64,000 bases of DNA, taken from positions 46,005 through 110,004 of the forward strand of contig CAWHRD010000004.1 in the NCBI GenBank assembly GCA_963831745.1, in the 5' to 3' direction. Both the position numbers and the translations under genes were made by a program. How positions within the stretch are numbered: the stretch's first letter is position 1; each line of letters opens with the position of its first letter. The DNA is from an uncultured Chloroflexia bacterium (GTDB lineage: Bacteria; Chloroflexota; Limnocylindria; Limnocylindrales; CSP1-4). The notes under the pieces were generated by a model. That model was not told the DNA's origin. It made no database searches and saw nothing but the letters and a program-made list of their open reading frames with translations. Shown piece by piece: positions 1 through 64,000 of this stretch.

Positions 1-1188
1 GTGGGCCTCGACTCCGGGATCCTGATGCACCCCCAGATCTGGGTCACGTCGGGCCACGTCGCCGAGTTCAACGACCCGATGGTCGAGTGCGCCACCTGCA
101 AGCGGCGCTACCGCGTCGACGAGTTCGCCGGGACCGAGGACCTCGGCCCGAAGGAGCTGCTCGATCCCGGGATCGTGGGCCGCCTCGGGCTGGCCTGCCC
201 GAACGACGGCGGGCCGCTGAGCGCGCCGCGCCGCTTCAACCTGATGCTCAAGACGTTCCTCGGCCCCGTCGAGGACGAGGCGGCCGTCGTCTACCTGCGC
301 CCCGAAACCGCCCAGGGGATCTACGTCAACTACCGCAACGTGCGCGACACGGCCCGCAAGAAGATCCCCTTCGGGATCGCCCAGGTCGGCAAGGCGTTCC
401 GCAACGAGATCAGCCCCGGCAACTTCGTCTTCCGGATGCGCGAGTTCGAGCAGATGGAGATGCAGTACTTCGTCCACCCCGAGACGGCGTCCACCCACTT
501 CGAGGACTGGCTGCCGCGGCGCAGGGCGTGGTACGAGGCGTACGGCGTGGCACCCGAGCGGCTCCGCTTCCGCGAGCACCGCGCCGACGAGCTGGCCCAC
601 TACGCCAAGAAGGCCATCGACGTCGAGTACCGCTTCCCGTTCGGCTGGAAGGAGCTCGAGGGGATCCACAACCGCGGCGACTGGGACCTGGGCCGCCACG
701 CGAAGGAATCCGGGGAGAACCTGGAGTACTTCGACCCGGCGACCGAGGAGCACTACATCCCCTGGATCATCGAGACCTCGGCGGGCGCCGACCGGGCCGC
801 CTTCACCTTCCTCATCGACGCCTACCGGGAGGAGGAGGTCCGCGGCGAGAAGCGGGTCGTCCTGGGGCTCCATCCCGATCTCTCGCCGTACAAGGTCGCG
901 GTCCTGCCGCTGCTCAAGAAGCGCGGCGAGATCGTCGAGATGTGCCACCGCATCAAGGACGACCTCAAGCGCCACGCGATGGCGGTCTACGACGACACCG
1001 CCGCGATCGGCAAGCTCTACCGGCGCCAGGACGAGATCGGCACGCCGTGGTGCGTCACCGTGGACGTGGACTCGCTGGACGACGGCAACGTCACGGTCCG
1101 CGACCGCGACGCGATGACCCAGGAGCGCATCGGCGCCGGCCAGGTGACGCGCTACATCCTCGACAAGCTCGAGGCGGCGCGGCCCTGA
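1..1188 (+). CDS. glyQS: Glycine--tRNA ligase (class II, dimeric type), C-terminal about 395 aa; 5' end truncated by the window edge
   Basis: Open frame from base 1 to the stop at 1188. The translation carries class II aaRS core motifs (FRNEISPGNFVFRMREFEQMEMQYF) and an anticodon-binding C-terminus typical of GlyRS. Confidence 0.85.
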   Translation: MGLDSGILMHPQIWVTSGHVAEFNDPMVECATCKRRYRVDEFAGTEDLGPKELLDPGIVGRLGLACPNDGGPLSAPRRFNLMLKTFLGPVEDEAAVVYLRPETAQGIYVNYRNVRDTARKKIPFGIAQVGKAFRNEISPGNFVFRMREFEQMEMQYFVHPETASTHFEDWLPRRRAWYEAYGVAPERLRFREHRADELAHYAKKAIDVEYRFPFGWKELEGIHNRGDWDLGRHAKESGENLEYFDPATEEHYIPWIIETSAGADRAAFTFLIDAYREEEVRGEKRVVLGLHPDLSPYKVAVLPLLKKRGEIVEMCHRIKDDLKRHAMAVYDDTAAIGKLYRRQDEIGTPWCVTVDVDSLDDGNVTVRDRDAMTQERIGAGQVTRYILDKLEAARP

Positions 1189-1195
1189 CGGTCGA

Positions 1196-1711
1196 ATGGA
1201 TCCGCACGGCGCCGGGCGCCTCGAGACGCGGCGGCTCGTGCTCCGCCCATTCCTGCCCGACGACGTGGGAGTGATGGCCGAGGTCCTCGGCGATCCGGTC
1301 TCGATGCGCTTCTACCCGCATCCCTTCTCGTTCGAGGAGACCGAGGCCTGGGTGGCCCGGAACATGGCCCGATCCGAAGGGGATGGCCTCGGACTGTGGG
1401 CCGTCGTGCTTCGCGACACCGGCGAGGTCGTGGGTGACTGCGGGGCGGTGGTCCAGCAGGTCGACGGGTCGGACGAGCTGGAGCTCGGATGGCACCTCCA
1501 CCCCGCCCACCAGGGTCACGGCTTCGCGACGGAGGCGGCCATCGCCTGGCGCGACTACGCGTTCGCCGTCACCGGTCGCGACCGGCTCATCTCGCTGATC
1601 CTCGAGGAGAACCTGCCCTCCCAGCGCGTCGCCGAGCGGATCGGCATGTCGGTCTGGAAGACGGCCGCGTTCGCCGGTCGCTCGCACCTCGTGTACGCGA
1701 TCCGCCGCTGA
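1196..1711 (+). CDS. GNAT family N-acetyltransferase (RimJ/RimL-like)
   Basis: 171 aa with the acetyl-CoA binding motif region (HLHPAHQGHGFATEAA) and the characteristic 'RLVLRPF...D' N-terminus of RimJ-like GNATs. It starts 8 nt after the glyQS stop. Confidence 0.75.
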   Translation: MDPHGAGRLETRRLVLRPFLPDDVGVMAEVLGDPVSMRFYPHPFSFEETEAWVARNMARSEGDGLGLWAVVLRDTGEVVGDCGAVVQQVDGSDELELGWHLHPAHQGHGFATEAAIAWRDYAFAVTGRDRLISLILEENLPSQRVAERIGMSVWKTAAFAGRSHLVYAIRR

Positions 1712-1811
1712 GCGTCGCCGGCGCCGCGGCTCTCGGGAACCTTCCGGCCTTCCCCGACGACATACCATCGAAGGCGCGACGACATCGCCGCGTCGACACC
1801 GGGGGGAAGCC

Positions 1812-2375
1812 GTGGACCAGCGAGAGCTCGTCGAGCGCGCGCGGGAGGGCGATCATGACGCCTTCGCCGTGCTCGCCCGCCTGTTCGTCGCGCGGCTGGA
1901 CGCGGCAGCCCGACTCATTCTCCGGGACCCCGAGCTCGCGCGAGACGCGGTCCAGGAGGGCTTCATCGGCGCATGGCGGAACCTCCCGACGCTCCGGGAT
2001 CCGGATCGCTTCGAAGCGTGGCTCCGCCGGCTCGTCTTCCGCTCCTGCATCGACGCCGTCCGGCGTCGCGGCCGCCGGCCTATCGAGGTCGAGCTGTCGC
2101 CCATCGACGCGCCGGCGATTGGCGACATCGCCTCGCTCGTAGCCGATCGCGAGATGCTCGACGCCGCCCTCCGGCGGCTCCGACCCGAGTGGCGCGCGGT
2201 CGTCGTCCTGCACTACTACCTCGGAATGCCGTTGCCCGACGTGGCGGCGACCCTCGGCATCCCGATCGGGACCGCCAAGTCCCGGCACCACCGCTCCCTC
2301 GAGGAGATGCGCTTCTCGATCTCCGCCGCTCTCGAACCCCCGCGTTCGCCCGCCACGGGAGGGCAGGTCGCATGA
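1812..2375 (+). CDS. ECF (sigma-70 family) RNA polymerase sigma factor
   Basis: 187 aa with sigma region 2 (DAVQEGFIGAWRNLPTL, FEAWLRRLVFRSCIDAVRRR) and region 4 (LPDVAATLGIPIGTAKSRHHRSLEEMR). GTG start at 1812. Confidence 0.8.
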   Translation: MDQRELVERAREGDHDAFAVLARLFVARLDAAARLILRDPELARDAVQEGFIGAWRNLPTLRDPDRFEAWLRRLVFRSCIDAVRRRGRRPIEVELSPIDAPAIGDIASLVADREMLDAALRRLRPEWRAVVVLHYYLGMPLPDVAATLGIPIGTAKSRHHRSLEEMRFSISAALEPPRSPATGGQVA

Positions 2376-3610
2376 CCGATCTCGAGCGCCTCGAACCGCG
2401 GCTGCCCGAGCTGCTGGCCGACCTGGCGACCCCGCGGGTTCCCGACTACTTCGACGACATGCTCCTGGCGACCGCCCGAACTCGGCAGCGGCCCGCCTGG
2501 AGCTCCCTCGAAAGGTGGCTTCCCATGGACGTCGCGCGTCCCGCACCATTCCGGGCGCCCTCCCTGCGCCCGCTCCTGATCATCGGGATCCTGGGCATCC
2601 TCGTCATCGCGTCCGCGCTGGCCTTCGCAGGCTCCCAGCCCCGACTGCCGGCTCCGTTCGGTCCCGCCCGCAACGGCGCGATCCTGTTCAGCACCACCGA
2701 GGGCGACATCCTGGCGGCCGACCCGGCGACCGGGACGACAACGGCGGTCGTGACCGGCCCCGCCCGCGACGTAGATCCGTGGGTGTCGCCGGACGGCCGC
2801 CGGTTCCTGTTCCACCGGGTGTCGGGCCAGGGAACCGCGCTCCTGGTGGCGAACATCGACGGCACGGGCGTCCGGGAGGTCCTGCCCGCGGGAACGCTCG
2901 GCCGTGGGGTCGAGTGGTCGCCGAGCGGCGACCGGCTCGTCCTGAGCGGGTTCGAGAACACGGATCCCGCGCAGCTCATCGATGTCGCCAGTGGGTCGTC
3001 GACGACCATCGACGCCGGCTTCCCCATCGCGTACGCAGTCTGGCGGCCCGGCCACGAGGACCTCGTGCTCACCGGCGACAAGGACGGCCGGCGCGGGTTC
3101 TGGCTCGTGAACCCCGACGGCACCGGTCTCCGGCAGATCCCGACGAACCCTGGTGCGATCAACGACGCGTCGGTGTCGCCCGATGGCTCCACCCTTGCCT
3201 ACGCGACGTGGGAGGACGGCCCCGGACTCCAGGGGCGCATCCACGTCGATGACATCGATTCCGGTCGTGATCGGCTGCTCACGCCCGACCTCAGCGACGG
3301 GTACACACGGCTCAGCCCGCAGTTCTCGCCCGACGGCAGGACGCTGCTCGAGGAGCGGTACGACGCAAAGGGGCAGTACTCGATGGCGATCCTGTCCGTC
3401 GACGGGGGCGTGCCGGAGATCGTCCTGGGGGCGCCGCACCCGGAGCGAACCAACGGCGCGGCCGCGCACTTCTCGCCCGACGGAACCAAGATCCTCCTGA
3501 CGTACCGCGACGACGGGTCGACGTGGCTGCTGGCGAGGGACGGCACCACCCAGGAGCGGGTGGCGTGGCCGGCGACCGAGATGGAGTCCTGGCAGCGCCT
3601 GGCGCCCTGA
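2372..3610 (+). CDS. Membrane-anchored TolB-like / WD40-like beta-propeller repeat protein; candidate anti-sigma partner of the upstream ECF sigma factor
   Basis: Its ATG at 2372 overlaps the sigma stop (ATGA), implying translational coupling. A single TM helix (LLIIGILGILVIASALAFAG) is followed by repeated 'SPDG' beta-propeller blades (WVSPDGRRFLF, WSPSGDRLVL, SVSPDGSTLAY, QFSPDGRTLL, HFSPDGTKILL). Confidence 0.7.
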   Translation: MTDLERLEPRLPELLADLATPRVPDYFDDMLLATARTRQRPAWSSLERWLPMDVARPAPFRAPSLRPLLIIGILGILVIASALAFAGSQPRLPAPFGPARNGAILFSTTEGDILAADPATGTTTAVVTGPARDVDPWVSPDGRRFLFHRVSGQGTALLVANIDGTGVREVLPAGTLGRGVEWSPSGDRLVLSGFENTDPAQLIDVASGSSTTIDAGFPIAYAVWRPGHEDLVLTGDKDGRRGFWLVNPDGTGLRQIPTNPGAINDASVSPDGSTLAYATWEDGPGLQGRIHVDDIDSGRDRLLTPDLSDGYTRLSPQFSPDGRTLLEERYDAKGQYSMAILSVDGGVPEIVLGAPHPERTNGAAAHFSPDGTKILLTYRDDGSTWLLARDGTTQERVAWPATEMESWQRLAP

Positions 3611-3627
3611 CCCGTCGGTGCCACGTA

Positions 3628-3658
3628 CGCCGGGTCACGCCGCGGGCGTGGCCCGGCG
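3628..3658 (+). terminator. GC-rich hairpin (13-bp stem with one G-U wobble, 5-nt loop) followed by TT; candidate intrinsic terminator of the sigma/propeller operon
   Basis: cgccgggtcacgc-cgcgg-gcgtggcccggcg, 18 nt after the stop at 3610. Confidence 0.4.
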
Positions 3659-3949
3659 TTGCCGTGCCCGGCGCAGCAACGAGCCGTCGGCCTCCCCGAC
3701 GGGTCGTCGCGCGGGCTACTCCGCGGCGGCGGCCGCCGGCTCGCTGCACCCGAGCAGGGCCACGGCCTCGGCCGTCGTGAGGATCCCGGCCAGCCAGCGG
3801 CCAACGACCTCGGTCCGCTGCTGCTCTCTCGTCGTCAACGTCAGGCTCTCCCTCATGAGGTGAGACTGACAAATTCACTGAGCAGTTGTCCCTGCCAGAT
3901 TCACTGAGCAGGGACAGTTCTCGCGCTCTTTTCGTCCGCTCTGGTAGCC

Positions 3950-4339
3950 TTGGCGGTCTTCTCCTACGGCGCGCTGAGTCCGCTGCCTGCGTCCGCAGCG
4001 TGCTCGGGCGCATACCTCACGATCTACGAGAACACTGGCGGCGGTGGGGCCGCCTACACGTTCTGTGCCGACTCCAACGACCCTGACTTCTCGGACAGCA
4101 CTCCCCCTAGCCCGGGAACCGGTCACTGCGGCGTGTTCGGGACCACTTGGAACGACTGCGCGAGCTCGGCCTACTGGCATCCAGCGACCGGCAAGTACGT
4201 ATGCCTGCATTCCAACTCGAGCTACGGCGGAAATGCGCTGCAGTGGGCGCCGTCCTCGTATGCTGGACGTATCGACCTGCCCACGTGGATGAACAACGTC
4301 GCGAGTTCCCTCGACTGGGGTAGCGGCTGCCTCCAGTAG
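3950..4339 (+). CDS. Hypothetical small secreted Cys-rich protein (6 Cys; Tyr/Trp/Asn/Ser/Thr-rich) in a lower-GC islet; start codon uncertain
   Basis: Composition is unlike the Arg/Pro artefact ORFs and local GC is about 60% versus about 72% in the flanks. The in-frame upstream extension (VLALFSSALVALAVFSYGAL) looks like a signal peptide but has no canonical start after the in-frame TGA at 3905; TTG 3950 and CTG 3941 are the only candidates. Confidence 0.5.
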   Translation: MAVFSYGALSPLPASAACSGAYLTIYENTGGGGAAYTFCADSNDPDFSDSTPPSPGTGHCGVFGTTWNDCASSAYWHPATGKYVCLHSNSSYGGNALQWAPSSYAGRIDLPTWMNNVASSLDWGSGCLQ

Positions 4340-4632
4340 CGGATCGTTCAGGGTGCCGCGTGGCGGCCCCAGATCAGTTCGAGGAGTGCCTTGTTTGCCT
4401 GCGCCCCTGGGCCGATGCGCAAGGCTGTAGACGACGCGGGCTGTCGGCCCGCCCCTCCGGGGGCCTGTAGCTTCGGGTCGTCTCCCACCCCCGGCCTGCC
4501 TCCGCCGCATCACTCCCTCAAGCGCAGGCACCAGCGAGGCGGGCACGTTCGATCAGATCTTGAGGCGCCTGCTGTCGGTCTTAGCCGAACCAGCGAGATC
4601 GCAATCGGCGGGGCCGTTCGGGCGGTCCTGAA

Positions 4633-4935
4633 TTGAACCTCAGGCGGCTCATGCTGGTGCTCGTGGCCGCCGCCATGGCCGCAGACCTCGTCACCTTCGT
4701 CCTGCTTTCAAACGAGGCTGGCGGCATCTACAACGAGATCAACCCCGTAGTGGTCGCGGCCCACGGTGCGTTCGGCCTCATTGGCATCGCCATCCTCAAG
4801 GTTGGCCTTGCCATGGTGCTGGTGCTGCTCGTGTCCCGCATCCGCCGCCCCGTGATGCTCATGGTCGCTGCGAGTGTCGCGATCTTCTTTGGACTTCTCG
4901 GCGCCGTCGGGAACATCACGGCGTGGCTGCGCTGA
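4633..4935 (+). CDS. Hypothetical small integral membrane protein (about 3 TM helices)
   Basis: 100 aa, strongly hydrophobic (LMLVLVAAAMAADLVTFVLL; GLIGIAILKVGLAMVLVLLV; MLMVAASVAIFFGLLGAVG). It lies in the lower-GC islet; start is TTG 4633 or ATG 4651. Confidence 0.4.
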   Translation: MNLRRLMLVLVAAAMAADLVTFVLLSNEAGGIYNEINPVVVAAHGAFGLIGIAILKVGLAMVLVLLVSRIRRPVMLMVAASVAIFFGLLGAVGNITAWLR

Positions 4936-5053
4936 CACCCAGGAAGGGCGTAGGCCAGCGAGGTGCGTGAACGCGGCGCGACAAGCCGAAGGAGGCGGCG
5001 TGGCCCCGGATCTCCCCACGGCGCGTCAGCATTGACACAGCACCGACCAGACG

Positions 5054-6598
5054 CTACCTCTTCTCCGCGGCGGCGGCCGCCGGCTCGCCCGAGACGACCT
5101 CGCCCGTCGGCGGGTACTCGCCGCGGAGGAAGGCATCCATCGCGTGGGCGGCGCGCTTGCCGTCGCCCATGGCCAGGATGACCGTCGCCGCGCCGCGGAC
5201 GATGTCGCCGCCGGCGAAGACGCCCGGGATGGAGGTCATCCCGAAGTCGTCGGTGACGACGTAGCCCCAGGGGTTGATCTCGAGGTCCGGCTCCGACGCG
5301 GTCAGGAGCGGGTTGGCCTTCGTGCCGATCGCCACGACCACCATCTCGCAGTCGATGACGAACTCGGAGCCATCGATCGGGACCGGCCGCCGGCGGCCGG
5401 AGGCGTCGGGCTCGCCGAGCTCCATCCGGAGGCAGCGGATCCCGGTCACCCAGCGGTTCTCGTCGGCGAGGACCTCGATCGGGGCCACCTGCAGCTCGAA
5501 CCGGATCCCCTCCTGCTCGGCGTGGTGGACCTCCTCCGCGCGGGCGGGGAGCTCGGCCTTGCCGCGGCGGTAGACGATCGTCGCCTCGTCGGCGCCCAGG
5601 CGCTTGGCCGTGCGCACCGAGTCCATCGCGACGTTGCCGCCGCCCACGACGACGACGCGGTGGCCGCGCAGGACCGGCGTGTCGGACGCGGGGTTCCACG
5701 CGCCCATCAGGTTGACCCGGGTGAGGTACTCGTTGGCCGAGTAGACGCCCTTGAAGTTCTCGCCGGGCACGTTCATGAACACCGGCAGCCCCGCGCCGAC
5801 CGCGAGGTAGACGGCGTCGAAGCGGTCGCGCAGCTCCCGCAGGGTGTAGGTACGGCCGATGATGGCGTTCGTCTCGATCTTGACGCCCGCGGCCACCAGC
5901 CGGTCGACCTCCTGCTGCACGATGTCCTTGGGGAGCCGGAACTCCGGGATCCCGTAGATCAGGACGCCGCCCGGCGAGTGGAAGGCCTCGAAGATCGTGA
6001 CGTCGTAGCCGTTGCCGACGAGCTCCTTGGCGGCGGTCAGGCCGGCCGGCCCGGAGCCGACGATGGCGACCGATCGCCCGACCGACGTCGGGTGGGCCGC
6101 GGCCAGCGCCTCGGGGTGCACCATCGCCCAGTCGGCGACATAGCGCTCGAGGGCGCCGATCGCGACCGGCGAGCCCTTCTTGGCCCGGACGCAGACGCCC
6201 TCGCACTGGATCTCCTGCGGGCAGACCCGCCCGGTGACGCACGGCAGGGCGTTGTCGCCGAGCAGGGACTCCGCGGCGCCGGCCATGTCGCCGACGCGCA
6301 GCAGCTCGATGAAGCGCGGGATGTTGACGCGGACCGGGCAACCGGCGATGCAGACCGGGTTCTTGCACTGGAGGCAGCGCTCGGCCTCGAGGACGGCGAG
6401 CTGCTGGGAGTAGCCGAGGTTGACCTCGCGGAAGTTGGCCGCGCGCTGGAGGGCATCCTGTTCGGGCATGTGGGTCCGCTCGATCGCCATCCGCTCCTTG
6501 GGCGTGAGCGGTCGGTCGAAGGCGGGCTGGAATGCCGAGTCGCCGGGGGACGCTGCCCCGGCTCCCTGGTCGGGAGCGGGGTTCGGCTGGTCGGTCAC
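5054..6598 (-). CDS. NADPH-dependent glutamate-synthase-beta-like oxidoreductase, large subunit of an NfnAB / SudAB-type ferredoxin:NADP oxidoreductase (NfnB/SudA/GltD family)
   Basis: 514 aa. N-terminal 2x[4Fe-4S] cysteine clusters (CLQCKNPVCIAGCP, CPQEIQCEGVC), followed by FAD (VAIVGSGPAGLTAA) and NAD(P) (VVVVGGGNVAMD) Rossmann motifs. ATGA overlap with the upstream small subunit. Confidence 0.85.
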   Translation of the reverse strand: MTDQPNPAPDQGAGAASPGDSAFQPAFDRPLTPKERMAIERTHMPEQDALQRAANFREVNLGYSQQLAVLEAERCLQCKNPVCIAGCPVRVNIPRFIELLRVGDMAGAAESLLGDNALPCVTGRVCPQEIQCEGVCVRAKKGSPVAIGALERYVADWAMVHPEALAAAHPTSVGRSVAIVGSGPAGLTAAKELVGNGYDVTIFEAFHSPGGVLIYGIPEFRLPKDIVQQEVDRLVAAGVKIETNAIIGRTYTLRELRDRFDAVYLAVGAGLPVFMNVPGENFKGVYSANEYLTRVNLMGAWNPASDTPVLRGHRVVVVGGGNVAMDSVRTAKRLGADEATIVYRRGKAELPARAEEVHHAEQEGIRFELQVAPIEVLADENRWVTGIRCLRMELGEPDASGRRRPVPIDGSEFVIDCEMVVVAIGTKANPLLTASEPDLEINPWGYVVTDDFGMTSIPGVFAGGDIVRGAATVILAMGDGKRAAHAMDAFLRGEYPPTGEVVSGEPAAAAAEKR

Positions 6599-7548
6599 GC
6601 GATGGCCTCCCCGGCGGCCGCGGCCGCCTCCTGCAGCTCGGCCTTCTCGGCCTTGTCCGCCAGGCCCGGGATCAGGCAGCTCCCGGTCGGCGCGTGGAGC
6701 GGCGCGTCACCGGCCGCCTCGGCCTCGGCCGCCCGCCGGTGGGCGACCTCGAGGGCGTGCGCCTCGAACTCGCGGTAGGTGCCGAGCCGGTCGGCCAGCT
6801 CCCGGAAGTCGACCTGGTGAGCATCGAACTCGGGGCCGTCGACGCAGGCGTAGACGGTCCTCCCGCCGACCTGGACGCGGCAGCCGCCGCACATCCCGGT
6901 TCCGTCGAGCATGATCGCGTTCAGCGACGCGAACGTCGGCACGCCGTAGGGGCGGGTCAGCTCGGCGATGGCGCGCATCATCGGGACCGGGCCGACGGCG
7001 TAGATGGCGTCGATGCCGCCCGCGTCGAGGAGGTCCTTGAGGGCCTCGGTGACGAAGCCGTGCCGGCCGTAGCTGCCGTCGTCGGTGCAGGTGACGACGT
7101 CGCCGGCGAGGTGCAGCTCGTCCTCGAAGATGACCCACTCCTTCGACCGGCCGCCGATGACGCTGGTGACCTTCACGCCAGCCTCGTGGAGCCCGAGGGC
7201 GATCGGGTAGACGACCGCCGTCCCGACGCCGCCGCCGACGCAGACCGCGTGCCCGGACTCGATGAGCTCGGTCGCCCGCCCGAGCGGCCCGGCAACGTCC
7301 TGGATCGCCTCGCCGATCTCGAGCGCCACGAGGTCCTCGGTGCTCTTGCCGACCGCCTGGATCACGAGCGTGATCGTGCCGCGCGTCGCGTCCGCGTCGG
7401 CGATGGTGAGCGGGATCCGCTCAGCGCCGGGGCCGCGATGAACGATGACGAACTGGCCCGGCTTGCGGATCTCCGCGATGCGCGGCGCCTCGATGACCAG
7501 GCGCGTCACGTTCGGGGAGAGCAGGGCCTTGCCGACGACGGTGTGCAT
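6595..7548 (-). CDS. Small subunit of NfnAB / SudAB-type oxidoreductase (PyrK-like FAD / 2Fe-2S electron-transfer subunit)
   Basis: 317 aa from the ATG at 7548 (MHTVVGKALLSPNVTRLVIEAPRIA). FNR-like beta-barrel plus NAD domain and a C-terminal CGGC...C 2Fe-2S motif (DGTGMCGGCRV...YACVDGPEF); its stop overlaps the large-subunit start. Confidence 0.8.
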   Translation of the reverse strand: MHTVVGKALLSPNVTRLVIEAPRIAEIRKPGQFVIVHRGPGAERIPLTIADADATRGTITLVIQAVGKSTEDLVALEIGEAIQDVAGPLGRATELIESGHAVCVGGGVGTAVVYPIALGLHEAGVKVTSVIGGRSKEWVIFEDELHLAGDVVTCTDDGSYGRHGFVTEALKDLLDAGGIDAIYAVGPVPMMRAIAELTRPYGVPTFASLNAIMLDGTGMCGGCRVQVGGRTVYACVDGPEFDAHQVDFRELADRLGTYREFEAHALEVAHRRAAEAEAAGDAPLHAPTGSCLIPGLADKAEKAELQEAAAAAGEAIA

Positions 7549-7779
7549 GGCAACTCCAGGACGGTGGGCGGTCTCGGGGAATGGTGCCGGTCGCGCGCGC
7601 GCGACCCATGCGCCACCGCGCATATGTTCCGTGGGCCGAATGGCACCTTTCCCGTTCGCAACGGTACGCCCCCGGCGCGATCCGCGCCCTGGGCGTGGTC
7701 AGCCGGCCGGCGCGATCCGCGCGAGGCCGCCAGCGGTAGCGGCGAACGGCGTGCGACGCATGCGATGTCGCAGCGGCGG

Positions 7780-7805
7780 GAGGGGGAGCCCTTCAGCTCC
7801 CCCTC
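7780..7805 (-). terminator. Hairpin (10-bp GC-rich stem, 6-nt loop) downstream of the minus-strand helix-hairpin-helix gene; candidate terminator
   Basis: gagggggagc-ccttca-gctccccctc, about 50 nt beyond the 3' end (7853) of the minus-strand gene. Confidence 0.35.
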
Positions 7806-7852
7806 GCCGGGGTTCCGTCATGGGGGCCCGTCGAGTCGGGCACCCCCGTTGG

Positions 7853-8596
7853 CTACTTGCGTCGGGCGTTGTATGACGCCAGCGCTTCCCAGTCGCCCCT
7901 CGCCGCGTACGACGCCTGCGTCGGCCAGCTGCCCAGGCTCGGTGGAGTCAGCGCCCCGCTGGCGGAGATGATCTCGCGCAGCTTCTCGGTGCTCGTGTGC
8001 TCCAGCTGGGCGTAGGTCGTCACGCCGCCCTCGGCGAGAATCGAGGCGATTCGCGGGCCGATGCCGTTGAGCTGGGTCAGGTCGTCCGGCGCCGAGGCCT
8101 CGACCGGGGCAGCCTTCGGCTTCGCGGCCTTGGCGCTGGCCTTCGACGCCTTCTGGTTGTGCTTCATCAGGCCCTGCCAGTCGCCCTTTGCCGCGAAGGT
8201 GGCCTGCATGGGCCAGGTCCCCACGTTCGCGGGAGGCACCATGTCGGCCTCGTGGAGCGCGTGGCGGAGCTGGGGTTCGTTCGCCTCGGCGAGCGCCTCG
8301 TAGGTCGTGAGCCCCGCCGCCGCAAGCGCCGTGGCCGCCTTGGGGCCGATGCCCGCCAGCTGCGTCAGGTCGTCGGCCGCGGCCGGCGGCTCGGGCGCGG
8401 CAGGAGCGGGCTCCTCGACGGGGACGGGGCAGGGGCCGGCTCCCGGGTGGGCGGCAGGCCCGGGTGCTGCGCGGACCGAAGCGTACAGCGCGAGCGCAAG
8501 CTCCGCGCGTCCGCGGGGCCCATCCGGCAGTGGTGGTCCTATCCCCCCTGCGGCGACGTCGCCGACTGGCTCACGATCGGCATGGGCGTGTCCCAC
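7853..8596 (-). CDS. Hypothetical protein with two tandem helix-hairpin-helix repeats (DDLTQLxGIGPxxAxxLAxxGxTTYxxL); start uncertain (GTG 8596 proposed, overlapping the mscS 3' end)
   Basis: Two clearly homologous ~80-aa repeats in the C-terminal 180 aa of the 7853..9460 frame. No ATG lies upstream of the repeats; GTG at 8596 is preceded by the purine-rich GGGACGGGG. Confidence 0.45.
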   Translation of the reverse strand: MGHAHADREPVGDVAAGGIGPPLPDGPRGRAELALALYASVRAAPGPAAHPGAGPCPVPVEEPAPAAPEPPAAADDLTQLAGIGPKAATALAAAGLTTYEALAEANEPQLRHALHEADMVPPANVGTWPMQATFAAKGDWQGLMKHNQKASKASAKAAKPKAAPVEASAPDDLTQLNGIGPRIASILAEGGVTTYAQLEHTSTEKLREIISASGALTPPSLGSWPTQASYAARGDWEALASYNARRK

Positions 8597-9426
8597 CGCC
8601 CCGTCCCGATCGAATCCGCCACCAGCGCCGCCGCCAGTCTCCGCCGGAGCTCGCTGGTGACGGCCATCTGGGCACCCGTGGGGACCCGCTGCTGCAGCCT
8701 GAGCGCGGCACCATCCATGCCGATCCCGGTCACCCAGATGTCGGTGGGTGCCTCCACGGCGAACCTGTCGGCCCAGGTCGAGTCCTCGCGCATGCCGTCG
8801 GCGACCTGGGCCGCGATCGCGAGAGCTCGATCGAGATCGCCGGCACGCAGGATGTGGAGGTCCACGACGGCGACGGAGAACAGCCGGGTGCGGTTGGACG
8901 ACAGCCGGATCAGACCGTTCGAGACCGCGTGCGACGAGCCCAGCCCGTCGCGCAGTATCGTCCGGCGCAGGCCGATCTCCTCCACGACGCCCTCGATCCC
9001 GGGGTGTCCGCCGACGGCCACGTAGTCGCCCTTGAAGTACGGGCCCTCCACGAGGATCAGGAGCCCCATCACGTAGTCGAGGACGACGTCCCGGGTGGCG
9101 ACCACGATGGCCACGATGACCAGGACGATGGCGGCGAGGATCGTCCACAGCTCGAAGACGGCCAGCGCCATGGCGATGAGCCCGGCCAGCACGCCCACGC
9201 GGAGGAGCTTGAGGAGGAGGTCCTCGATCGTCCCGATTCGCTTGCCGACCTCGTCGGCCGAGCTCGACCCGGACGGGAGATGCGTGGCCTGGGCGTTGAT
9301 GACGGCGGGCACGAAGCGGTGGATCGCCGTGACCCCGATCCGGTACACGAGCAACAGGATGGCGGCGCCGATCAGCAGCAGCGCCCCCCGGCCCAGGAGC
9401 CAACGAAGCGGCTCGTTCAGATCCAT
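8539..9426 (-). CDS. mscS: Mechanosensitive ion channel protein, MscS family
   Basis: TM helices are followed by the MscS beta-domain signature (GDYVAVGGHPGIEGVVEEIGLRRTILRDGLGSSHAVSNGLI). Start taken at the ATG giving MDLNEPLRWLL. Confidence 0.75.
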   Translation of the reverse strand: MDLNEPLRWLLGRGALLLIGAAILLLVYRIGVTAIHRFVPAVINAQATHLPSGSSSADEVGKRIGTIEDLLLKLLRVGVLAGLIAMALAVFELWTILAAIVLVIVAIVVATRDVVLDYVMGLLILVEGPYFKGDYVAVGGHPGIEGVVEEIGLRRTILRDGLGSSHAVSNGLIRLSSNRTRLFSVAVVDLHILRAGDLDRALAIAAQVADGMREDSTWADRFAVEAPTDIWVTGIGMDGAALRLQQRVPTGAQMAVTSELRRRLAAALVADSIGTGRWDTPMPIVSQSATSPQGG

Positions 9427-9554
9427 CTCGCCCCCCAGCAGGCGCCCTCCACCGGTCCATGGTGGCGATGGCGTCATGTCGGACAGCCTACCTTGAGCAC
9501 CGGTGCGACGGGCACCCGACCTCGACGCGGAGTGCCGCCCGGCCAGTCGCACGC

Positions 9555-10598
9555 TCAGTGGCAGGTACCGGTTCCCTGGTCGCGCACGATCCCGTCGACG
9601 TCGACGAACCGGAACGACCAGGAGTCGGCCAGCAGCGTGAGCTCCAGCAGCCCGTAGGCGTCGTTGACCCGGACCAGCGAGTTCGGCCGCGCCTCCCGGA
9701 ATGTCTCGAGCTCAGCGCCGCCGGTGCCGGCGACGATCTCCGTGATGCCGCCAGCGGGGTCGGCCCTGCCGTCGGGGTCCTGTGGCGCGAACCGCTCGTA
9801 GTCGTGATCGTGGCCGTCGAGCACGAGGTCGGCACCCGCCGCGTACAGCGCGTCCCACAACGGGCCGACCGCGCGATCGTCCCCGTGCTGGCCGCTGCTG
9901 AACCGCGGCTGATGAAGCAGCGCCAGCGTGCAGCGCGCGTCGCTCGCGGCGAGGTCATCGCGGAGCCACCGCGCCTGCTCCGAGCCGGTGGCGCAGCGGC
10001 GACCCGCGAGCCCGCAGTTCCCGTCGAGGACGACGACATGCCAGGCCCCGAGGTCTTCCGAGAACCAGGACCGGCCATCCCGTGCCGCCGCGCTCCCCAT
10101 GTACGCCTGCAGCGGCGCGCCGCCGTCCGTGTGCACGTCGTGGTTGCCTGTGACCGCGAACCTGATCCGGTCCTTCACCGCGCCCCACGACCCGCCGAAG
10201 CAGGTAGTGAGCTCCTCGGTCGTCCCGTCCTCGTAGGCCGTGTCGCCGAGCGTCGCCACGACGCCGCTCATGCTCGCCGCCAGCGCGCCCGTGTCATCGT
10301 CGTGCGTCGAGTCGCAGCGACCGATGTCGCCGGCCGCCAGAAGCGTCGTTGCCGTGCTGTCTCCCATGGCCGAGGTCGGCGAGGGTCCACCGGTTGCGGA
10401 CGGCGAACCCGTCGTACCTGGGGTCAAGATTCCCTCGGGCGGCGTCACCACCGGTGGTGCCGGGGACGAGCTCCCAGGCCGAGGTGTCGGCCCGGAGGTC
10501 TCCCGTCCCGAACAGCCTGCGACGAGCGCAGCCACGAGCACGAGCGCCGCGAGCAGCCACGCTTCGCGATGCCGGTCCCGGTGTTCGCGCACGGCCAT
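9555..10598 (-). CDS. Metallophosphoesterase (calcineurin-like) lipoprotein
   Basis: Lipobox signal (LVLVAALVAGCSG) and metallophosphatase motifs (GDIGRC..D, GDTAYEDG, VTGNHD, LLHQPRFSSGQHGDD, LDGHDHDYER). Confidence 0.7.
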   Translation of the reverse strand: MAVREHRDRHREAWLLAALVLVAALVAGCSGRETSGPTPRPGSSSPAPPVVTPPEGILTPGTTGSPSATGGPSPTSAMGDSTATTLLAAGDIGRCDSTHDDDTGALAASMSGVVATLGDTAYEDGTTEELTTCFGGSWGAVKDRIRFAVTGNHDVHTDGGAPLQAYMGSAAARDGRSWFSEDLGAWHVVVLDGNCGLAGRRCATGSEQARWLRDDLAASDARCTLALLHQPRFSSGQHGDDRAVGPLWDALYAAGADLVLDGHDHDYERFAPQDPDGRADPAGGITEIVAGTGGAELETFREARPNSLVRVNDAYGLLELTLLADSWSFRFVDVDGIVRDQGTGTCH

Positions 10599-10870
10599 GC
10601 TCCCTCGCTGCTGCACGGCCCGGCCTGTCGGGCCGCGTGACGGGCGTCGGTTCGACGGCCGGCACGACGCGCAAGCGCCTTGGTCCCTCTCGTGCGGCGC
10701 AAGAGTACCAACCATGGCGGACCGTGCTGGACCGGGCGGTCGCGGGCTGGGCAGGACGCTGCGACGTGCAGCCTCATGGCGTGGCCGACATGCGCGACAA
10801 TGGTGGCTCGTCGGACTGGTCGTCGGCCCGCGTCGAGCCACTGGCGGGATCGAGCGATGGGAGGGCTTTG

Positions 10871-11791
10871 ATGGGCGAAGCTCCCTACCGGCGCGTGCAC
10901 GTCGTCATCAACCCGGCCTCGGGCAAGGATGAGCCGATCCTCAACGTCCTGAACGACGTCTTCCGCCAGCACGGCGTGGACTGGGACATCAGCCTCACCC
11001 ACAAGTACGGCGATGCCGCCGCGCAGGCCGGGGCAGCCATCGCCGATGGCGTCGACCTGGTCGCAGGGTACGGTGGCGACGGCACCCAGCACGAGATCGC
11101 GAACGCGGTCCTGCTGGCGCAAGCCAGGACGGGCCGAACGACGCCGATGGGCATCCTCCCGGGCGGCACGGGCAACGGCTTCGCGCGCGAGATGGGCGTG
11201 CCGGGGACGCTCCGCGAGGCCGTGACCGTGCTGTGCTCGAGCGTGAGCACGCGCTCGATCGACGTGGGCCGGCTGGTGAGCGTCGCGCAGGCACAGGTCG
11301 AGGACCGCTACTTCATCCAGCGGCTCTACATCGGCATCGAGCCCGAACAGCAGACCAGCCGCGAGCTCAAGGACAAGTACGGCGTCTTCGCGTATGCGGT
11401 GTCCATGGCGGGGCGGGCGAGGAGCGGCACCCGCTGCCGCTACCTGGCCGACGTCGACGGTGAGCACTTCGAGTTCGAGGCATCGAAGATCTACATCGTG
11501 AACTCGGGGATGATGGGCACGGGCCTCAAGATCACCCACACCTACGCCGTCGACGACGGGCTGCTGGACTGCTTCGCGATCGATGCACGCAGCCTCGACA
11601 GCGTCACCGCAGCCGCGGCGCGGTTCCTGACCATCCCCGCGTTGAACGAGATGAACTACCTCCGGCAGGCCCACGCCGTGGCCATCGAGGCCGAGCCCGA
11701 CCAGCCGGTGTGGACGGACGGCGAGTACGTCGGGCGGACGCCGGTCAAGGTCGAGGTCCTCCCGTCGGCCCTGACCGTTGTCGTCCCCTGA
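10871..11791 (+). CDS. Diacylglycerol kinase catalytic-domain family lipid kinase (YegS/DagK-like)
   Basis: VHVVINPASG...GGDGT...GILPGGTGNGFAR motifs. ATG at 10871; an alternative ATG at 10790 lies upstream. Confidence 0.75.
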   Translation: MGEAPYRRVHVVINPASGKDEPILNVLNDVFRQHGVDWDISLTHKYGDAAAQAGAAIADGVDLVAGYGGDGTQHEIANAVLLAQARTGRTTPMGILPGGTGNGFAREMGVPGTLREAVTVLCSSVSTRSIDVGRLVSVAQAQVEDRYFIQRLYIGIEPEQQTSRELKDKYGVFAYAVSMAGRARSGTRCRYLADVDGEHFEFEASKIYIVNSGMMGTGLKITHTYAVDDGLLDCFAIDARSLDSVTAAAARFLTIPALNEMNYLRQAHAVAIEAEPDQPVWTDGEYVGRTPVKVEVLPSALTVVVP

Positions 11792-12332
11792 GGCGCCGGA
11801 GCGGCTCGACGCGTTCCACTGGGCGTTCGACAAGCTGTACCCGGCGATCCGGTTCACCTATGAGCACCTGTTCGGGCATGCCTGGTTCTCCCAGGTCACG
11901 CCCAACCTCTGGATCGGCGGAGCGCCGACCTATCGACGCGACTACGATGCGCTGCTCGCCGACGGGATCACGGCGGTCCTCGACGTTCGAGCCGAGCGCA
12001 TCGCGGACCTTGCGTTCTACGACGCTCACGGCATCTCGCACCGGCGATTCCACGTGCCGGACATCGGCGTCCCGAGTGAGCACGTCCTGACCGAGGCGGT
12101 CGACTGGATCGACGCGCAGCTGGCCGACGGCCATACGGTCCTCGCCCACTGTGCGAAAGGCCGCGGCCGCTCGGCAGCCGTGCTCGCGGCCTACCTCATG
12201 CGGGAGGGTGGGATGACCTACGGCGAGGCGAGCGAGCTGCTGCACTCGAAGCGCTCGCTCGTCAAGCTGGAGGCGCGGCACCGCCACGTGCTCGACGCCT
12301 GGATCGCCACGCAGAGGGCTGTCCCCGGGTGA
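11778..12332 (+). CDS. Dual-specificity protein phosphatase
   Basis: CX5R active site (HCAKGRGRSAAV) in a DSP-like fold. The TTG start at 11778 overlaps the upstream stop, so the start is uncertain. Confidence 0.65.
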   Translation: MSSPEAPERLDAFHWAFDKLYPAIRFTYEHLFGHAWFSQVTPNLWIGGAPTYRRDYDALLADGITAVLDVRAERIADLAFYDAHGISHRRFHVPDIGVPSEHVLTEAVDWIDAQLADGHTVLAHCAKGRGRSAAVLAAYLMREGGMTYGEASELLHSKRSLVKLEARHRHVLDAWIATQRAVPG

Positions 12333-12400
12333 CGCGGGCGGCGGGCCGTCGCGCGTTCGTCCGGGAGCGCGTCGCTGCGCTGCCAGGGTCGCCGCCGGGG

Positions 12401-13201
12401 CTACGTCACGGCCGGCTTGCCTTTCGGCCAGTAGAGCTCCTTCTTGACGTGGAACTCCGGGAAGCCGCGGTCCATGAGCACGCGTTCCACGTTGAGGATC
12501 ATCTCCGGGTTGCCGCAGATGTAGACGACCGTCCGGTCGGCGCGCAGGCCGAGATCCCGGCAGACGTCGGCGACGACCGCCTCGACGCGCCCGGTACGTC
12601 CGGTCCAGCCGGCGTTCGCCGGGTCGTTGGGGCGCGAGATCGTCGGGACATAGCGGACCGGGTAGAACGCCTCGCCCTCCAGGATCTCGAGCTCGGTGCG
12701 GTAGCCGAGGTCGGCGACCTTCGAAACCCCGTGGAGCATGACGGTCTTCCGTGGCTGCCTCCGGGCCATCGTCTCGCGGATCATGGAGACGAACGGCGCG
12801 AGGCCTGTGCCCGTGGAGACGTAGAGGTGCGTGCGGCGGTCGTCCGGCTCCAGCATGAACTTGCCCTTCGGGCCGATCATCCGCATCCGCGCCCCTGGCT
12901 GGAGGCGCCAGAGCAGCGTCGTGAAGCGGATCACCGGGACGAGGCGGACGTACATCTCGTAGCCCTCGGTCCCCGCGACCGACGGCGCCGACGCCACGGA
13001 GTACGGGCGCTGCCAGAGCTTCTCGTCCGCGAAGACGCCGATCGTCATGTACTGGCCGGGCTCGAACGGGATGGGCTCGCCGTCGAGCTTCACCCAGAAC
13101 GAGGCGAGGTCGGGAGTGTGGTCGACCCGCCGCACGAGCGTGGCGTTGTACTGCGGTGCGTCCTCGGCGATGACGCGGGTGTCCTCGACGTGGTGGCTCA
13201 T
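12401..13201 (-). CDS. fpr: Ferredoxin--NADP(+) reductase (plant-type FNR family)
   Basis: RPYSVAS FAD-binding motif, GTGLAPF NADP motif and a C-terminal aromatic tail. Start at the ATG giving MSHHVEDTRV. Confidence 0.8.
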   Translation of the reverse strand: MSHHVEDTRVIAEDAPQYNATLVRRVDHTPDLASFWVKLDGEPIPFEPGQYMTIGVFADEKLWQRPYSVASAPSVAGTEGYEMYVRLVPVIRFTTLLWRLQPGARMRMIGPKGKFMLEPDDRRTHLYVSTGTGLAPFVSMIRETMARRQPRKTVMLHGVSKVADLGYRTELEILEGEAFYPVRYVPTISRPNDPANAGWTGRTGRVEAVVADVCRDLGLRADRTVVYICGNPEMILNVERVLMDRGFPEFHVKKELYWPKGKPAVT

Positions 13202-13436
13202 GGGGGAGCGGATCTCCTGGCTGGGTCCCTGCCGCGCGGAATCGCGACGCCGCCGCGAGTGTAGACCCGCGTCGGGCCGCGCGACGGCGTCGCCGGGGGC
13301 GCACCGGCCCCCCGGGAGCGGGCCGACCGGTCCCGGTCCCGCCCGCCCGCGGCCGGTACAATCACCCGGACGCCATCGGACCGATCGCGGGGCGACCCCA
13401 TGCCCCGCTGCCATGCACACAGGGAGAACCCGCCCC

Positions 13437-16211
13437 ATGCCCGACGTCGCACCGTCCACGCGCGCCCACGCGGCCGCCAAGCGCTACATCTACGCCTGGG
13501 GCGACGGTCGCGCCGAAGGCAACGGGTCCATGAAGGACCTCCTCGGCGGCAAGGGCGCCGGCCTCGCCGAGATGACGAACGCCGGGCTCCCGACCCCTCC
13601 CGGGTTCACCATCACCACCGAGGCCTGCAACGACTACTTCGAGGCGGGCAAGCAGCTCCCTCCGGGCCTCTGGGAGGACGTCCTGGAGGCGGTGAAGGCC
13701 GTCGAGGCCAGCACCGGCAAGGGCTTCGGCGACCCCAAGAACCCGCTCCTCGTGTCGGTTCGCTCGGGCGCCAAGTTCTCGATGCCGGGGATGATGGACA
13801 CGGTCCTCAACCTGGGCCTCAACGAGGAGACCCTCGAGGGCCTGGTCGCCCTCACCGGCAACGAGCGCTTCGGCTGGGACGCCTACCGGCGCTTCATCCA
13901 GATGTTCGGCCGGATCGTGATGGGCGTCGACGGCGAGCGCTTCGAGCACCCGCTCCAGGCCCGCAAGGACCTCCACGGCCCCGGCGCCAAGGACACCGAC
14001 CTCACCGTCGACGACCTGAAGGCGCTCGTCGCCATCTCCAAGCAGGTGGTCGAGGAGGACACCGGCCGCGCGTTCCCGACCGATCCCGACGAGCAGCTCG
14101 ACCTGGCCATCAAGGCTGTCTTCGCCTCGTGGTTCGGGAAGCGCGCCAACGACTACCGCAACAGCCAGAAGATCGCCCACGACCTCGGCACCGCGGTGAA
14201 CGTCGTGACGATGGTCTTCGGCAACATGGGCGACGACTCCGGCACCGGCGTCGCGTTCACCCGCGACCCGAACACCGGCGAGAAGCTCCTGTACGGCGAG
14301 TACCTCGTCAACGCCCAGGGCGAGGACGTGGTGGCCGGGATCCGGACCCCGGAGAAGATCAGCCACCTGGCCCAGGAGATGCCCGAGGCCTACGCCGAGT
14401 TCCAGCGGATCGCGAACCAGCTCGAGAAGCACTACAAGGACGTCCAGGACCTCGAGTTCACGATCGAGCGCGGCAAGCTCTACATGCTCCAGACGCGCTC
14501 CGCGAAGCGCACCGCGGCGGCGGCGGTGAAGATCGCCGTCGACATGGTGGCCGAGGGCCTCATCGACGAGCGCGAGGCCGTCGGGCGGATCGAGCCCGCG
14601 CAGGTCGACCAGCTCCTGCGGGATCAGTTCGATCCCGTCGCCCGCAAGGCCGCCAAGCAGATCGCGAAGGGCCTCAACGCGTCCCCCGGGGCCGCCGTCG
14701 GGCGTGCCGTCTTCAACGCCGACGTCGCCGTCGAGTGGGTCGCCCGCGGCGAGACCGTGGTGCTGGTGCGCGTCGAGACGTCGCCCGACGACTTCCACGG
14801 CATGGCCGTCGCGCAGGGCATCCTGACCGCCCGCGGCGGCGCGACGTCGCACGCGGCCGTGGTCGCGCGCCAGATCGGCAAGCCCTGCGTGGCCGGCTGC
14901 GCCGAGCTGGTCGTCGACTACGCCACGAAGACCGCCCGCTCCAGCGACTCCGGGGTCGAGTTCGGCGAGGGCGACCTCATCAGCGTCGACGGCTCGACGG
15001 GCGAGGTCTTCCTCGGCGCGCTGCCGACCGTGTCGGCACGGTTCGAGGACCAGCCCGAGCTCCAGACGATCCTGGGCTGGGCCGACGGGATCCGCCGGCT
15101 CCAGATCTGGACGAACGCCGACAAGCCGGAGGAGGCCGCCCAGGCCCGCGGCTACGGCGCCCAGGGCATCGGCCTGTGCCGGACGGAGCACATGTTCCGC
15201 GAGGGCGAGCGCCTCGACATCGTCCGCGGCGCCATCCTCGTCGCGAACGCTGCGACGCGGGCCAAGGCCCGGATCGCAGCGGGCGAGGAGCTGACGGCCG
15301 AGGATGCCGAGGCCGTCGCGACGTTCGACGCGGCGATGGCCAAGCTGGAGGCGCTCCAGCAGGGCGACTTCGAGGGGATCCTCGCGGCCATGTCGGGCCT
15401 GCCGGTGGTCATCCGGCTCATCGACCCGCCGCTCCACGAGTTCCTCCCCAACCTCGAGGACCAGCTCGTCAAGGTCACCCGCGCCGGGGACGCCGCCACC
15501 GACGAGGACCGCGAGCTCCTCGCGACCATCAAGTCGATGCACGAGCAGAACCCGATGCTCGGCCTTCGCGGCTGCCGCCTCGGGCTGATGATCCCGGACT
15601 TCGTGAAGATCCAGACCCGGGCGATCCTCAACGCCGCCGTGACGGTGAAGCGCGCCGGCAAGGACCCGCGGCCGGAGATCATGATCCCGCTCGTCGGCCA
15701 CGTGAACGAGCTGATCGCCACCCGCAGGCTCCTCGACGCCGAGGCGGAGGCCGTCGTCAAGGCGGCCGGCGAGGCCATCGACTTCAAGTTCGGCACGATG
15801 ATCGAGATCCCGCGGGCCGTGTGGGTCGCCGACCAGATCGCGGAGCATGCGGAGTTCTTCAGCTTCGGCACCAACGACCTGACCCAGATGACCTTCGGCT
15901 ACAGCCGCGACGACGCGGAGGGCGGCTTCCTCCTCAAGTACGTCGAGGACGGCATCCTCCCGGAGAACCCGTTCCAGACCCTCGACGACGTGATCGCCGA
16001 CGAGATGCAGATGGCGGTCGACCGGGGTCGCGCCGCGCGGCCCGGCCTCAAGGTCGGCATCTGTGGCGAGCACGGCGGCGATCCCGCCTCGATCCACAAG
16101 TGCGAGAAGATCGGCCTCAACTACGTCTCCTGCTCGCCCTTCCGCGTCCCCGTGGCGCGGCTGGCGGCAGCCCAGGCGGCGATGTCCGACGGCGCCTTCC
16201 GCGACAAGTAG
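13437..16211 (+). CDS. ppdK: Pyruvate, phosphate dikinase
   Basis: 924 aa with the ATP-grasp N-domain, the phospho-histidine domain (GGATSHAAVVARQIGKPCVAG) and the PEP/pyruvate TIM-barrel domain (FFSFGTNDLTQMTFG; ICGEHGGDP). Confidence 0.92.
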   Translation: MPDVAPSTRAHAAAKRYIYAWGDGRAEGNGSMKDLLGGKGAGLAEMTNAGLPTPPGFTITTEACNDYFEAGKQLPPGLWEDVLEAVKAVEASTGKGFGDPKNPLLVSVRSGAKFSMPGMMDTVLNLGLNEETLEGLVALTGNERFGWDAYRRFIQMFGRIVMGVDGERFEHPLQARKDLHGPGAKDTDLTVDDLKALVAISKQVVEEDTGRAFPTDPDEQLDLAIKAVFASWFGKRANDYRNSQKIAHDLGTAVNVVTMVFGNMGDDSGTGVAFTRDPNTGEKLLYGEYLVNAQGEDVVAGIRTPEKISHLAQEMPEAYAEFQRIANQLEKHYKDVQDLEFTIERGKLYMLQTRSAKRTAAAAVKIAVDMVAEGLIDEREAVGRIEPAQVDQLLRDQFDPVARKAAKQIAKGLNASPGAAVGRAVFNADVAVEWVARGETVVLVRVETSPDDFHGMAVAQGILTARGGATSHAAVVARQIGKPCVAGCAELVVDYATKTARSSDSGVEFGEGDLISVDGSTGEVFLGALPTVSARFEDQPELQTILGWADGIRRLQIWTNADKPEEAAQARGYGAQGIGLCRTEHMFREGERLDIVRGAILVANAATRAKARIAAGEELTAEDAEAVATFDAAMAKLEALQQGDFEGILAAMSGLPVVIRLIDPPLHEFLPNLEDQLVKVTRAGDAATDEDRELLATIKSMHEQNPMLGLRGCRLGLMIPDFVKIQTRAILNAAVTVKRAGKDPRPEIMIPLVGHVNELIATRRLLDAEAEAVVKAAGEAIDFKFGTMIEIPRAVWVADQIAEHAEFFSFGTNDLTQMTFGYSRDDAEGGFLLKYVEDGILPENPFQTLDDVIADEMQMAVDRGRAARPGLKVGICGEHGGDPASIHKCEKIGLNYVSCSPFRVPVARLAAAQAAMSDGAFRDK

Positions 16212-16215
16212 CGCG

Positions 16216-16284
16216 CCGGCGCCCGCCACCGGGCGCCGGACCAGGCACGAGCCTCGAGCGGGGGCCCCGGTGACGGGGCCCCCG
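16216..16284 (+). terminator. Two consecutive perfect GC hairpins (10-bp stem with ccac loop; 11-bp stem with gtga loop) immediately after the ppdK stop
   Basis: ccggcgcccg-ccac-cgggcgccgg and cgggggccccg-gtga-cggggcccccg. Confidence 0.5.
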
Positions 16285-16472
16285 CACCGATCCCCGTGCG
16301 GCGCAGAGCCGCCCGGTGACCGGCCGCCCCACGCCGATCCCGCCTCCGCCGCCGTCCCGCGACCGGGCCCGGCGGATGCCCCCAAGGTCCGGGTCGAGTA
16401 GCCCGAACGGGTCCGGGGCGAGGTCGTGCGCGCCGCCTACGATCCGGTGCGGGGGGACACCACATCCCGGGA

Positions 16473-18710
16473 GTGTCGATGGCGCGCACCGCAACCCAGG
16501 ATCCAGCCGGCGGCCGATCCGCCGGTCGTGACCGGCGCTCGTCGGCTGCGCCCGTCGTCGGCGCGTACGCCGTCGTCGGCGTCACCTGGATCCTGGCCTC
16601 CGACGTCTTCGTGCGGGCCGTGCTGCCGGGCCGTGCCGGCGAGCTCATCGGGTCCGTCAAAGGCGTCGGCTTCGTCGTCGTGACGACGATCGCGCTGTGG
16701 GGGATCCTCGCCGCGCGCGATCACCTGCTCGCGCGGACCGAGCGCGAGCGCATCGCCGCCGTGGAGGCGACGACGGCCATCTTCCGCTCGAGCCCGCTGG
16801 CGATCGTCGCGGCTGATCGCGACGGCCGCATCAGCGCCTGGAGCCCGGCAGCCGAGCGCGTGCTGGGCTGGCGCGAGGACGAGGTGGTCGGCCGACCCGC
16901 GACCATCCTGCGCCCCGACGACCCCGCCTGGGTCTCGCGGGGCTTCGCCGAGGTCATGGCGGGAGAGACGCTGGTCGCCGTCCCGGTGCGCTACCCGCAC
17001 CGCGACGGCCGGCCGCGCGACCTCGAGCTCTTCGTGGCCCCGCTGCGCGACGATGCCGGGGGGGTCCGCGGCGCGGTGGTCGTGGCGGAGGACGTCACGG
17101 CGATCCACGAGGCGCAGGCGGAGCGTGCCCGCCTCGCCACCGCCATCGACCAGGCGGCCGAGGCGATCGTGGTCACCGACCCCGACGGCCGGATCGTCTA
17201 CGCCAACCCCGCCTTCGAGCGGGTGACGGGCTACCCGCGGGCGGAGCTGCTGGGCCAGAACCCGCGCGTCCTCAAGAGCGGCGCCCACGACAGCGCCTTC
17301 TACGCCCGCCTCTGGTCGACCCTGCTCGCCGGCGAGACCTGGCGAGGAACGCTGACGAACCGCCGCAAGGACGGCACCCTTTTCGAGGAGGAGGCGGCGA
17401 TCTCCCCGGTCCGTGACTCGGCAGGCCGGATCACCGCGTACGTCGCCGTCAAGCGCGACCTGACCGCGGAGCGGGCGCTCGAAGCCGGCCTGCGCGCGGA
17501 GCTCGCCGACCGCGCTGCGGTGCGCGCAGCGATCGGCAGGATCACCGTCGGGCGGACGCCCGAGGCGACGGCCGAGTCGATCGTCGAGGCGCTGCTCCAC
17601 GTCGACGGGCTCGAGCATCCGTCGGTCTTCCACCTTGCCAGCCGGCCCGGGCGCGTGTTCCGCCTCGCCGGGCGCGTTCCGGGGGTGCGCATCGTGCCCG
17701 GCGAGGAGATGTCGGACGAGCGGGCCGAGTACCTGCGCCGACGGGCCGCCGACGGGCCCTGGATCCACGTCTTCGCCCACGAGCCGCCGCCGGGCGCGAA
17801 CGCCACGGCGATCGTCAGCGCGGGAGGCATCACGGGCGGGATCTACGCCCCGGTGGTCCACCAAGGGCGGGTCGTGGGCGTCGTGGGCGGCGTGACGACG
17901 CGGCCAGACCCCGCCGCGACGCTGGGCCGGCGGCTCGGCGCGCTCCTCGAGCTCGCCGTGGTCGCCGGGCCCATCCTCGCCCCGCAGCTGGCGGCGCGCG
18001 AGGATCTCGAGGGAGCGCGGGCGAGCATCCGGACGATCGCCCGAGGCCGCCGGTTCCACCCGGTGTTCCAGCCGATCGTGCGGCTCGCCGACCGCGGGGC
18101 GACCGGCTACGAGGCGCTGACGCGGTTCGCCGACGGGGTCGCGCCCGACGTGCGGTTCGCGGAGGCGGCGGCGCTCGGCGCCGGGATCGAGCTCGAGACG
18201 GCCTGCCTCCGCGCTGCGGTCGCGGCGGCGGGCGACCTCCCCGGGGACGCCTGGCTCAGCCTGAACGCCTCGGGGGCGATGATCCGGTCGGGCCGCCTGC
18301 GGACGATCCTGCGGCGGGTCGACCGCGACGTCGTCATCGAGCTGACGGAGCATGTCACCGTCGATGATTACGCCGGCCTGCGCGCCGCCATCGAGGCGCT
18401 CGGGCCCGGCGTGCGGCTGGCGGTCGACGACGGCGGCGCGGGCTTTGCCGGGCTGCGCCACGTCGTGGAGCTGCGCCCGCACATCGTGAAGCTCGACGCG
18501 GCCATCGTGCGGGGGATCGACGGCGATCCGGTGCGGCAGTCGCTGGTGGCCGGCATGCTCCACTACGCCCGCACGACCGGGACCTTCGTCGTCGCGGAAG
18601 GCGTCGAGACCGAGATGGAGGCGCAGACGCTCGCCGGGCTCGGCGTCGAGCTCGCGCAGGGCTACCTCTTCGCACGCCCGGCGCCGCTCGCGGACGGCCG
18701 CGCCGCCTGA
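16473..18710 (+). CDS. Membrane-anchored PAS-PAS-EAL domain protein (cyclic-di-GMP phosphodiesterase family), with an apparently degenerate central sensor domain and no GGDEF motif
   Basis: Two N-terminal TM helices, two PAS domains (RDGRISAWSPAAERVLGW; DGRIVYANPAFERVTGY...RKDGTLFEEE) and a C-terminal EAL domain (ELTE...DDGGAGFAG...KLD). GTG start. Confidence 0.8.
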   Translation: MSMARTATQDPAGGRSAGRDRRSSAAPVVGAYAVVGVTWILASDVFVRAVLPGRAGELIGSVKGVGFVVVTTIALWGILAARDHLLARTERERIAAVEATTAIFRSSPLAIVAADRDGRISAWSPAAERVLGWREDEVVGRPATILRPDDPAWVSRGFAEVMAGETLVAVPVRYPHRDGRPRDLELFVAPLRDDAGGVRGAVVVAEDVTAIHEAQAERARLATAIDQAAEAIVVTDPDGRIVYANPAFERVTGYPRAELLGQNPRVLKSGAHDSAFYARLWSTLLAGETWRGTLTNRRKDGTLFEEEAAISPVRDSAGRITAYVAVKRDLTAERALEAGLRAELADRAAVRAAIGRITVGRTPEATAESIVEALLHVDGLEHPSVFHLASRPGRVFRLAGRVPGVRIVPGEEMSDERAEYLRRRAADGPWIHVFAHEPPPGANATAIVSAGGITGGIYAPVVHQGRVVGVVGGVTTRPDPAATLGRRLGALLELAVVAGPILAPQLAAREDLEGARASIRTIARGRRFHPVFQPIVRLADRGATGYEALTRFADGVAPDVRFAEAAALGAGIELETACLRAAVAAAGDLPGDAWLSLNASGAMIRSGRLRTILRRVDRDVVIELTEHVTVDDYAGLRAAIEALGPGVRLAVDDGGAGFAGLRHVVELRPHIVKLDAAIVRGIDGDPVRQSLVAGMLHYARTTGTFVVAEGVETEMEAQTLAGLGVELAQGYLFARPAPLADGRAA

Positions 18711-18834
18711 CGCGCCGCGCCGCGCGGCGCCGGGAGCCGGCCTCTGTGCCGCCTGGCGTACCGCCCGGCAAGCCCGTGCAGCGGGCGGGGCCACGGCGTC
18801 GGGGCCACGGCGCAACGGCCACGGCGCCGGACAC

Positions 18835-18864
18835 CCCGAGACCCCGGCGGGCCGGGGTCTCGGG
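18835..18864. terminator. Perfect 13-bp GC hairpin with a 4-nt loop between convergent genes; candidate bidirectional terminator
   Basis: cccgagaccccgg-cggg-ccggggtctcggg, about 125 nt after the EAL-protein stop and about 110 nt after the minus-strand small ORF. Confidence 0.45.
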
Positions 18865-18971
18865 CGGAGGAGAGGCGGGCGAAGCGGGGGAGGAGTCCCG
18901 CTCGCCACGAGGCTTCGATCAAGGGCGGTGGCGCCCCGGGCGGCGCGGCCGCCCGGGGCACCGGGACAGGG

Positions 18972-19145
18972 TCAGCGGGCCACCGCCGGCCGCCACGGGA
19001 GAAGGAGGCGCCGCGGACGGTCGCGCCCGGCGTGCTCCGTCCCCCCCGCCGCCTGCCGGTTCCCCCCGGCGAGCCGCCGCTTGGCGGCCTCGACGGTCAG
19101 GTCGGCGTGACGGTGCTCGGCAACGAGCGCATGGGACCAGTTCAT
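18972..19145 (-). CDS. Hypothetical small protein (57 aa), preceded by a near-consensus Shine-Dalgarno; existence uncertain
   Basis: GGAGGAAGGAGG lies 5-6 nt upstream of the ATG (forward cctccttcctcc at 19152-19163). The N-terminal 27 aa (MNWSHALVAEHRHADLTVEAAKRRLAG) are protein-like but the C-terminus is low-complexity. Confidence 0.3.
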   Translation of the reverse strand: MNWSHALVAEHRHADLTVEAAKRRLAGGNRQAAGGTEHAGRDRPRRLLLPWRPAVAR

Positions 19146-19294
19146 CGCGGTCCTCCTTCCTCCCGGGCGGTGCGGCGGCCCGGGACGCTGGAGCAAGGAT
19201 GCGGCCGGCACGGCCTCGTGGGCGCTGGGCGCGTGTCGCCTGCGCGGCCGGCGGAACGTTGGCGAGGCGGGATCGTCGGCCGTCCATGCCCGGG

Positions 19295-19312
19295 ATCGTC
19301 ATCCGTCCATCC
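19295..19312 (-). repeat. Copy A of an exact 18-nt motif GGATGGACGGATGACGAT (minus-strand reading)
   Basis: Identical to 25705..25722. Encodes the mini-uORF ATG-GAC-GGA-TGA whose stop overlaps (ATGA) the next ATG. Confidence 0.6.
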
Positions 19313-19395
19313 CGCCGCCCGGAGCGTGCGGCGTTCGGCTCCTGAGTGCCGCCGGTACCGGGTGGAGGCGTCCGAGCCGCCGCGCCCGGACGCGG

Positions 19396-20043
19396 TCAGT
19401 CGACCAGGTGGTGCTCCACGGCCCACAGGGCGGCCTGGGTCCGGGACGCGAGCCCAAGCTTGCCCAGGATGTTGGAGACGTACGTGCGCGCCGTCCGCTC
19501 GGTGATGAAGAGCTCGGCGGCGATCTCCTTGTTGCTCATGCCCCTGCCGAGGAGCCGGAGGACGTCCTTCTCGCGGTCGGTCAGAGGCTCGGCCGCCTCC
19601 TCGTCGGCGGGACGGCGGCGCAGGCGCTGGGCGAGAAGCCGCGCGACCGCGGGATCCAGGTGGACGTTCCCATCGTGGGCGTCCCGGATCGCCGAGGCCA
19701 CCTCGTCGGCGGCGGCGTCCTTGAGCAGGTACCCCGCCGCGCCGGCCTCGAGGGCGGCCGTGACCTTCTCCTCCTCGATGAAGCTCGTCATGGCGACGAC
19801 CTCCACGTCGGGGAGCTCCTCGCGGATCCTGCCGATCGCGGTGATGCCGTCCATGCGGGGCATCAGGAGGTCCATGAGGACGACGTCGGGGGTGAGGCGG
19901 CGCGCCATCGCCAGGCCCTCGCTCCCGTCGGAGGCCTCGCCGACGACCTCGATGTCGTCGAGGAGGTCGAGGAACACGTGGAGGCCGGCGCGCACGACCT
20001 GGTGATCGTCCACGATCAAGACGCGGATCGGCGTCTCGGACAC
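19396..20043 (-). CDS. Two-component response regulator, NarL/FixJ (LuxR-type HTH) family
   Basis: Receiver domain (VLIVDDHQVVRAGL...VVLMDLLMP...VVAMTS...) plus a LuxR HTH (LTDREKDVLRLLGRGMSNKEIAAELFITERTARTYVSNILGKLG). GTG start at 20043. Confidence 0.85.
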   Translation of the reverse strand: MSETPIRVLIVDDHQVVRAGLHVFLDLLDDIEVVGEASDGSEGLAMARRLTPDVVLMDLLMPRMDGITAIGRIREELPDVEVVAMTSFIEEEKVTAALEAGAAGYLLKDAAADEVASAIRDAHDGNVHLDPAVARLLAQRLRRRPADEEAAEPLTDREKDVLRLLGRGMSNKEIAAELFITERTARTYVSNILGKLGLASRTQAALWAVEHHLVD

Positions 20044-20120
20044 GCTGGGCCCTCCTTCGAGCCCGGCCGGCCCATCGGCGAGCCCGGCCGGCGCATCGGC
20101 GCGGGCGGCGACGCCCCGCC

Positions 20121-20588
20121 TCATGCGGTCGTCCCGAGCATAGCATCGGCATCCGCGCCGGGACCGCGGCGCGGCCGGGCGGGGGCGCGCAGCGCGTCGA
20201 CGATCCGGTCCGCGAGGTCGCCGCCCTCCGGCGAAACGATGCTGATCCCGGGATCGTCGGCGAGGATCGGCGCCAGGCCCGGCGACCATGCCACCACCAC
20301 GACCCGGACCTCGGGCCGGTCGGCCCGCAGCCCGCGGATGAAGGCGATCCCGTCGGGCAGCTCCGGGAGCCGCGGGTCGACGACCACCGCGTCGGGGCGC
20401 CGCTCCTCGCAGGCGTCGAGCGCGGCGCGCGCATGGCCGACGCTGCCCACGACCTCCACCAGCTCCGCCAGGTCGAGGAGGCCCGCCAGGCTTGACCGGA
20501 CGCGCCGGTCCGCGTCCACGATCAGCAGGCGCAGCAGGCCGGGAGGCTCGACGCGGGGCACGGCGCGATCGGGCTCGTGGGGGATCAT
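20121..20588 (-). CDS. Stand-alone receiver (REC) domain protein, atypical (conserved Lys apparently absent)
   Basis: LLIVDADRRVRSSLAGLL...DAVVVDPRLPELPDGIAFIRGL...VRVVVVAWS. It sits between the giant kinase and the NarL regulator on the same strand. Confidence 0.55.
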   Translation of the reverse strand: MIPHEPDRAVPRVEPPGLLRLLIVDADRRVRSSLAGLLDLAELVEVVGSVGHARAALDACEERRPDAVVVDPRLPELPDGIAFIRGLRADRPEVRVVVVAWSPGLAPILADDPGISIVSPEGGDLADRIVDALRAPARPRRGPGADADAMLGTTA

Positions 20589-20708
20589 GCCGGCGAGCGT
20601 CCCACGCCCGCGCCCGGGCCGGGAACGGACGGTCGTCGGGTGCCGGCATCGACGAATGACGATGGCGGGAGCCGCGCGAGCGCCGGGGCGGCGGCCAGGC
20701 GCAGGGGG

Positions 20709-23700
20709 TCAGGCCGCCGGCGGCGTGGGTGGCGCGTGCAGCGTGACGACGATCTCCGTTCCCCGGCCCGGCGCGGAGCGGACGACGAGCCTGCCGCCCA
20801 CCCGCTCGGCCCGCGAGCGCATGCCCGCCAGGCCCAGGTGCCCGTCGGCGACCTCCAGCGGATCGAAGCCGACCCCGTCGTCGGCGATGCGGAGCGCGAC
20901 CTCCGGGCCGTCCCGGCCGAGCTCGATGCGCACCGTGGTGGCGTTGGCGTGCTTCACGATGTTGTGGAGCGCCTCCTGGGCGATTCGATACAGGGCGTCC
21001 TCCGCGGCGAGCGGCAGCCGCTCCACCTCGGCGACGTCGAGGACGATCGGCAGGCCGAGCCGCCCCTCGACGGCGGCCACGTGGGTGCGCAGGGCGTTCG
21101 TCAGGCCCTCGCGCTCGAGGCTGCCCGGCCGGAGCTCGAAGATCAGCGACCGCATCTCCGCGAGGGCGTCGCGCTGGAGCTCGCGGAGGTCCGCCAGCTT
21201 CGCGCGCGTCGCGGCGGGATCGCGGTCGAGCAGCACCTCGGCCGAGCGGGTGATGAGACCCATCGAGAAGAGCGCCTGCGTCACCGAGTCGTGGAGCTCG
21301 CGAGCGAGGTGCGCCCGCTCGGCGGAGGACGCCAGGGCGCCCGCCTGGTCGCGCAGCTCGCGCTCGAGGCGCACCTGCTCCCGGAGGTCCCGGATGGTCC
21401 CCTGGATGCCCGCGAAGCGCCCGTCCCTGAACAGGGGGACGCCCGAGATCTCGGCGGGGATCTGCGTGCCGTCCCGCCGGACGACCGTGGAGCGGACCCG
21501 CGCGACGGCATCGGGCGGGCCATCGGCGAGAGGCCTGAGCCGGGCCCGCACCTCCTCGACGGCCTCGGGCGCGACGACCGTGCTCCAGTGGCGCGCCATG
21601 AGCTCCTCGGGCTCCCAGCCGAGGAGGGACCGCGCGGCGTCGCTCCAGAACACCAGGTTGCCGGCCGGGTCCGTCTGCCAGACACCGTCCGGGGATGTCT
21701 GGACGAGCTCGCGGAAGCGCGCCTCCGAGTCGCGCAGCTCGCGCTCGAGGCGCAGCTGGTCCCGAAGGTCGCGAATTGATCCGTGCGCGCCGGCAAACCG
21801 TCCGTCGCGGGTGACCGGGACCGCGGCGATCTCGGACGGAAGCGGCTCGCCCGTCCGGCGGACCAGGTCGAGGCGGACGCGGACCACCCGGTCGTCGCCG
21901 TCGGCGAGCTGCCGCCAGGCGTCGGAGGCCGCCTCGGTGGCCCGGCCGCCGACGACCGTGGACCAGTGGCGTCCCAGGACGGCCTCGGGCGGGAACCCGG
22001 TGAGCATCGCCGCGGTGTCGCTCCAGAAGGTGAACACGCCGTCGGCGTCGGCCTGCCAGACGCCGTCCGGCGATGTCTGAACGAGGTCGCGGTAGCGCTC
22101 CTCGGACTCCCGGAGCTCGGCCTCCAGGCGGGCGCGCTCGCGGATGTCGCGGGCCGAGCCGCGCGACCCGACGAAGGCGCCGTCGACGACGCGCGGCACC
22201 GCGACGTTCTCGATCGGGACGGGGTACCCGTCGCGGTGGAGCAGCGAGAAGCGGGCGGTGTGGATCCGGTCCGGCTCGCGGCGGCTCGCCTCCCAGAGGT
22301 CGTTCGACGCCGCCTGCGAGGCCTCGTCGGGGAAGACCGTCGCCGAGAAGTGGCGCCCGACGAGCTCGCTGGCGGGGAGGCCCAGCATCTCGCGCGAGAG
22401 GCCCTCGATGTACACCAGGTTGCCCTCCGCGTCGGCCTCCCAGACGAGGTCGGGCGAGGTCGCCATCAGGTCGCGCAGCCGGGCGTCGGACTCGCGCAGC
22501 TCCCGCTCGAGGCGCTCGCGCTCGCTGACGTCACGGATCGCTCCGTGCGCGCCGCCGAACACACCATCGTCGAGGATCCCGACCGCCGAGACCTCCGTCG
22601 CGATGGTCGACCCGTCCCGGCGTCGCAGGACCAGGCGCTGGCGGATCGGCTCACGCTCCTCCGCGAGCCGGGCCCAGTCGGCGCGCGCCTCCTCCAGCGA
22701 GTCCGGGTCGACGATGCGCTCCCAGGACTCCCCGACGAGCTCGTCGGGGCGATACCCCAGGAGCGTCTCGACGGTCGAGCTGAAGAAGCTGAAGCGGCCC
22801 TCCCGGTCGATCCGCCAGATCGTGTCGGGCGACGCCTGCACGAGGTAGCGGTAGCGCTCCTCCGACGAGCTGACGCGGCCGATGAGGACGGCGTTCCGCA
22901 GCGCGGCCGCCGCGAGCCCGGCGAGCGCCTCGAGCGTTGCCGTGGCGTCGAGATCGAAGGCGTCGGCCCTGCGCGACAGCACGGTCAGGGCACCGATCGG
23001 GCCCTCGAGCCCACGGATCGGGGCCGCCAGGACGGACCGGACGCCCAGCCGGCGGATCCCCTCGTCCTGCTCGGGCCGCCGGGCGAAGGACCGGTCCTCG
23101 AGGTAGTCGCCCGTGCCGAAGGCGTGCCCCAGGCGGATCGCCGCGCCGGCCACGCCGGGTGCGTCGTCCCAGTCGTCGACCTCGAACCCGAGGCGGAACT
23201 GGTCGTCGCTGACGATCTCGCCGAGCTGCCGCCGGAGGGCGACGCCCTCGTCGCCGACGATGTCGACGCGCGCCCCGTCGGCGCCGAGGAGGCGGGCGGC
23301 CTCGTCGACCGTCAGCTGGACGATCTCCCCGGGCTCGCGCAGCTCGCCGATGCGCGCCGCGATCTCGCGGAGTGCGCGCTCGCGCGTGGCGCGCCGGGCG
23401 TTCTCCTCGGTGGCCCGGGCCAGTGCCGCCAGGCGCCGGCTGTTGGTCAGCGCAATCGAGGCCTGGACGGCGAACGCATCGAGGAGGTCGGCGTCGGCCT
23501 CTCCGAATGCCGCGGTCCGGACCGCGAGGACCGACAGGGTTCCGAGCGGCCGGCCGAGGCCCGGCAGCGGCGTCGAGAGGACGGAGCGGACCCCGGTCTC
23601 CGCCACGAACCGGCCGGACGCCGGGCCCGGCCGGACGCTCGGGTCCGCGAGGTAGTCGTCGGTCCAGACGGCACGACCCTCGGCGGCCGCGCGCCCGGCG

Positions 23701-25712
23701 ACGCCCTCGCCCATCGCGAGCCCGACCTCCCGGAGGAGCCTGGCGTCCGCGTCGGCCGTGGTCCCGTCGGCGATGGCCCAGCGGAGGCGCATCGTGGTCT
23801 CGTCGAGCAGGTCGATGCGGGCCCCGTCGGCACCGATGAGGCGCCGCGCCTCGGCGACGATGCGGCGCAGGAGCTCGTCGGGGTTGCCCACGGCCGTCAG
23901 GCGCGCGCCGATCTCGCGGAGCGCGGCCTCCCGCTCCGCCTGCCGGCGCAGGTCGTCGCGCGACCGGTCGAGGTCCTCGATCAGGCGCGCGCTGCCCAGG
24001 CTGATCGCGACCTGGGCCGCGATCGCTTCGAGAAGGGGGGCATGCTCCGACCCGAACGCGTTCGCCCGCGTCGAGAGGACGGTGAGCGCGCCGAGCGGGC
24101 CCGCCTCGCCGACGAGCGGCGCGGCGATCCCGGACCGGATCCCGACGCGGCGGACGTACACGTCCGCGCCCGACCCGTGCGGGAAGGTGTCGTCCCCGAG
24201 GTAGTCGCCGGTCCAGACGGTGCGGCCGTGCGTGTACGCCTGCCCCGAGAGGCCCTGGTCGGCGCGCTCGTCCGGCGTGTCGGGCCACTCCTCGAGCGTC
24301 GGCTGGGTCCCGTCGGACGTGTAGAGGCCGCGCAGGAGGCCGATCGCGGGCTGGTAGACATCCACCCTGGCGCTGTCCCCACCGAGCAGGCGGGTCGCCT
24401 CGTCGATCGCGAGCCCGACGACCTCGTCGACCCCGTGCGACGCGGAGATCCGCATCCCGATCTCCCGCAGGGCCCGCTCAACCTCGGCGCGGCGCGCCAG
24501 CTCGGCGCGGGACGCGGACAGCTCGGCGATGCGGAGCGCGTTGGAGATCGCGGCGGCGGTCTGCGTCGCGAGCGCCTCGAGCACCTCGAGATCCGACGCG
24601 CCGTAGGCCTGCGGCCGGTGGCTCGCCACCTGGATCGTGCCGAGGGTCCGGCCCTCGACCGAGAGCGGGGCGGCGGCCGTCGACCGGATCCCGGCGGCGG
24701 CCGCGCTGTGATCGGTCCGCGGGTCGTGGATGAACGTGCGGTCCCCGATGTAGTCGCCCGTCGCGACGGCGCGCCCGTGCAGCAGCGCCCTGCCCCAGAC
24801 GCCCGGGAGCTCGGCGGGATCCATCTCCCCGGCCACCACGGGGTCGCTGAAGTCGGCCGCGGCGTCGACCGGATCGGTGAAGAGGGAGCGCCCGGCGACC
24901 GCCTCGCTCAGGCTGATGGCGGCGAGGTGGGAGTCGAGGAGGCGTCGCGCGGCGCGGAGGATCGTCCCGAGGATCTCCATCGGGTCGTCCATGGCGCTGA
25001 TGCGGGCGGCGATCTCGCGGAGCGTCCGCTCCTCCTCGGCGCGCCGGGCGATCGCGCCGTTGGCAGCTTCGAGCTCGGCGATCAGCCGGGCGTTCTCGAG
25101 GGCGATGGCCGCCTGGGCGGCGAACGCCTCGAGCAGCTCGGCGTCGGCCTCGTCGAAGGCGTGCTCCCGCTGGGCGTACACCTCGAGGGCGCCGTAGAGC
25201 TCGGTCGCGCTCGCGATCGGCGCGGCCAGGAGCGACCGGAACCCCGTCACGTTGAAGAAATGGTCGGACTGGGGGACGCGGGGGAAGGCATTGACCAGGT
25301 CCTCGCCGCAGGCGAGGACCTGGCGTTCCGCCACGGCCCGGCCCGTGAGGCCGACGCCGACCTCGAGCGTCAGGGTGGCGACGTAGTCGGGGTCGAAGAG
25401 CGCGTGGACGCCGTCGTCGACGCCCCAGTGGAGGAGCCCGTCCGCCGGGTCGTAGCGCGAGACGATCGCGCCGTCGGCGCGAACGAGGCGCCCGGCTGCG
25501 AGGACCACCTGCTGGAGCACGGCGCCCGGGTCGCGCAGCCGGGCGAGCTCGCCGGTGATCTCGCGCAGCGTGCGCTCGGCCTCGGCGGTGCGGGCGCGCG
25601 CGTCGGGTGCGGGCGGGAGCGGTGGGCGAGCGCGGTCGGTCTCCACGGCCCGTGAGGATACCCGCGCGGGCCCGCGCGCGACATCGCCGTCCCGCCGCGC
25701 CGGCATCGTCAT
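20709..25712 (-). CDS. Giant cytoplasmic multi-sensor histidine kinase: 5 tandem GAF domains, 4 tandem PAS domains, then a HisKA_3 plus HATPase_c kinase core (about 1667 aa)
   Basis: Each GAF is introduced by a repeated linker (ARRAExERxLREI). The four PAS modules are strongly similar (LVQTSPDGVWQxDxxGxxxFWSD). H-box ELHDSVTQALF (NarL-partner HisKA_3 type); N/G boxes in the C-terminus. Start at the ATG giving MTMPARRDG. Confidence 0.85.
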   Translation of the reverse strand: MTMPARRDGDVARGPARVSSRAVETDRARPPLPPAPDARARTAEAERTLREITGELARLRDPGAVLQQVVLAAGRLVRADGAIVSRYDPADGLLHWGVDDGVHALFDPDYVATLTLEVGVGLTGRAVAERQVLACGEDLVNAFPRVPQSDHFFNVTGFRSLLAAPIASATELYGALEVYAQREHAFDEADAELLEAFAAQAAIALENARLIAELEAANGAIARRAEEERTLREIAARISAMDDPMEILGTILRAARRLLDSHLAAISLSEAVAGRSLFTDPVDAAADFSDPVVAGEMDPAELPGVWGRALLHGRAVATGDYIGDRTFIHDPRTDHSAAAAGIRSTAAAPLSVEGRTLGTIQVASHRPQAYGASDLEVLEALATQTAAAISNALRIAELSASRAELARRAEVERALREIGMRISASHGVDEVVGLAIDEATRLLGGDSARVDVYQPAIGLLRGLYTSDGTQPTLEEWPDTPDERADQGLSGQAYTHGRTVWTGDYLGDDTFPHGSGADVYVRRVGIRSGIAAPLVGEAGPLGALTVLSTRANAFGSEHAPLLEAIAAQVAISLGSARLIEDLDRSRDDLRRQAEREAALREIGARLTAVGNPDELLRRIVAEARRLIGADGARIDLLDETTMRLRWAIADGTTADADARLLREVGLAMGEGVAGRAAAEGRAVWTDDYLADPSVRPGPASGRFVAETGVRSVLSTPLPGLGRPLGTLSVLAVRTAAFGEADADLLDAFAVQASIALTNSRRLAALARATEENARRATRERALREIAARIGELREPGEIVQLTVDEAARLLGADGARVDIVGDEGVALRRQLGEIVSDDQFRLGFEVDDWDDAPGVAGAAIRLGHAFGTGDYLEDRSFARRPEQDEGIRRLGVRSVLAAPIRGLEGPIGALTVLSRRADAFDLDATATLEALAGLAAAALRNAVLIGRVSSSEERYRYLVQASPDTIWRIDREGRFSFFSSTVETLLGYRPDELVGESWERIVDPDSLEEARADWARLAEEREPIRQRLVLRRRDGSTIATEVSAVGILDDGVFGGAHGAIRDVSERERLERELRESDARLRDLMATSPDLVWEADAEGNLVYIEGLSREMLGLPASELVGRHFSATVFPDEASQAASNDLWEASRREPDRIHTARFSLLHRDGYPVPIENVAVPRVVDGAFVGSRGSARDIRERARLEAELRESEERYRDLVQTSPDGVWQADADGVFTFWSDTAAMLTGFPPEAVLGRHWSTVVGGRATEAASDAWRQLADGDDRVVRVRLDLVRRTGEPLPSEIAAVPVTRDGRFAGAHGSIRDLRDQLRLERELRDSEARFRELVQTSPDGVWQTDPAGNLVFWSDAARSLLGWEPEELMARHWSTVVAPEAVEEVRARLRPLADGPPDAVARVRSTVVRRDGTQIPAEISGVPLFRDGRFAGIQGTIRDLREQVRLERELRDQAGALASSAERAHLARELHDSVTQALFSMGLITRSAEVLLDRDPAATRAKLADLRELQRDALAEMRSLIFELRPGSLEREGLTNALRTHVAAVEGRLGLPIVLDVAEVERLPLAAEDALYRIAQEALHNIVKHANATTVRIELGRDGPEVALRIADDGVGFDPLEVADGHLGLAGMRSRAERVGGRLVVRSAPGRGTEIVVTLHAPPTPPAA

Positions 25713-25722
25713 CCGTCCATCC
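25705..25722 (-). repeat. Copy B of the exact 18-nt motif GGATGGACGGATGACGAT, coinciding with the translation start of the giant histidine kinase
   Basis: Identical to 19295..19312. The kinase ATG (25712..25710) is embedded as ggATGAcg. Confidence 0.6.
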
Positions 25723-25808
25723 TGCGACCGGCGCTGGGCGGCGCATTCGAGCCCCGGCCCGGATGGCGGCCCGGCGCGGCTTCGCGGGACCGGCCGTATC
25801 CTGTTCCT

Positions 25809-26654
25809 ATGAGCGCCGGCGTCCTCCTGTCGTCCCGCGCCGCCGCGAGCGACGCATCGTCCGCCGCGCCCCTCGTCGTCGCCGACCTCGAGGGGACGTG
25901 CACGGCCGGCGAGACCTGGCGAGGCGTCGGCGCGTGGCTCTCCGCGAACGGCCGCGGCGGCCGGTATAGGCGCTTCCTGGCGCCCCGCATGGCGGCCCTT
26001 CCCCTGGTGCGGCTCGGGCTCATCTCGCGCCAGGCATTCCGCGACCGCTGGATCGCCGATCTCGCACGGCTCCTCGACGACCTCGATCGCGACGAGCTGG
26101 CGCTGGTCGCCGAGGAGGTCGTCGAGCGGCACCTGTGGCCCCCCAGGCGCGACTCGGTCATCGCCGAGCTCGAGGCCGCTGCCGCGTCGGGTGCGCGTGT
26201 CGCGATCGCAACCGGCACCTACCAGCCCGTGCTCGACGCGTTCATCGCCCGCCTCGCGACGGGGCCCGCGGGACCCGTCGCGGGCCTCGGCACGGCGCTC
26301 GAGATCGTCGACGGCGTCACGACGGGCCGGCTCGTCGGACGGATCGGCACCGGGAGCCGGAAGGCACGCCGCGTCCGTGCATGGGCGGGCGAGGCGGCCC
26401 CCGTAGCGGGCGAGGCGGCCGCCGGCACGGGCGACGCGGCCCCCGCAACGGGCGACGCGGCCCCCGCAACGTGCAAGGCGGTCCTCGGAGGTGGCGGCGC
26501 GGCCCTTGCGGCAGCCTATGGCGACTCATTGGCGGACGTCCCGCTCCTCGAGATGGCCGCCGAGCCGGTCGCCGTCGCGCCCGACCCCGAGCTCCGGGCG
26601 CTCGCCGTCGCGCGCGGGTGGCGCATCCTCGACGACGTGGCCGCGGGGACATAG
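25809..26654 (+). CDS. HAD-superfamily subfamily IB hydrolase (phosphoserine-phosphatase-like)
   Basis: DLEGT motif I, a capping domain, and GDSLADVPLL motif IV. It contains an in-frame 21-nt tandem duplication (GDAAPAT x2). Confidence 0.7.
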   Translation: MSAGVLLSSRAAASDASSAAPLVVADLEGTCTAGETWRGVGAWLSANGRGGRYRRFLAPRMAALPLVRLGLISRQAFRDRWIADLARLLDDLDRDELALVAEEVVERHLWPPRRDSVIAELEAAAASGARVAIATGTYQPVLDAFIARLATGPAGPVAGLGTALEIVDGVTTGRLVGRIGTGSRKARRVRAWAGEAAPVAGEAAAGTGDAAPATGDAAPATCKAVLGGGGAALAAAYGDSLADVPLLEMAAEPVAVAPDPELRALAVARGWRILDDVAAGT

Positions 26655-26656
26655 GC

Positions 26657-27925
26657 GTGGCACGGAGGGGGTGGTTCCGACACGGGCGCGGCGCGGCGCG
26701 CCTGCTGGGTGCGGCCCTCGTGGCCGGCCTGGCCGCGGGGGCCCTGCCGGGGGCGCCGGTGGCGCGCGCGGGTGAGCCCATCGACGGCCGGTCGGTCGAC
26801 CGGCGCCCGGCACAGGTGTCGACAACCCCGGTCGCGACCTCGCGCACGGTGTGGCACGGTCCTCGCACGGAGCGCGTGGTGGCGCTCACCTTCGACGACG
26901 GCTGGAATCCCCGGACGGTCCGCCGGGTCTACCAGGTCCTGCTCCGCGAGCAGGTCCCGGCCACCTTCTTCGTGACCGGCATCTACGTCCAGCGGGCGCC
27001 CGACCTCTGGCGCCGCATCGCGGCCTCGGGCTTCGGGCTGGCCAACCACTCCTACCTGCACCGCGATGCGCGCAGCCTGACCCCCCGCCAGCTTGCCGCC
27101 GACACGGCCCGCAGCCGGGCGGCCGTGGAGGCCGCCACCGGCCGGCCCATGCTGCCGGCGTACCGGCCGCCGGCGGGCAACCACACGGCGGCCACCGACG
27201 CCGTCGTCGCCGGAGCCGGCTTCCCGATGATCGTCCTGTGGGACGTGAGCGGCGGCGACGCCGTGCGCGGAGCGACCACCGCGCGGGTGGTCCGCGACGC
27301 GTCGGCAGGCCGTCCCGGGTCGATCGTCCTGCTCCACGCCGGGCCGAGCGTGACGCCGCGCGCCCTGCCGGCGATCATCGCCCGCTATCGCGCCCGCGGC
27401 TACCGGTTCGTCACGCTCGAGGAGCTCCTCGGCAGCCGCGCGGGCTGGGCGACCGGCCCGGGGACGGTCGCCGCCGGGTCGCGGCTCCTCGACCGAGCCG
27501 AGCCCGGACGTCGGCCCGGGATCGGCGGCACGACGGGCGCGGCGGGCGAAGAGGGAGCCGGTCCCGTCGTGGTCGCGTCGGCGGCCGCTCCGTCGCCCCC
27601 CGCCACCGCGGCGCCGGCGGCTGCCGCCCCGGCGACCACCGATCCTCCGGCCGCCGCCCGCGACGCGGCATGGGCGCGTCGTGATGCGACCCCGACGACC
27701 GTCGCGCTCTTCACGGCGGCGCTCCTGGGGCTGCTCGTGCTGCTCGGCGCCGCGGTGGGTCGCTCCGCCCGGGTGCCCCAGGGCGGGGCGACGGGCGACC
27801 AGGCCCCGGACGGCGTCGCGCCGGGCGACCAGGCCCCGGGCGGCCTCGCAGCGGGCGGCGACGCGCCCGGCCACGACGCGCCCGGCGGCAACGCGCCGAC
27901 GGCAGGGGACGACGCCCGCGCCTGA
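26657..27925 (+). CDS. Polysaccharide deacetylase (NodB homology domain) with signal peptide and C-terminal TM anchor / low-complexity tail
   Basis: TFDDGW motif, HSYLH, LLHAG. GTG start 2 nt after the HAD stop; N-terminal signal LLGAALVAGLAAGALPGAPVARA. Confidence 0.75.
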   Translation: MARRGWFRHGRGAARLLGAALVAGLAAGALPGAPVARAGEPIDGRSVDRRPAQVSTTPVATSRTVWHGPRTERVVALTFDDGWNPRTVRRVYQVLLREQVPATFFVTGIYVQRAPDLWRRIAASGFGLANHSYLHRDARSLTPRQLAADTARSRAAVEAATGRPMLPAYRPPAGNHTAATDAVVAGAGFPMIVLWDVSGGDAVRGATTARVVRDASAGRPGSIVLLHAGPSVTPRALPAIIARYRARGYRFVTLEELLGSRAGWATGPGTVAAGSRLLDRAEPGRRPGIGGTTGAAGEEGAGPVVVASAAAPSPPATAAPAAAAPATTDPPAAARDAAWARRDATPTTVALFTAALLGLLVLLGAAVGRSARVPQGGATGDQAPDGVAPGDQAPGGLAAGGDAPGHDAPGGNAPTAGDDARA

Positions 27926-28055
27926 TCCTCCCGACCCGTCGCGACGGGCGGTCCGGCACTGGCGAACCGCCAGCGCGGCAGCCCACGCTCGCCGACGGAA
28001 CGCATTTCGTGACCCGAGCGCGTCCCCCTCGGACCCTGGAGGGAGGCGGTCGCGC

Positions 28056-29639
28056 ATGTCCGGAGCGGTGGCCGAGGCGCAGGGCGCGCCCGGCACGAAG
28101 GGCCTCAAGACCGGGGCCCTGGGGTTTGTCTCCAACGTCGTGATCGGGGTCGCGTCGACGGCGCCCGCGTACAGCCTCGCGGTCTCCCTGGGGCTCGTCG
28201 CGGCCGCCGTCGGGCTCGCCTCGCCGGCGATCATGTGGGTGGCCTTCATCCCGATGTTCTGCATCGCGCTGGCCTACTACTACATGAACCGCGCCGACCC
28301 CGACTGTGGGACGAGCTTCACCTGGGTCACCCGGGCCATGGGGCCCAGGATCGGCTGGATGACCGGCTGGGCGATCATCGTCGCCGACATCGTCGTGATC
28401 GCGAGCCTGGCCGAGGTCGCCGCGCAGTACACCTTCAGCCTGTTCGGGATCGACCCGTTCGAGAACCCGGTCATCCCGCTGGCGATCGGCGAGACGACGA
28501 TCGATGCCGGCGTCATCGGCCTGGGCGTCCTGTTCGTCGCCGCGATGACCTGGATCTGCTACCGGGGCATCGAGCTGTCGGCGCGGACCCAGACGGTCCT
28601 CCTCTCGATCGAGCTGTTCATGCTCGGCCTCTTCTCCGTCGTCGCCCTCGCCAAGGTCTACGGCGGGAGCGTCGAGACGGCGGTGATGCCGACGCTCGAG
28701 TGGCTCAACCCGTTCTCGATCGTGACCGAGGACGGCGGCTGGGACTCGACCGCCTTCGCGGCCGGCCTGCTGATCACGCTCTTCATCTACTGGGGCTGGG
28801 ACACCACGGCCGCGGTGAACGAGGAGAGCGCGAACCCGACCGAGCAGCCGGGGCGGGCGACCGTCGCCTCGGTCTTCATCCTCGTCGGGACGTACGTCCT
28901 CGTCACGATCGCGGCCCAGTCGCTCCACGGGGCGCAGTACCTCGCCGACCAGGGCGAGGGCGACGTCCTCGCGGCGCTCGCGAACGAGGTCCTCGGCTCG
29001 CCGCTCGACAAGCTGATGATCATCGCCGTCCTGACGTCCGCCGCCGCATCGACCCAGACGACGATCCTGCCGACGGCGCGGACGGCGCTCTCCATGGGCG
29101 CCAAGGGAGCGCTGCCCTCGTTCTGGGCCAGGATGCACCCGCGCTTCCTGACGCCGACGAACGCGACGATCTGGATGGGGATCCTCTCGGTCGTCTGGTA
29201 TATCGGCCTGAAGCTGACGTCGGAGAACGTCTACTACGACGCGCTCACCGCGCTCGGCCTGATGATCGCGTTCTACTACGGGCTCACCGGCTACGCGTCG
29301 GTGATCTACTACCGGAAGGTGCTGTTCAGGAGCGCCAAGAACTTCGTCGGGATGGGCCTGGTCCCGCTCATCGGCGGCCTCATCCTCACCTGGGCGTTCG
29401 TCAAGTCGATCATCGATCTGGCCGATCCGCTGAGCTCCTACACCTGCACCGACCCAGCGGACCCGGCGACCTGTGCCCAGCTGTTCGGGATCGGCGTCCC
29501 CCTGGCGCTCTCGATCATCTTCCTGATGATCGGCCTCGTCCTCATGGTCCTGTGGTGGGCGCGCAACCCGTCGTTCTTCCGCTGGAAGCCGGAGGCCTTC
29601 GACCCCGAGCGTCCGCCGGCGGAATCGTTCTCCGGCTGA
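28056..29639 (+). CDS. APC-superfamily amino acid permease
   Basis: 527 aa with 12 predicted TM segments in an APC-like topology. RBS GGAGGGAGG before the ATG. Confidence 0.85.
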   Translation: MSGAVAEAQGAPGTKGLKTGALGFVSNVVIGVASTAPAYSLAVSLGLVAAAVGLASPAIMWVAFIPMFCIALAYYYMNRADPDCGTSFTWVTRAMGPRIGWMTGWAIIVADIVVIASLAEVAAQYTFSLFGIDPFENPVIPLAIGETTIDAGVIGLGVLFVAAMTWICYRGIELSARTQTVLLSIELFMLGLFSVVALAKVYGGSVETAVMPTLEWLNPFSIVTEDGGWDSTAFAAGLLITLFIYWGWDTTAAVNEESANPTEQPGRATVASVFILVGTYVLVTIAAQSLHGAQYLADQGEGDVLAALANEVLGSPLDKLMIIAVLTSAAASTQTTILPTARTALSMGAKGALPSFWARMHPRFLTPTNATIWMGILSVVWYIGLKLTSENVYYDALTALGLMIAFYYGLTGYASVIYYRKVLFRSAKNFVGMGLVPLIGGLILTWAFVKSIIDLADPLSSYTCTDPADPATCAQLFGIGVPLALSIIFLMIGLVLMVLWWARNPSFFRWKPEAFDPERPPAESFSG

Positions 29640-29648
29640 CGCCGGGCT

Positions 29649-29894
29649 TCACAGGCGACCGAAGAAGGTCGAGGAGCCCGGGGCGCTCTCGGCCACCGTC
29701 ACGTGGCCGAAGGCTGTCAGGGCGGGCGCGCCCGCGAGACGCTCGACGACCGGGCGCACGCGGGCGGCCGCGTCCCAGAGCGTCGGATAGGGTCCGGCGA
29801 GGAGCGAGACGCGGCCGGCGACGTCGGTCGCGACGAGGAAGAGGCCGCGGCTCGGGGTGCGGGGGCGGCGGTCGGGGCGGCGGTCGGGGCGGGC
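29649..29894 (-). CDS. Hypothetical protein (about 81 aa); weak call
   Basis: The ORF 29649..30005 has an internal ATG giving MARPDRRPDRRPRTPSRGLFLVATDVAGRV.... No recognisable family. Confidence 0.25.
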   Translation of the reverse strand, partial: ARPDRRPDRRPRTPSRGLFLVATDVAGRVSLLAGPYPTLWDAAARVRPVVERLAGAPALTAFGHVTVAESAPGSSTFFGRL

Positions 29895-30054
29895 CATCGG
29901 GGTCTCTCCGGGACGGGTGGTCGATGACCCGACGATGCGGCGCCGGGCGCGCCCCGCACCACCGACGGGGGTCCGCGCCACAGATGGACGAACGTCGACG
30001 TCCACGGCGGCCCGGCCGCCGGGCCGCCGCCGGCCCCGGCGGGGTCCCGGCGCG

Positions 30055-31017
30055 TCAGAGCCGCGCGAGGATCTCCCGGCGCTTGGCGTCGTACTCCGGG
30101 GGCGTCACGAGGCCGGCGGCCCGCAGCTCCTCCAGCTCCTCCAGGGCGGCCCGGACGCCTGTTGATCTGGGGCTGCGCTCGTCGGCCGTCGCGCCGGCGT
30201 CCCGGTGGGGCGGGGAAGGCTCGCCCATCCCCGGCCGGACGGGCTCCGCCGCGCCCGTGTCCGCCGGTCCGCCGCCCGCCTCGCCGAGCCCCAGCTCGGA
30301 CGCGTACGCCGCCGGCCCCGTCGCTGTCCAGCGGGCCTCGGCCGCGGCGGCGCCGAGGATCCCGATCCAGCGCGCCAGCGCCTGGTAGTGGTCGGGGCGC
30401 GCGGTCGGGGCGAGGAGCCCGTGCCGGTTGCCGAGGGAGAGCTGCCCGGCGGAACCCGGCGTCGAGAACGTCACGAGGAGGTCGCCGCCGGGCAGCGGCC
30501 GCCGCTCCAGGATTCGCCGGGAGCCGAGCGTCGCACCGGCCCACGCCTCGGCCGCCGGGATCCCCTTCAGGATGGGCGTCGCCGCGAGGACGCTGTCGAG
30601 CGGGACCGTGGCGATCGCCCGGCCCGACGGCCCGCCGCGCACGTCGAGGGACCCGTCGACGAGCAGGACGCTCGCCACGTCCAGCGTGGCCGGGCCGGCG
30701 GGCAGCACCGCTGTCGGGCCGTCCGCCGCCACCGACGCGCGATAGGTCACCGATCCCGCGACGATCCGGAACGCGGCGTCGATGTCGGCCAGCGGATCGA
30801 CCGAGCGCGAGCGCAGCGAGTAGCGCAGGACGACGAAATGGGCTGCCCGCCGCGTGGCCTCGTCGACGAGCAGCGCCCGGGCCCCCAGCGGTCCCGCGGC
30901 GATCGCCTCCTCGAAGCGGCCGCGGCGCTCGGTCCCGCACGCGGGGCAGCGCTCCAGGAAGAGGTGGACGTACCCGGAGCAGGTCGGGCAGAGGAGGTCG
31001 TCGACGACGAGCTGCAT
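30055..31017 (-). CDS. Hypothetical protein with an N-terminal Zn-ribbon (CPTC...CPAC) and a C-terminal SHOCT domain
   Basis: MQLVVDDLLCPTCSGYVHLFLERCPACGTE... and a C-terminus LEELEELRAAGLVTPPEYDAKRREILARL typical of SHOCT. Confidence 0.55.
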   Translation of the reverse strand: MQLVVDDLLCPTCSGYVHLFLERCPACGTERRGRFEEAIAAGPLGARALLVDEATRRAAHFVVLRYSLRSRSVDPLADIDAAFRIVAGSVTYRASVAADGPTAVLPAGPATLDVASVLLVDGSLDVRGGPSGRAIATVPLDSVLAATPILKGIPAAEAWAGATLGSRRILERRPLPGGDLLVTFSTPGSAGQLSLGNRHGLLAPTARPDHYQALARWIGILGAAAAEARWTATGPAAYASELGLGEAGGGPADTGAAEPVRPGMGEPSPPHRDAGATADERSPRSTGVRAALEELEELRAAGLVTPPEYDAKRREILARL

Positions 31018-31150
31018 CCGCAGAGGGTACGCCCCGCCGCGGCGCCCCAGGCCTCGACACCGCGGAGCAGGCCCCGCCGCGGCGCCCCACGCCTCGACGC
31101 CGTGCGGCATCCCCGACGCCGCGCTGCGCGCCCCGGTCGGCGGGGCCGCG

Positions 31151-32391
31151 TCAGCGGCGCGGGACCATGAACGTCGCGAGGAGCCCGCCAACGAGGCACG
31201 CGCCGACCCCGAGGACGACCGCCGCGGGCAGCGAGACCGACGCGATGGCCCCGGCCGCCGCCGCGCCGATCGGGAAGCCCACGAAGTTGACGGCCATCGA
31301 CACCGCGAAGGCCCGGCCCATCCAGGCCGGGTCGGTCCGCCGCTGGCGCACCGTGAAGAGGGCCACGTCGAGGGGGCCCTGCAGGAGCCCGAGCGCCAGC
31401 GAATGCGCGGCCAGGAAGGCGAGCCCCCCGGCGAGGCCGACCTCGATCCCGCCCGCGCCGACCGCCGGCAGGATGAGCGCCACGGCGCCCGCGCTCAGGA
31501 ACATCGGGACGACGATGAGCTTCCACTCGCGCCCACGCGTGTCGACCCGCCCGAAGAAGAAGGCGGAGGCCATGCCCGACAGCCCGGCGAGGGCGAAGAC
31601 GAGGCCGACGGCAGCCGGCCCGGCGCCGAGCACGTCGACGACGGCGAGCGGGATCACGATCGTCGTCATGCCCGCCGCGAGGTTCAGGACCGCGAGCGAG
31701 AACCCGAGGCCGCGGAGCGTCCGGTTGCGCCAGAAGTAGCGCAGGCCCTCCCAGGCGTCACCGAGGAGCCGGCCGGTCGTCGCCGTCTCGACGTGCGGCT
31801 CCGGCACCCGGATCATCACGGCGGCCGCCACGCCGAAGCCGACCGAGATGGCAAGCAGCGTGACCGGGCCGCCGACCGTGGCCACGAGCGCCGCCGCGAG
31901 CGGCGGCCCGATGATCGTGGCCACCACGTAGCCGTTCGAATCGACGGCGTTGACGCGCTCCCAGAGCGGCCGCGGCACGAGGACCGGGAAGAGGCTCCGC
32001 AGGCCGGAGTGGCTGAAGAGGCCGGTGATCGACGAGAGCAGGGCGATCAGCACGAGCAGCCAGGCCGGCAGCAGCCCGGCCAGGGCGAGCCCGCCGATGA
32101 GGGCCAGGGCGACAAGCGCCACCAGGTAGTCGAGGACGACGAGCCGCACGCGCCCGTGGCGATCCAGCAGCGCGCCGGCGATCGGGCTCACGAGGAGCCC
32201 GGGGAAGACGGTCGCGAAGGTGACCAGGCCCGCGAGGCCCGGCGAGTGGTACTCGGCCAGCGTGAACAGCACCAGCGCGATGCTGAGCATGGACTGCGCG
32301 GTCCGCGCCACCTGCATGGAGGCGAGGACGCGACCGAGCGTCGGGACGCGCAGGAGCGCCCGGTAGGAGCGGTCGGTCGTGAGCTCGATCA
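31151..32391 (-). CDS. MFS transporter
   Basis: About 12 hydrophobic helices with MFS-like loop motifs (ALLDRHGRVRL). Start uncertain (GTG 32391 proposed; ATG 32494 alternative). Confidence 0.7.
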
Positions 32392-32468
32392 CGGGGACGG
32401 ATGGTAGCCGCTGGCCGCGGCTCGCTCGCGGTCGACAGCGCGGGCCGGCCGGCGTACGGTTGGATGCG

Positions 32469-33806
32469 ATGGCCGGCCTGCATCCCCGACGCATCGGGTT
32501 CGTCTCGACCCGGTTCGCGGGGACCGACGGGGTCTCGCTCGAGGCAGCGAAGTGGGAGGCCGTCCTGGAGCGGCTCGGGCACACCTGCTTCTGGTTCGCG
32601 GGCGAGGTCGACCGCCCGGCCGAGCGCAGCCACGTCGTGCCGCAGGCGTTCTACCGGCACCCCGACGTCGAGGCGATCAACGCCGAGGTCTACGCGGCGA
32701 GCCGCGAGGTGACCGCTGCCGCCGACGCGGAGCACCCGCTGGTCCGCCGCCGCGAGTTCTTCTCGCCCTACGTGCGGCCGCCCCACGTGACTCGCCGGAT
32801 CGACGACCTCCGCGTCGAGCTCAAGGGCGCCCTGTACGACTTCCTGCGCACCTTCGACCTCGATCTGCTTGTCGTCGAAAACGCCCTCGCCATCCCGCTC
32901 AACCTGCCCCTGGGGCTGGCGCTCGCCGAGGTGATCGCCGAGACCGGAATCCCCGTCCTCGCGCACCACCACGACTTCGCCTGGGAGCGCCAGCGGTTCG
33001 CCGCGAACAGCGTCGCCGACCTGATTGCGGCCGCGTTCCCGCCGCCCCTGCCGTCCGTCCGGCACGTGGTCATCAACTCGGTCCAGGCACAGCAGCTCGC
33101 CTCGCGGACGGGGCTCGTGGCGCGCGTCATCCCCAACGTCATGGACTTCGACACGCCGCCTCCGGCACTCGACGACTGGGCTCGCGGCGCTCGGGCGGAC
33201 CTGGGCGTCGGGCCGCGAGAAGCGCTCATCCTGCAGCCGACGCGGATCGTGCAGCGCAAGGGGATCGAGCACGCCATCGAGCTGACCCGGCGCCTCGGGA
33301 TCCCGGCCACCCTTGTCATCTCCCACGCCAGCGGGGACGAAGGCGACGAGTACGAGCAGCGGGTGCACGAGTACGCGCGCCTCCTCGACGTCCACGTCCG
33401 GTTCGAGGCCGAGCAGGTGAACGCGACGCGTGGGATCACCCCCGACGGCCGGCGGCGCTACGTCCTCGCCGATGTCTACCCGCACGCCGACCTGGTGACC
33501 TACGGCTCGAGCATCGAGGGCTTCGGCAACGCGTTCCTCGAGGCCGTCTACTACCGGCGCCCCCTCGTCGTGAACCGCTACTCGATCTACGAGCTCGACA
33601 TCAAGCCGCGCGGCTTCCGCGTCGTCGAGTTCGACGGATACATCCGCGCAGCCACCGTCGACGACGCGCGCATGCTCATCGAGCGTTCCGACGTCGCGGC
33701 CGCCTGGGCGGAGACGAATTACGAGCTCGCCCGCCGCCATTTCTCGTACGCGGTGCTGGAGCGTCGCCTGGACGCCCTCCTGTACGAGTGCTTCGGCGAG
33801 GACTGA
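32469..33806 (+). CDS. Glycosyltransferase family 4 (GT-B, group 1)
   Basis: C-terminal GT1 domain with the EX7E region (SSIEGFGNAFLEAVYYRRPLVVNRYS). Divergent from the MFS gene. Confidence 0.75.
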   Translation: MAGLHPRRIGFVSTRFAGTDGVSLEAAKWEAVLERLGHTCFWFAGEVDRPAERSHVVPQAFYRHPDVEAINAEVYAASREVTAAADAEHPLVRRREFFSPYVRPPHVTRRIDDLRVELKGALYDFLRTFDLDLLVVENALAIPLNLPLGLALAEVIAETGIPVLAHHHDFAWERQRFAANSVADLIAAAFPPPLPSVRHVVINSVQAQQLASRTGLVARVIPNVMDFDTPPPALDDWARGARADLGVGPREALILQPTRIVQRKGIEHAIELTRRLGIPATLVISHASGDEGDEYEQRVHEYARLLDVHVRFEAEQVNATRGITPDGRRRYVLADVYPHADLVTYGSSIEGFGNAFLEAVYYRRPLVVNRYSIYELDIKPRGFRVVEFDGYIRAATVDDARMLIERSDVAAAWAETNYELARRHFSYAVLERRLDALLYECFGED

Positions 33807-33816
33807 TCGGAGGGCG

Positions 33817-35112
33817 ATGACGCAGGGCCTCTCGGTCGCACTGCTCCACTACACCGCGCCGCCCGTCGTCGGCGGCGTCGAGCAGGTGCTCGGCCAGCAC
33901 GCCCGGCTCCTTGCCGACGCCGGGCACGCGGTCAGGATCGTCGCCGGCCGCGGGGCGTCCCCGGATCCCCGGATCGCGTTCGTCCACGTCCCTCGGGCGG
34001 ACACCCGTGATCCCGACATCGTGCGCCTGCAGGCCGGCCTCGACGCGGGACACGTGCCCGCGGCGTTCGCGGGCGTCGTGGCCGGCCTCGTCGACGAGCT
34101 GGCGCGCGCGGCCGGGGATGTCGACGTCGTCATCGCCCACAACGTCGGCTCGCTGAACCGGAACCTGGCCCTCACGACCGCACTCCACCAGCTGCTCGAA
34201 CGCCCGTCCGCGCCGCGGGTGATCCTCTGGCAGCACGACCTGGCCTGGACCCTGCCGGCCTACCGACGCCGCCTCCATCCGGGTCGCCCCTGGGACCTGC
34301 TGCGCATGCCCTGGCCCGGGGCGACCCAGGTGACCATCTCCGAGGCTCGTCGCGCCGATCTCGCCAAGCTGATGGGGCTCGACCCCGCCGCGATCCACGT
34401 CGTGCCCAACGGCGTCGACTTGGCCGGGCTGCTCGGGCTCGCGCCCGCCACCATGGAGCTGGCGCGGCGGGTCGGGTTGCTGGCGTTCGATCCGCTCGTC
34501 GTCCTGCCGGTCCGGATCACCCCCCGAAAGAACGTGGAGCTTGCCCTCCGCGTGGTTGCCGCGATGCGCGCGGACGGGCGCCCCGCGGCGGGACTTGTGG
34601 TCACCGGTCCGATCGATCCGCACGAGCTTGGGGCATCGCGCTACTTCGACGGGCTCGTCGCCCTGCGGCGCGACCTGGGCCTCGCCGACGCCGCCCTCTT
34701 CCTGACCGAGGCGCTGGATGATCCCGCGGCCGAGGCGCTCGTCCGCGACCTGTACCGGCTCGCCGACCTGCTCCTCCTGCCGAGCCGGGACGAGGGCTTC
34801 GGGATCCCGATCCTCGAGGCGGCAGCGCATCGGCTGCCGATCATCTGCTCGGACCTGCGGGTCCTGCGCGACCTCGCCGGTGACGCGGCGCTCTACATCG
34901 CGCCGGACGCCGACCCGGCCCAGGTCGCCGCGCTGGCCCTCGCGCGTCTCGACGACGACCCCCTGGTCACCCTCGCGCGCCGCGTGCGAACCGAGTTCGC
35001 CTGGGAAGCCGTCTACCGCAGGGAGATCGCCCCGCTGCTCGCCGGCGACCGGACGCCCGTCAGGAGCGCTCGCCGCCGCCCTGGTCGCGGAGGAACTGCT
35101 CGATCTCGGTGA
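33817..35112 (+). CDS. Glycosyltransferase family 4 (GT-B, group 1)
   Basis: SRDEGFGIPILEAAAHRLPIICSD (EX7E-like). It starts 11 nt after the preceding GT4 gene, so probably forms an operon with it. Confidence 0.7.
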   Translation: MTQGLSVALLHYTAPPVVGGVEQVLGQHARLLADAGHAVRIVAGRGASPDPRIAFVHVPRADTRDPDIVRLQAGLDAGHVPAAFAGVVAGLVDELARAAGDVDVVIAHNVGSLNRNLALTTALHQLLERPSAPRVILWQHDLAWTLPAYRRRLHPGRPWDLLRMPWPGATQVTISEARRADLAKLMGLDPAAIHVVPNGVDLAGLLGLAPATMELARRVGLLAFDPLVVLPVRITPRKNVELALRVVAAMRADGRPAAGLVVTGPIDPHELGASRYFDGLVALRRDLGLADAALFLTEALDDPAAEALVRDLYRLADLLLLPSRDEGFGIPILEAAAHRLPIICSDLRVLRDLAGDAALYIAPDADPAQVAALALARLDDDPLVTLARRVRTEFAWEAVYRREIAPLLAGDRTPVRSARRRPGRGGTARSR

Positions 35113-35905
35113 TCAGGTCGTCGCCGGCCGGGCGCCGGGCCTCGTCGACCATCGCCTCCAGCCGCTCGACGTAGGTCCGCGTGTTGGCGTCGCCGGCGGT
35201 CGCGGCATCCAGGCGCGCCAGCATGCGGCGCGCCTCGTCCCGCAGCTCGCCCATGGCGATCTCGACGTCGAGGTGGCGGCCCACGAGGCCCAGCAGCTCG
35301 ACCGAGGCGGGCGGGTAGGCCCCGGTCACGTAGTGCGGGACCTGGGCGTAGTAGCCGACCGCCGGGACGCCGGCGCGGCTGACGGCAATGTCGAGCACGG
35401 AGATCGCCGCCGCCGGCACCCGGAGCACTCCCTCGGGGCCCGGGGCGACGTCGCCGCGCAGCAGCCCGGCCTGCGACTCGGTGCCCAGGACGGTCACCGG
35501 GCGCGTGTGGGGCACCGCGGCCGGGATGGCCCCCAGGCTGATCCACGTCGCCACGTCGAGGCCGCGGGCGAGGTCGATCACCGCCGATTCCAGCTCCCTC
35601 CAGCGGTAGTCCGGCTCGGGACCCGCGAGCACGAGCAGGTCGCGCTCGCCGAAGCGGGCGCGGCGCAACGTCAGCTCGGGCCACGTCAGGCGGTCCGGGC
35701 GGCCGTCGGCGATCTCGAGTGTGGGCCGGCGCGAGCGGTAGTCGTAGAGACGGTCCGTGTCGAAGGTCGCGATGGTCTCCGCGTCCTCCGCCAGGCGCGC
35801 GGCTGCGGCCGTCGCGGCGGAGCCGGCGTCGACCCAGCCGTCGAACGACGCGACCAGGAGGGGCGCGACGAGGTCGCCGGGATCGCGGAGGTCGACGAGG
35901 CTCAC
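35060..35905 (-). CDS. PAC2 (proteasome-assembly-chaperone-like) family protein
   Basis: 281 aa of typical actinobacterial PAC2 length and composition (LVASFDGWVDAGSAA...). It converges on the GT4 gene with a 53-nt 3' overlap. Confidence 0.7.
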   Translation of the reverse strand: MSLVDLRDPGDLVAPLLVASFDGWVDAGSAATAAAARLAEDAETIATFDTDRLYDYRSRRPTLEIADGRPDRLTWPELTLRRARFGERDLLVLAGPEPDYRWRELESAVIDLARGLDVATWISLGAIPAAVPHTRPVTVLGTESQAGLLRGDVAPGPEGVLRVPAAAISVLDIAVSRAGVPAVGYYAQVPHYVTGAYPPASVELLGLVGRHLDVEIAMGELRDEARRMLARLDAATAGDANTRTYVERLEAMVDEARRPAGDDLITEIEQFLRDQGGGERS

Positions 35906-35957
35906 GGCGCAAGGATACGGGTGGCCACCACCCGGCGTTCCCGATCGCCAGGCCTGC

Positions 35958-36824
35958 TCAGGGGGCGACGACCGCGAACACTTGGCGAGGGCCGTCGAGT
36001 CCCTTCAGGTGACGCTCGCCCCGGTCCTCGAAGGACAGGCCCGAGCCCGTCGCCAGCTGGCGCGTGACGCCCGACGCGAGGATCTCGCCGGCGGCCGCGG
36101 CCGCGACGAGCCGGGCGGCCTCGTGGACGGCGATGCCCCGCACCTTCGACCCGACGACGTCGACCTCGCCCGTGTGGATGCCGGCCCGCACCTCGAGCCC
36201 GAGCGAGCGAGCCGCGTCCAGGACGTCGATTGCAGCCCGGCAGGCGCGAGCGGCGCCGTCGAACGTGGCGAGAAACCCGTCGCCGGTCGTCTCCACCTCG
36301 CGACCCCGCTGGTTCGCGATGGCCCGGCGGACCGACTCGTTGTGGCGCGCCAGGAGGTCGCTCCAGGCATGCTCGCCGAGGCGCCGCGCGGTCGGCGTGG
36401 AGTCCGCGATGTCGGTGAACAGGATGGTCAGGAGGACCCGCTCGCCGACGCCGATCGGTGTCGCCCAGGTCCGGAGGCCCTCCCAGTCGAGGGCGATCGA
36501 CGGCTCGTTGCCGATCGTCCAGGCATCGTGGCCCGGCGGGATGTCGAAGACGTCGTTCGGCTGGAACTCCATCGTCGTGCCGTCATCGAGGAGGAGTCCC
36601 CAGCGGCCGGAGAGCTGGAACCCGACGTGGCGGGACATGCACCAGTCCGTGCCGACGAGTGGCTTCACGTGCGTCGACCAGCGCCAGCCCGGCTCGCACA
36701 CCTCGTACCCCACCGTCAGGTCGCCGACCCGTACGGACGTCATGTGCCCGTGGTCGAACTCGACGGTCTCGTCGGGTTGGAGCAGAATTCTTGCGGCGGA
36801 CCCCCGGCATCCCACCCCCCTCAT
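35958..36824 (-). CDS. Adenylate/guanylate cyclase (class III CHD) with an N-terminal accessory domain
   Basis: LTILFTDIADSTPTARRLGE...TGDGFLATF...GIHTGEV cyclase motifs. The start at ATG 36824 is uncertain. Confidence 0.65.
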   Translation of the reverse strand: MRGVGCRGSAARILLQPDETVEFDHGHMTSVRVGDLTVGYEVCEPGWRWSTHVKPLVGTDWCMSRHVGFQLSGRWGLLLDDGTTMEFQPNDVFDIPPGHDAWTIGNEPSIALDWEGLRTWATPIGVGERVLLTILFTDIADSTPTARRLGEHAWSDLLARHNESVRRAIANQRGREVETTGDGFLATFDGAARACRAAIDVLDAARSLGLEVRAGIHTGEVDVVGSKVRGIAVHEAARLVAAAAAGEILASGVTRQLATGSGLSFEDRGERHLKGLDGPRQVFAVVAP

Positions 36825-36988
36825 CGCCAGAAACGCACTCCGGCGGATCAGCCGCTGGTGCCGAGCACGCTGCCGCTCGACTCCAGCTGCCGCCGTTTCC
36901 GAACTATAGAGATCGCGGAGGGGCAGCGTCCTCGACGATGCGCGCTCGCGGCGTCGCCGGTGCCGGCCACCGCCAGCGACTCCCGGGC

Positions 36989-37723
36989 TCACCCGGATCG
37001 GCCGCCCAGCCCCCGTGCCGCGGGCTCGTCGGCGATGACCCGCAGCGCCGGGTGGCGGCGCAGGAACGAGGCCGGGCAGTCGGGCCCCTCGGGCGCCTCG
37101 AGGGCGCGGGCGAGGATCGCGGCCTTGCCCTCGCCGGTCACCAGCAGCCAGATCTCGCCGGCGGTGAGCAGGCGGGCGATGCCGAGCGTGATGCCGGCGG
37201 TCGGCGGCGGGTCGGCGTCGTAGCGCTCGACGGCTGCCCGGCGGGTCGCGGCGGCCGTCCGGACCACCCGCGTCGCGGCGTCGGCGAAGGAGCCGGGCTC
37301 GTTGAGGCCGACATGGCCGTTCGTCCCCAGGCCCAGGAGCGCGAGATCGATCCCGCCAGCCGCGACGGCCTCGTGGCGGGCCGCCGCGGTGTCGGGGTCC
37401 GGGTCGTCGGCGTCGATCCGGTGGAGTGCCGCCGGCGGCTCCGGCAGGCGGTCGAGGAGCTCGCGGCGGAGGCGCACGTCGCAGCGCGCCGGGTGCCCGG
37501 GGGGGAGGCCGAGGAACTCATCGAGGGCGATCACCTCGACCGTCGCGAACGAGACCGCGCCCACCGTGGCCAGCGCTGCAAGGCGCGCGTAGACGGGCGT
37601 CGGCGTGTCGCCCGTCGGCAGGCAGACGCGGAGCCCGGGCGCGGCGCGGATCCGCGCGGCGAGGTCGCCGGCGACCCGGTCGGCCCAGGCCGTCGGCGGC
37701 AGGACGTCGAGGCGCAGGCTCAT
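36989..37723 (-). CDS. Glucosamine-6-phosphate deaminase / 6-phosphogluconolactonase (NagB/Pgl) family protein
   Basis: [16 protein letters not shown] signature. The 4-nt overlap with the upstream oxidoreductase suggests an operon. Confidence 0.65.
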
Positions 37724-38922
37724 CCCCCCGTGACGACTCGATCGGTGAAGTCACCCGTGGCGGGATCCTTGAGGATGAGCTTGTGGCGGCCGTCGGGCAG
37801 GATCTCGCGCTTGATGACGACCTGCCCCTCGTACTCCTCGGGCGTGGAGGTGATCCGCGGCGTGGTCCCTCCGCGCCATTCGAAGAGCTCGACCGGCTCC
37901 CAGCGGCCGCTCGTCGCCGAGCGATAGGCGGCGTCCATGATGGCGTTGACGACGTACCCGTCGTAGAACGTCTCCCGGGGCGCCCGGTCCTCCTCGAGCG
38001 CGTCGAACATGTCGGAGAACATGTCGACGTAGCCCAGCTCCGAGACCTCGTCCCCGACGGGGAAGAGCCAGCCGGCGCTCGTCTCGGCCTTCTCGGCCAC
38101 GTACCCGCCGCCGCCGCCCGCGGTGAACATCTCGAAGCCCGTGCGGAGGAAGTGGTTCATCCAGATGGTCCCGTGCGTGCCCGCCACCTCGTCGCGCAGG
38201 TCCATCCCGCCGCGGAACGTCCAGCTGACCTCGAACTGGCCGATGGCTCCCGACTCGAAGCGGATCAGGGCGATGGCGTTGTCCTCGTCGGCGATCGGGT
38301 GGACCAGGGTGTCGGTGTGGCACATCACCTCGACCGGCCGGTTGCCCTTCCCGACGAGGCTGCGGGCGATCTCGATGCAGTGGCAGCCGAGGTCGATGAT
38401 CGCGCCGCCGCCGGTGAGGCGCCCGTCCCAGAACCAGGCGGAGTGGGGGCCCGGGTGGGTCTCGCGCGAGCGCACCCAGGTGACGTCGCCGATCGCCCCG
38501 GACTGCACCGCCCTGACGGCCTTGAGCGTCTTGGGCGTGTAGCACAGGTCCTCGAGGTAGCCGGCGAAGACGCCGGCCTTCTCGACCGCCTCGAGCATCC
38601 GCCGCGCCTCGGCGGCGGTTCGCCCCAGGGGCTTCGTGCACAGGACCGCCTTGCCCGCCCGCGCGACGGCGCTCACCACCTCCTCGTGGAGGTGATTCGG
38701 GAGGGCCACCACGACGACGTCCGTGTCCGGATGAGCGATCGCGGCGGCGAGGTCGGAGGTTGACTCGGGGATGGACCAGCGCTCGCGGAACGCCGCGCCG
38801 CGCTCGGCGGAGCGGGAGTAGGCGACGCGAACCCGGTCGCGGCCGCGCTGGCCGTGGAGGGTCATCGTGTAGAAGTCGCCGATGAGCCCGGTGCCCAGCA
38901 TCGTGATCGAGTGCGCCTTCAT
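37720..38922 (-). CDS. Gfo/Idh/MocA family NAD(P)-dependent oxidoreductase
   Basis: N-terminal Rossmann fold ([11 protein letters not shown]) and an EDLCYTPK-type C-terminal alpha/beta domain. Confidence 0.8.
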
Positions 38923-39015
38923 CGTCGTCCGGCTCCTGTGCAGGCGGGGCAGCGCCGGGGGGTGCGTGGCGGGACCCGCGCGGTCGCGTCGTCACGGCGA
39001 TTGTATGGACCGCGA

Positions 39016-39144
39016 CCCGGCGCCGGACGGACGCGCGACCCGGCGCCGGACGGACGCGCGGCGCGGCGCTGGACGGACGCGCGCCCCGGCGCTGGACGGA
39101 CGCGCGCCCCGGCGCTGGACGGACGCGCGGCGCGGCGGGCGCGG
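39016..39144. repeat. Tandem array of five 23-bp repeats plus a partial sixth (consensus CCCGGCGCYGGACGGACGCGCGM) in a divergent promoter region
   Basis: Units at 39016, 39039, 39062, 39085 and 39108. There are no spacers, so this is not a CRISPR array. Confidence 0.7.
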
Positions 39145-39217
39145 AAACCGGTGATCGGCCGCGGGACGGTACACTCCACGCATTCCGCGCCGCCCGGCGC
39201 GCCAGCGAGAGGGACGG

Positions 39218-39475
39218 ATGACCAAGCGATCCAAGCACGAGCGCGCCCAGCGCGCCATCGAGACCGACCGGGTGCGCCAGATCGAGGCGTCCTGGGCGGC
39301 CAGCACACCCTCTTCGGTGGCCCGCGAGTTCGAGACGGCCGTCCGGGCCGCCCGCGAGCGGGGCCCGCTCCCGCCCCCGCCCGACATGGCCCCGGGCACC
39401 GCCCCGAACCCGCCCCGCCCCGGCCACGAGCCGAAGCCGCCCAAGGGCGCGGAGCGCCCGCGGAGGGGCCGCTAG
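39218..39475 (+). CDS. Hypothetical small basic protein (85 aa) with a Pro-rich C-terminus
   Basis: RBS-like GAGAGGGACGG before the ATG. The N-terminal half is charged and helical (MTKRSKHERAQRAIETDRVRQIEASWAA). Confidence 0.35.
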   Translation: MTKRSKHERAQRAIETDRVRQIEASWAASTPSSVAREFETAVRAARERGPLPPPPDMAPGTAPNPPRPGHEPKPPKGAERPRRGR

Positions 39476-39786
39476 TGGCCCGCAAGCGAAAGGTCGTCTA
39501 CCCGCAGAAGCGGACCCCTCCCAAGGCGCCGGTCTTCGCCCCGGGCGAGGCCCCGGTCGTCCGCACGAGCGTGGTCGCGATCGACCTGACGGCCCGGCAG
39601 GGCCGCGACGGCCTGGCCGTGGGACAGCGGGTGCGGATCCTGGGCACCGGGCTGTATGCCGGCGAGATCGCCGTCATCGAGAAGCTCGGTGGATCGGTGG
39701 TCCCGGCGGCGACGGTGCGAACCGAGGCCGGCCGGAGCCGCCAGGTCCGCACGATCGACCTCGAGCCGGTCACCGGCGAAGCCTGA
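39476..39786 (+). CDS. Hypothetical small protein (103 aa)
   Basis: The GTG start abuts the previous stop. The C-terminus is KOW-like (GQRVRILGTGLYAGEIAVIEKLGG). Confidence 0.35.
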
Positions 39787-40028
39787 CCCGGCGACTCCTC
39801 CGCGAGCTCACCGGTCGCCGGTGAGGGTCACGTCCGTCGGTCGCGGTCGCGATCGCGGATGCCGTGGCGGGTCGTCGGCGCCATCCTCGCGTCTCGGGTA
39901 GACTCCGCCTCTCGTGTTCGACGGGCGCGCCGGTCAGCGCCCCGGTCTCCCACGCCGCCGATCCCGAACCACCTCTGCGCCCTGACCGGGCCCCGCCTCG
40001 AGCGGGAGGGCCCCGCCAGGAGCACCCC

Positions 40029-41585
40029 GTGTCCTTCGCTCACCTCGGGCTGACGCCCGAGCTCGTCCGCGCCGTCGCGGACCAGGGCTACATTGAGCCC
40101 ACCCCCGTCCAGGCTGCCGCCATCCCGCTCGTCCTCGCCGGCCGCGACCTGCTGGCGGGCGCCCAGACCGGCACCGGGAAGACCGCCGCCTTCGTCCTCC
40201 CCATGCTCCAGCTGCTCAACGCGACCGCCGCGCGCCCCGACGACCGCCGCGCGGCGCCCCGGCGCCAGGTCCGCGCCCTCGTCATCGTCCCGACGCGCGA
40301 GCTCGCCCTCCAGGTGGAGGAGAGCGTCCGGACCTACGGGGCCCGGCGGCCCATCCGCTCCGTCGCGATCTACGGCGGCGTCGGGTTCGGTCCCCAGGCG
40401 AGCGCATTGCGCGCCGGCGCCCAGGTCGTCGTGGCCACCCCCGGGCGGCTCCTCGACCACGTCGGCCAGCACACGATCGACCTCTCGGCGGTCGAGATCC
40501 TCGTCCTCGACGAGGCCGACCGGATGCTGGACATGGGGTTCATCCGCGACATTCGCCGCGTGCTCGAGCTCCTGCCGCGTCGCCGCCAGAGCCTGCTCTT
40601 CTCAGCGACGTTCTCGGACGAGATCCGCGAGCTCGCCAACGGGTTCCTCGACCGTCCGGCCGAGGTCGACGTCGCCCCCCGGAACACGGCTGCGGCGCTC
40701 GTGCGGCAGCTCGTCCATCCGGTCGACCGGGAGCGCAAGCGCGAGCTCCTGAGCACGCTCGTGCGCACCGGGCGCCTCGAGCAGGCCCTGGTCTTCACCC
40801 GGACCAAGCACGGAGCCAACCGACTGGCCGAGCAGCTCTCGCGCGACGGCATCGCGACGGCGGCCATCCACGGCAACAAGGGCCAGGCCCAGCGGGTTAG
40901 GGCCCTCGCCGACTTCAAGGCCGGACGGGTGGCGGTCCTCGTCGCGACGGACATCGCGGCCCGGGGCCTCGACATCGACGCCCTGCCGCACGTGGTCAAC
41001 TACGAGCTCCCGATGGTGCCGGAGGACTACGTCCACCGGATCGGGCGCACCGGCCGGGCCGGCGTGGAGGGGATCGCGATCTCGCTCGTCTGCGTCGACG
41101 AGACGCCGCTCCTGCGGGCGATCGAGCGGCTCCTGCATCGGACGATCCCGATCGAGGCCGTCGCCGGCTTCGAGCCCGACCGGACGATCCCTGCCGAGCC
41201 GATCCACCTCCGCTCCGCCGAGCACCGGGGCCTGCCGACGCGAACGCGGGCGGCCGGCCACGGCGCGTCGATCGGTCGGCCGTCGCACGGTGTCGGCATC
41301 GGCCGGTCGGTGAGCCCGCGGCATGCTGCCGGTCCCGGCTGGGCTGCCGGAGCCGGGCGCCCTGCCGCCGCCCGCGCGGACCACGCCGGGCGGCCGGGTC
41401 CCGGCCGGGCGCACCCCGGCGGGCGCGGCGTCGAGCGGCACCCCGGGGCCGGCGGGCACCACGAGGCCGGCGCAGGTCGCGAGCCCGGCGCGCGCCACGA
41501 GCCGCGCGGCCCCTTCAACGCGATGCCCGGCGAGCGGTTCGCCCGGCGTGCCGATGGCACCTCCGAGGCGCGGTCGCGCCGCTGA
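40029..41585 (+). CDS. rhlE: DEAD-box ATP-dependent RNA helicase (RhlE-like) with an Arg/Gly-rich C-terminal tail
   Basis: Q-motif (F..LGL...AV...GY..PTPVQ), motif [22 protein letters not shown] and [13 protein letters not shown] start. Confidence 0.85.
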
Positions 41586-41688
41586 GGTGCGTCATCCGCG
41601 GCCGCCCGTGCCCCGCCGCTGACGCGGCGACCCGGGGCGCACGGCCCGCCGGCCGGACCCGGCGTCGGTCGCCGAGCCCCCGGCCCGG

Positions 41689-41892
41689 CTACCGCTTCTT
41701 CGCCGCCGGCTGGTCGATCGTGCGGGCGCTCCCGGCCGACGGCCGGATGGTGCTCTCGTGGCCGTCGTCCCAGCGGACCCGGTAGCGGGTGCCGTACGAC
41801 GCCTCGATGATCTCGAGGATGACGCCCTCGCGATCGGCCTGCCCGACCCTTTCCGATTCGACGACGATCCGGTCTCCGACCCGCGCGGTCAT
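41689..41892 (-). CDS. DUF1918 domain-containing small protein
   Basis: 67 aa, matching the DUF1918 pattern (MxAxVGDRIVVESERVGQADREGVILEI...YRVRWDDGHES). Confidence 0.6.
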   Translation of the reverse strand: MTARVGDRIVVESERVGQADREGVILEIIEASYGTRYRVRWDDGHESTIRPSAGSARTIDQPAAKKR

Positions 41893-41992
41893 CCCATCAC
41901 CTCCATGGCGGCCGAGCTGCTGCGTCCATGATCTCCCTCACGAGCCGTGGGCGGTAGTACCCGAGGTCATGAATCGCGGGCGACCCGCGGAC

Positions 41993-42290
41993 CCGCCCGG
42001 TCCGGTTCGAGCGTGGTGCCCCGCCCGGTCCGGTTCGAGCGTGGTGCCCCGCGTGGCGTGGCGCGCCGCCCGCTGCGCGGGCCCGGGAGGGCGACTCTCT
42101 GGGGCAGCGGGTGGCGGGCGAGCCGCCACGTGCAGGGCCCGGCCAGCGTACCGGCCAACGCGGCCGGGGTTTCGGGCGAGCCATCCACGTGCACGTCCCG
42201 GGACGGCGTACCGGGTAGCGCGGCCGGGGTGGCGGGCGAGCCATCCACGTGCACGTCCCGGGCCGGCGTACCGGCCAGCGCGGTGCGACG
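41993..42290. repeat. Repeat-rich intergenic region: 28-nt x2 tandem (41993-42048) and about 60-nt x3 tandem (42111-42290; core GGCGGGCGAGCCRYCCACGTGCASGKCCCGG)
   Basis: Direct reading of the sequence. The units share the CACGTGCACG palindromic core. Confidence 0.6.
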
Positions 42291-42597
42291 AACCTCCTCC
42301 GTGCTCCAAGCTGCAGCGAATGTGCGTGTTCGGCGCGATTGGGAGCGCGATGGACCACTGCGCTACCGCGCCACGCGGTACGTGTCGCACCACGGAGCCT
42401 CTCCGAAGGAGGAAGGGGACGTACACCAGGTGGCTGGACACGATCCACGCTCGGCATCGGCCACGCCCGTGCCGCGCGACGATCGGCGGGAGTTTCCGGG
42501 CGCTTCGGCCCTCCGTCCCACCCCGGCGCCGCCGCTACGGTCGCCTCGACAGGGGTCCGCCCGGTCCCCACGGATCCCGCTCCAGAGGACGCGCCCC

Positions 42598-43089
42598 ATG
42601 AAGGTCCTGATCAGCGTCGCCTCCCGCCACGGTGCCAGCTTCGAGATCGCGGAGGAGATCAGCGCGACCCTCGCCGCGTCCGGCTTCCAGACTGCGGTCC
42701 TGCCGCCGGACGCCGTTACGAGCCTCGAGGGCTACGGCGGCGTGATCCTGGGCAGCAGCGTCTACGTGGGCCACTGGATGGACGCCGCGGTCAACTTCGT
42801 CGAGCGCTTCTCCAAGGAGATCAGGACCGTTCCGGTCTGGCTCTTCTCCAGCGGGCCGATCGGGCACGAGCCCAAGCCCGAGGACGAGCCGGCGGACCTC
42901 GCGGACCTGGTCGCCGCGACGGGCGCCCGCGAGCACCGCGTCTTCGCCGGGCAGGTGGATCGCGCCAAGCTCGGCCTCGGCGAGAAGGTGATCCTCACCG
43001 CGGTCCGGGCCCCCGAGGGCGACTTCCGGCCGTGGGACGAGATCCGCGCCTGGGCCGCGGAGATCGCCGCCGCGCTCAAGCAGGGCTGA
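42598..43089 (+). CDS. Flavodoxin-like fold protein (flavodoxin/WrbA/HemG-like)
   Basis: MKVLISVASRHGASFEIAEEI...GGVILGSSVYVGHW: the flavodoxin-like FMN-binding N-terminus. Confidence 0.7.
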   Translation: MKVLISVASRHGASFEIAEEISATLAASGFQTAVLPPDAVTSLEGYGGVILGSSVYVGHWMDAAVNFVERFSKEIRTVPVWLFSSGPIGHEPKPEDEPADLADLVAATGAREHRVFAGQVDRAKLGLGEKVILTAVRAPEGDFRPWDEIRAWAAEIAAALKQG

Positions 43090-43204
43090 CCCGCCACCGG
43101 TCGCGCGTCATGGCGTCCGGTGGCGCCGCAGGCGCCCAGGCCCTGAGCCTGTACGGCGTCCCCTACGACGGGCTGGGACCGGCGCCTCCCGGTAGGATGC
43201 CCGG

Positions 43205-43777
43205 GTGAGCGACCATTCCGACGCCGGTGTGATCGGGCCCTGGCGACGCCGCGGCCGCCGCGCTGCCTACGCCAACCCGTGGATCACCGTCTGGCACGAC
43301 GAGGTTACCCGCCCGGACGGCAGCCCCGGCATCTACGGCGTGGTCCACTTCGCCAACCTCGCGGTCGGGGTCGTGGCGCTCGACGCCGAGGACCGGGTCC
43401 TGCTGGTCGGGCAGCACCGGTACGCGCTCGACGCGTACTCGTGGGAGATCCCGGAGGGCGGCGTCCCGGCGGGGGAGGACCCGCTCGAGGGCGCCCGGCG
43501 GGAGCTCCGCGAAGAGACCGGGGCCGTCGCCGCCCGGTGGCGGGAGATCGGGCGCTTCCACCTCTCGAACTCGGTGACCGACGAGGCCGGGATCCTCTAC
43601 CTGGCGACCGACCTGGCCCAGCAGGCGGCGGCGCCCGAGGCGACGGAGGAGCTCGAGGTCCGCCGGGTGCCCTTCGCCGAGGCCCTGGCGATGACCCTGG
43701 ACGGCCGGATCACCGACGCGATGACGATCATGGGGATCCAGCGCGTCGCCCTCGAGCGCGGTCGCGCGGAGGGCTGA
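43205..43777 (+). CDS. NUDIX hydrolase (ADP-ribose-pyrophosphatase-like)
   Basis: Nudix box GGVPAGEDPLEGARRELREETG. GTG start. Confidence 0.8.
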   Translation: MSDHSDAGVIGPWRRRGRRAAYANPWITVWHDEVTRPDGSPGIYGVVHFANLAVGVVALDAEDRVLLVGQHRYALDAYSWEIPEGGVPAGEDPLEGARRELREETGAVAARWREIGRFHLSNSVTDEAGILYLATDLAQQAAAPEATEELEVRRVPFAEALAMTLDGRITDAMTIMGIQRVALERGRAEG

Positions 43778-43906
43778 CCACCGCCGCTCGCTCGCGGCGC
43801 GCGGCGATCGGCTACCGGGTGTTCGGGAGCGTGGACGGCGGGGGAGGGGAGCGACTCCCCTCCGCCGCGACGACCGGCACGCTGGGCGCAGGCGCCTGAC
43901 GGACGA

Positions 43907-44683
43907 TCAGGCCGGCTCGACGAGGGCGGACCTCAGCGCGGCGCGTGCCCGGGCGTCGATCCCCAGGCCGTCGGCGACGTACGCTTCGATCGAGCCGTGG
44001 CGCCGGCGGACCTCGTCGAGCGCGGCCTCGAGGTAGGCGGGACGGACCCCGAGCAGGGGTCGGAGAAGCTCCGGGTCCCCGCCGCGGGCAGCGAAGGCGT
44101 CGATGATCGGCTCGACCACCGGGACCAGGCCCGGGCCGCTCAGCAGGTAGTCCTCCATCACGGCGTCCTCGGGCACGCCGAGGAACAGCAGGAGCGCCGC
44201 GGCGGCCCACCCGGTCCGGTCCTTGCCCGTCGTGCAGTGGACGAGCGCGGGGGTGCTCGTGCCGCCGGCCAGCGCATCGAACAGGCGGCGATAGCCCGCT
44301 CGGGCGCTGTCGAGATGCACGAACTCGCGGTAGACGTCGACGAAGAGCGTTGCCGCCCGGCCGCCACCGAGCGCCCGGCTCGCCGCCGCGGGGTCCTCGA
44401 ACAGCGTCGCGAAGTCGGCCGGGGACTTGCCGTCCGAATCGCCGGCGATGTCGGCCACGACGTACGCGCTGCCCGGTGGGAGCCGGTCCGGCTGGCTCGT
44501 CCGCTCGGCGGCGGTCCGCAGGTCGAACACGGTGCGGATGCCGAGGCGACCTAGGTCGGCGACGGCGGGCGGATCCAGCCGGCTGAGGTCGACGGACCGG
44601 TACACCAGGCCCGTGCGGACCCGGCCGCCGTCGCGGGTCCGGTGGCCGCCGACGTCGCGCAGGTTCGGCAGGCCCGCGATCAT
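43907..44683 (-). CDS. Protein-tyrosine phosphatase (Tyr/Ser phosphatase family)
   Basis: CX5R P-loop HCTTGKDRTG. Start at the ATG giving MIAGLPNLRDVGG. Confidence 0.7.
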   Translation of the reverse strand: MIAGLPNLRDVGGHRTRDGGRVRTGLVYRSVDLSRLDPPAVADLGRLGIRTVFDLRTAAERTSQPDRLPPGSAYVVADIAGDSDGKSPADFATLFEDPAAASRALGGGRAATLFVDVYREFVHLDSARAGYRRLFDALAGGTSTPALVHCTTGKDRTGWAAAALLLFLGVPEDAVMEDYLLSGPGLVPVVEPIIDAFAARGGDPELLRPLLGVRPAYLEAALDEVRRRHGSIEAYVADGLGIDARARAALRSALVEPA

Positions 44684-44754
44684 CGGCTCGGCTGCCGGCG
44701 TCGTGTCACCGTCCCTCCCGGGCCCGGGGATGCCGCCGGGCGGACCCGCCGGGC

Positions 44755-45843
44755 TCACCGTTGGCCCTCGGCCACCTCGGCGACCTTCGCGGCGATCCGT
44801 TCGAGCAGCGAGCTCCACGACGCCACGAACGACGCCGCCCCCTTCTGCTGAAGATCCCGGCCGACGGCCTCGACGTCGACTCCCGCCGCGGCGAACCGCG
44901 CGAGCAGCGCGTCGCCGGCCGCCGGCTCGGCCGGAAGCAGGCCGTGAAGCGACCCGTGGTCGGCGAAGGCGAGCAGCGTCTCCTCGGGCATCGTGTTGAC
45001 GGTGTGCGGCGCCGCCAGGCCGGCGACGTACAGGACGTCCGACGCCGTGGGGTCCTTCGTCCCGGTGCTCGCGAACAGGAGCCGCTGCGGGCGGGCGCCC
45101 GCGTTGAGGAGGCGCTGCCAGCGGTCGGTGGCGATGAAGGCCCGGTAGTCCGCGTAGGCGCGCATGCCGATCGCGATGCCGAGCTGCATCGAGAGGTCGT
45201 CGGGGATCTTCCCGGCGACCGCCCCGTCCCAGCGGCTGATGAAGACCGAGGCGACCGATGCGACGTGGGCCGGCAGGCCGGCCTCGACCCGCCGCTCGAT
45301 CCCGCGGGTGTACGCCTCCGCCTGGGCCAGGTAGTGCGCGGGGGAGAAGAGGAGCGTGACGTTCACGGGGACGCCGGCGAAGATCGTGTCCTCGATCGCC
45401 TGGAGGCCAGCTGCCGTTCCGGGGATCTTGATGAACAGGTTGGGGCGGCCGGCAAGGGCGTGCAGCCGCGCAGCCTCACGCTTCGTCGCGACGGGGTCGT
45501 AGGCGAGCAGCGGCGAGACCTCGAGCGAGACGAACCCGTCCACGCCGTCGGTCCGCTCGTGGATCGGCCGGAAGAGATCGGCTGCCCTGCTGAGGTCGTC
45601 GAGCGCCAGCTCGAAGAAGATCTCCTCGCCCGTCGCTCCCCGCGCGGCGGCTGCGCGCACGGCGTCGTCGTAGGCGGTGGCTCCGCCGATCGCCTTGTCG
45701 TAGATCGTCGGGTTCGACGTCAGCCCGGTGACGGCCAGGTCGTCGATGTAGCGCCGGAGCCGGCCGCTCGTCAGCAGGTCGCGCGTGATGTTGTCGAGCC
45801 AGAGGCTCTGGCCGGCGTGGTGGAGCTGCGTCGTCGGGTTCAT
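44755..45843 (-). CDS. tal: Transaldolase
   Basis: MNPTTQLHHAGQSLWLDNITR...TSNPTIYDKA...FIKIPGT: the transaldolase family signature. Confidence 0.85.
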   Translation of the reverse strand: MNPTTQLHHAGQSLWLDNITRDLLTSGRLRRYIDDLAVTGLTSNPTIYDKAIGGATAYDDAVRAAAARGATGEEIFFELALDDLSRAADLFRPIHERTDGVDGFVSLEVSPLLAYDPVATKREAARLHALAGRPNLFIKIPGTAAGLQAIEDTIFAGVPVNVTLLFSPAHYLAQAEAYTRGIERRVEAGLPAHVASVASVFISRWDGAVAGKIPDDLSMQLGIAIGMRAYADYRAFIATDRWQRLLNAGARPQRLLFASTGTKDPTASDVLYVAGLAAPHTVNTMPEETLLAFADHGSLHGLLPAEPAAGDALLARFAAAGVDVEAVGRDLQQKGAASFVASWSSLLERIAAKVAEVAEGQR

Positions 45844-45891
45844 CGTGCCTCCGGTGGTGGCCCGGCCCATGGGCGGCGCCCGCCCGGCGAG

Positions 45892-47268
45892 TCAGTGGCC
45901 GAGCGCCTCGTTGCGGATGGACGCCACGTCCTCGAGGCGGCGCCGGATCGCCCCCAGGAACCGTGCGCCCTGCTCGCCGTCGACCAGCCGGTGGTCGGCC
46001 GAGAGGGTCAGCTTCATGATGGACCGCACGGCAAGCCCGTCGCCGATGACGACCGGCGTCGGCAGGGCGCTGGCCACGGCGAGGATGGCCGCCTCGCCGG
46101 GGTTGATGATCGCGCTGAACTCCTCGACGCCGAGCATGCCGAGGTTGCTCACCGTGAAGGTGCCGCCGGTCATCTCGTCGACCGCGAGCGTTCCCTCGCG
46201 GGCCTTCGCGGCGAAGGCCGCGGCCCGGTCGTGGATCTCGGCCACCGGGAGCCGGTCCGCGTCGCGGATGACCGGCACGACCAGGCCACCCGGGACCGCA
46301 ACGGCGAGGCCGAGGTGCACGCGGCGTCGGGGCCAGACCACGACGCCGTCCGTCCGCGCGTTGACGTCCGGGAACTCGGCCAGGGTCTGAGCCGTGGCGG
46401 CCAGGACGAAGTCCGTGACGGTGAGGTTCGTGCCCGCCGCCTTCAGCTCGGCCCGGAGCGCGAGGAGCGCCGTCACGTCGACGGCGACGGTCACGGTGAA
46501 ATGCGGGATCGACGTCCAGCTGGACGTGAGGCGCTCGGCGATGACCCGCCGCATCCGGCTGAGCGGCCGCGGCTCCTCTTCGCCGTCGACCGGGGACCTG
46601 TCGCCCGAGGCGACGGGCCCGGCTGCTGCTCCGGCGCCGCCGCGCGCCGCCGCGGCCATGGGCTGCCCGGGCACGGGCGCGCCGCCGCGCGCCGCCGCGG
46701 CCATGGGCTGCCCGGGCACGGGCGCGCCGCCGCGCGCCGCCGCGGCCGCGGCACGGACGTCGCGCTCGATGATGCGCCCGTCGGGCCCAGTCCCGGCAAC
46801 CGTTCGCGGGTCGACGCCCTCCTCGGCCGCGAGGCGGCTCGCGCGTGGGCTGATCGCGAGACGCCGGTGCGCGCCGCCGGCGGACCGGACGGACGCGGGG
46901 GCGGCCCCGGCCGAACCGGGGGCGGGCGACGCTGCGGGAGGCCCGGCCGTCGGCGCTGGCGCCGACCCGGATTCCGGCCCGGCCATCGCGGGCGCAGCCG
47001 GAGCGGGCACGTCCGCGGGGACCTCATCGCCCTGGGCGCCCACGTAGCCGCAGATCGCGTTGACGGGCACCGTCTCGCCCTCCGCCACGACGCGGCGCAG
47101 GAGGACACCGTCGTCGAACGCCTCGACCTCCATGGCCGACTTGTCCGTCTCGATCTCGAATAGGACGTCCCCCCGGGCCACCGGGTCGCCCTCGCGCTTG
47201 AACCAGGTCGTGAGCGTGCACTCCTCGGTCATCTGGCCGGGCTTGGGCATGCGGATCGCGTGCAGCAT
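45892..47268 (-). CDS. Dihydrolipoamide acyltransferase (E2 component of a 2-oxoacid dehydrogenase complex)
   Basis: Lipoyl domain (IETDKSAMEVEAFDDG), an Ala/Pro-rich linker with an internal 14-aa duplication, the E3-binding domain and the catalytic domain (DHRLVDGEQGARFL). Confidence 0.85.
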   Translation of the reverse strand: MLHAIRMPKPGQMTEECTLTTWFKREGDPVARGDVLFEIETDKSAMEVEAFDDGVLLRRVVAEGETVPVNAICGYVGAQGDEVPADVPAPAAPAMAGPESGSAPAPTAGPPAASPAPGSAGAAPASVRSAGGAHRRLAISPRASRLAAEEGVDPRTVAGTGPDGRIIERDVRAAAAAARGGAPVPGQPMAAAARGGAPVPGQPMAAAARGGAGAAAGPVASGDRSPVDGEEEPRPLSRMRRVIAERLTSSWTSIPHFTVTVAVDVTALLALRAELKAAGTNLTVTDFVLAATAQTLAEFPDVNARTDGVVVWPRRRVHLGLAVAVPGGLVVPVIRDADRLPVAEIHDRAAAFAAKAREGTLAVDEMTGGTFTVSNLGMLGVEEFSAIINPGEAAILAVASALPTPVVIGDGLAVRSIMKLTLSADHRLVDGEQGARFLGAIRRRLEDVASIRNEALGH

Positions 47269-47296
47269 CGTCGTGCTCCTCGGTCGACTCGGCGGG

Positions 47297-49600
47297 TCAG
47301 ACGAGGGCCAGAACGGCGCGGACGACGTCCCCCGCATTCGGCAGGAAGGCCCGCTCCAGGCCCTCGGCCTGAGGGGAGATCCCGTTCGCGGCGCCGATCC
47401 GGCCCACCGGCCCGTCGAGGTCGTCGAAGGCCTCGAGCTGGACCCCGGCGACGATCTCGTTGACGTAGCTGCCGACGAGCACCGCCTGGCTGGCGACGAC
47501 GCAGCGCCCGGTCCTGCGGACCGACGCCAGGACCGTCTCCATGTCGAGCGGGACGAGGCTCCGGAGGTCGATCACCTCGGCCGAGAGCCCGTGGTCGGCG
47601 GCCAGGGTCTCGGCGGCCGCCAGGAGGTCGGGCACCGCGGGCCCCCAGCCGACGAGCGTCACGTCGGTGCCCTCGCGCGCGACGCGCGCCCGGCCGATCG
47701 GGACGAGGTACTCCTCCTCCGGCACGGGGCCCTTCACGGGGTAGAGGCCCTGGCTCTCCACGAACAGGACCGGGTTGTTGGAGCGGATGGCCGACTTCAG
47801 CAGCCCCTTGGCGTCGGCCGCGGTCGCCGGGTAGACCACCTGCAGGCCCGGGATGTGGGTGAAGACGCTCTCGAGGGACTGCGAGTGCTGCCCCCCGTAG
47901 CCCTTGCCGGCGCCGACCGAAGCCCGGATGACGAGCGGAACCTCCACCTGGGCGCCGCTCATGTAGTGCCACTTGGCGGCCTGGTTGGCGATCTGGTCGG
48001 AGGACATCAGGGCAAAGTCCATGTACATCAGCTCGACCACCGGCCGCAGCCCGACGATGGCCGCGCCCACCGCCGTCCCGCAGATCGCGGCCTCGCTGAT
48101 GGGCGTGTTGAAGACCCGCTCCCGCCCGAAGGCCTCGAGGAGCCCCTTCGTCAGCTTGAAGGCGCCGCCGTAGTCGGCGACGTCCTCGCCGTAGACGACG
48201 ACCCGGGCGTCGCGGCGCATCTCCTCGACGAGCGCCTCGCGGAGGGCGTCCTTGTAGCTGATCGCCCCCGCCGCGTCGCGTTTCGCCACCGGGGGCTCGG
48301 CGTACGTCACGACGCTGCGCGCCGCGTCGGGGACCACGTCGGCCGTGGTGTCCGTGTAGAGGTAGGACAGGACGTCCGCCGGATCGGGGTCGGTCGCCTG
48401 CGACGCGCGCACGGCGGCCCGGGCGTTGCGTTCCCGCGCGCCGGCCTCCACGGCGGCCACGGCGGTCGCGTCGGCGGCGCCGGCCTCGACGAGCTGCTGC
48501 TTGAGGCGCTCGATCGGGTCGACCGCGCGCCAGGCGGCCTCCTCCTCGCGGGTCCGGTATTCGTTGCGCGGGTCCGACAGCGAGTGCCCGTAGTAGCGGT
48601 AGGTCGACGCCTCGAGCAGGACCGGGCCGTCGCCGGCGCGGCAGAGGGCGGCCGCCCGCCGGACCGCATCGCGGACGGCGAGGACGTCCATGCCGTTGAC
48701 GACCTCGGCGTGCATGTTGTCGTCGGCGAACCCGGCCGCCCGGCGGGCCAGGTGGCGCACGCCCATGACCTCGTCGTCGGTCCGGTGAGTCATGCCGTAG
48801 TGGTTGTTCTGGATGAGGTAGATGATCGGCAGCCCGTGGGCCCGGGCGCCGGCGAGGTGGTTGGTCCACTGGTCCTGGGCCGCCCAGTTCAGCGACTCGA
48901 GGACGACGCCGTTGGCGTACGCCCCGTCGCCGGCGAAGCAGCAGACGACGCGGTCGCCCCGCTCGTAGCGGATTGCCATGGCCGCACCCGTCGCGATCGG
49001 CACGCTGCCGCCGACGATCGCGTTGGCCCCCAGGTTGCCCGTCGAGAAGTCGCCGATGTGCATCCCGCCGCCCCGCCCGCGGCTGTAGCCCTCGTCCTTG
49101 CCGAAGAGCTCGGCGATGACGCGGTAGAGGTGCTCCCCCAGGGCCGCGTCGCGGAGCTCCTCCCGGGTCTCTGCGCCGGAGCCCGGGACGCGGGTCCGGA
49201 GCTGCTCGGCGGTCATGTGCCGGATCGCCGCGAACCCCTTGGCGACCGCGTCGCCGTGGCCGCGGTGGGAGCTGGTGACGTTGTCGTCGGGCCGCAACGC
49301 CGACGAGGCCCCGACCGCCGTCCCCTCCTGGCCGATGGACACGTGCGTGGGGCCGCGGTAGTCGTAGCCCGGGAGCGGGTCGTAGCCACCCGAGCGGAGC
49401 CGGACGATCATCTCCTCGAGCTCGCGGATCGCGAGCATGTCGTCGAGGAGGTCCAGCGCCCCGGCGGCGTCGATCCCGCCCGCCGCGACCTCGGTCGCCA
49501 GGTCGCCCGCGTAGGCGAACCCGGTGATCGTCCCGCAGGACTCCTCGAAGGGGGAGAAGTCGGGCCGGGTGTCGCTGCGGTAGGTGGGCTCGGCGGCCAT
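47297..49600 (-). CDS. 2-oxoacid dehydrogenase E1 component with fused alpha and beta subunits (ThDP-dependent)
   Basis: 767 aa. The alpha part carries the ThDP motif (GDGAYANG...NN) and the beta part carries transketolase-like Pyr and C-terminal domains. It lies upstream of E2 on the same strand. Confidence 0.85.
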   Translation of the reverse strand: MAAEPTYRSDTRPDFSPFEESCGTITGFAYAGDLATEVAAGGIDAAGALDLLDDMLAIRELEEMIVRLRSGGYDPLPGYDYRGPTHVSIGQEGTAVGASSALRPDDNVTSSHRGHGDAVAKGFAAIRHMTAEQLRTRVPGSGAETREELRDAALGEHLYRVIAELFGKDEGYSRGRGGGMHIGDFSTGNLGANAIVGGSVPIATGAAMAIRYERGDRVVCCFAGDGAYANGVVLESLNWAAQDQWTNHLAGARAHGLPIIYLIQNNHYGMTHRTDDEVMGVRHLARRAAGFADDNMHAEVVNGMDVLAVRDAVRRAAALCRAGDGPVLLEASTYRYYGHSLSDPRNEYRTREEEAAWRAVDPIERLKQQLVEAGAADATAVAAVEAGARERNARAAVRASQATDPDPADVLSYLYTDTTADVVPDAARSVVTYAEPPVAKRDAAGAISYKDALREALVEEMRRDARVVVYGEDVADYGGAFKLTKGLLEAFGRERVFNTPISEAAICGTAVGAAIVGLRPVVELMYMDFALMSSDQIANQAAKWHYMSGAQVEVPLVIRASVGAGKGYGGQHSQSLESVFTHIPGLQVVYPATAADAKGLLKSAIRSNNPVLFVESQGLYPVKGPVPEEEYLVPIGRARVAREGTDVTLVGWGPAVPDLLAAAETLAADHGLSAEVIDLRSLVPLDMETVLASVRRTGRCVVASQAVLVGSYVNEIVAGVQLEAFDDLDGPVGRIGAANGISPQAEGLERAFLPNAGDVVRAVLALV

Positions 49601-49655
49601 GGCGCTCCTCCGGGGGATCAGGGGTGTCGCCGGGATCGGCGACCGGGGCGGGGGA

Positions 49656-50468
49656 TCATGCGGGGATGACGCGGACTCCGCGCCGCTTGAACGTCCTGAG
49701 GGTGCGCTCGTCGAGCGTGGCGTCGGTGACGAGGATGTCGATGTCCTCGAGGCGTCCGGCCCCGATGAACGAGCGGGTTCCCAGCTTCGTCCCGTCGGCC
49801 AGCAGGATCACCTCGCGGGCCCGCGAGAGCACGAGCTGCTTCGTGTAGGCCTCCGACGGGTCGGTCGTGCTGAGGCCGTCCTCGACCGACAGCGCGAACG
49901 TGCCCATGAATGCGCGATCGACGTGCAGCTCGTCGAGGAGGTGCCGGGTCAGGGGTCCGACGACGGCCCGGCTCGTGGCTCGGAGCTCGCCGCCCAGCAT
50001 GATCAGGCGCGGCCCGCGACCGACCAGCTCCGTCGCGACCGGCAGGCTGTTCGTCACGACCGTCAGCCGGTTCCAGCCGTGCAGCAGGCGCGCCAGGGCG
50101 AGGACCGTGCTGCCGCTGTCGAGGTAGACCGTGTCGCCGGGGGAGAGCAGCTCAACCGCCCGGGCCGCGATCCGCGCCTTTTCCCCGGCGGCCGCGCCCG
50201 CCTTGACATCGAAGTGGGGCTCGTCGAGCCGCTGGTCGGCCGCGACGGCCCCGCCGTGAACCCGCCGCAGCCGGCCGGCCGCCGCGAGGGCGTTCAGATC
50301 GCGTCGGACCGTTGCCTGGGAGACCCCGAGCGCCGCGCTCAGCTCCTCGAGGCGGACGGCCCGGCGCGCGTCGACCAGGGCCTCGAGCCGCTGCCGCCGG
50401 GCCGCGGCGAGGTCGAGGCCGGTCGCCGAGCTGGGCGAATCATGCACGATCTTCCATGACATGCTCAT
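49656..50468 (-). CDS. DeoR/GlpR family transcriptional regulator
   Basis: N-terminal HTH (LSAALGVSQATVRRDLNALA) and a DeoR C-terminal sugar-phosphate-binding domain. Confidence 0.8.
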   Translation of the reverse strand: MSMSWKIVHDSPSSATGLDLAAARRQRLEALVDARRAVRLEELSAALGVSQATVRRDLNALAAAGRLRRVHGGAVAADQRLDEPHFDVKAGAAAGEKARIAARAVELLSPGDTVYLDSGSTVLALARLLHGWNRLTVVTNSLPVATELVGRGPRLIMLGGELRATSRAVVGPLTRHLLDELHVDRAFMGTFALSVEDGLSTTDPSEAYTKQLVLSRAREVILLADGTKLGTRSFIGAGRLEDIDILVTDATLDERTLRTFKRRGVRVIPA

Positions 50469-50559
50469 ACTCTAGCAGGATTGTGCGGGACCATGCAAGA
50501 ATAGGTGGCGAGCGGAGCGTTGCGCTTCTGGACGGAACGCCCCGAAGCCGATGAAGGAC

Positions 50560-50616
50560 CCCCCGGGCGGACCTCGAACCCCCGGGCGGACCTCGAACCC
50601 CCGGGCGGAGGTCGAA
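50560..50616. repeat. Three tandem 19-nt repeats (CCCCCGGGCGGACCTCGAA) about 90 nt upstream of the deoR-family gene
   Basis: Units at 50560, 50579 and 50598; the third has 2 mismatches. Confidence 0.55.
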
Positions 50617-51376
50617 CTCGATCAAATGCTCGCCCTCCGAGCCGTATGTAGGATGGGTCGGCAGCGGGACGGGCCGGTGGCTGGTGTCGGAGCGTGGGCG
50701 CCGGCGACCGACTCGATCAGATCCTCCGTTGGCCGGACTTTTGATCGAATGGCGACCCGCGGACATCGCATACGGTTCGGCACGCGAACATCCGATCCAG
50801 TGACGCGCCGCCGTGGACCCAGCGCCAGCCGTGGATCCAGCGCCAGCCGTGGATCTGCCGCCGCGGCCGCCGTCGCGCTCGCCCCGGGAGAGCGCCGCCC
50901 GCGGTGGATCTGCCGCTGTGCTGGACGGACCAGGGCCTCGACGTCCAGGTCGCGGCGTTCCAGCGCCGCCCGATCGCGTTCCCGGTCCGCTACGTCGTCC
51001 TCAACGGCCCGTTCGTCGGCGTCCGGAGCGCGAAGCACCGAGACGACAGCGTCCCGGGCGGTCGCCGCCGGGCCGGCGCGTCGCCGTCGCCTCGTCAGAC
51101 GCCGTGGACGGCCGGCGCGAGCTCCTCGATGAGCGCCGCGCGATGGCCGCGTCGACGGCCCCCCGGGGCGGAGCCTCGCCTCGCTCTCGAGCGACGGCTC
51201 GACCCCGACACGGTCGTCGCTCGTCGTCGGCGACAGGGCCGACGGGATCGCCGCCGCCGTCGCCGTCGCCGGGCGAGGGCCCGGGGCGACCGTCGCCCGG
51301 CCATCGGCCATCGACGAGCGTTGCGAGCGGGTGGCGGCGGCGGGGCGGCAACGTGACGCAAGCGCAACCTCGCCTG

Positions 51377-51424
51377 TTGACAGGGCGATTCGCGACCCAT
51401 ACTCTTCGTTAATCGATTATCGAG
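51377..51424 (+). promoter_or_regulatory. Candidate sigma-70-type promoter (-35 TTGACA, 17-nt spacer, -10 TACTCT) followed by the palindromic operator TTAATCGATTATCGAG
   Basis: -35 at 51377-51382, -10 at 51400-51405 and the perfect palindrome TAATCGATTA at 51410-51419. The same module recurs at 62393-62442. Confidence 0.5.
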
Positions 51425-51574
51425 GACCAAGCCGTCGGCACGGCCCGACGACAGTGGAGGAGTGTCCGACTCGATGCCCGGCTGCATCACGATGATCGAC
51501 CCGGGGCGTGCACAGCGGTTCGGCGCCGTCGTCCATCGCGATCGCGTCCCGCCCCGACCCAGGGGCGCCGGCTG

Positions 51575-52447
51575 ATGGACTTCGTCACCCAGTCCGTCGT
51601 CATCGGCCTCACCGAGTATGCCCCCCTCGTCCTCGCCGCGATCGGGTTCGCCCTGCTGTACCGCCTGAGCGGCCTCATCAACGTGGCCTATTCGGAGACC
51701 ATCACGCTCGGCGCCTACTTCGGGATGTGGATCAACACGACGTTCGGCCTCGACTTCTACATCGCGCTGCCCTTCGCCGGCCTGATGGGAGGGGTGGTGA
51801 GCGTCGCCACCTACCTGCTCCTCTTCCGGCCGGCCAAGCTGCGCGGCGTCGGGACGCTGGAGATGATCATCATCTCGTTCGGGCTGTCGATCTTCCTGCG
51901 TTACGGGCTGCAGTTCTTCTTCGGCTACCCCGTGCGCTTCTTCGACGTCCCGCCGCCCGATACGATCTACGTGCTCGGCGTCGGCGTGGGAACGTTCCGC
52001 GTGCTCGCCCTCGCCAGCGTGCTCGTCCTCGCGTTTCTCCTCTACTGGTTCATCCAGCGATCCAGCCTCGGCCTGCAGATCCGGGCCCTGGCCAGCGACG
52101 AGGACCTCGCCCAGGTCAGCGGGATCCGGCCGCTCGCCGTCACCGTGCTGATCTGGTTCATCGCAGGTGTCGCCGGCGGCCTGGCCGGCGCATACCTGGG
52201 AGTCGGGTCGGCCGTCGCGCCGCTGCTCGGCTGGCGGCAGTTCCTGTTCATCCTGCTCGTGGTCCTCGTCGGGACGAGCTGGGGGCTCGGCGGCGTCATC
52301 GTCGCCGGGGTGGTGGCCGGCGTGGGGCTGGCCGCCATGACCCTGGAGTTCAGCTCGGTCCTGTATGGCCAGCTCGTCCTGATCGCCGCCTTCGTCATCG
52401 TCCTGAAGTGGCGCGGCCGGCGGCTCGCCGAGACTGCGAAGGTGTAG
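51575..52447 (+). CDS. Branched-chain-amino-acid-type ABC transporter permease (LivH family)
   Basis: 290 aa, polytopic, with a LivH-like conserved loop. Confidence 0.85.
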   Translation: MDFVTQSVVIGLTEYAPLVLAAIGFALLYRLSGLINVAYSETITLGAYFGMWINTTFGLDFYIALPFAGLMGGVVSVATYLLLFRPAKLRGVGTLEMIIISFGLSIFLRYGLQFFFGYPVRFFDVPPPDTIYVLGVGVGTFRVLALASVLVLAFLLYWFIQRSSLGLQIRALASDEDLAQVSGIRPLAVTVLIWFIAGVAGGLAGAYLGVGSAVAPLLGWRQFLFILLVVLVGTSWGLGGVIVAGVVAGVGLAAMTLEFSSVLYGQLVLIAAFVIVLKWRGRRLAETAKV

Positions 52448-52451
52448 GGCG

Positions 52452-53390
52452 ATGCTTCCTTCGTTTCTGATCTCGGGGCTGTTCGGGCTCGTGATCGTGA
52501 TGGGCCTGGCCCTGCTGCTTCACCTCCAGCTGGGGCTCGCCCGGATCGCCAACTTCGGCGTGGTCGGGTTCTTCGGGCTCGGGATGTACGTCTTCGGCGT
52601 GCTCTACGTCAAGGTCGACTGGCCGTTCGGGGAGCCGTGGCAATTCCTCGCCTGCGCCGCCGCAGCGACGATCGTCGCCGGCCTCGCCGGCCTCGTGGTC
52701 GGGTGGATCATCTCCGACCTCGACACCGATGGAGTGCTCGTCGGCACCCTCGGCTTCGCCACCGCCGTCGGCATCCTCGCGACCACCGAGGCGGACCTCA
52801 CCGGCGGCGCCGAGGGGATGGGCGGCCTCGTCTTCCCCTACGACGTTGGCACCGTCAAGGACAACGAGTCCCTGTGGCTGCTGATCACGACCATCGTCAT
52901 CGTCGCGATCCTCGCCTTTGTTTGGCAGGTGCATCGCTCTCCGTACGGCCGCCTCCTCATCGCGGTGGGCGGCAACGAGCCGCTGGCCCGCAGCCTGGGC
53001 AAGCCGACCTTCCGGGCCAAGCTGTGGCTGTTCGCCCTCACCTCGGCGGTGATGGGGCTCCTGGGGGCGCTCGACGGGGTCATGGTGCACTTCCTCGACC
53101 CGGCAAACATCGGGATCGACGTGACCCTCGCCGCCATGGTCGGGCTCATCCTGGGAGGGACCGCCCGAGCCTTCGGTGCGGTGGTCGGCGTCATCCTCGT
53201 CGTCGGCTTCTTCGACATCGTGGTCCAGTTCTACCTGCCCCTCCCCAAGGACTGGTACAGCCAGGCCGTGCCCGTCCTGCGGGAGGCGGCGTTCGGCCTG
53301 ACGCTGATCGTCGTCCTGCTGTTCCGGCCGCTCGGCGTCCTCGGCGACATGCGGCGCGACAAGCTGATGAGGCAACTCCATGGTCGCTGA
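52452..53390 (+). CDS. Branched-chain-amino-acid-type ABC transporter permease (LivM family)
   Basis: 312 aa, polytopic; it follows livH with a 4-nt gap. Confidence 0.8.
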   Translation: MLPSFLISGLFGLVIVMGLALLLHLQLGLARIANFGVVGFFGLGMYVFGVLYVKVDWPFGEPWQFLACAAAATIVAGLAGLVVGWIISDLDTDGVLVGTLGFATAVGILATTEADLTGGAEGMGGLVFPYDVGTVKDNESLWLLITTIVIVAILAFVWQVHRSPYGRLLIAVGGNEPLARSLGKPTFRAKLWLFALTSAVMGLLGALDGVMVHFLDPANIGIDVTLAAMVGLILGGTARAFGAVVGVILVVGFFDIVVQFYLPLPKDWYSQAVPVLREAAFGLTLIVVLLFRPLGVLGDMRRDKLMRQLHGR

Positions 53391-54189
53391 GGCGGTGGCG
53401 TCGCCCGTCGTCGGCGCCGTAGCGGCAACGCGTCCCCGGATCCGGATCCAGGGTGCCGCCAAGAGCTTCTCGGGCCGGATCGTGGTGGACGTCGACGAGC
53501 TCGTCCTCGGCGACGGGCCGATCCAGGGCCTCATCGGGCCGAACGGCGCCGGCAAGACGACGTTGATGCGCATGATCATGCACTCGACGTCGCTCGACCG
53601 CGGCACCATCTCCCTCCTGCCGCCGGGGGGCGGCGAGGTGGTGCTCTCGAGCCTGCACGCGCACGAGATGGCGCGGCACGGCGTGGTGAAGAGCAACCAG
53701 GTCATCATGGACTTCGACAAGCTGACGATCTGGGATTCGCTCCTGCTCGCTGCGGCCGAGACCAGGTACGAGCAGCCGCACCGGATCTTCAGCGAACGGA
53801 CGGTCTTCCGGCGGCACGAGGACGAGATCCGCCATCACCTGGACTTCTTCGGGTTCGGCGACCCGACGGCCTTCGCCCTGTCGGCCGGCGAGAAGAAGCT
53901 CCTCGACATCGTCCGCTGCCTGCTCCTGCGTCCCACCTTCCTCCTGCTCGACGAGCCGACGGCCGGCCTTCCGGTGGAGCTGACCGAGAAGGTCATGGCC
54001 GTGATCAGGGAGCTTGCCTCCGCCGGCACCTCGGTGGTGATCGTGGAGCACGACCTCAACGTCATCTGGAACTACTGCGACGAGGTCCTGTTCATGGCCG
54101 AGGGGAAGGTCGTCCTGCGAGGCGACCCGCAGTCGATCCGCGAGAACAGGACCGTGGTCGAGAAGTACCTGGGGGAGGGCCATGTCTGA
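53380..54189 (+). CDS. ABC transporter ATP-binding protein (LivG family)
   Basis: Walker A GPNGAGKTT, signature LSAGEKKLLDI and Walker B LLLDEPTAGL. Confidence 0.85.
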   Translation: MVAEAVASPVVGAVAATRPRIRIQGAAKSFSGRIVVDVDELVLGDGPIQGLIGPNGAGKTTLMRMIMHSTSLDRGTISLLPPGGGEVVLSSLHAHEMARHGVVKSNQVIMDFDKLTIWDSLLLAAAETRYEQPHRIFSERTVFRRHEDEIRHHLDFFGFGDPTAFALSAGEKKLLDIVRCLLLRPTFLLLDEPTAGLPVELTEKVMAVIRELASAGTSVVIVEHDLNVIWNYCDEVLFMAEGKVVLRGDPQSIRENRTVVEKYLGEGHV

Positions 54190-54898
54190 CGCGGCCCGAC
54201 CGGTCGCCCTCGAGGTGGAAGGCCTGCGCAGCGGCTACCACGGGGTCACCGTCCTCAAGGGGCTCGACTTCGCCGTGGGCAACGAGGTCTTCACCGTGCT
54301 CGGCGCCAACGGGGCGGGCAAGACCACGCTCCTGGCGACGCTGGCCCGGCTCATCCCTCTCATGGCGGGAACGATCCGGTTCCAGGGCGAGGACGTCTCG
54401 ATGTTGCCGCCGTACGAGACGGCGGCCCGGGGGGTCGGCTACGTGCCCCAGGAGAAGGGCACCTTCCCGGATCTCACCGTCCTCGAGAACCTCGACGTCG
54501 GCGGGATGATCGGCAAGCGCTCACGTGAGGAGCGGATGGGAGAGGTGTTCGAGCTGTTCCCGGACCTCCGCGCCCTCCGGGCCCAGCGGGCAGGGACCCT
54601 CAGCGGCGGCGAGTCGCGGATGCTCGCCTGCGGGCGGGCGCTCATGCAGGACCCCCGGATGCTGCTCCTCGACGAGCCCACGGCCGGCCTCTCGCCGCTC
54701 TACGTCGACATGTTCTTCGACAAGATCAGGGAGATCCACGAGACCAAAGGCGTCGCCATCGTCCTGGCCGAGCAGAACGCCACCAAGGCGCTCCAGATCG
54801 CCGACCGGGTGATGGTGCTGAGCCTCGGACAGGCGTTCGCCGTGAAGGACGCGGCCGAGCTGACGACCCAGCAGCTCAAGGAGGGATACCGGATCTGA
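54182..54898 (+). CDS. ABC transporter ATP-binding protein (LivF family)
   Basis: Walker A GANGAGKTT, signature LSGGESRML and Walker B LLLDEPTAGL. Confidence 0.85.
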   Translation: MSDAARPVALEVEGLRSGYHGVTVLKGLDFAVGNEVFTVLGANGAGKTTLLATLARLIPLMAGTIRFQGEDVSMLPPYETAARGVGYVPQEKGTFPDLTVLENLDVGGMIGKRSREERMGEVFELFPDLRALRAQRAGTLSGGESRMLACGRALMQDPRMLLLDEPTAGLSPLYVDMFFDKIREIHETKGVAIVLAEQNATKALQIADRVMVLSLGQAFAVKDAAELTTQQLKEGYRI

Positions 54899-54941
54899 CG
54901 ACCCACGTTTCCGGGCTACGACAGCGCAGGAGGAGAACGCA

Positions 54942-56375
54942 ATGAGGGTCAGTCGCGTCCAGTCGAGCCGCGTCACGGTGGTGATCGCGGTGCTCGCCCT
55001 GGTGGCCGGCGCGTGCGGGGGCGGAGCGACCGCGTCGCCCGCAACGACGGCGGCGCCAAGTCAGGCCGCATCTGGGGCGCCTGCGTCCCAGGCGCCTGCC
55101 AGCGAATCGCCGGCGGCAGGCACGCCGGTGAACGTCTGCGAGCTCGCCTACGTCACGGGCGAGTTCGCGCCGTACGGGCCGGCGCTCAGCGCGGACGTGG
55201 TCTTCCCGGTCAAGAAGGTCATCAACCTCGATCCGCCGTTGGGCCGCCCGTGGGTGAACGTCAAGGAGGACCTCGGGACGGTCGGCGAGGCCCAGGCTGC
55301 CAAGGCCTGCCTCGAGAATGACGGTGCCGAGATCGTGGTGAGCATCGCCCACGGGTACCGGAACTATCGCGACTACATGATGCAGTACTGGGAGGAGAAC
55401 GACTCGCCGCTCGGCCCGTCGATCCACGGCGGCCTCATCCCGGGCAACCTCGGAGGCAAGGCCGCAGAGCCGATCTTCCGGGCGCAGGGCCTCGACGAGG
55501 GCCTGGGCGTCTACGCCGCCGAGTACGCGGACACGATCGGCGCCAAGAAGGTCGTGATCTTCGCCACCCAGGTGGCGGGCTTCCAGCTCGCAGCCAACGC
55601 GGCCGAGAAGGCCGCCAAGCTCTTCAACATGGAAGTCCTTGCCCGCATCAACGAGCCGGCCGAACAGACCTCCTATGCGGCCGACGCCCAGAAGATCGCG
55701 GGCCTCAAACCGGATGCGGTCATCGTGCAGGCGGGCTCGGTGGAGTCGGCCATCCTGATCAAGCAGGCGGCCGAGGCCGGCCTCGTGACCGCCTGGATCG
55801 GCGAGACCGGCTGGAGCCAGGCGGAGTTCATGAACCGCCTCGACGCCAAGACGATCGGCTCGCAGAAGGGCGTGGGCTACGCGGCCTTCTCGGCCAACAC
55901 GACGACCCCCGCGTGGACGTTCTTCCAGCCCTTGCGGGACGCCTGGGTCGCCGAGTCCGGGGTCGCCGCCAAGGACTACTACGGGGCGGACAACCCGTAT
56001 GCCTTCTCGGCATACGACGTCCTGGTCATGACTGCCCTCGCCGTGGAGTACGGAAAGTCGTACAAGGCGAGTGCGTGGGCACCGGCCATGCACACGATCG
56101 GCGACCCGCCGGGCGACAAGTGCTACACCTACGCCGACTGCCTGGCGCTGATCCGGGCCGGCAAGGACATCGACTACGAAGGCGTCACCGGCCCCGGCAC
56201 CTACACCGACGGTGGCGTCAACGCCGTCACCCCCACGTACACCGGGTTCGGCACGGACAAGAAGGCCGTGGCGCCCGTGCTTCTCGATCCCCAGAAGGCC
56301 CTCGAGATGCTCGACCAGGTCAAGACCGTCGCCGAGTGCGACAAGCCGGATCCGCCCAATACCTGCACGTGGTAG
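54942..56375 (+). CDS. ABC transporter substrate-binding lipoprotein (Leu/Ile/Val-binding-protein-like, type I PBP); unusually long (477 aa) and encoded last in the operon
   Basis: Lipobox LALVAGACGG, a Pro/Ala/Ser linker, then a type-I periplasmic binding fold. Confidence 0.8.
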   Translation: MRVSRVQSSRVTVVIAVLALVAGACGGGATASPATTAAPSQAASGAPASQAPASESPAAGTPVNVCELAYVTGEFAPYGPALSADVVFPVKKVINLDPPLGRPWVNVKEDLGTVGEAQAAKACLENDGAEIVVSIAHGYRNYRDYMMQYWEENDSPLGPSIHGGLIPGNLGGKAAEPIFRAQGLDEGLGVYAAEYADTIGAKKVVIFATQVAGFQLAANAAEKAAKLFNMEVLARINEPAEQTSYAADAQKIAGLKPDAVIVQAGSVESAILIKQAAEAGLVTAWIGETGWSQAEFMNRLDAKTIGSQKGVGYAAFSANTTTPAWTFFQPLRDAWVAESGVAAKDYYGADNPYAFSAYDVLVMTALAVEYGKSYKASAWAPAMHTIGDPPGDKCYTYADCLALIRAGKDIDYEGVTGPGTYTDGGVNAVTPTYTGFGTDKKAVAPVLLDPQKALEMLDQVKTVAECDKPDPPNTCTW

Positions 56376-56406
56376 CCGTCGAGAACCCCACGCTCTGACG
56401 GAGATC

Positions 56407-56445
56407 GAAGGGGGCTCTCCCGCCAACCGGCGGAGGGCCCCCTTC
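56407..56445 (+). terminator. Long imperfect GC hairpin about 30 nt after the binding-protein stop; candidate terminator of the ABC operon
   Basis: gaagggggctctcccgcc-aacc-ggcggagggcccccttc. Confidence 0.45.
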
Positions 56446-56553
56446 CTGCGCAGGGCGGCAGCCCGTCGCGCAACGTGCGGGGCGGCGGACGCCGCCCTCG
56501 ATCGAGGGCAACCTCCGAGCACCGAGGCCCGCGGCGGGCCCGAAGGAGGCGCC

Positions 56554-57231
56554 GTGACAGCGCAGCCCGAGCTCATCTCGCGCAGCGTCCTGGCGGACCA
56601 GGTGAAGGACCGCCTGCTGCAGGACATCCTCGCCGGGCGCTATCCCCCCGAGGCCCGGATCGTCGAGACGAGCCTGGCGCGCGAGCTGGGCGTCAGCCAG
56701 GCCCCGGTCCGCGAGGCGCTGCGCGGCCTCGAGGCCCTGGGGCTCGTCGAGATCCTCCCGTTCCGCGGCGCCCGGATCCGGCGCCCGTCGATCGGGGAGC
56801 TGCTCGAGGCGTACACCGTCCGCTTCGAGCTCGAGGCGCTGGGCGCCCGCCTCGGCGTGCCCCGCATGACGGACGCGGACCTCGCCGACCTCGAGGCGCT
56901 CGGCGACGAGATGCAGCGCGCCGCCGCGGCCGGCGACCGCCACCAGGTCGCCGTCGCCGACGCGATGTTCCACGCCCGGCTCCTCCACCTCGCCGGCAAC
57001 GCGACCCTCGAGCGCGTCTGGCGCTCGCTCGAGCCGTTCAGCCGGACCTACATCACCCTCGTCGCGCCCGGCGCCGACGCCCACTGGACGGCCGACCTCC
57101 ATCCCCGGATCCTCGCCGCCCTCCGCACCCGCGACGCCGAGCAGGTCGTCGCCGCCCTCCGCGAGCACTTCGACGAGGTGGCGGCGCACCTGGCGGACAC
57201 GTGGCATGGCGCACGACATGGGCCCGGCTGA
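56554..57231 (+). CDS. GntR family transcriptional regulator (FadR/FCD subfamily), copy 1
   Basis: wHTH (SLARELGVSQAPVREALRGLEALGLV) plus an FCD C-terminal domain. The GTG start is preceded by GAAGGAGG. Confidence 0.8.
   Translation: MTAQPELISRSVLADQVKDRLLQDILAGRYPPEARIVETSLARELGVSQAPVREALRGLEALGLVEILPFRGARIRRPSIGELLEAYTVRFELEALGARLGVPRMTDADLADLEALGDEMQRAAAAGDRHQVAVADAMFHARLLHLAGNATLERVWRSLEPFSRTYITLVAPGADAHWTADLHPRILAALRTRDAEQVVAALREHFDEVAAHLADTWHGARHGPG
56565..57205 (+). repeat. 641-bp exact direct repeat, copy 1 (covers most of GntR copy 1)
   Basis: Identical at DNA level to 57872..58512. Confidence 0.8.
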
Positions 57232-57790
57232 CCCACCCGCGGCCGTGCCTCGGGACCGGCGTGGGGCGGTCTCGCCGGAGTCCGCGGCGGTCCGGTTGGC
57301 CCGCGACTGCTACCTCGACGACCGGCACGTGTACGGCTGCGCGGAGACGGTGCTCGTCGCCCTCAAGGCCGCGTACGGCCTCGACGACCCGCTGGACTCC
57401 TCGGCGGCAATCGCCCTCAACGGCGGTCTCGCCTGGAGCGGGGGGCCGTGCGGCGCGCTCACTGGGGCGGCGATCGCGGTCGGCATGCTCGCCGAGCGGC
57501 GGCTCGGCGAGCATGCACGGGCGAAGCTCGTCGCGCGCGAGGTGATCGCGGCGCTTCTCGATGCGTTCGTCGTGGAGCACGGCGCCGTCGACTGCCGGGA
57601 CCTGGTCGGCGTCGACCTGCGGGCGCCGGGCGGGCACCAGGCGTTCATCGAGAGCGGTGCCTGGCGGGACGGCTGCCTGCGGCAGATCGAGTTCGTGGTG
57701 GGGCGGCTGGCAGCCCTGGCGGATCTCGCCGAGTGGGACAGGACGGTTCGCACGATCGAGGCGCCGCCCGGCGGCCGACTCGGCGCGTAG
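57206..57790 (+). CDS. C_GCAxxG_C_C family putative redox-active protein
   Basis: YGCAETVLVAL...GGPCGALTGAAIAVG, with downstream Cys residues (VDCRDL, DGCLRQI). Confidence 0.65.
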   Translation: MAHDMGPADPPAAVPRDRRGAVSPESAAVRLARDCYLDDRHVYGCAETVLVALKAAYGLDDPLDSSAAIALNGGLAWSGGPCGALTGAAIAVGMLAERRLGEHARAKLVAREVIAALLDAFVVEHGAVDCRDLVGVDLRAPGGHQAFIESGAWRDGCLRQIEFVVGRLAALADLAEWDRTVRTIEAPPGGRLGA

Positions 57791-57863
57791 ACTGCGGGAG
57801 TGGCGCGACCGGGCGGGGGCGGATCGCCCGGTGACCCGGGCGCCGCCGCGTCGAGGAGGATCG

Positions 57864-58571
57864 ATGACCGGGCCCGAGCTCATCTCGCGCAGCGTCCTGG
57901 CGGACCAGGTGAAGGACCGCCTGCTGCAGGACATCCTCGCCGGGCGCTATCCCCCCGAGGCCCGGATCGTCGAGACGAGCCTGGCGCGCGAGCTGGGCGT
58001 CAGCCAGGCCCCGGTCCGCGAGGCGCTGCGCGGCCTCGAGGCCCTGGGGCTCGTCGAGATCCTCCCGTTCCGCGGCGCCCGGATCCGGCGCCCGTCGATC
58101 GGGGAGCTGCTCGAGGCGTACACCGTCCGCTTCGAGCTCGAGGCGCTGGGCGCCCGCCTCGGCGTGCCCCGCATGACGGACGCGGACCTCGCCGACCTCG
58201 AGGCGCTCGGCGACGAGATGCAGCGCGCCGCCGCGGCCGGCGACCGCCACCAGGTCGCCGTCGCCGACGCGATGTTCCACGCCCGGCTCCTCCACCTCGC
58301 CGGCAACGCGACCCTCGAGCGCGTCTGGCGCTCGCTCGAGCCGTTCAGCCGGACCTACATCACCCTCGTCGCGCCCGGCGCCGACGCCCACTGGACGGCC
58401 GACCTCCATCCCCGGATCCTCGCCGCCCTCCGCACCCGCGACGCCGAGCAGGTCGTCGCCGCCCTCCGCGAGCACTTCGACGAGGTGGCGGCGCACCTGG
58501 CGGACACGTGGGCGGCAAGCCTGCCCGGCGCCACGCTCGCGATCCCGGTCGGCGAGCCGGCCCCGGGCTGA
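57864..58571 (+). CDS. GntR family transcriptional regulator (FadR/FCD subfamily), copy 2 (differs from copy 1 only at the extreme N- and C-termini)
   Basis: RBS GAGGAGGA before the ATG. The 641 internal nt are identical to copy 1. Confidence 0.8.
   Translation: MTGPELISRSVLADQVKDRLLQDILAGRYPPEARIVETSLARELGVSQAPVREALRGLEALGLVEILPFRGARIRRPSIGELLEAYTVRFELEALGARLGVPRMTDADLADLEALGDEMQRAAAAGDRHQVAVADAMFHARLLHLAGNATLERVWRSLEPFSRTYITLVAPGADAHWTADLHPRILAALRTRDAEQVVAALREHFDEVAAHLADTWAASLPGATLAIPVGEPAPG
57872..58512 (+). repeat. 641-bp exact direct repeat, copy 2
   Basis: Identical at DNA level to 56565..57205. Confidence 0.8.
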
Positions 58572-58689
58572 GGACGGCGCGCATCAACCCCGCGCGATCA
58601 GGCCCGTCCCGCGCGCCAGGGTTCCCGGCCGGGTCCGCGCCCGATCCGCACGCTCGGTACGGCTCGCCCTCCCTCGCGGACCGGGCGGC

Positions 58690-59637
58690 TCAGGCGTCGG
58701 CGCGGAGAATCGCCCGCACCTGCTCGGCGACGCGCGACGCCGACAGGCCGTAGATGTCGAGGAGGGCGTCGTTCGGACCCGACTCCGGATAGAGGTCCTG
58801 CAGGCCGATCCGGCTGACCCGGGTGGGTCGGTGCTCCCCCAGCGTCTCCGCCACCGCGCCGCCGAGCCCGCCGAGGACCGTGTGCTCCTCCACGGTGATG
58901 ACCCGGCCCGTCCGCTCGGCGGCCGCGACGATGGCCTCGACGTCGAGGGGCTTCAGCGTCGCGACGTGGAGGACGTGGGCGTCGATGCCGTCGGCGGCGA
59001 GGAGGTCGGCCGCGTCGACCGTCCGCGGCGTCTGGGCGCCGGTGCTGATGAGCGTGACGTCTCGGCCCTCCCGGACGACCTCGGCTCTCCCGAACCGGAA
59101 GATGTGGTCGTCGGCAAAGAGCCGCTGGGTGGGGTCGCGGACGAGGCGCACGTAGCACGGTCCCTCGTACGCGGCCGCCCAGCGCAGGGCCTGGGCGGCC
59201 TCGACATCGTCGGCTGGGGCGACGCTGACCATGCCCGGCATCGCCCGCATGATCGTCAGGTCGTCGACGATGATGTGGCTCATCCCCGTCTGCCCCGTGA
59301 AGAGCCCGGAGTAGCTCGGCGTGATCTTCACGTTGGCGCCCGTCTGGGCGATGAGCACCCGGATCTGGTCGAGAGGCCGGACCACGGCGAACGAGACGAA
59401 CGTGCTGATGAACGGCACCAGGCCCATCGTCGCCATGCCGGCGGCGACGCCGAGCATGTTCTGCTCGGCGATCCCCATCTGGAAGTACTTGTCCGGGTGG
59501 GCCTTCTCGAAGATGTCGGCCCGGGTGGAGCTGCCGACGTCGCCGTCGAGCATGACGACGCGCGGGTCGTCGTCGGCGATCGCGGCAACCGTCTCGCCGA
59601 AGATCTCCCGCATGGCGCGTCCGATCGGCAGGGTCAT
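58690..59637 (-). CDS. Transketolase, C-terminal subunit (split transketolase; Pyr plus C-terminal domains)
   Basis: 315 aa (MTLPIGRAMREIFGE...GIAEQNM...). ATGA overlap with the upstream N-terminal subunit. Confidence 0.85.
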   Translation of the reverse strand: MTLPIGRAMREIFGETVAAIADDDPRVVMLDGDVGSSTRADIFEKAHPDKYFQMGIAEQNMLGVAAGMATMGLVPFISTFVSFAVVRPLDQIRVLIAQTGANVKITPSYSGLFTGQTGMSHIIVDDLTIMRAMPGMVSVAPADDVEAAQALRWAAAYEGPCYVRLVRDPTQRLFADDHIFRFGRAEVVREGRDVTLISTGAQTPRTVDAADLLAADGIDAHVLHVATLKPLDVEAIVAAAERTGRVITVEEHTVLGGLGGAVAETLGEHRPTRVSRIGLQDLYPESGPNDALLDIYGLSASRVAEQVRAILRADA

Positions 59638-60899
59638 CGCGAAGCTCCTTCGCCGACCGGGTCCGGCTCGCCGAGCTCGGCCATCGCCTGGGCGAGCTCC
59701 TCGGGCTTGATGACTCGCGTGTGCCAGTAGTAGTGGCCCTCCATGAACGAGACGCCCTTCCCCTTGACCGTGTGGGCGATGACCGCGGTCGGGCGGCCGT
59801 CGTCGCCGTCGGCCGCCGTGCCGAGGACGCGGAGGATGTCGGGCATGTCGTGGCCGTCCATCTCGAGGACCCGCCATCCGAAGGCTTCCCACTTCGCGAC
59901 GAGCTCGCCCGGCACCTGGGGCGGGATGCGGCCGTCGGGCCCGTCGCCCGGCCAGCCGTACTGCTGCAGCCGGTTGTGGTCGACGATCGCGACGAGGTTC
60001 GAGAGCCGGTGGCGCGAGGCGGCCATGGCGGCCTCCCAGACCTCCCCCTCCTGGCACTCTCCGTCGCCGAGCATGACCCAGGCCCGCACGTCTCGGCCCG
60101 TGAGGCGGGCACCGAGCGCCATCCCCATCGCCGCCGAGATCCCCATGCCGAGCGACCCGCTCGACATGTCGAGCCCCGGCAGGCGGGTCATGTCGGGATG
60201 GCCCTGGAGGCGCGAGTTGGCGGCGTCGAACGTCGCGAGCTCCTCGACGGGGAAGTACCCGCGGAGCGCCATCGCGGCGTAGAGGCCGATCGACGAGTGG
60301 CCCTTCGACAGGACGAAGCGATCGCGATCCGGCCAGGCGGGCTCGTCGGGCCGGATGCGCAGCATCCGGAAGTAGAGCGCGGCGAGCATGTCCGCGGCCG
60401 AGAGGGGGCCGCCGATATGGCCGGCCTTCGCGATGTAGACGCTCCGGATGACCTCGACCCGGATCCGGCGCGCGACCTCCTGGAGGCGGGCGATCTCGCC
60501 GGCGTCCACGCCGGCGGCGAGCGACCCGCTCATGACCGGCCCTTCCGCTCGTACGACCCGGGCACCACCGGCGGGGAGAAGAAGCAGACGAGCTCGAGGG
60601 GCTCGGGCCCGTCCGATTTCGGTCGCGTGGAACGTGCCGACCGGGACCCAGACCGTCACGCCGGGCTCGACCTCCGCGGTTGCCTCGGGCGTCACGATCC
60701 GGCCGCGCCCCGCCGCGCAGTAGATCGTCTCCTCCTGCGTGTCGTGGACGTGGCCCGCCGGCTTCGAGCCGGGAGGGAAGATCGAGACCCCCATCGAGAC
60801 ACGCTCCGTCGGCGCGTTGTGCGGCCCAACGTACGTGTACCAGGCGCGCCCGGGCAGCGGGAAGAGCTCGGCCTCGTCGCGAGCCACTCGCTTGATCAT
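59634..60899 (-). CDS. Cupin-domain protein fused in frame to the transketolase N-terminal (ThDP-binding) subunit; alternatively an internal restart at ATG 60533 gives a stand-alone TktN
   Basis: N-terminal about 100 aa cupin (GHVHDTQEETIYCAAGRG...VPVGTFHATEIG) with no stop before MSGSLAAG...GHIGGPLSAADM...GDGECQEG (transketolase N-terminal motifs). Confidence 0.75.
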   Translation of the reverse strand: MIKRVARDEAELFPLPGRAWYTYVGPHNAPTERVSMGVSIFPPGSKPAGHVHDTQEETIYCAAGRGRIVTPEATAEVEPGVTVWVPVGTFHATEIGRARAPRARLLLLPAGGARVVRAEGPVMSGSLAAGVDAGEIARLQEVARRIRVEVIRSVYIAKAGHIGGPLSAADMLAALYFRMLRIRPDEPAWPDRDRFVLSKGHSSIGLYAAMALRGYFPVEELATFDAANSRLQGHPDMTRLPGLDMSSGSLGMGISAAMGMALGARLTGRDVRAWVMLGDGECQEGEVWEAAMAASRHRLSNLVAIVDHNRLQQYGWPGDGPDGRIPPQVPGELVAKWEAFGWRVLEMDGHDMPDILRVLGTAADGDDGRPTAVIAHTVKGKGVSFMEGHYYWHTRVIKPEELAQAMAELGEPDPVGEGASR

Positions 60900-60949
60900 G
60901 CGACACCTCTTGGGTCCGTGCGGATTTGGGGTGGGCGGTGGGCGTGGGG

Positions 60950-62044
60950 TCAGGCCGGCCGGGCGTCGGGATCGGGCAGGACGAGGTCGCGGATCGCCGC
61001 CTGCAGGTCGTGATATGACTTGACGAAGGTGCGCAGCGTGCGTGCGCTCGCGCCGAAGGCCTCGAACTCGTCGGGGGTCATTCCGTCCGGTTCGTAGGCC
61101 CGGCGGAAGTCGGGGACGCGCTCGTAGAGGTCGGCGATCAGCGCCGGGTCGACCGGCACGTCCATGCGCGGCTCGGGGGCGATCCCGCTCTTGTTGAAGC
61201 GGACCTGCCAGGGGTGGGGGAGGGTCATGCTCACGTCGCCGCCCACCAGCTCGGTCCAGTGCAGGCGGTGGCGGTACGCCGCGGCCAGCATCCGCGAGCG
61301 GTAGCCTCGCTCGCGGAAGATGCCGTACGCGCGCTTGAAGGCGGCGATCCCCGCCCAGTTCGGCGCGTCGGGGTGCACTGCGAGGTCGTCCCGCTCGACG
61401 AGGACCTTCATCCAGTCGTCGAGGCGGCCGATCATGATCGTGACGATCGGCGACATCGACGCAGTGTCGCCGCCGGCTGCCGCCCGCCGGGCCAGGCCGC
61501 GCTCCACGGCCTCGGCGGCGGCGACCGCCTGGGCGACCGTGAAGCTCACCGTGGCGTTGATGTTGACGCCGCGGAAGGTCGCCTCCTCGATGGCCGCGAT
61601 GCCGGCCGCCGTCGCCGGGAACTTCACCTGGATGTTGGGGGCGAGCCCCGCGAAGCGGACCGCCTGGTCGACCATCCGGACCGGGTCCCGATGGTTCGCC
61701 GGGTTCGTCTGGACGGAGAGACGGCCTGCGCTTCCGTTGCGAGCTTCGAACACCGGCTGCAGGATCCCGGCACCCCGGGAGGCCATCTCCTCGATGATCG
61801 CCCAGGTCAGCTCCACCTCGGACCAGGCGGGGTTGGCCGCGGCCATCTCGTGGACGCGGGGCGCCCAGTGGGCCCGTTCCTTCTTCATCACGTCGAGCAC
61901 GATGCTCGGGTTCGACGTCGCGCCGGTCGCTCCGCGCTCGACCGCGTATGCCAGCTCGTCGACGGCGCAGGAATTGTTCCAGTACTGGGTGGGCGTCTCC
62001 TGGGTCATTCGCAGGAGCGGGCTGTCGAGCGCGGTCATGACCAT
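60950..62044 (-). CDS. Transaldolase family protein (second copy in the window, long form)
   Basis: TQYWNNSC...TSNPSIVLD...QVKFPAT: transaldolase motifs. Start at the ATG giving MVMTALDSP. Confidence 0.75.
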   Translation of the reverse strand: MVMTALDSPLLRMTQETPTQYWNNSCAVDELAYAVERGATGATSNPSIVLDVMKKERAHWAPRVHEMAAANPAWSEVELTWAIIEEMASRGAGILQPVFEARNGSAGRLSVQTNPANHRDPVRMVDQAVRFAGLAPNIQVKFPATAAGIAAIEEATFRGVNINATVSFTVAQAVAAAEAVERGLARRAAAGGDTASMSPIVTIMIGRLDDWMKVLVERDDLAVHPDAPNWAGIAAFKRAYGIFRERGYRSRMLAAAYRHRLHWTELVGGDVSMTLPHPWQVRFNKSGIAPEPRMDVPVDPALIADLYERVPDFRRAYEPDGMTPDEFEAFGASARTLRTFVKSYHDLQAAIRDLVLPDPDARPA

Positions 62045-62392
62045 GGGGTCACCTCTGCGTGGAAGCGTGCCGGTCGGGCGCCAGGATGGGGCCGATGCAG
62101 GACGCCGCCCAGCTTCCGCCGATCTTCCCGGCGACGACGACCAGGCGTCGGACCGTCGTGGGCCTTGCCCTGCCGCGTGTTCGCCCCCATCCGCCTCCCT
62201 GTTGTGGATCGCGCGTCTCGCGTGCAGGCACATAATCGATCATCGATGCTTCTCGCGCAAGAGGGAAACTGGCGGGGTTGGCGTGGCGTCTCATCCGGGA
62301 AGACCCGGAGCGGGCTCACCCCGTGCCGGTGACCGCCGGCCGCCGCCCGTGCGCGTGCCGGCCGGCAACGAGCGGACGAAGCACGGCGAGGA

Positions 62393-62442
62393 CTTGACGC
62401 GGCCCGGCCTCGGTTCGTATCTTATCGGTAATCGATTATCGA
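62393..62442 (+). promoter_or_regulatory. Candidate promoter (-35 TTGACG, 18-nt spacer, -10 TATCTT) followed by the operator GTAATCGATTATCGAG; second copy of the module at 51377-51424
   Basis: -35 at 62393-62398, -10 at 62417-62422 and the palindrome TAATCGATTA at 62428-62437. It lies 80 nt upstream of the UPF0261 gene. Confidence 0.5.
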
Positions 62443-62521
62443 GTGTCGCGTTGCCATCCCTCGTCCCCGGATGGAGACGGATCTGGGCCGGCGCCGGGTC
62501 GAATTGCAGGAGGCTGTGCGC

Positions 62522-63772
62522 ATGGCGAGCGTCGTGCTCCTCGGGACCCTCGACACGAAGGGCGCGGAGTACGAGTTCCTGCGGGATCGCGTCCGCGACT
62601 TCGGCTGCGAGGTGGTCCTCGTCGATGCCGGCGTGCTGAGCGAGACGTCGCCCGGCGACATCACCGCGGACGAGGTGGCCGAAGCGGCAGGGGAGAGCCG
62701 GGCCGCGCTCGCCGCGGCGCATGACCGGGGCCCCGCCGTGCTGGCGATGACCCGCGGCGCCACGGAGGTCGTGCGGCGCCTCCACGCGGCGGGGCGGGTC
62801 GACGGCATCCTCGGCGTCGGCGGCTCGGGCGGCTCGTCGATCGTCGCCGCGGCGATGCAGGCGCTGCCGATCGGCGTCCCGAAGCTGCTCGTGTCGACGA
62901 TGGGCTCGGGTGACACCCGCCCGTATGTCGGCACCTCCGACATCGCGATGCTCTACTCGGTCGTCGACTTCGCGGGGATCAACGGCCTCTCGGAGAAGAT
63001 CCTCACCAACGCCGCCGCGGGGATCGCCGGCATGGCGAAGGCCTCGGCGGCCTTCACGTCGCGCATCCCGCCGAAGCCGCTGATCGGGGCCACGATGTTC
63101 GGGGTCACCACGCCCTGCGTGACGATCGCCCGCGAGTGGCTCGAGGCCCACGGCTACGAGGTCCTCGTCTTCCACGCCACGGGCTCCGGCGGGCGCTCGA
63201 TGGAGGCCCTCATGAAGGCCGGCTTCATCAGCGGGTCGCTCGACGTCACGACGACCGAGCTCGTCGACGAGCTGGTGGGCGGCGTGCTCTCGGCGGGGCC
63301 CGACCGGCTCGAGATGGCGGGCGCGCTCGGGCTCCCCCAGGTCGTGTCGCTCGGGGCCCTCGACATGTGCAACTTCGGGCCGCTCGAGACGGTCCCCGCC
63401 CGCTTCCGGGAGCGCAACCTCTACGTGCACAACAGCAGCGTCACGCTGATGCGGACGACCGAGGAGGAGTGCGCCGAGCTGGGTCGGATCATCGCCGGCA
63501 AGCTGAACCGGGCGACCGGCCCCCTGACGGTCTTCGTCCCGCTCGGCGGCGTGTCGATGATCGCCACGCCGGGCGGGCCGTTCCACGACCCCGCGGCCGA
63601 CGCGGCGCTGGTCCACGAGCTCCGGGCCGGGCTGCGGCCCGACGTCGAGGTCGTCGAGATGGCCACCGACATCAACGACCCCGCCTTCGCCATGGCGATG
63701 GCCGAGCGCCTCGACGCGCACTACCGCGCCTGGGCAGCCGCGAAGGCGTCGGACGCAAAAGGGCACGCATGA
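62522..63772 (+). CDS. UPF0261 / Tm-1-like ATP-binding domain protein
   Basis: [24 protein letters not shown]... is the characteristic UPF0261 N-terminus. SD GCAGGAGG 8 nt upstream of the ATG. Confidence 0.75.
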
Positions 63773-64000
63773 ACGGGAGCGAGGCGCTGGCGCGGCTCCG
63801 CCGCACGCTCGACGAGGGCGGCGTCATCATGGGCGCCGGGGCCGGGACCGGCCTCTCGGCCAAGTGCGCGGAGGCCGGTGGGGCGGACCTCATCATCATC
63901 TACAACTCGGGCCGCTACCGGATGGCCGGCCGAGGCTCGCTGGCCGGCTGCATGCCCTACGGCGACGCGAACGCGATCGTCATGGAGATGGCTGGGGAGG
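63769..64000 (+). CDS. Phosphoenolpyruvate-hydrolase-like (PEP-utilising TIM-barrel) family protein, 3' truncated by the window edge
   Basis: ATGA coupling to the UPF0261 stop. The N-terminus ([38 protein letters not shown]) is the conserved partner of UPF0261. Confidence 0.65.

Follow-up and report, generated by a model that had tools for sequence, protein, structure and literature searches.

Regulators of the FadR/FCD subfamily of the GntR family, including FadR, DgoR, LldR, PdhR, and McbR, combine a winged-helix DNA-binding domain with an FCD domain, in which an Asp and three His residues form the metal/effector site. Some FadR-family proteins are dual regulators. Operators of the GntR family follow the consensus NyGTNxACNy, typically TnGTnnnACnA, the guanine is read in FadR by Arg35 and Arg45, and the family is described as having one or two sites where two genes are transcribed divergently (PMC4494728). 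The FadR-subfamily regulator BioR of the Alphaproteobacteria recognizes TTATMKATAA, with AT instead of the GT/AC boxes, and it was left out of the family motif alignment because of these AT boxes (PMC4494728).

The GntR regulators studied here are encoded in a 64-kb stretch of DNA from an uncultured member of the Limnocylindria (Chloroflexota), the whole of which we refer to as the window. They have the same winged-helix and FCD layout, and their nearest solved structures are the FCD regulators 7xp0 and McbR (4p9f). As in the FadR/FCD family, the operator in the window is palindromic and overlaps promoters, the genes under it form a local catabolic and transport cluster, autoregulation is likely, and a divergent arrangement is also present. 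The best named model for the window GntR is the PhnR-type GntR associated with phosphonate utilization (NCBIfam TIGR03338; 2.4e-32, 112 bits), but because 112 bits is far below the 271.5-bit cutoff, the protein is not a member of TIGR03338, and no phosphonate genes were recognized in the cluster. The operator core TAATCGATTA (T-A-AT-CG-AT-T-A) departs from the family consensus, since none of its positions shows a conserved GT/AC. In an alignment, the positions of Arg35 and Arg45 of FadR are occupied by Thr and Gln in the window GntR, which fits A:T base pairs where the family normally has GT/AC. The BioR site resembles TAATCGATTA and the variant TTATCGATAA in form and is a precedent for exceptions to the consensus. 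The likeness is one of site form, however: BioR governs biotin synthesis in another phylum, and its site is a 10-mer, whereas the window motif is conserved over 18 to 20 bp.

The plus-strand operon downstream of promoter P1 encodes an ABC importer (livH, 51575 to 52447; livM, 52452 to 53390; livG, 53380 to 54189; livF, 54182 to 54898) with its substrate-binding protein (54942 to 56375). Across 51575 to 56375, Pfam finds BPD_transp_2 twice, ABC_tran twice, and Peripla_BP_6; third-codon-position GC backs these gene calls, and importer synteny is kept in 80 related loci. At the end of the operon are GntR/FCD copy 1 (56554 to 57231; Pfam GntR, 7e-17; FCD, 2e-25), a putative redox protein of the C_GCAxxG_C_C type (57206 to 57790; PF09719, 8e-17), and GntR/FCD copy 2 (57864 to 58571; Pfam GntR and FCD on the open reading frame 57561 to 58571), whose start codon we set after the 235-aa database protein P0122. 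The two copies share 640 bp of identical DNA (56565 to 57204 is a perfect repeat of 57872 to 58511), and a redox gene likewise separates two GntR copies in loci L016, L081, and L085. The minus strand carries a split transketolase (Pfam Transket_pyr, Transketolase_C, Transketolase_N, and Cupin_2 over the two reading frames), namely its C-terminal subunit (58690 to 59637) and a single open reading frame for a cupin and the N-terminal subunit (59634 to 60899), which are separate genes in relatives, and, as the first gene of this operon, the transaldolase-family gene TAL2 (60950 to 62044; TAL_FSA, 9e-34). The TAL2 reading frame is open to 62233; homologues begin to match this long frame only at around residue 57, and the conserved part starts near 62044.

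Promoter P2 faces the UPF0261 kinase-family gene (62522 to 63772, plus strand; UPF0261, UPF0261_C) and the start of a PEP-hydrolase-like gene (63769 to the end of the window at 64000, plus strand; PEP_hydrolase). The UPF0261 family has one characterized member, the kinase MarK, which in 2025 gave it its first catalytic assignment (PMC12624787). A DeoR-family regulator (49656 to 50468, minus strand) belongs to a separate DeoR-E1-E2-transaldolase operon. Transketolase/transaldolase clusters for sulfoquinovose have been described, and their Pfam content is partly similar (PMC11968277); a TauE exporter also adjoins the transporter in locus L067. However, no sulfoquinovosidase or known isomerase was seen, the aldehyde dehydrogenase of the regulon (see below) is of the methylmalonate-semialdehyde type, and this assignment was set aside.

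The original prediction described two promoter-operator modules, and both are present. Direct reading of the sequence places the P1 −35 hexamer TTGACA at 51377 to 51382 and, after a 17-nt spacer, the −10 hexamer TACTCT at 51400 to 51405 (plus strand), followed by tcgt and the 15-mer TAATCGATTATCGAG at 51410 to 51424, exactly as predicted. P2, also on the plus strand, has TTGACG at 62394 to 62399, an 18-nt spacer, TATCTT at 62418 to 62423, atcgg, and a second exact copy of TAATCGATTATCGAG at 62429 to 62443; this is the predicted architecture, although the coordinates given for it had been one base too low at both ends. Both predicted promoters are of the sigma-70 type, and the first 10 nt of the 15-mer, TAATCGATTA, form the perfect palindrome that had been claimed. 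A scan for consensus promoters detects P2 independently (9/12 matches) and misses P1 because TACTCT agrees with TATAAT at just 3 of 6 positions; this −10 is weak compared with the Escherichia coli consensus. TTGACA is kept at the −35 position of P1 in six related loci (L008, L016, L032, L058, L081, and L085), and orthologous promoters keep TACTC or TAGTC as the −10. The P2 layout, TTGACG..TAT(G/C)TT followed by ATCGGTAATCGATTATCGA, also occurs in L037, L046, L048, L124, L137, and L155. The two modules have no sequence in common beyond the operator and the hexamers and are therefore not a segmental duplication. The AT-rich islands reported around them exist but are modest (58 to 64% GC in 100-nt windows versus ~70 to 75% in the surroundings).

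The functional unit is a 20-bp palindrome with the consensus CTCGATAATCGATTATCGAG. The comparisons support the operator foreseen on the promoter. It is not, however, a 10-mer placed 4 to 5 nt after the −10 but this longer palindrome, which starts on the final base of the −10 or beside it. The window has three copies, to which no strand is assigned. O1 (TTCGTTAATCGATTATCGAG, 51405 to 51424; 18/20 to the consensus, 32.2 bits) overlaps the last base of the P1 −10 and the predicted transcription start. O2 (ATCGGTAATCGATTATCGAG, 62424 to 62443; also 18/20) has the highest score in the window, 35.0 bits, and begins immediately 3′ of the P2 −10. The third, O3 (plus strand GCACATAATCGATCATCGAT, 62228 to 62247; 22.7 bits), had gone unnoticed; it is weaker, with a good right half and a poor left half, and sits on the divergent tal-cupin-tkt promoter. 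We tentatively assign to O3 a putative minus-strand promoter with −35 TTGCGC (62255 to 62260) and −10 GATTAT (62232 to 62237). The TAATCGATCATCGAT core of O3 (62233 to 62247) adjoins TAL2 in L008, L016, L058, L019, L024, and L025 as well.

When the window was scored with a weight matrix built solely from other genomes (shuffle maximum, 12.2 bits), exactly these three independent sites emerged, all intergenic within this cluster, and the scan of the 64 kb found no further operator above chance, in keeping with the small regulon proposed at the outset. With up to 3 mismatches, TAATCGATTATCGAG has 5 matches in the window, representing three independent places, versus 0.15 expected; since 5 matches were reached in 0 of 100 shuffles, chance is excluded for the 15-mer.

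All 75 related loci (Limnocylindria/Chloroflexota and some Actinomycetota) in which the region upstream of livH is retained carry the same motif there. In 1.52 Mb of DNA from relatives, we found 186 sites with at most 5 mismatches to the 20-mer, compared with 2 in three shuffled sets (~1 expected). Because 177 of the 186 (95%) are intergenic, in DNA that is ~86% coding, these loci do not show the many unrelated intragenic sites that the original prediction had named as evidence against it. The 186 sites yielded the symmetric consensus CTCGATAATCGATTATCGAG; its ATCGAT core is 99% invariant, and TCGA recurs every 7 bp. The position relative to the promoter, a conserved TTGnnn-17/18-TAnnnT, is also fixed: 144 of 222 sites are accompanied by TTGnnn-16..19-TAnnnT with the −10 ending no more than 2 nt from the operator edge, and the livH promoters of relatives align as cTTGCAt-17-TACTATC|CTCGATAATCGAT. 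An operator lies within 300 nt upstream of 100% of EamA genes, 82% of TAL, 82% of cupin, 81% of livH, 77% of UPF0261, and 52% of PEP-utilizer genes, versus 0% of internal operon genes. The motif thus precedes the first genes of 5 to 6 transcription units (livH, cupin-tkt, TAL, UPF0261, PEP-utilizer protein, and EamA). These results agree with the predicted assignment of P1 to livHMGF, the substrate-binding protein, and GntR and of P2 to the UPF0261/PEP-hydrolase-like pair, divergent from tal-cupin-tkt. The regulon is larger in relatives, where it also takes in EamA, the PEP-utilizer protein, and an aldehyde dehydrogenase. The operator recurs in a second, independent collection, of 80 metagenome contigs for which GntR served as the anchor. 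A literature search with the motif strings matched only unrelated primers and sites.

The best-supported candidate for the regulator is the FCD-type GntR of the cluster. A GntR/FCD gene is found in 55 of the 75 operator-bearing loci; the operator and GntR occur in the absence of DeoR in 40 loci, and the operator and DeoR in the absence of GntR in none, a co-occurrence that only partly separates binding by GntR from membership in a shared cluster because regulator and motif are both confined to the cluster. In the metagenome contig set, the operator often lies directly upstream of GntR when GntR opens its unit (L099, L102, L107, L108, L114, L119, L130 to L132, L144, L147, L149, and L150), and it does so in the Nocardioides loci L066 and L078. 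Most GntR genes lie inside operons, as both copies of the window do in the P1 operon, and for this reason only 14% are immediately preceded by an operator. Relatives also carry a second GntR paralogue with the same DNA-reading helix. Across all paralogue clades the winged-helix DNA-binding region is conserved, both clades having GTSQAPVREAL as the recognition helix and FRGARVR as the wing. The DNA-binding domains are near-identical, but the effector domains have diverged (52 to 66% identity). Of the candidate residues for the FCD metal/effector site, H140 and H183 never vary among 15 paralogues, and D136 and H205 are nearly invariant. The earlier choice of the GntR regulators as candidate repressors is therefore the one favored by co-occurrence, by sites upstream of their own genes, and by recognition residues. 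In L049, L062, and L066, the core has the variant form TTATCGATAA and is accompanied by SQSP-type GntRs, a hint of regulator-operator covariation limited to these three loci.

Taken together, the predicted GntR repressor-operator regulon is well supported as a real one, and O1 to O3 are quite probably operators of a single transcription factor, the effector-released GntR repressor of the cluster. The analysis shows the sites themselves, how extremely they are enriched, that they are conserved and hold a set position on promoters, and which genes make up the regulon; the identity of the binding protein, the repression, and the effector are what we infer from sequence. A dimer of the FCD-type GntR would bind each palindrome and block RNA polymerase. 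O1 and O2 start where the −10 ends or one base later and cover the predicted transcription start, and O3 covers the divergent −10. The repressor would be released by a substrate or intermediate of the pathway, probably an acid that binds at the metal site of the FCD domain. Release would switch on the importer, the regulator genes themselves (autoregulation), and the tal-cupin-transketolase and UPF0261/PEP-hydrolase-like operons.

An unlinked regulator, such as a LacI-type or global carbon regulator, could bind these sites while GntR recognizes something else, which we consider unlikely. LacI-family operators are palindromes with a central CG (Cra/FruR, CcpA cre), and sites such as those of Cra/FruR resemble TGAATCGATTCA. 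Like the window motif, they are of even length, have an invariant central CG, and overlap a sugar-catabolic promoter, and the window motif lacks the GT/AC boxes of GntR. Also, 20 operator-bearing loci have no GntR within 10 kb, so that there the regulator must act from elsewhere in the genome. Those loci have only the liv operon in unrelated surroundings, however, and no alternative regulator adjoins it. Unlike in LacI systems, no LacI-type regulator came to light in any of the 80 related loci when the DNA-binding domains of LacI, PurR, and CcpA were used as tblastn queries. The motif is confined to one gene cluster rather than scattered like the sites of a global regulator, it frequently precedes GntR genes immediately, as is usual under autoregulation, and the residues that would demand G are precisely those missing from the recognition helix of GntR.

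GntR might instead bind the sites as an activator or dual regulator, for which we see little probability. Many livH promoters of relatives have a second site that abuts the −35 with its center near −44, a position compatible with activation. In every promoter, though, the best-conserved site covers the −10 edge and the start, where it would occlude RNA polymerase, and P1 and P2 of the window each have only that site.

It is slightly less probable still that the neighboring DeoR binds the palindrome and coregulates the importer with its own operon. DeoR and livH are transcribed away from each other in the window and in four related loci (L008, L016, L032, and L058), and O1 lies in the upstream region that they share. 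Yet DeoR is present in only 15 of the 80 loci, always along with GntR, and in the loci where these two are divergent (L002, L019, L025, L040, L052, and others), the palindrome is missing upstream of DeoR. The promoter of DeoR itself is conserved, has a leaderless start, and bears another promoter-proximal palindrome, GCACGATCGTGC, and the site is never upstream of E2 and TAL1 of the DeoR operon.

Although the palindrome is repeated within the locus and a transcript with all of it could form a hairpin, a role as an RNA element (hairpin, attenuator, or riboswitch) or as a mobile or recombination repeat is highly improbable. The motif can face either way with respect to the gene that follows, and because it spans the predicted start, a transcript would contain just part of it. 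The RNA-level explanations were dropped because Rfam gave no match at E ≤ 1 over 50400 to 64000 and the three leaders fold no more stably than shuffles (z = −0.19, +1.03, and −0.63). The motif is also short (20 bp), lacks repeats on its flanks, and goes together with promoter hexamers. We also found no support for a methylation or restriction reading of ATCGAT, a ClaI-type site that is over-represented in the window (13 versus 2.8 expected) rather than avoided.

For the GntR regulon itself, a more far-reaching reading is conceivable, and we put it forward only tentatively: that the recognition code has been respecified (Thr/Gln, with GT/AC boxes becoming AT/AT), that two paralogous sensors share the operators and so integrate two signals, and that the target is an undescribed catabolic pathway. 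This pathway may comprise the Liv-type importer, the UPF0261 kinase, PEP-hydrolase-like and PEP-utilizer proteins, the split transketolase, transaldolase, and a coenzyme A-acylating aldehyde dehydrogenase, and it may be widely conserved in Limnocylindria and some Actinomycetota.

For the Limnocylindria, uncultured bacteria of soil and freshwater, these findings provide a precise and testable code, made up of an operator of 20 bp, three promoters, and a candidate repressor that can be named. They tie 5 to 6 transcription units, including a UPF0261 kinase-family gene, into one regulon, which supports the view that these genes serve one pathway. A reporter driven by P1 or P2, combined with GntR in a laboratory host, would be a possible screen for the inducer and hence for the pathway substrate. 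For the family, the locus adds a natural example of a FadR-type GntR with a predicted operator that lacks GT/AC boxes and a matching change in its recognition residues.

The original prediction described two near-identical promoter-operator modules in AT-rich islands. Read directly from the window, P1, the promoter of the livH importer operon, is exactly as described: TTGACA (51377-51382), a 17-nt spacer, TACTCT (51400-51405), tcgt, and TAATCGATTATCGAG (51410-51424). At P2, the promoter of the UPF0261/PEP-hydrolase-like operon, the architecture (TTGACG, 18 nt, TATCTT, atcgg, TAATCGATTATCGAG) stands, with coordinates that had been set one base too low; on the plus strand TTGACG lies at 62394-62399, TATCTT at 62418-62423, and TAATCGATTATCGAG at 62429-62443. 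The islands are AT-rich relative to their surroundings (58 to 64% GC at the sites versus ~70 to 75% elsewhere), and the near-identity is confined to the hexamers and the operator. Because the remaining sequence is unrelated, the modules are not copies of each other. The P1 -10 shares just 3 of 6 positions with TATAAT, and a simple promoter scanner called P2 and not P1. With up to 3 mismatches, the 15-mer TAATCGATTATCGAG has 5 matches in the window (0.15 expected; 0 of 100 shuffles reached 5), and the third place among them is 62233-62247, TAATCGATCATCGAT.

We compared the window with 80 genome loci around binding-protein homologues, taken with 10-kb flanks. The 15-mer (≤2 mismatches) is present in 73 of these, in either orientation and at positions that recur between loci, and this recurrence shows the full element to be a 20-bp palindrome, CTCGATAATCGATTATCGAG. 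Allowing ≤5 mismatches, it has 186 sites in the 1.52 Mb of the 80 loci versus 2 in three shuffled sets. Across the 186 sites the central ATCGAT is 99% conserved, the flanking AT dinucleotides 82 to 98%, and the outer TCG/CGA ~75%. The window copies O1 (51405-51424, TTCGTTAATCGATTATCGAG) and O2 (62424-62443, ATCGGTAATCGATTATCGAG) each match the consensus at 18 of 20 positions, and a weight matrix trained solely on other genomes, with the window left out, gives 35.0 bits for O2, 32.2 for O1, and 22.7 for the third copy, O3 (62228-62247). The weight-matrix scan found no further sites in the 64 kb; the remaining matches are 7-nt register shifts of O1 to O3 or fall below the shuffle maximum of 12.2. 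TCGA repeats every 7 bp inside the operator in O1, O2, and all loci, which accounts for the secondary matches at a 7-nt offset (62431, 17 bits; 51412, 14 bits). A perfect 18-mer palindrome has zero natural sites in 1.5 Mb, one half being degraded in every site.

Most of the sites lie at predicted promoters. Although the DNA is ~86% coding, 177 of the 186 sites are intergenic, and several of the nine apparently intragenic ones are due to over-extended start codons. Aligned across genomes, the livH upstream region reads cTTGCAt - 17 nt - TACTATC followed by CTCGATAATCGAT(g/t)ATC, and in the window lineage it reads TTGACA - 17 - TACTC followed by TTCG(T/G)TAATCGATTATCGAG. A TTGnnn-16..19-TAnnnT promoter whose -10 stops no more than 2 nt from the operator edge accompanies 144 of the 222 sites that score ≥15 bits; by chance, this pattern is expected at well under 1% of positions (a rough estimate from base composition). 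Since the -10 ends at this edge, the operator spans roughly -7 to +13, which for the predicted operator is an RNA polymerase-occluding position. Many relatives have a second site directly adjoining the -35, 48 to 49 bp upstream; window P1 has no such site. The P1 spacer (51386-51395) keeps CGATTCGCGA, which is also found at this place in L008, L016, L032, and L058 and is similar to CGATTATCGA, the right half of the operator. It may serve as an auxiliary half-site, or may simply reflect the common descent of closely related promoters. Tentatively, O3 covers a putative minus-strand promoter, TTGCGC-17-GATTAT, and six related loci keep its core beside their transaldolase gene.

At least one operator is present in 75 of 75 loci that keep the livH upstream region; the operator-less loci (5 of 80) are all contigs beginning inside the operon. 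In the related loci, an operator lies ≤300 nt upstream of 100% of EamA transporter genes, 82% of transaldolase genes, 82% of cupin genes (the head of cupin-tktN-tktC), 81% of livH, 77% of UPF0261, and 52% of genes for a 590-aa PEP-utilizer-domain protein, versus 0% of the internal genes livM, livG, livF, tktN, tktC, aldehyde dehydrogenase, and x297. Regulon additions in relatives, not present in the window, are genes for a CoA-acylating, methylmalonate-semialdehyde-type aldehyde dehydrogenase (L016, 16110-17636), EamA (L009, 5350-6354), the 590-aa PEP-utilizer protein (L016, 19205-20971), RpiB (L019, 5022-5576), and, in one actinobacterial locus only, a TauE sulfite-exporter-family protein (L067, 11527-12243).

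Third-codon-position GC and Pfam were used to map the window genes. On the plus strand, downstream of P1/O1, are livH, livM, livG, livF, and a Peripla_BP_6-like binding protein (51575-56375), whose nearest relatives are from uncultured Chloroflexota/Limnocylindria, followed by GntR/FCD copy 1 (56554-57231), a C_GCAxxG_C_C protein (57206-57790), and GntR/FCD copy 2 (57864-58571). On the minus strand are the transketolase C-subunit (58690-59637), cupin plus transketolase N-subunit (59634-60899), and a transaldolase (60950-62044), followed by O3 and P2/O2; UPF0261 (62522-63772, plus strand) precedes a PEP-hydrolase-like gene that continues past the window end. Cupin and N-subunit form one 421-aa ORF in the window and separate overlapping genes in L016, and the cupin C-termini of the window and L016 differ in register; the single ORF reflects either a frameshift/assembly error or a genuine fusion.

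The candidate repressor is the GntR/FCD protein: of the 75 operator-bearing loci, 55 have a gene for it. In the other 20 the liv operon stands alone among unrelated genes (PAP2, short-chain dehydrogenase, triose-phosphate isomerase, cytochromes), and no other regulator was seen beside it. In a second, independent collection of 80 metagenome contigs, gathered around the GntR gene, the operator recurs, often immediately upstream of GntR when it heads its own unit. GntR paralogues of relatives fall into two groups, one neighbouring the transketolase genes and the other following the PEP-utilizer gene. The groups differ overall (52 to 66% versus 72 to 90% identity to the window GntR), with recognition helix GTSQAPVREAL and wing FRGARVR common to both. 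In an alignment to the E. coli FadR sequence, Arg35 and Arg45 align with Thr and Gln in the window GntR. Residue numbers in this FadR sequence match those in Table 1 of PMC4494728, according to which both arginines contact guanine specifically, and Arg at the first position gives a strong G:C preference while Asn or Gln prefers A. Thr/Gln at these two positions would fit an operator that carries AT in place of the family's GT/AC. The two window GntR genes are identical in DNA over a 640-bp perfect direct repeat (56565-57204 = 57872-58511) flanking the C_GCAxxG_C_C gene, which suggests recent gene conversion or a collapsed/duplicated assembly; L008, L016, and L085 likewise have two copies, diverged in L008.

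DeoR, the rival candidate, is found in 15 loci, never without GntR, has its own promoter, and lacks the 20-mer in loci where the DeoR and GntR genes are divergent; we rejected it as the binder. Its conserved promoter reads TTGCA(c/t)G..GCACGATCGTGCTAGAgT, with a -10 of TAGAGT/TAGACT only 6 to 7 nt before the ATG, and a leaderless mRNA is therefore predicted. The palindrome GCACGATCGTGC in this promoter (window 50440-50500; also L002, L008, L016, L019, L025, L040, and L052) implies a separate, predicted DeoR operator. DeoR (49656-50468), a fused alpha/beta E1 (47297-49600), E2 (lipoyl acyltransferase, 45892-47337), and a transaldolase (44755-45870) form a minus-strand operon (44755-50468) kept beside the cluster in 15 related loci; pairing 2-oxoacid-dehydrogenase-like E1/E2 with transaldolase is unusual. 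Between DeoR and P1 are ~900 bp of GC-rich DNA without a confident gene (50470-51370), containing tandem repeats of 19 nt (x3, 50560-50617) and 18 nt (x2.9, 50805-50855); because the DeoR-livH spacer in relatives is only ~250 to 330 bp, the stretch resembles inserted DNA or the remnant of a gene. No LacI-type DNA-binding domain occurs in any of the 80 related loci, no Rfam family matched at E≤1, and three leader RNAs fold no more stably than shuffled sequences.

The comparison shows the sites themselves, their conservation, their placement, and the regulon; which protein binds, whether it represses, and what releases it are inferred, as follows. A GntR/FCD dimer would sit on each palindrome and block initiation. 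An effector would release it, probably an acid that binds the FCD domain at its conserved Asp and His residues, the putative effector site. Because the importer operon includes the regulator genes, the circuit would be autoregulated. It is like GntR/FadR-type repressor-operator systems in every respect examined, except that the motif departs from the family GT/AC consensus; BioR (site TTATMKATAA) is a known family exception with the same AT form as the operator predicted here (PMC4494728). Judged by sequence, the predicted circuit is a GntR/FadR-type system with a non-canonical motif and no new principle. Within UPF0261 the kinase MarK is the one characterised protein (PMC12624787), and the domain content of the cluster is partly like that of sulfosugar transketolase/transaldolase clusters (PMC11968277). 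What emerges is a clean, testable predicted regulon from an uncultured lineage, which may also lead to its inducer.

Follow-up and report, generated by a model that had tools for sequence, protein, structure and literature searches.

A conserved gene island of uncultured soil Chloroflexota that may serve the breakdown of an anionic sugar-like compound

Gene content of the locus

Genes were called in the 64-kb window (the whole stretch of DNA that was analysed) by GC3 frame analysis and Pfam. The region 51575-64000 accounts for most of a gene island that runs from 44755 to past 64000 and spans at least 19 kb. Judging from the genomic contexts of homologues, it is smaller than the co-conserved unit, to which a DeoR-E1-E2-Tal1 operon (44755-50468) also belongs. 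Three transcription units, all beginning behind an 18-bp palindrome, make up the region: an importer unit that has GntR-CGCA-GntR behind it in the same orientation, tal2-cupin-tktN-tktC, and one that starts with UPF0261 and a PEP-hydrolase-like gene. Most of the original prediction's gene content was recovered in this way (LivHMGF, a 477-aa binding protein, two GntR/FCD regulators, a C_GCAxxG_C_C protein, a split transketolase, a second transaldolase and a UPF0261/PEP-hydrolase-like pair), but not the cupin said to be carried by TktN.

The importer comprises the permeases LivH (51575-52447, + strand) and LivM (52452-53390, +), both with BPD_transp_2 domains, and the ABC_tran proteins LivG (53380-54189, +) and LivF (54182-54898, +). 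These are followed by a probable substrate-binding lipoprotein (54942-56375, +) that matches Peripla_BP_6 at 29.6 bits, below the gathering score. Its AlphaFold model (pLDDT 81) contains a folded type-I binding domain and matches LivJ-type proteins, the Foldseek matches being proteins that bind leucine, urea or aromatic acids, each sharing 13-18% identity; a sequence search of the PDB found no relative. Six cysteines are invariant in a 36-sequence family alignment. The protein had been described as unusually long, and 477 aa it is, but the extra length is mostly a 56-residue signal and low-complexity linker (residues 1-56), disordered in the model. We found 768 homologues, the best 120 of them at 61-84% identity; few carry a source name, and those that do are labelled Chloroflexota or Limnocylindrales.

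The island's own regulators, as predicted, are two genes with GntR and FCD domains, each with its own ribosome-binding site: copy 1 (56554-57231, +) with a GTG start, and copy 2 (57864-58571, +) with an ATG start and a different C-terminal tail. Their duplication can be refined to an exact 640-bp direct repeat (56565-57204 and 57872-58511) with a spacing of 1307 bp. The related locus L084 has the same layout, its own copies being 100% identical over 630 bp, while window and L084 copies are about 85% identical. Between the two regulators sits the C_GCAxxG_C_C gene (57206-57790, +; PF09719, 61.9 bits), with four of four signature cysteines and a TIGR01909 score of 47.1 bits, just short of the 47.4 cut-off; homologues at 57-73% identity occur in L001, L081, L083 and L084.

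On the opposite strand, the DeoR-family regulator (49656-50468, -; HTH_DeoR and DeoRC) has a sugar-phosphate-type sensor domain. It is followed by a fused alpha+beta E1 thiamine-diphosphate dehydrogenase component of 767 aa (47297-49600, -; E1_dh, Transket_pyr and Transketolase_C) and by an E2 dihydrolipoamide acyltransferase (45892-47337, -; Biotin_lipoyl, E3_binding and 2-oxoacid_dh), the true start of which is probably the methionine at 47268 and the linker of which has a 15-aa tandem duplication (46648-46737). The final gene of this DeoR-controlled operon encodes a canonical long-type transaldolase, Tal1 (44755-45870, -; TAL_FSA 231.6 bits; NF002881 431.9 bits, over the 367 cut-off), which together with Tal2 (60950-62044, -) bears out the claim of two transaldolases in the window.

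Conservation in related genomes

Co-conservation, the absence of which had been named beforehand as refuting the prediction, was found: homologues of the island genes co-occur, in rearranged order, in no fewer than nine further genomes of Chloroflexota. Of the eight genomic contexts retrieved for homologues of the binding protein (L081-L088), five (L081-L084 and L087) have the homologue (62-84% identity) next to other island genes, namely cupin-TktN-TktC, GntR, C_GCAxxG_C_C, UPF0261-PEP_hydrolase-His-swivel protein and DeoR/E1/E2; gene order in L084 is exactly that of the window. LivHMGF (51575-54898) shares 75-90% identity with its counterparts in L081-L085. Orthologues of E1 (765-768 aa) adjoin the importer in L081, L082, L084 and L087, with a DeoR-family regulator ahead of E1-E2 in the last three and a SorC-type regulator instead in L081; Tal1 follows E2 in L084 also. 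Tal2, the cupin and UPF0261-PEP_hydrolase are kept in L001-L004, and the transketolase subunits in three of these four. The view of a single uncharacterised catabolic unit joining a Liv importer, tkt/tal and the UPF0261 pair is upheld, and our literature search found no paper describing this combination.

A shared operator

The palindrome TCGnTAATCGATTAnCGA lies at three promoters of the window and at orthologous promoters of relatives, just downstream of the -10 region or overlapping it. With up to three mismatches it has 11 matches in the window against 0.69 expected, clustered at three intergenic sites (51406-51426, 62229-62249 and 62422-62445). Twelve related loci hold 55 sites in 0.25 Mb, which fall at orthologous promoters, versus 12 sites in 1.44 Mb of unrelated loci. 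The shared operator of the original prediction is therefore real.

The first operator, O1 (TCGTTAATCGATTATCGA; 51406-51423, +), which the motif statistics support, comes directly after promoter-like hexamers of livH (TTGACA-17-TACTCT; 51376-51423 with O1, +). Some 180 bp at this place are 85% identical to L084, and the palindrome stands ahead of livH in every one of the eight binding-protein loci (L081-L088). O2 (ATAATCGATCATCGATG; 62229-62249, -) precedes the tal2-cupin-tktNC operon; its orthologous sites in L001, L003, L081-L084 and L087 lie ahead of either tal2 or the cupin gene. O3 (TCGGTAATCGATTATCGA; 62425-62442, +) stands before UPF0261, behind a promoter-like TTGACG-18-TATCTT (62394-62423, +), and recurs upstream of UPF0261 in L001, L003, L082 and L083. 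From these shared sites, the uptake and sugar-cleaving genes appear to form a real, co-regulated set. Usual GntR operators have a GT-N-AC core, which is missing from the palindrome and counts against GntR as the candidate binder.

An atypical transketolase and transaldolase

The split transketolase consists of TktN (59634-60533, -; Transketolase_N 167 bits), the thiamine-diphosphate subunit, and TktC (58690-59637, -), the Pyr + C subunit. In the correct frame TktN is 79-87% identical to its orthologues; its catalytic His motifs were picked by eye and presumably correspond to those of E. coli. Aligned to 6YAJ and 4KXU, TktC keeps the equivalents of Arg358, Ser385 and Arg520 (E. coli numbering) and has the conserved substitutions His461Tyr, Glu468Gln and Asp469Thr. 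Eight of eight orthologues have the resulting motif GY(A/S)G..TGxTG, of the His461Tyr/Asp469Thr type, as do the nearest 50%-identity representatives, among which it defines a clade. His461 normally contacts the substrate phosphate, and a D469T transketolase makes better use of propanal, a non-alpha-hydroxylated aldehyde (PMC3657141).

Tal2 is divergent (TAL_FSA 118 bits; no NCBIfam match above cut-off). It retains the Schiff-base lysine, and in all orthologues aligned Glu96 is replaced by Gln and Phe178 by Met. Gln stands in for the catalytic Glu, and both enzymes are altered at substrate-contacting or catalytic positions in a lineage-conserved manner. The set had been likened to the pentose-phosphate pathway, but with these conserved active-site substitutions Tkt and Tal2 are not ordinary enzymes of that pathway.

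A fusion of the cupin to the transketolase N-subunit, as originally read, is ruled out. The small metal-type cupin gene (60530-60899, -; 122 aa; Cupin_2 43.5 bits on the repaired protein) is broken at about 60619, where an A run is 1 nt too long; this merges it with tktN. Beyond GAAATCG, for which L002 reads GAATCG, its C-terminus (SDGPEPLELVCFFSPPVVPGSYERKGRS, then the stop) continues in the +1 frame, and deleting one A restores the 122-aa protein. The ATG of tktN (60533) and the stop of the cupin overlap in the sequence ATGA, and a separate cupin of 121-122 aa with the same overlap is encoded in L001-L003, L081-L084 and L087. The equivalent of the catalytic Asp17 of Tal2 is Asn in the window copy only (AAT codon, 61973-61975). 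Given the frameshift and this catalytic Asp-to-Asn change, the tal2-cupin-tkt operon may not function in the source genome.

UPF0261 and the PEP-hydrolase-like protein

The UPF0261 protein (62522-63772, +; longest ORF from 62471) has both N and C domains (212 and 310 bits) and is a putative ATP-dependent small-molecule kinase. It matches Tm-1 (3WRY) at 287 bits and MarK (9MPY) at 231 bits. The family had been called functionally unassigned; this is no longer wholly so, since one member, the MarK kinase, was characterised in 2025, and this only characterised enzyme phosphorylates phenols, not sugars (PMC12624787). The window protein shares with MarK the D-T-K ATP motif and the acceptor-contacting Gly/His (equivalents of Gly195, His219 and His304); the equivalents of Thr196, Phe283, Ile285 and His348 are not conserved.

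The start of the PEP_hydrolase-like TIM-barrel gene overlaps the UPF0261 stop, and its first 77 aa are encoded before the window ends (63769-64000, +; PF09370 110 bits). They are 92-96% identical to full-length neighbours in L001-L004 and L082, of which the L002 protein, taken whole, scores 351 bits against 2P10 (Mll9387). We know of no reaction for this family. In other phyla the pair frequently follows Liv-type importers (about 19-30 of 80 loci), in a recurrent operon Liv importer-UPF0261-PEP_hydrolase-cupin, and in 31 of 80 UPF0261 loci a cupin of the window's family comes after the PEP-hydrolase-like gene. Split Tkt does not generally go with the pair, accompanying it only in this Chloroflexota lineage.

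A possible catabolic route and its alternatives

We give about even odds to the reading that the island is a conserved catabolic regulon under repressor control, with which uncultured soil Chloroflexota degrade one small anionic sugar-like substrate. The enzymatic roles that follow are proposed from family membership and residues. An acidic sugar-like compound is probably degraded via unusual versions of two familiar enzymes, transketolase and transaldolase. A GntR/FCD repressor would bind the palindrome, its candidate site, and be released by a carboxylate effector; the Liv-type importer and its family-specific binding protein would take up the substrate, an anionic sugar acid of the deoxy/keto type. 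Translationally coupled to tktN, the small cupin could act as an aldose/ketose isomerase and supply the ketol donor. From this donor the split transketolase and/or Tal2 would pass a C2 (or C3) fragment on to a sugar-phosphate acceptor, leaving an aldehyde acid without a 2-hydroxyl.

The strongest candidate for this product is malonate semialdehyde, since in sister operons a gene for a CoA-acylating malonate/methylmalonate-semialdehyde dehydrogenase (TIGR01722, 614 bits, above the 448 cut-off) stands between tal2 and cupin; this dehydrogenase was not found in the window and is also missing from several relatives. Together with the FCD regulators it points to a carboxylated deoxy/keto sugar acid, most likely of the deoxy-keto aldonic or uronic acid class, and not to the amino sugar or C-glycoside guessed originally, which lacks specific support. 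UPF0261 would be the ATP-dependent kinase of the pathway, partnered by the PEP-hydrolase-like TIM barrel and, in relatives, also by an HpeH/rifampin-phosphotransferase-like His-swivel protein encoded directly downstream. A phosphorylated intermediate may then induce E1-E2-Tal1 through DeoR, and this operon would turn what carbon is left into acyl-CoA and pentose-phosphate intermediates.

The neighbourhoods of some relatives, with Mo-hydroxylase, cyclase, FAH and ABM genes, look like aromatic or heterocycle catabolism instead of sugar-acid breakdown. Tetrulose-phosphate chemistry would fit the TIM/RpiB genes that adjoin the island in L087 and L085.

For sugar-acid breakdown, the proposed C2/C3 cleavage would be analogous to the sulfo-TK and sulfo-TAL pathways, in which the split transketolase SqwGH releases sulfoacetaldehyde from anionic ketoses that are not phosphorylated (PMC12890257). 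The logic of the island also parallels the IolB-IolC-IolJ-IolA steps of inositol catabolism; the neighbours of the recurrent operon in other phyla have IolM/IolN/IolO/IolG/IolE-like best matches, all sub-threshold. A 52%-identical member of the Tyr/Thr transketolase clade is encoded between genes for an Iso_dh hydroxy-acid dehydrogenase and a small P-loop kinase.

A conserved, probably catabolic regulon

The region 51575-64000, described in the original prediction as a candidate uncharacterised catabolic island, belongs to a conserved regulon; the analysis supports this description and allows it to be extended. Genes were picked by third-position GC and reading-frame plots, the window having ~72% G+C, and were then assigned with Pfam. 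With the exception of a cupin fusion, this confirmed the listed gene set, including a second transaldolase and a split transketolase. Outside the predicted coordinates, Pfam also identifies on the reverse strand a DeoR regulator (49656-50468), a fused E1 alpha-beta subunit (47297-49600), an E2 component (45892-47337), and a canonical transaldolase, Tal1 (44755-45870).

A scan for UPF0261 in a species-representative genome set, which does not include the source genome, gave 80 loci, the best of which come from uncultured Chloroflexia/Chloroflexota MAGs (77-88% identity). A PEP_hydrolase gene lies beside UPF0261 in 68 of these, and a small cupin of the same family as that of the window is present in 31, mostly directly after the PEP_hydrolase gene. 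Liv-type ATPases are found in 30 of the 80 loci, a Peripla_BP_6 binding protein in 19, and Liv permeases in 18, with importer-UPF0261-PEP_hydrolase-cupin as a recurrent order. The split transketolase and the divergent second transaldolase (Tal2) accompany the pair formed by UPF0261 and the PEP_hydrolase-like gene only in the four closest loci (L001-L004). Of the three-way association between this pair, a split transketolase and a Liv-type importer, the importer part therefore stands, but the transketolase part does not (4/80), and a general link between split transketolase and the UPF0261 pair was rejected.

We also inspected eight genomic contexts of homologues of the binding protein (L081-L088). 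In five of them (L081-L084 and L087), a cupin-TktN-TktC cluster adjoins the importer, and the same loci carry GntR genes, a C_GCAxxG_C_C gene, UPF0261-PEP_hydrolase, a ~590-aa Rph_4th/PEP-utilizers protein, and DeoR (or SorC)-E1-E2; in L085, L086 and L088 the importer stands alone. Gene order varies among the five, that of L084 being exactly the order of the window. Island proteins are 57-96% identical to those of relatives, most of them 70-90%. Co-conservation had been put forward as one point on which the island would stand or fall, and since five of the eight contexts carry island genes at these identities, the genes are co-conserved: at least nine genomes keep homologues together in spite of rearrangement. 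The carriers seem to be uncultured Chloroflexota of soil (the labels being Chloroflexia or Chloroflexota and, for one protein, Limnocylindrales), about whose carbon sources little is known.

The block had also been said to share one operator. Indeed, an AT-rich palindrome, TCGnTAATCGATTAnCGA, occurs at three places in the window: upstream of livH (51406-51423, after TTGACA-17-TACTCT), upstream of tal2 (62229-62249, reverse strand), and upstream of UPF0261 (62425-62442, after TTGACG-18-TATCTT). This operator, defined by sequence conservation alone, recurs in related loci. Its 14-mer core has 11 matches in the window with up to three mismatches, against 0.69 expected, and with up to two mismatches it has 55 matches in 0.25 Mb of 12 related loci, whereas 1.44 Mb of unrelated UPF0261 loci contain 12. 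In relatives, the genes preceded by these sites are livH, tal2, UPF0261, and those for the cupin and the 590-aa protein. Because the gap between cupin and tal2 is only 50 bp and contains no motif, tal2-cupin-tktN-tktC form one unit in the window. In the window and in L084 the livH operator lies within the shared DeoR-livH spacer; DeoR-E1-E2 and livH are not divergent in L082 and L087, and there we could not find the operator in the spacer upstream of DeoR-E1-E2, an operon presumably under DeoR control. No riboswitch or other RNA was matched in Rfam (E <= 1) over 44000-64000.

Regulators and the DeoR-livH spacer

The two GntR genes (56554-57231 and 57864-58571, forward strand) flank the gene for the C_GCAxxG_C_C protein (57206-57790, forward strand), and both encode an N-terminal GntR helix-turn-helix and a C-terminal FCD domain (Pfam). 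The duplication noted earlier can be refined to a direct repeat that is exact over 640 bp (56565-57204 = 57872-58511), and each copy brings a ribosome-binding site, a start codon and a C-terminal tail of its own. The GntR-CGCA-GntR layout is the same in L084, whose two copies are 100% identical over 630 bp (about 11607-12236 and 12927-13556). As the repeats are identical within each genome, while GntR DNA is only ~85% identical between the window and L084, the pair can be read as evolving in concert through gene conversion and as older than the split of the two genomes. Through these repeats, the C_GCAxxG_C_C gene that they enclose could also be lost or amplified.

The DeoR-livH spacer measures 1.1 kb in the window versus 263 bp in L084, and the last ~180 bp alone are common to both. 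The remaining ~830 bp (50469-51300) are missing from the orthologous L084 spacer and resemble nothing in the fetched loci or in the rest of the window. This part, which includes 50556-50617 and 50819-50916, contains three tandem 19-bp units (GAACCCCCGGGCGGACCTC) and other short direct repeats. A spacer ORF (50745-51356) has a coding-like GC3 signal and no Pfam match.

A Liv-type importer with a divergent binding protein

The importer is encoded on the forward strand in one operon and consists, according to GC3 frame and Pfam, of two BPD_transp_2 permeases, LivH (51575-52447) and LivM (52452-53390), and two ATPases of LivG/LivF type (53380-54189 and 54182-54898), followed by the binding protein (54942-56375, forward strand). 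The latter had been called unusually long, and it does have 477 aa, but the extra length is mostly linker: residues 1-56 (signal and Ala/Pro/Ser linker) are disordered in the AlphaFold model (mean pLDDT 81). This model matches LivJ-type structures at probability 1.0 in Foldseek, where Leu, urea and aromatic-acid binders are equally distant (13-18% identity), and a PDB sequence search gave nothing significant. The family comprises 768 matches, the best 120 of which are at 61-84% identity, its few named members being labelled Chloroflexota/Limnocylindrales; it is unrelated by sequence to the binding protein of the UPF0261 loci. Six cysteines (C66, C123, C394, C400, C466, and C475 in the window) are invariant in 36 family members, which suggests three disulfides in this extracytoplasmic protein.

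The set of permeases, ATPases and type-I binding protein is that of HAAT-family (LivJHMGF) importers, including the Peripla_BP_6 systems for urea and aromatic acids. However, the binding protein forms its own six-cysteine family, and its Peripla_BP_6 score (29.6 bits) is below the gathering score of 31.7, its homologues carrying PF13458.

An atypical transketolase and transaldolase

The Transketolase_N, Pyr and C domains are distributed over two polypeptides, TktN (59634-60533) and TktC (58690-59637), encoded by overlapping genes on the reverse strand (Pfam). TktC aligns over its full length with the canonical split transketolase 6YAJ (274 bits) and with human TKT, but the canonical channel motif (GEDG) is changed (SYSGLFTGQTGMSH in the window versus THAGLTVGEDGASH), the aligned segment reading SYSGLFTGQTGMSHI where 6YAJ and human TKT have THAGLTVGEDGASHQ or SHCGVSIGEDGPSQ. 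This corresponds to His461Tyr, Glu468Gln, and Asp469Thr (E. coli numbering), and the equivalents of the anion-binding residues Arg358, Ser385, and Arg520 are retained in the same alignment. The substituted motif is kept in all eight orthologues. Among 1.84 billion representatives scanned, the nearest clusters bear it too, while the canonical GEDG/GPDG motifs predominate in matches below ~45% identity. One 52%-identical member of the clade has a gene for an Iso_dh-family dehydrogenase on one side and a gene for a small P-loop kinase on the other.

His461 normally binds the phosphate of natural transketolase substrates, and D469T increases activity on propanal, a non-alpha-hydroxylated aldehyde (PMC3657141; PMC5073344). 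In the engineered E. coli variants D469T, H461S and S385Y/D469T/R520Q, changes at 461 and 469 move specificity off phosphorylated, 2-hydroxylated aldehydes (PMC3657141, PMC5073344), and the window enzyme likewise has Thr469 and a non-His residue (Tyr) at 461. Unlike these variants, it is a split enzyme with a natural, lineage-conserved substitution and with the equivalents of Arg358 and Arg520 in place, so that an anionic substrate is still likely. A natural transketolase clade is substituted at two positions that engineers mutated, including the identical Asp469Thr, in order to move transketolase off phosphorylated sugars.

Tal2 (60950-62044, reverse strand; Pfam) is under the cut-off on every NCBIfam transaldolase model, and Tal1 is above the curated one. 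The alignment places the Schiff-base Lys and the Asn/Thr of the NxT motif in Tal2. In all Tal2 orthologues, by contrast, the catalytic Glu96 is replaced by Gln and Phe178 by Met, and the equivalent of the catalytic Asp17 is Asn in the window only, four orthologues having Asp; we take these positions to correspond to TalB numbering. Tkt and Tal2 as housekeeping pentose-phosphate enzymes were rejected on the basis of active-site substitutions, operator and synteny, and the atypical transketolase and Gln-for-Glu transaldolase are of interest for biocatalysis.

The original prediction also placed a cupin on the N-terminal transketolase subunit, which our comparison with relatives refutes. There, a standalone gene encodes a cupin of 121-122 aa, and its stop codon overlaps the start of tktN. 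In the window (60530-60899, reverse strand; Pfam and comparison with relatives), the cupin C-terminus (SDGPEPLELVCFFSPPVVPGSYERKGRS and stop) lies in the +1 frame after GAAATCG, where L002 reads GAATCG. Deleting one A (~60619) gives a cupin of 122 aa whose end overlaps tktN in ATGA, and the 421-aa cupin-TktN fusion was accordingly rejected as a frameshift product of one extra A. The cupin is a small Cupin_2 protein. The frameshift in the A run may be a genuine mutation or an assembly error, the sequence fitting either. The Asn of Tal2 is encoded by AAT (61973-61975), an A/T-ending codon that is rare in this genome, and together with the cupin frameshift it raises the question of operon decay here or assembly errors.

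It is conceivable, although unlikely, that these lesions are real and that the island, while genuine in relatives, is decaying or inactive in this genome. The frameshift and the WNNSC motif of Tal2 (WNDSC in four orthologues) point that way, as do the ~830-bp insert upstream of livH and the lack of any malonate-semialdehyde dehydrogenase gene in the 64-kb window. In L003, L004 and L084, an aldehyde dehydrogenase gene lies between tal2 and cupin, and the L084 protein, the one that was scored, matches TIGR01722 (CoA-acylating methylmalonate/malonate-semialdehyde dehydrogenase) at 614 bits against a cut-off of 448. However, this gene is also missing from the intact-looking relatives L001, L082, L083 and L087, and single-base indels in homopolymers are typical errors of long-read assembly, L004 having several such breaks. 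Moreover, the remaining genes of the island are intact: their GC3 coding signal is strong, and they are 70-90% identical to orthologues.

UPF0261 and its partners

The UPF0261 protein (62522-63772, forward strand; Pfam) contains both UPF0261 domains, with the D-T-K of the ATP site present. The description of this family as functionally unassigned no longer holds for one member, MarK (Saro_1862) of Novosphingobium aromaticivorans, an ATP-to-ADP kinase of phenolic ketones (PMC12624787), but it does for the PEP-hydrolase-like partner, which has no known reaction. The window protein shares with MarK the two-domain fold family (231 bits to 9MPY) and is nearer to plant Tm-1 (287 bits). It keeps the equivalents of MarK Gly195 and His219, the Gly/His pair contacting the phosphoryl-acceptor oxygen, and that of His304. 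However, four of the seven substrate-pocket residues differ, the MarK aromatic-pocket residues being lost (Thr196Val, Phe283Met, Ile285Asn, and His348Ile), and the MarK operon holds a biotin carboxylase and a phosphatase and, unlike the window, no PEP-hydrolase-like partner. An exact-sequence look-up of the window protein with two alternative starts returned no match.

The first 77 residues of the PEP_hydrolase-like protein lie inside the window (63769-64000, forward strand) and match PF09370 at 110 bits; full-length neighbours in relatives match 2P10 (Mll9387) at 351 bits. We take this TIM barrel to belong to the PEP/pyruvate-binding superfamily. Nothing on function emerged from the literature on PF09370, TIM-barrel signal transduction, Mll9387, or clusters of cupin with split transketolase. 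In relatives, the next gene encodes a ~590-aa protein whose C-terminal 200 residues match the swivel-His region of rifampin phosphotransferase. As the corresponding position lies past the end of the window, we only infer that this His-swivel gene follows the island here too. The protein has the architecture of HpeH, which corresponds to the swivel and substrate domain of rifampin phosphotransferase (PMC12167813) and forms part of HpeHI, a two-component small-molecule dikinase like AcvAB. However, we could not find an ATP-grasp (HpeI/PPDK_N) partner in any of the listed loci, where, unlike in HpeHI/AcvAB, UPF0261 and the TIM barrel stand in its place.

In streptophytes, the UPF0261 and TIM-barrel 'signal transduction' families are fused in Tm-1-like proteins, for which a bacterial origin has been proposed (PMC5028733). 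The families fused in tomato Tm-1 are encoded by adjacent separate genes in the window, and while Tm-1 is known as an ATP-bridged inhibitor of viral replicase and not as a metabolic enzyme, the window genes are part of a catabolic regulon. The pair spans bacteria, archaea, fungi and plants, and its known reactions amount to one phenol kinase. Its role is directly testable here, since a defined regulon offers importer, binding protein, repressors and operator for expression and screening.

A proposed pathway for a carboxylated sugar

From these data we propose, as the best-supported reading, that the importer would take up a carboxylated deoxy or keto sugar, which the cupin may isomerise and the UPF0261 module phosphorylate, and that the atypical transketolase and transaldolase would then transfer C2/C3 units, releasing a 2-deoxy aldehyde acid. 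A sugar acid is suggested by the FCD-type regulators, by a transketolase that keeps anion-binding arginines but loses the phosphate-binding His and the 2-hydroxyl-binding Asp, by the malonate-semialdehyde dehydrogenase of sister operons, and by the DeoR regulator of sugar-phosphate type. Other phyla suggest the same, since the UPF0261-PEP_hydrolase-cupin triad has neighbours there of a sugar-acid- or cyclitol-like kind; their best matches are IolM/IolN/IolO/IolG/IolE-like, all below curated cut-offs.

Such a route would mirror the logic of two known pathways. Sulfo-TK and bifurcated sulfo-TK/TAL clusters (SqvD, SqwGH, SqvA) encode a two-subunit transketolase and a transaldolase together, as in the window. 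After an isomerase step, SqwGH and SqvA act on a ketose with a non-phosphate anion, transferring C2/C3 to glyceraldehyde-3-P and leaving an anionic aldehyde for a dehydrogenase (PMC12890257, PMC11659671). This likeness concerns gene content and proposed reactions. Unlike sulfo-TK clusters, the window has no sulfoquinovosidase, SqvD, SqwI, SqwF, or sulfonate-specific genes, and instead has a Liv-type importer, a UPF0261 module (a putative kinase), an E1-E2 complex and, in sister operons, a dehydrogenase of malonate-semialdehyde type. The second is the distal myo-inositol route (IolB-IolC-IolJ-IolA), which runs on a 2-deoxy keto acid sugar through the succession proposed here, from isomerase and kinase to C-C cleavage and a CoA-acylating malonate-semialdehyde dehydrogenase, although no island protein is orthologous. 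The 122-aa cupin is not of the KduI/IolB family; the candidate kinase is UPF0261 rather than PfkB, no PfkB gene being present in the island; and in place of IolJ, cleavage would fall to transketolase/transaldolase or the PEP-hydrolase-like TIM barrel, the island containing no class II aldolase.

More speculatively, and with little probability in our view, UPF0261, whose ATP site lies on a fold other than ATP-grasp, might form with the TIM barrel and the swivel-His protein a new phosphotransfer enzyme of three polypeptides, which would supply in trans what pyruvate phosphate dikinase has as three functional modules. Linked with this, the Tyr461/Thr469 split transketolase might define a natural 'carboxy-TK' route that would convert a carboxylated 2-deoxy ketose into malonate semialdehyde and a C2 unit entering the pentose-phosphate pool. 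If true, the former would be the biochemical role of the pair that plants fused into Tm-1, and the latter the carboxylate counterpart of sulfo-TK.

An alternative that we consider quite unlikely is the catabolism of aromatics, i.e. lignin-derived phenolics or aryl-ketols. Here, the binding protein would group functionally with aromatic-acid binders, UPF0261 and the HpeH-like protein would phosphorylate a phenolic hydroxyl as do MarK and HpeHI, and the Asp469Thr transketolase, with an acetoin-dehydrogenase-like E1-E2, would split aryl alpha-hydroxy ketones into an aromatic aldehyde and C2. MarK, the sole characterised UPF0261 enzyme, is indeed a phenol kinase, the 590-aa protein of relatives matches the HpeH-type swivel region, and engineered D469T-containing transketolases take aromatic as well as aliphatic aldehydes (PMC5073344). 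Moreover, hydroxybenzoate-, vanillate- or coumarate-binding Peripla_BP_6 proteins are among the structural neighbours, and Mo-hydroxylase, cyclase, FAH and ABM genes flank the UPF0261 pair in several loci. However, the residues of MarK specificity are changed, aromatic-acid binders match the binding protein structurally no better than Leu or urea binders do, and the island has no ring-cleavage dioxygenase, carboxylase (AcvCDE/HpeCBA), or CoA ligase, whereas two transaldolases, the DeoR regulator, the malonate-semialdehyde dehydrogenase and TIM/RpiB neighbours favour sugar chemistry.

Very unlikely is a sulfonate pathway akin to sulfo-TK/sulfo-TAL, in which transketolase and transaldolase would cleave a sulfonated ketose and the released sulfoacetaldehyde or sulfolactaldehyde would be oxidised by an aldehyde dehydrogenase and the product exported. 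SqwGH and transaldolase do act jointly on sulfofructose in the bifurcated pathway (PMC11659671; PMC12890257), sulfo-TAL has been reported from Chloroflexi (PMC12890257), and sulfoacetaldehyde has no 2-hydroxyl, in keeping with Asp469Thr. In addition, an EamA exporter gene adjoins UPF0261 in L082 and L083, and a gene of the 2-phosphosulfolactate-phosphatase family adjoins E2 in L081. Nevertheless, with Pfam we could not find any sulfoquinovosidase, SqvD-type isomerase, sulfoacetaldehyde/sulfolactaldehyde reductase, acetyltransferase, or sulfite/sulfonate exporter in the window, L081-L084 or L087. The importer is Liv-type rather than sugar-type, the aldehyde dehydrogenase is above cut-off as a malonate/methylmalonate-semialdehyde type, and known sulfo-TK/TAL routes need no kinase.

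Finally, the chance juxtaposition of an ordinary branched-chain importer, housekeeping pentose-phosphate enzymes and an unrelated UPF0261 pair, to which the commonness of Liv-type and tkt/tal genes, the solitary importers, and the absence of tkt/tal from most UPF0261 loci might lend some credit, is largely refuted by co-conservation through rearrangement and by an operator common to units and genomes, and with non-canonical Tkt and Tal2 active sites and a binding protein not close to characterised amino-acid binders it is essentially excluded.

Other features of the locus and its relatives

The E2 linker contains a perfect tandem copy of a 15-residue segment (ARGGAPVPGQPMAAA twice; 46648-46737). 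A weak operator-like site with three mismatches (AAGTCGATCATCGATCT, 29403-29419), in or at the end of an amino-acid-permease gene (27354-29639), is probably due to chance. Some 35 kb upstream, a 1082-aa ORF (12963-16211) encodes a complete three-domain protein of pyruvate phosphate dikinase/PEP synthase type, with PPDK_N, PEP-utilizers and PEP-utilizers_C domains; the window contains no further swivel-His protein.

Genes of the triose-phosphate-isomerase and RpiB families lie beside the island in L087 (1479-6364) and L085 (1-916), being fused in L085; pairs of this kind typically serve to isomerise tetrulose phosphates in the pathways for erythritol, threitol and apionate. L087 also has two PEP_hydrolase genes flanking UPF0261. 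In Actinomycetota (L013, L022, L033, L042, L048, and L062), a second recurrent module is found beside the UPF0261 pair, composed of a GlcD-like FAD oxidase, a xylose-isomerase-like TIM barrel, a creatininase-family hydrolase and a second UPF0261, with a DeoR gene in L013 and L022.

Follow-up and report, generated by a model that had tools for sequence, protein, structure and literature searches.

Probable recurrent gene conversion between two old tandem GntR paralogs in an uncultured lineage of Chloroflexota

Introduction

Two genes for GntR-family regulators lie 1.3 kb apart in the genome of an uncultured bacterium from the Chloroflexota. Over most of their length, the two genes are identical at every nucleotide, yet they begin and end differently. 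How did this come about? The original prediction, made from the letters of the window (the entire stretch of 64,000 nucleotides that was analyzed), offered three origins for the identity: a very recent duplication, gene conversion, or an artefact of assembly. Here we use the homologous loci of related genomes to choose between them. We argue that the two genes are old paralogs and that recombination has very probably kept copying the core of one gene over the core of the other.

Results

Two intact regulators with one core

The window has a G+C content of 73% and contains no N. The maximal exact match within it pairs positions 56565–57204 (+ strand) with positions 57872–58511 (+ strand), at a spacing of 1307 bp, and blastn of the window against itself gives 100% identity over these 640 bp. 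The original prediction had the repeat and its spacing right but made it one base too long, at 641 bp: position 57205 is C and position 58512 is G. (At the other boundary, position 56564 is A and position 57871 is G.) Across the 64-kb window, 611 30-mers recur at an offset of 1307, and there are no other long exact repeats and no inverted 30-mers. An identity of 640 bp cannot be due to chance.

Each copy of the repeat is the core of an intact gene with a good ribosome-binding site. GntR-A (56554–57231, + strand; database protein P0002) has 225 amino acids and starts with GTG, with the ribosome-binding site GAAGGAGGCGCC upstream. GntR-B (57864–58571, + strand; P0001) has 235 amino acids and starts with ATG, with GAGGAGGATCG upstream. 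Both proteins have the full two-domain architecture of the FadR subfamily of GntR regulators, with a GntR winged helix-turn-helix domain (7.3e-17 for GntR-A and 8.5e-17 for GntR-B) and an FCD domain (2e-25 and 2.3e-25). In both copies, PF00392 (7e-17) and PF07729 (2e-25) are above the curated cut-offs of Pfam.

The translations are identical across their whole overlap, as the original prediction had it; this common segment has 213 amino acids (residues 5–217 of GntR-A and 4–216 of GntR-B). It is also correct that the genes differ at their termini only, but the number of codons needed adjusting, from about 5 at the start and 15 at the end to 4 and 8 in GntR-A and 3 and 19 in GntR-B. GntR-A has its own head, VTAQ, and its own short tail, HGARHGPG (57205–57228). 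GntR-B has the head MTG and the 19-residue tail AASLPGATLAIPVGEPAPG (58512–58568). Because their DNA-binding and effector domains are identical, the two regulators should recognize the same operator and respond to the same ligand.

The gene between them (57206–57790, + strand, 194 amino acids from the first ATG) encodes a putative redox protein of the C_GCAxxG_C_C family (PF09719, 7.8e-17; 61.9 bits, against a curated cut-off of 27). The conserved cysteines are found in its translation at YGCAETV, GPCGALTG, VDCRDL, and DGCLRQ. The start codon is uncertain, as ATG at 57206, ATG at 57218, and GTG at 57245 share the same frame. Because the 3' end of GntR-A overlaps with this gene, the two may be translationally coupled.

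Upstream of GntR-A and in the same orientation, a Liv-type ABC transporter operon encodes two permeases, two ATPases, and a Peripla_BP_6 binding protein. Downstream of GntR-B is a convergent split transketolase (in the window, a cupin domain is fused to its N-terminal part), and beyond the transketolase are a transaldolase and then a divergent UPF0261 gene. A strong hairpin (56391–56457, + strand; MFE of −52.1 kcal/mol, z = −4.6) lies 3' of the substrate-binding-protein gene and is kept in 10 loci. This hairpin probably ends the transcript of the ABC operon, in which case GntR-A would have its own promoter. The hairpin is not followed by a run of T, so a scan for consensus terminators misses it. 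Our scan of 56.3–58.75 kb for consensus promoters and terminators gave no matches, as expected for an organism with 73% G+C. The intergenic regions upstream and downstream of GntR-B fold no better than shuffled sequence does.

The pair predates several species

The closest relatives are uncultured Chloroflexota, which are labelled as Chloroflexia or Candidatus Limnocylindria in the records. Many of them were obtained by the Microflora Danica long-read project, whose genomes are based on Nanopore reads that were assembled with Flye and polished with Medaka (PMC12313526). In a protein search, the homologs fell into two length classes, of about 225 and about 235 amino acids, and some contigs had one of each. 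The original prediction had recommended checking homologous loci for their copy state. This proved informative: the regulator is double in eight loci including the window, and other loci have a single copy. The eight double-copy loci (the window, L001, L002, L003, L080, L081, L084, and L095) have the same layout, with the ABC operon followed by GntR-A, the C_GCAxxG gene, GntR-B, and the convergent split transketolase. In the other double-copy loci, the C_GCAxxG orthologs, which likewise separate A from B, have diverged between species at a normal rate.

The sequences just outside the cores are specific to each copy. The entire region upstream of GntR-A, including the hairpin, aligns across 10 loci, and the A-type ribosome-binding site ggaggaggcgccGTG is kept in 10 loci. 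In all A copies, ggaggaggcgcc precedes the start codon, which is ATG in L082 and L083 and GTG elsewhere, and the protein begins with a VTAQRE-type head. All B copies combine the ribosome-binding site cgaggaggatcgATG with an M(T/A)E(R/G)D-type head. Between genomes, the head regions are 74% identical if the copies are of the same type versus 56% if they are of different types. At the C terminus, the B copies have the motif PD..HA[IV]PVGEP in common, and the A copies end with a short and variable tail of 8–9 residues. (The tails are short and G+C-rich, and comparing their nucleotides did not separate the copy types; they were assigned by the protein motif and the neighboring genes.)

Because the gene order and the copy-specific flanks are orthologous across these loci, we infer that the duplication that gave rise to A and B is older than the splits of several species of Chloroflexota (Limnocylindria-like). 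More distant genomes have the C_GCAxxG gene, one GntR gene, and the convergent transketolase, with the ABC operon beyond the transketolase genes. Since the single GntR gene of these genomes is next to the C_GCAxxG gene, the arrangement with GntR-B adjoining the C_GCAxxG gene looks ancestral. Copy A probably arrived when a rearrangement placed the ABC operon here.

The cores evolve in concert

We compared the A and B cores within each genome. Besides the window (100% over 640 bp), the A and B copies are identical over 630 bp in L003 and over 608 bp in L080, and they match at 629 of 630 bp (99.8%) in L084, or at 100% of the alignment columns that we compared. In L081, an identical tract of about 495 bp lies between flanks that are homologous but diverged (70–80% identical). 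The remaining three pairs are only 82.9% (L001), 83.4% (L002), and 81.4% (L095) identical. Between genomes, the cores are about 84–89% identical. The neighbor-joining tree that we built from the core groups the copies according to genome, not according to type (A or B).

The ends of the identical tracts vary. In alignment columns, the tract spans 65–706 in the window, 75–706 in both L003 and L084, 69–678 in L080, and about 105–600 in L081. In all five homogenized pairs, the runs of agreeing polymorphic sites were longer than in any of 10,000 permutations (P ≤ 1e-4). The runs of the L001 pair did not stand out in this way against the permutations.

L003 and L084 allow us to time one of the exchanges. 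These close relatives have cores that are 98.4% identical. Ten sites within the tract differ between them, and at all ten, A and B of the same genome agree. At least one conversion therefore postdates the split of these lineages.

The identity of A and B is very probably due to recurrent gene conversion between the loci of an old paralog pair. This follows from four observations taken together: the copies are more similar within genomes than between them, their flanks are orthologous, the tracts vary in extent, and changes that arose after speciation are found in both copies. Purifying selection would not by itself account for the identity, and we rejected it because the synonymous sites are identical too.

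Copy loss and probable crossover products

Some relatives appear to have lost one of the copies or to have recombined them. In three loci with only the A copy (L082, L083, and L085), there is a metallophosphoesterase gene in place of B, and L086 has kept A along with a 66-bp remnant of B. In five other loci (L087–L091), a single regulator with the head of A and the tail of B lies directly between the binding-protein gene and the transketolase, and the C_GCAxxG gene is absent. (The sequences of L087–L090 are identical and come from four Logan assemblies, each of a different run; L091 is a JGI contig.) In its head and core, the regulator gene from L087 is A-like and closest to L095_A, and it is B-like in the tail only.

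The original prediction was that these direct repeats would promote deletion or amplification of the gene between them. For deletion, this is plausible given L087–L091, which are probably the product of a crossover that removed the spacer. A short-read assembler that skipped the loop could yield the same hybrids. When the retrieved sequences were read by eye, the distinctive LLLDIM residues from the core of the L087 protein were seen in none of the 120 homologs among the matches listed, which would count against skipping by the assembler.

Reverse chimeras, with the head of B and the tail of A, are also present in the databases. They are on contigs of 1.2–1.4 kb, which is about one period of the repeat. 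We set these proteins aside as evidence for amplification, as contigs of about one period are probably collapsed loops. A scan of metagenomes for a 26-mer that spans the junction specific to the window gave no match.

The probable crossover products raise another explanation for the identical cores. Reciprocal unequal crossover might amplify the 1307-bp unit, and the array might then be deleted back to two copies. Both of the expected types of product have counterparts: L087–L091 are of the deletion type, with A head, B tail, and no C_GCAxxG gene, and the B-head/A-tail proteins are of the amplification-junction type. Furthermore, such cycles are indistinguishable from non-reciprocal conversion by sequence alone. 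However, a cycle of this kind would also homogenize the spacer, or sometimes lose it, and an internal tract like that of L081, with both ends in diverged homologous sequence, would be hard to produce. The B-head/A-tail proteins are probably artefacts of collapsed loops, as discussed above, and no triplicated locus was seen among the loci we examined. So we consider unequal crossover unlikely as the source of the identity.

Artefacts and recent duplication

Identical repeats are a classic site of assembly errors, and the B-head/A-tail chimeras on contigs of 1.2–1.4 kb show that short-read assemblers mishandle this locus. Might there be just one copy in truth, or might two diverged copies have been given a homogenized consensus by assembly or polishing? 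This seems very unlikely. The structure recurs, with differing tract ends, across five assemblies that stem from two or more projects, and one of these (L084) is an unrelated NCBI assembly. Most of the independent assemblies with this pattern are based on Nanopore reads, among them multi-megabase contigs assembled with Flye, and such reads would be expected to span the 1.9-kb structure. The pipeline does not homogenize repeats by default either, as it also gave the diverged copies of L001 and the partial tract of L081. Finally, a unique spacer joins the two copies, and if there were truly one copy then a 1.3-kb circle would be needed.

Alternatively, a very recent event confined to this lineage might have duplicated 640 bp of a lone GntR gene onto the far side of the C_GCAxxG gene. 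This fits with the perfect identity, the abrupt ends, and the 1.49 periods of the 1307-bp unit, but it is extremely unlikely: the two genes occupy the same places in seven other loci, where each copy has its own ribosome-binding site, head, and neighbors; the A and B copies are 17–19% diverged in three loci; the tail motif of copy B is common to the B copies of other species; and a simple tandem event would give a periodic sequence of 2 × 1307 bp, which is not seen in the window.

Thus, among the three origins first offered, gene conversion is the one that fits. The orthologous layout of eight loci and the pairs with just 81–83% identity speak against recent duplication, and an artefact is unlikely.

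Direction and proposed mechanism

We returned to the window to ask which copy was the donor. The 5' end of copy B reads MTG|PELISRS, where PELISRS is A-type; the other B copies have ..DAISRS. At the 3' end, both copies in the window have AHLADTW, which is A-type, and unconverted B copies have RLAEEW. In the neighbor-joining tree, the converted cores group with those of A-only genomes, away from L001_B and from B-only genomes. Given the A-type residues at both ends of copy B and the grouping of the cores with A-only genomes, the last conversion in the window most likely ran from A to B, as judged from a few diagnostic residues. At 26 diagnostic nucleotide sites, the signal is weak, mostly A-like but mosaic, and this mosaic pattern suggests that earlier exchanges ran in both directions. 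The last conversion would be recent, as no substitutions have accumulated within the 640 bp.

We propose that GntR-A and GntR-B are old tandem paralogs, in the same orientation and 1.3 kb apart around the C_GCAxxG gene, and that homologous recombination, presumably by RecA-type machinery, repeatedly copies one core over the other by non-reciprocal gene conversion. The two genes would evolve in concert within each genome, while the promoter, the ribosome-binding site, the first 3–4 codons, and the C-terminal tail of each would stay distinct. The latest conversion in the window would have spanned the entire homologous stretch of 640 bp. And if the direct repeats instead cross over, then the C_GCAxxG gene would be deleted and a single hybrid regulator, with the head of A and the tail of B, would be left.

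Our proposal explains why the termini of GntR-A and GntR-B differ: conversion is limited to the homologous stretch, and the termini lie beyond it. The original prediction had described identical regulators with different termini as unusual, and this now seems less surprising, although the tail of B still has a conserved motif.

Could the homogenization be maintained by selection? Two identical cores for DNA binding and ligand binding would preserve common operators and would allow mixed dimers, and the distinct expression signals and the conserved tail of B (PD..HA[IV]PVGEP) would provide a second output, such as contact with a partner or a degradation signal. Within populations, recombination between the repeats would also serve as a reversible switch for deletion or amplification of the C_GCAxxG gene. 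We view this idea as speculative and are doubtful that it is correct.

Candidate operator sites

Regulators of the FadR subfamily are expected to bind a palindromic operator and to respond to a small ligand of the carboxylate type. A conserved AT-rich palindrome, TTAATCGATTAT, is a candidate operator (51409–51420, no strand assigned) and lies directly downstream of the ABC operon's conserved promoter, TTGACA-17-TACTCT. A second copy (62232–62243, no strand assigned) is at the start of the transaldolase-transketolase operon, and a third copy, GTAATCGATTAT (62428–62439, no strand assigned), is at the start of the UPF0261 gene. These last two sites correspond to two divergent promoters between the transaldolase and UPF0261. 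In a scan of genomes, a palindrome of the CGATAATCGATTATCG type accompanied this GntR family in about 45 of 56 Chloroflexota loci and in 0 of the distant actinobacterial loci. It is possible that the palindrome is bound by the GntR pair or by a neighboring DeoR regulator, which is encoded upstream. Many GntR operators have GT...AC half-sites, but the CGATAATCGATTATCG-like palindrome, which is the sole candidate at the window's locus, does not.

Discussion

Our analysis identifies the repeat in the window, which appears to be neither an error nor a new duplication. The locus is a clean natural example of recurrent conversion between tandem paralogs of a transcription factor, from an uncultured soil lineage. 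The relatives appear to show each of the expected outcomes: pairs that are unconverted, partly converted, or fully converted; loss of a copy; and probable deletion by crossover. The locus also carries two warnings. First, short-read assemblies of metagenomes contain chimeric proteins and loop contigs from this locus. Second, phylogenies of these GntR regulators will falsely suggest lineage-specific duplications.

The closest parallel is with tufA and tufB, which, in Salmonella and in other bacteria, evolve in concert through gene conversion that depends on RecA. There, too, an old pair is nearly identical within each genome and diverges between species. The copies have their own flanks and contexts, conversion has recurred for a long time, and one copy has been lost in some lineages. 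The tuf copies, however, are distant from each other and often inverted, whereas the GntR genes are direct repeats at a spacing of 1.3 kb; and the tuf copies encode a highly expressed essential protein rather than a pathway-specific transcription factor. Also, the homogenization of the GntR pair is patchy, with three of the eight loci diverged.

The concerted evolution of tufA and tufB is also summarized in a prokaryote-wide survey, which reports recurrent concerted evolution for 26 genes only, mostly for subunits of core complexes (Wang & Chen 2018, PMC6053082). No winged-helix regulators are named in the gene lists that we read. As with the genes described there, each GntR copy resembles its paralog more than its syntenic ortholog, repeatedly across species. 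The time depth of the GntR pair looks much shallower than that of the survey's genes, given that the cores of the different species are still about 85–90% identical.

Fusion or deletion of tandem paralogs by homologous recombination has been described from evolution experiments with E. coli (PMC13626634). In the events described there, a crossover between paralogs in direct repeat leaves one hybrid gene and removes the intervening DNA, and L087–L091 look like the product of such an event. The E. coli events were observed, whereas the GntR hybrids are natural variants from metagenomes that short-read assembly can mimic. Set beside these systems, the GntR twins are a clear example of concerted evolution but not a surprising one.

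A candidate operator for a sugar-catabolic regulon

Three promoters in the window carry an AT-rich palindrome with a consensus of about CGATAATCGATTATCG: those of the ABC operon (51409–51420), the transaldolase-transketolase operon (62232–62243), and the UPF0261 gene (62428–62439). The copy at the ABC operon lies downstream of a conserved TTGACA-17-TACTCT promoter. Allowing no more than one mismatch, the palindrome is present in most of the 56 related Chloroflexota loci (about 45) and is absent from all the distant actinobacterial loci. It is probably the operator of a sugar-catabolic regulon at this locus. The candidates for the regulator that acts on it are the GntR pair (GntR-A and GntR-B) or the DeoR protein.

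Upstream of GntR-B, TAGACT agrees with the TANNNT form of the -10 box, so GntR-B may have a promoter of its own. The motif TAGACTGCG is conserved 5' of GntR-B in four related loci (L002, L003, L080, and L084), where it lies about 26–30 nt before the GntR-B start. In the window, its counterpart (57788–57796) overlaps the stop codon of the C_GCAxxG gene and is 67 nt from the ATG of GntR-B, which suggests an insertion of roughly 40 nt, rich in G+C.

Hybrid regulators and the fate of GntR-B in relatives

Several database proteins (P0024, P0034, P0036, P0044, P0052, P0055, and P0057) are regulators that combine the N-terminal end of GntR-B with the C-terminal end of GntR-A (B head and A tail). The contigs that encode them are 815–1389 bp long and mostly 1.2–1.4 kb, close to the 1.3-kb period of the repeat. 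These regulators probably arose when short-read assemblies collapsed the identical cores of the two genes into a loop. If so, homogenised pairs would be frequent in nature, and the protein databases would hold chimeric entries for this family.

Another B-head/A-tail regulator is on L092 (positions 1–2318), a JGI contig with an unusual gene order. On it, a partial C_GCAxxG gene (3' end) is followed by a minus-strand metallophosphoesterase gene, then by the GntR gene and a C_GCAxxG gene. The ends of the contig overlap each other (95 nt at 97.9% identity). This arrangement could reflect a second copy of the C_GCAxxG gene or a 2.2-kb tandem unit.

L086 has kept only GntR-A, along with a 66-bp remnant of the 5' part of GntR-B (L086:7288–7353, 80% identity); the persistence of this remnant shows that GntR-B was lost by deletion in the L086 lineage. 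In L001, copy B is split into two reading-frame segments (L001:7512–8130), and it either is a pseudogene or contains Nanopore indel errors. Among the B copies, it alone retains a core that clusters with the B-only genomes.

Other features of the locus

On the transketolase side of the locus, the N-terminal transketolase part in the window carries a fused cupin domain (59634–60899, 421 amino acids), and the stretch between this fusion and the transaldolase (60900–60950) holds no aldehyde dehydrogenase gene. In relatives, the same place holds a separate cupin of 122 amino acids and an aldehyde dehydrogenase of about 508 amino acids.

The window also contains three tandem repeats: a perfect repeat with 2.5 copies of a 45-bp unit (46634–46747), 5.7 copies of a 23-bp unit (39007–39137, 92% matches), and three copies of a 60-bp unit (42109–42283, 85% matches).

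The binding-protein gene is followed by a very stable hairpin (56391–56457; -52 kcal/mol, z = -4.6), which lacks a T-run and is kept in ten loci. It is likely to be a terminator or an RNA-stabilising element, as is typical of high-G+C genomes.
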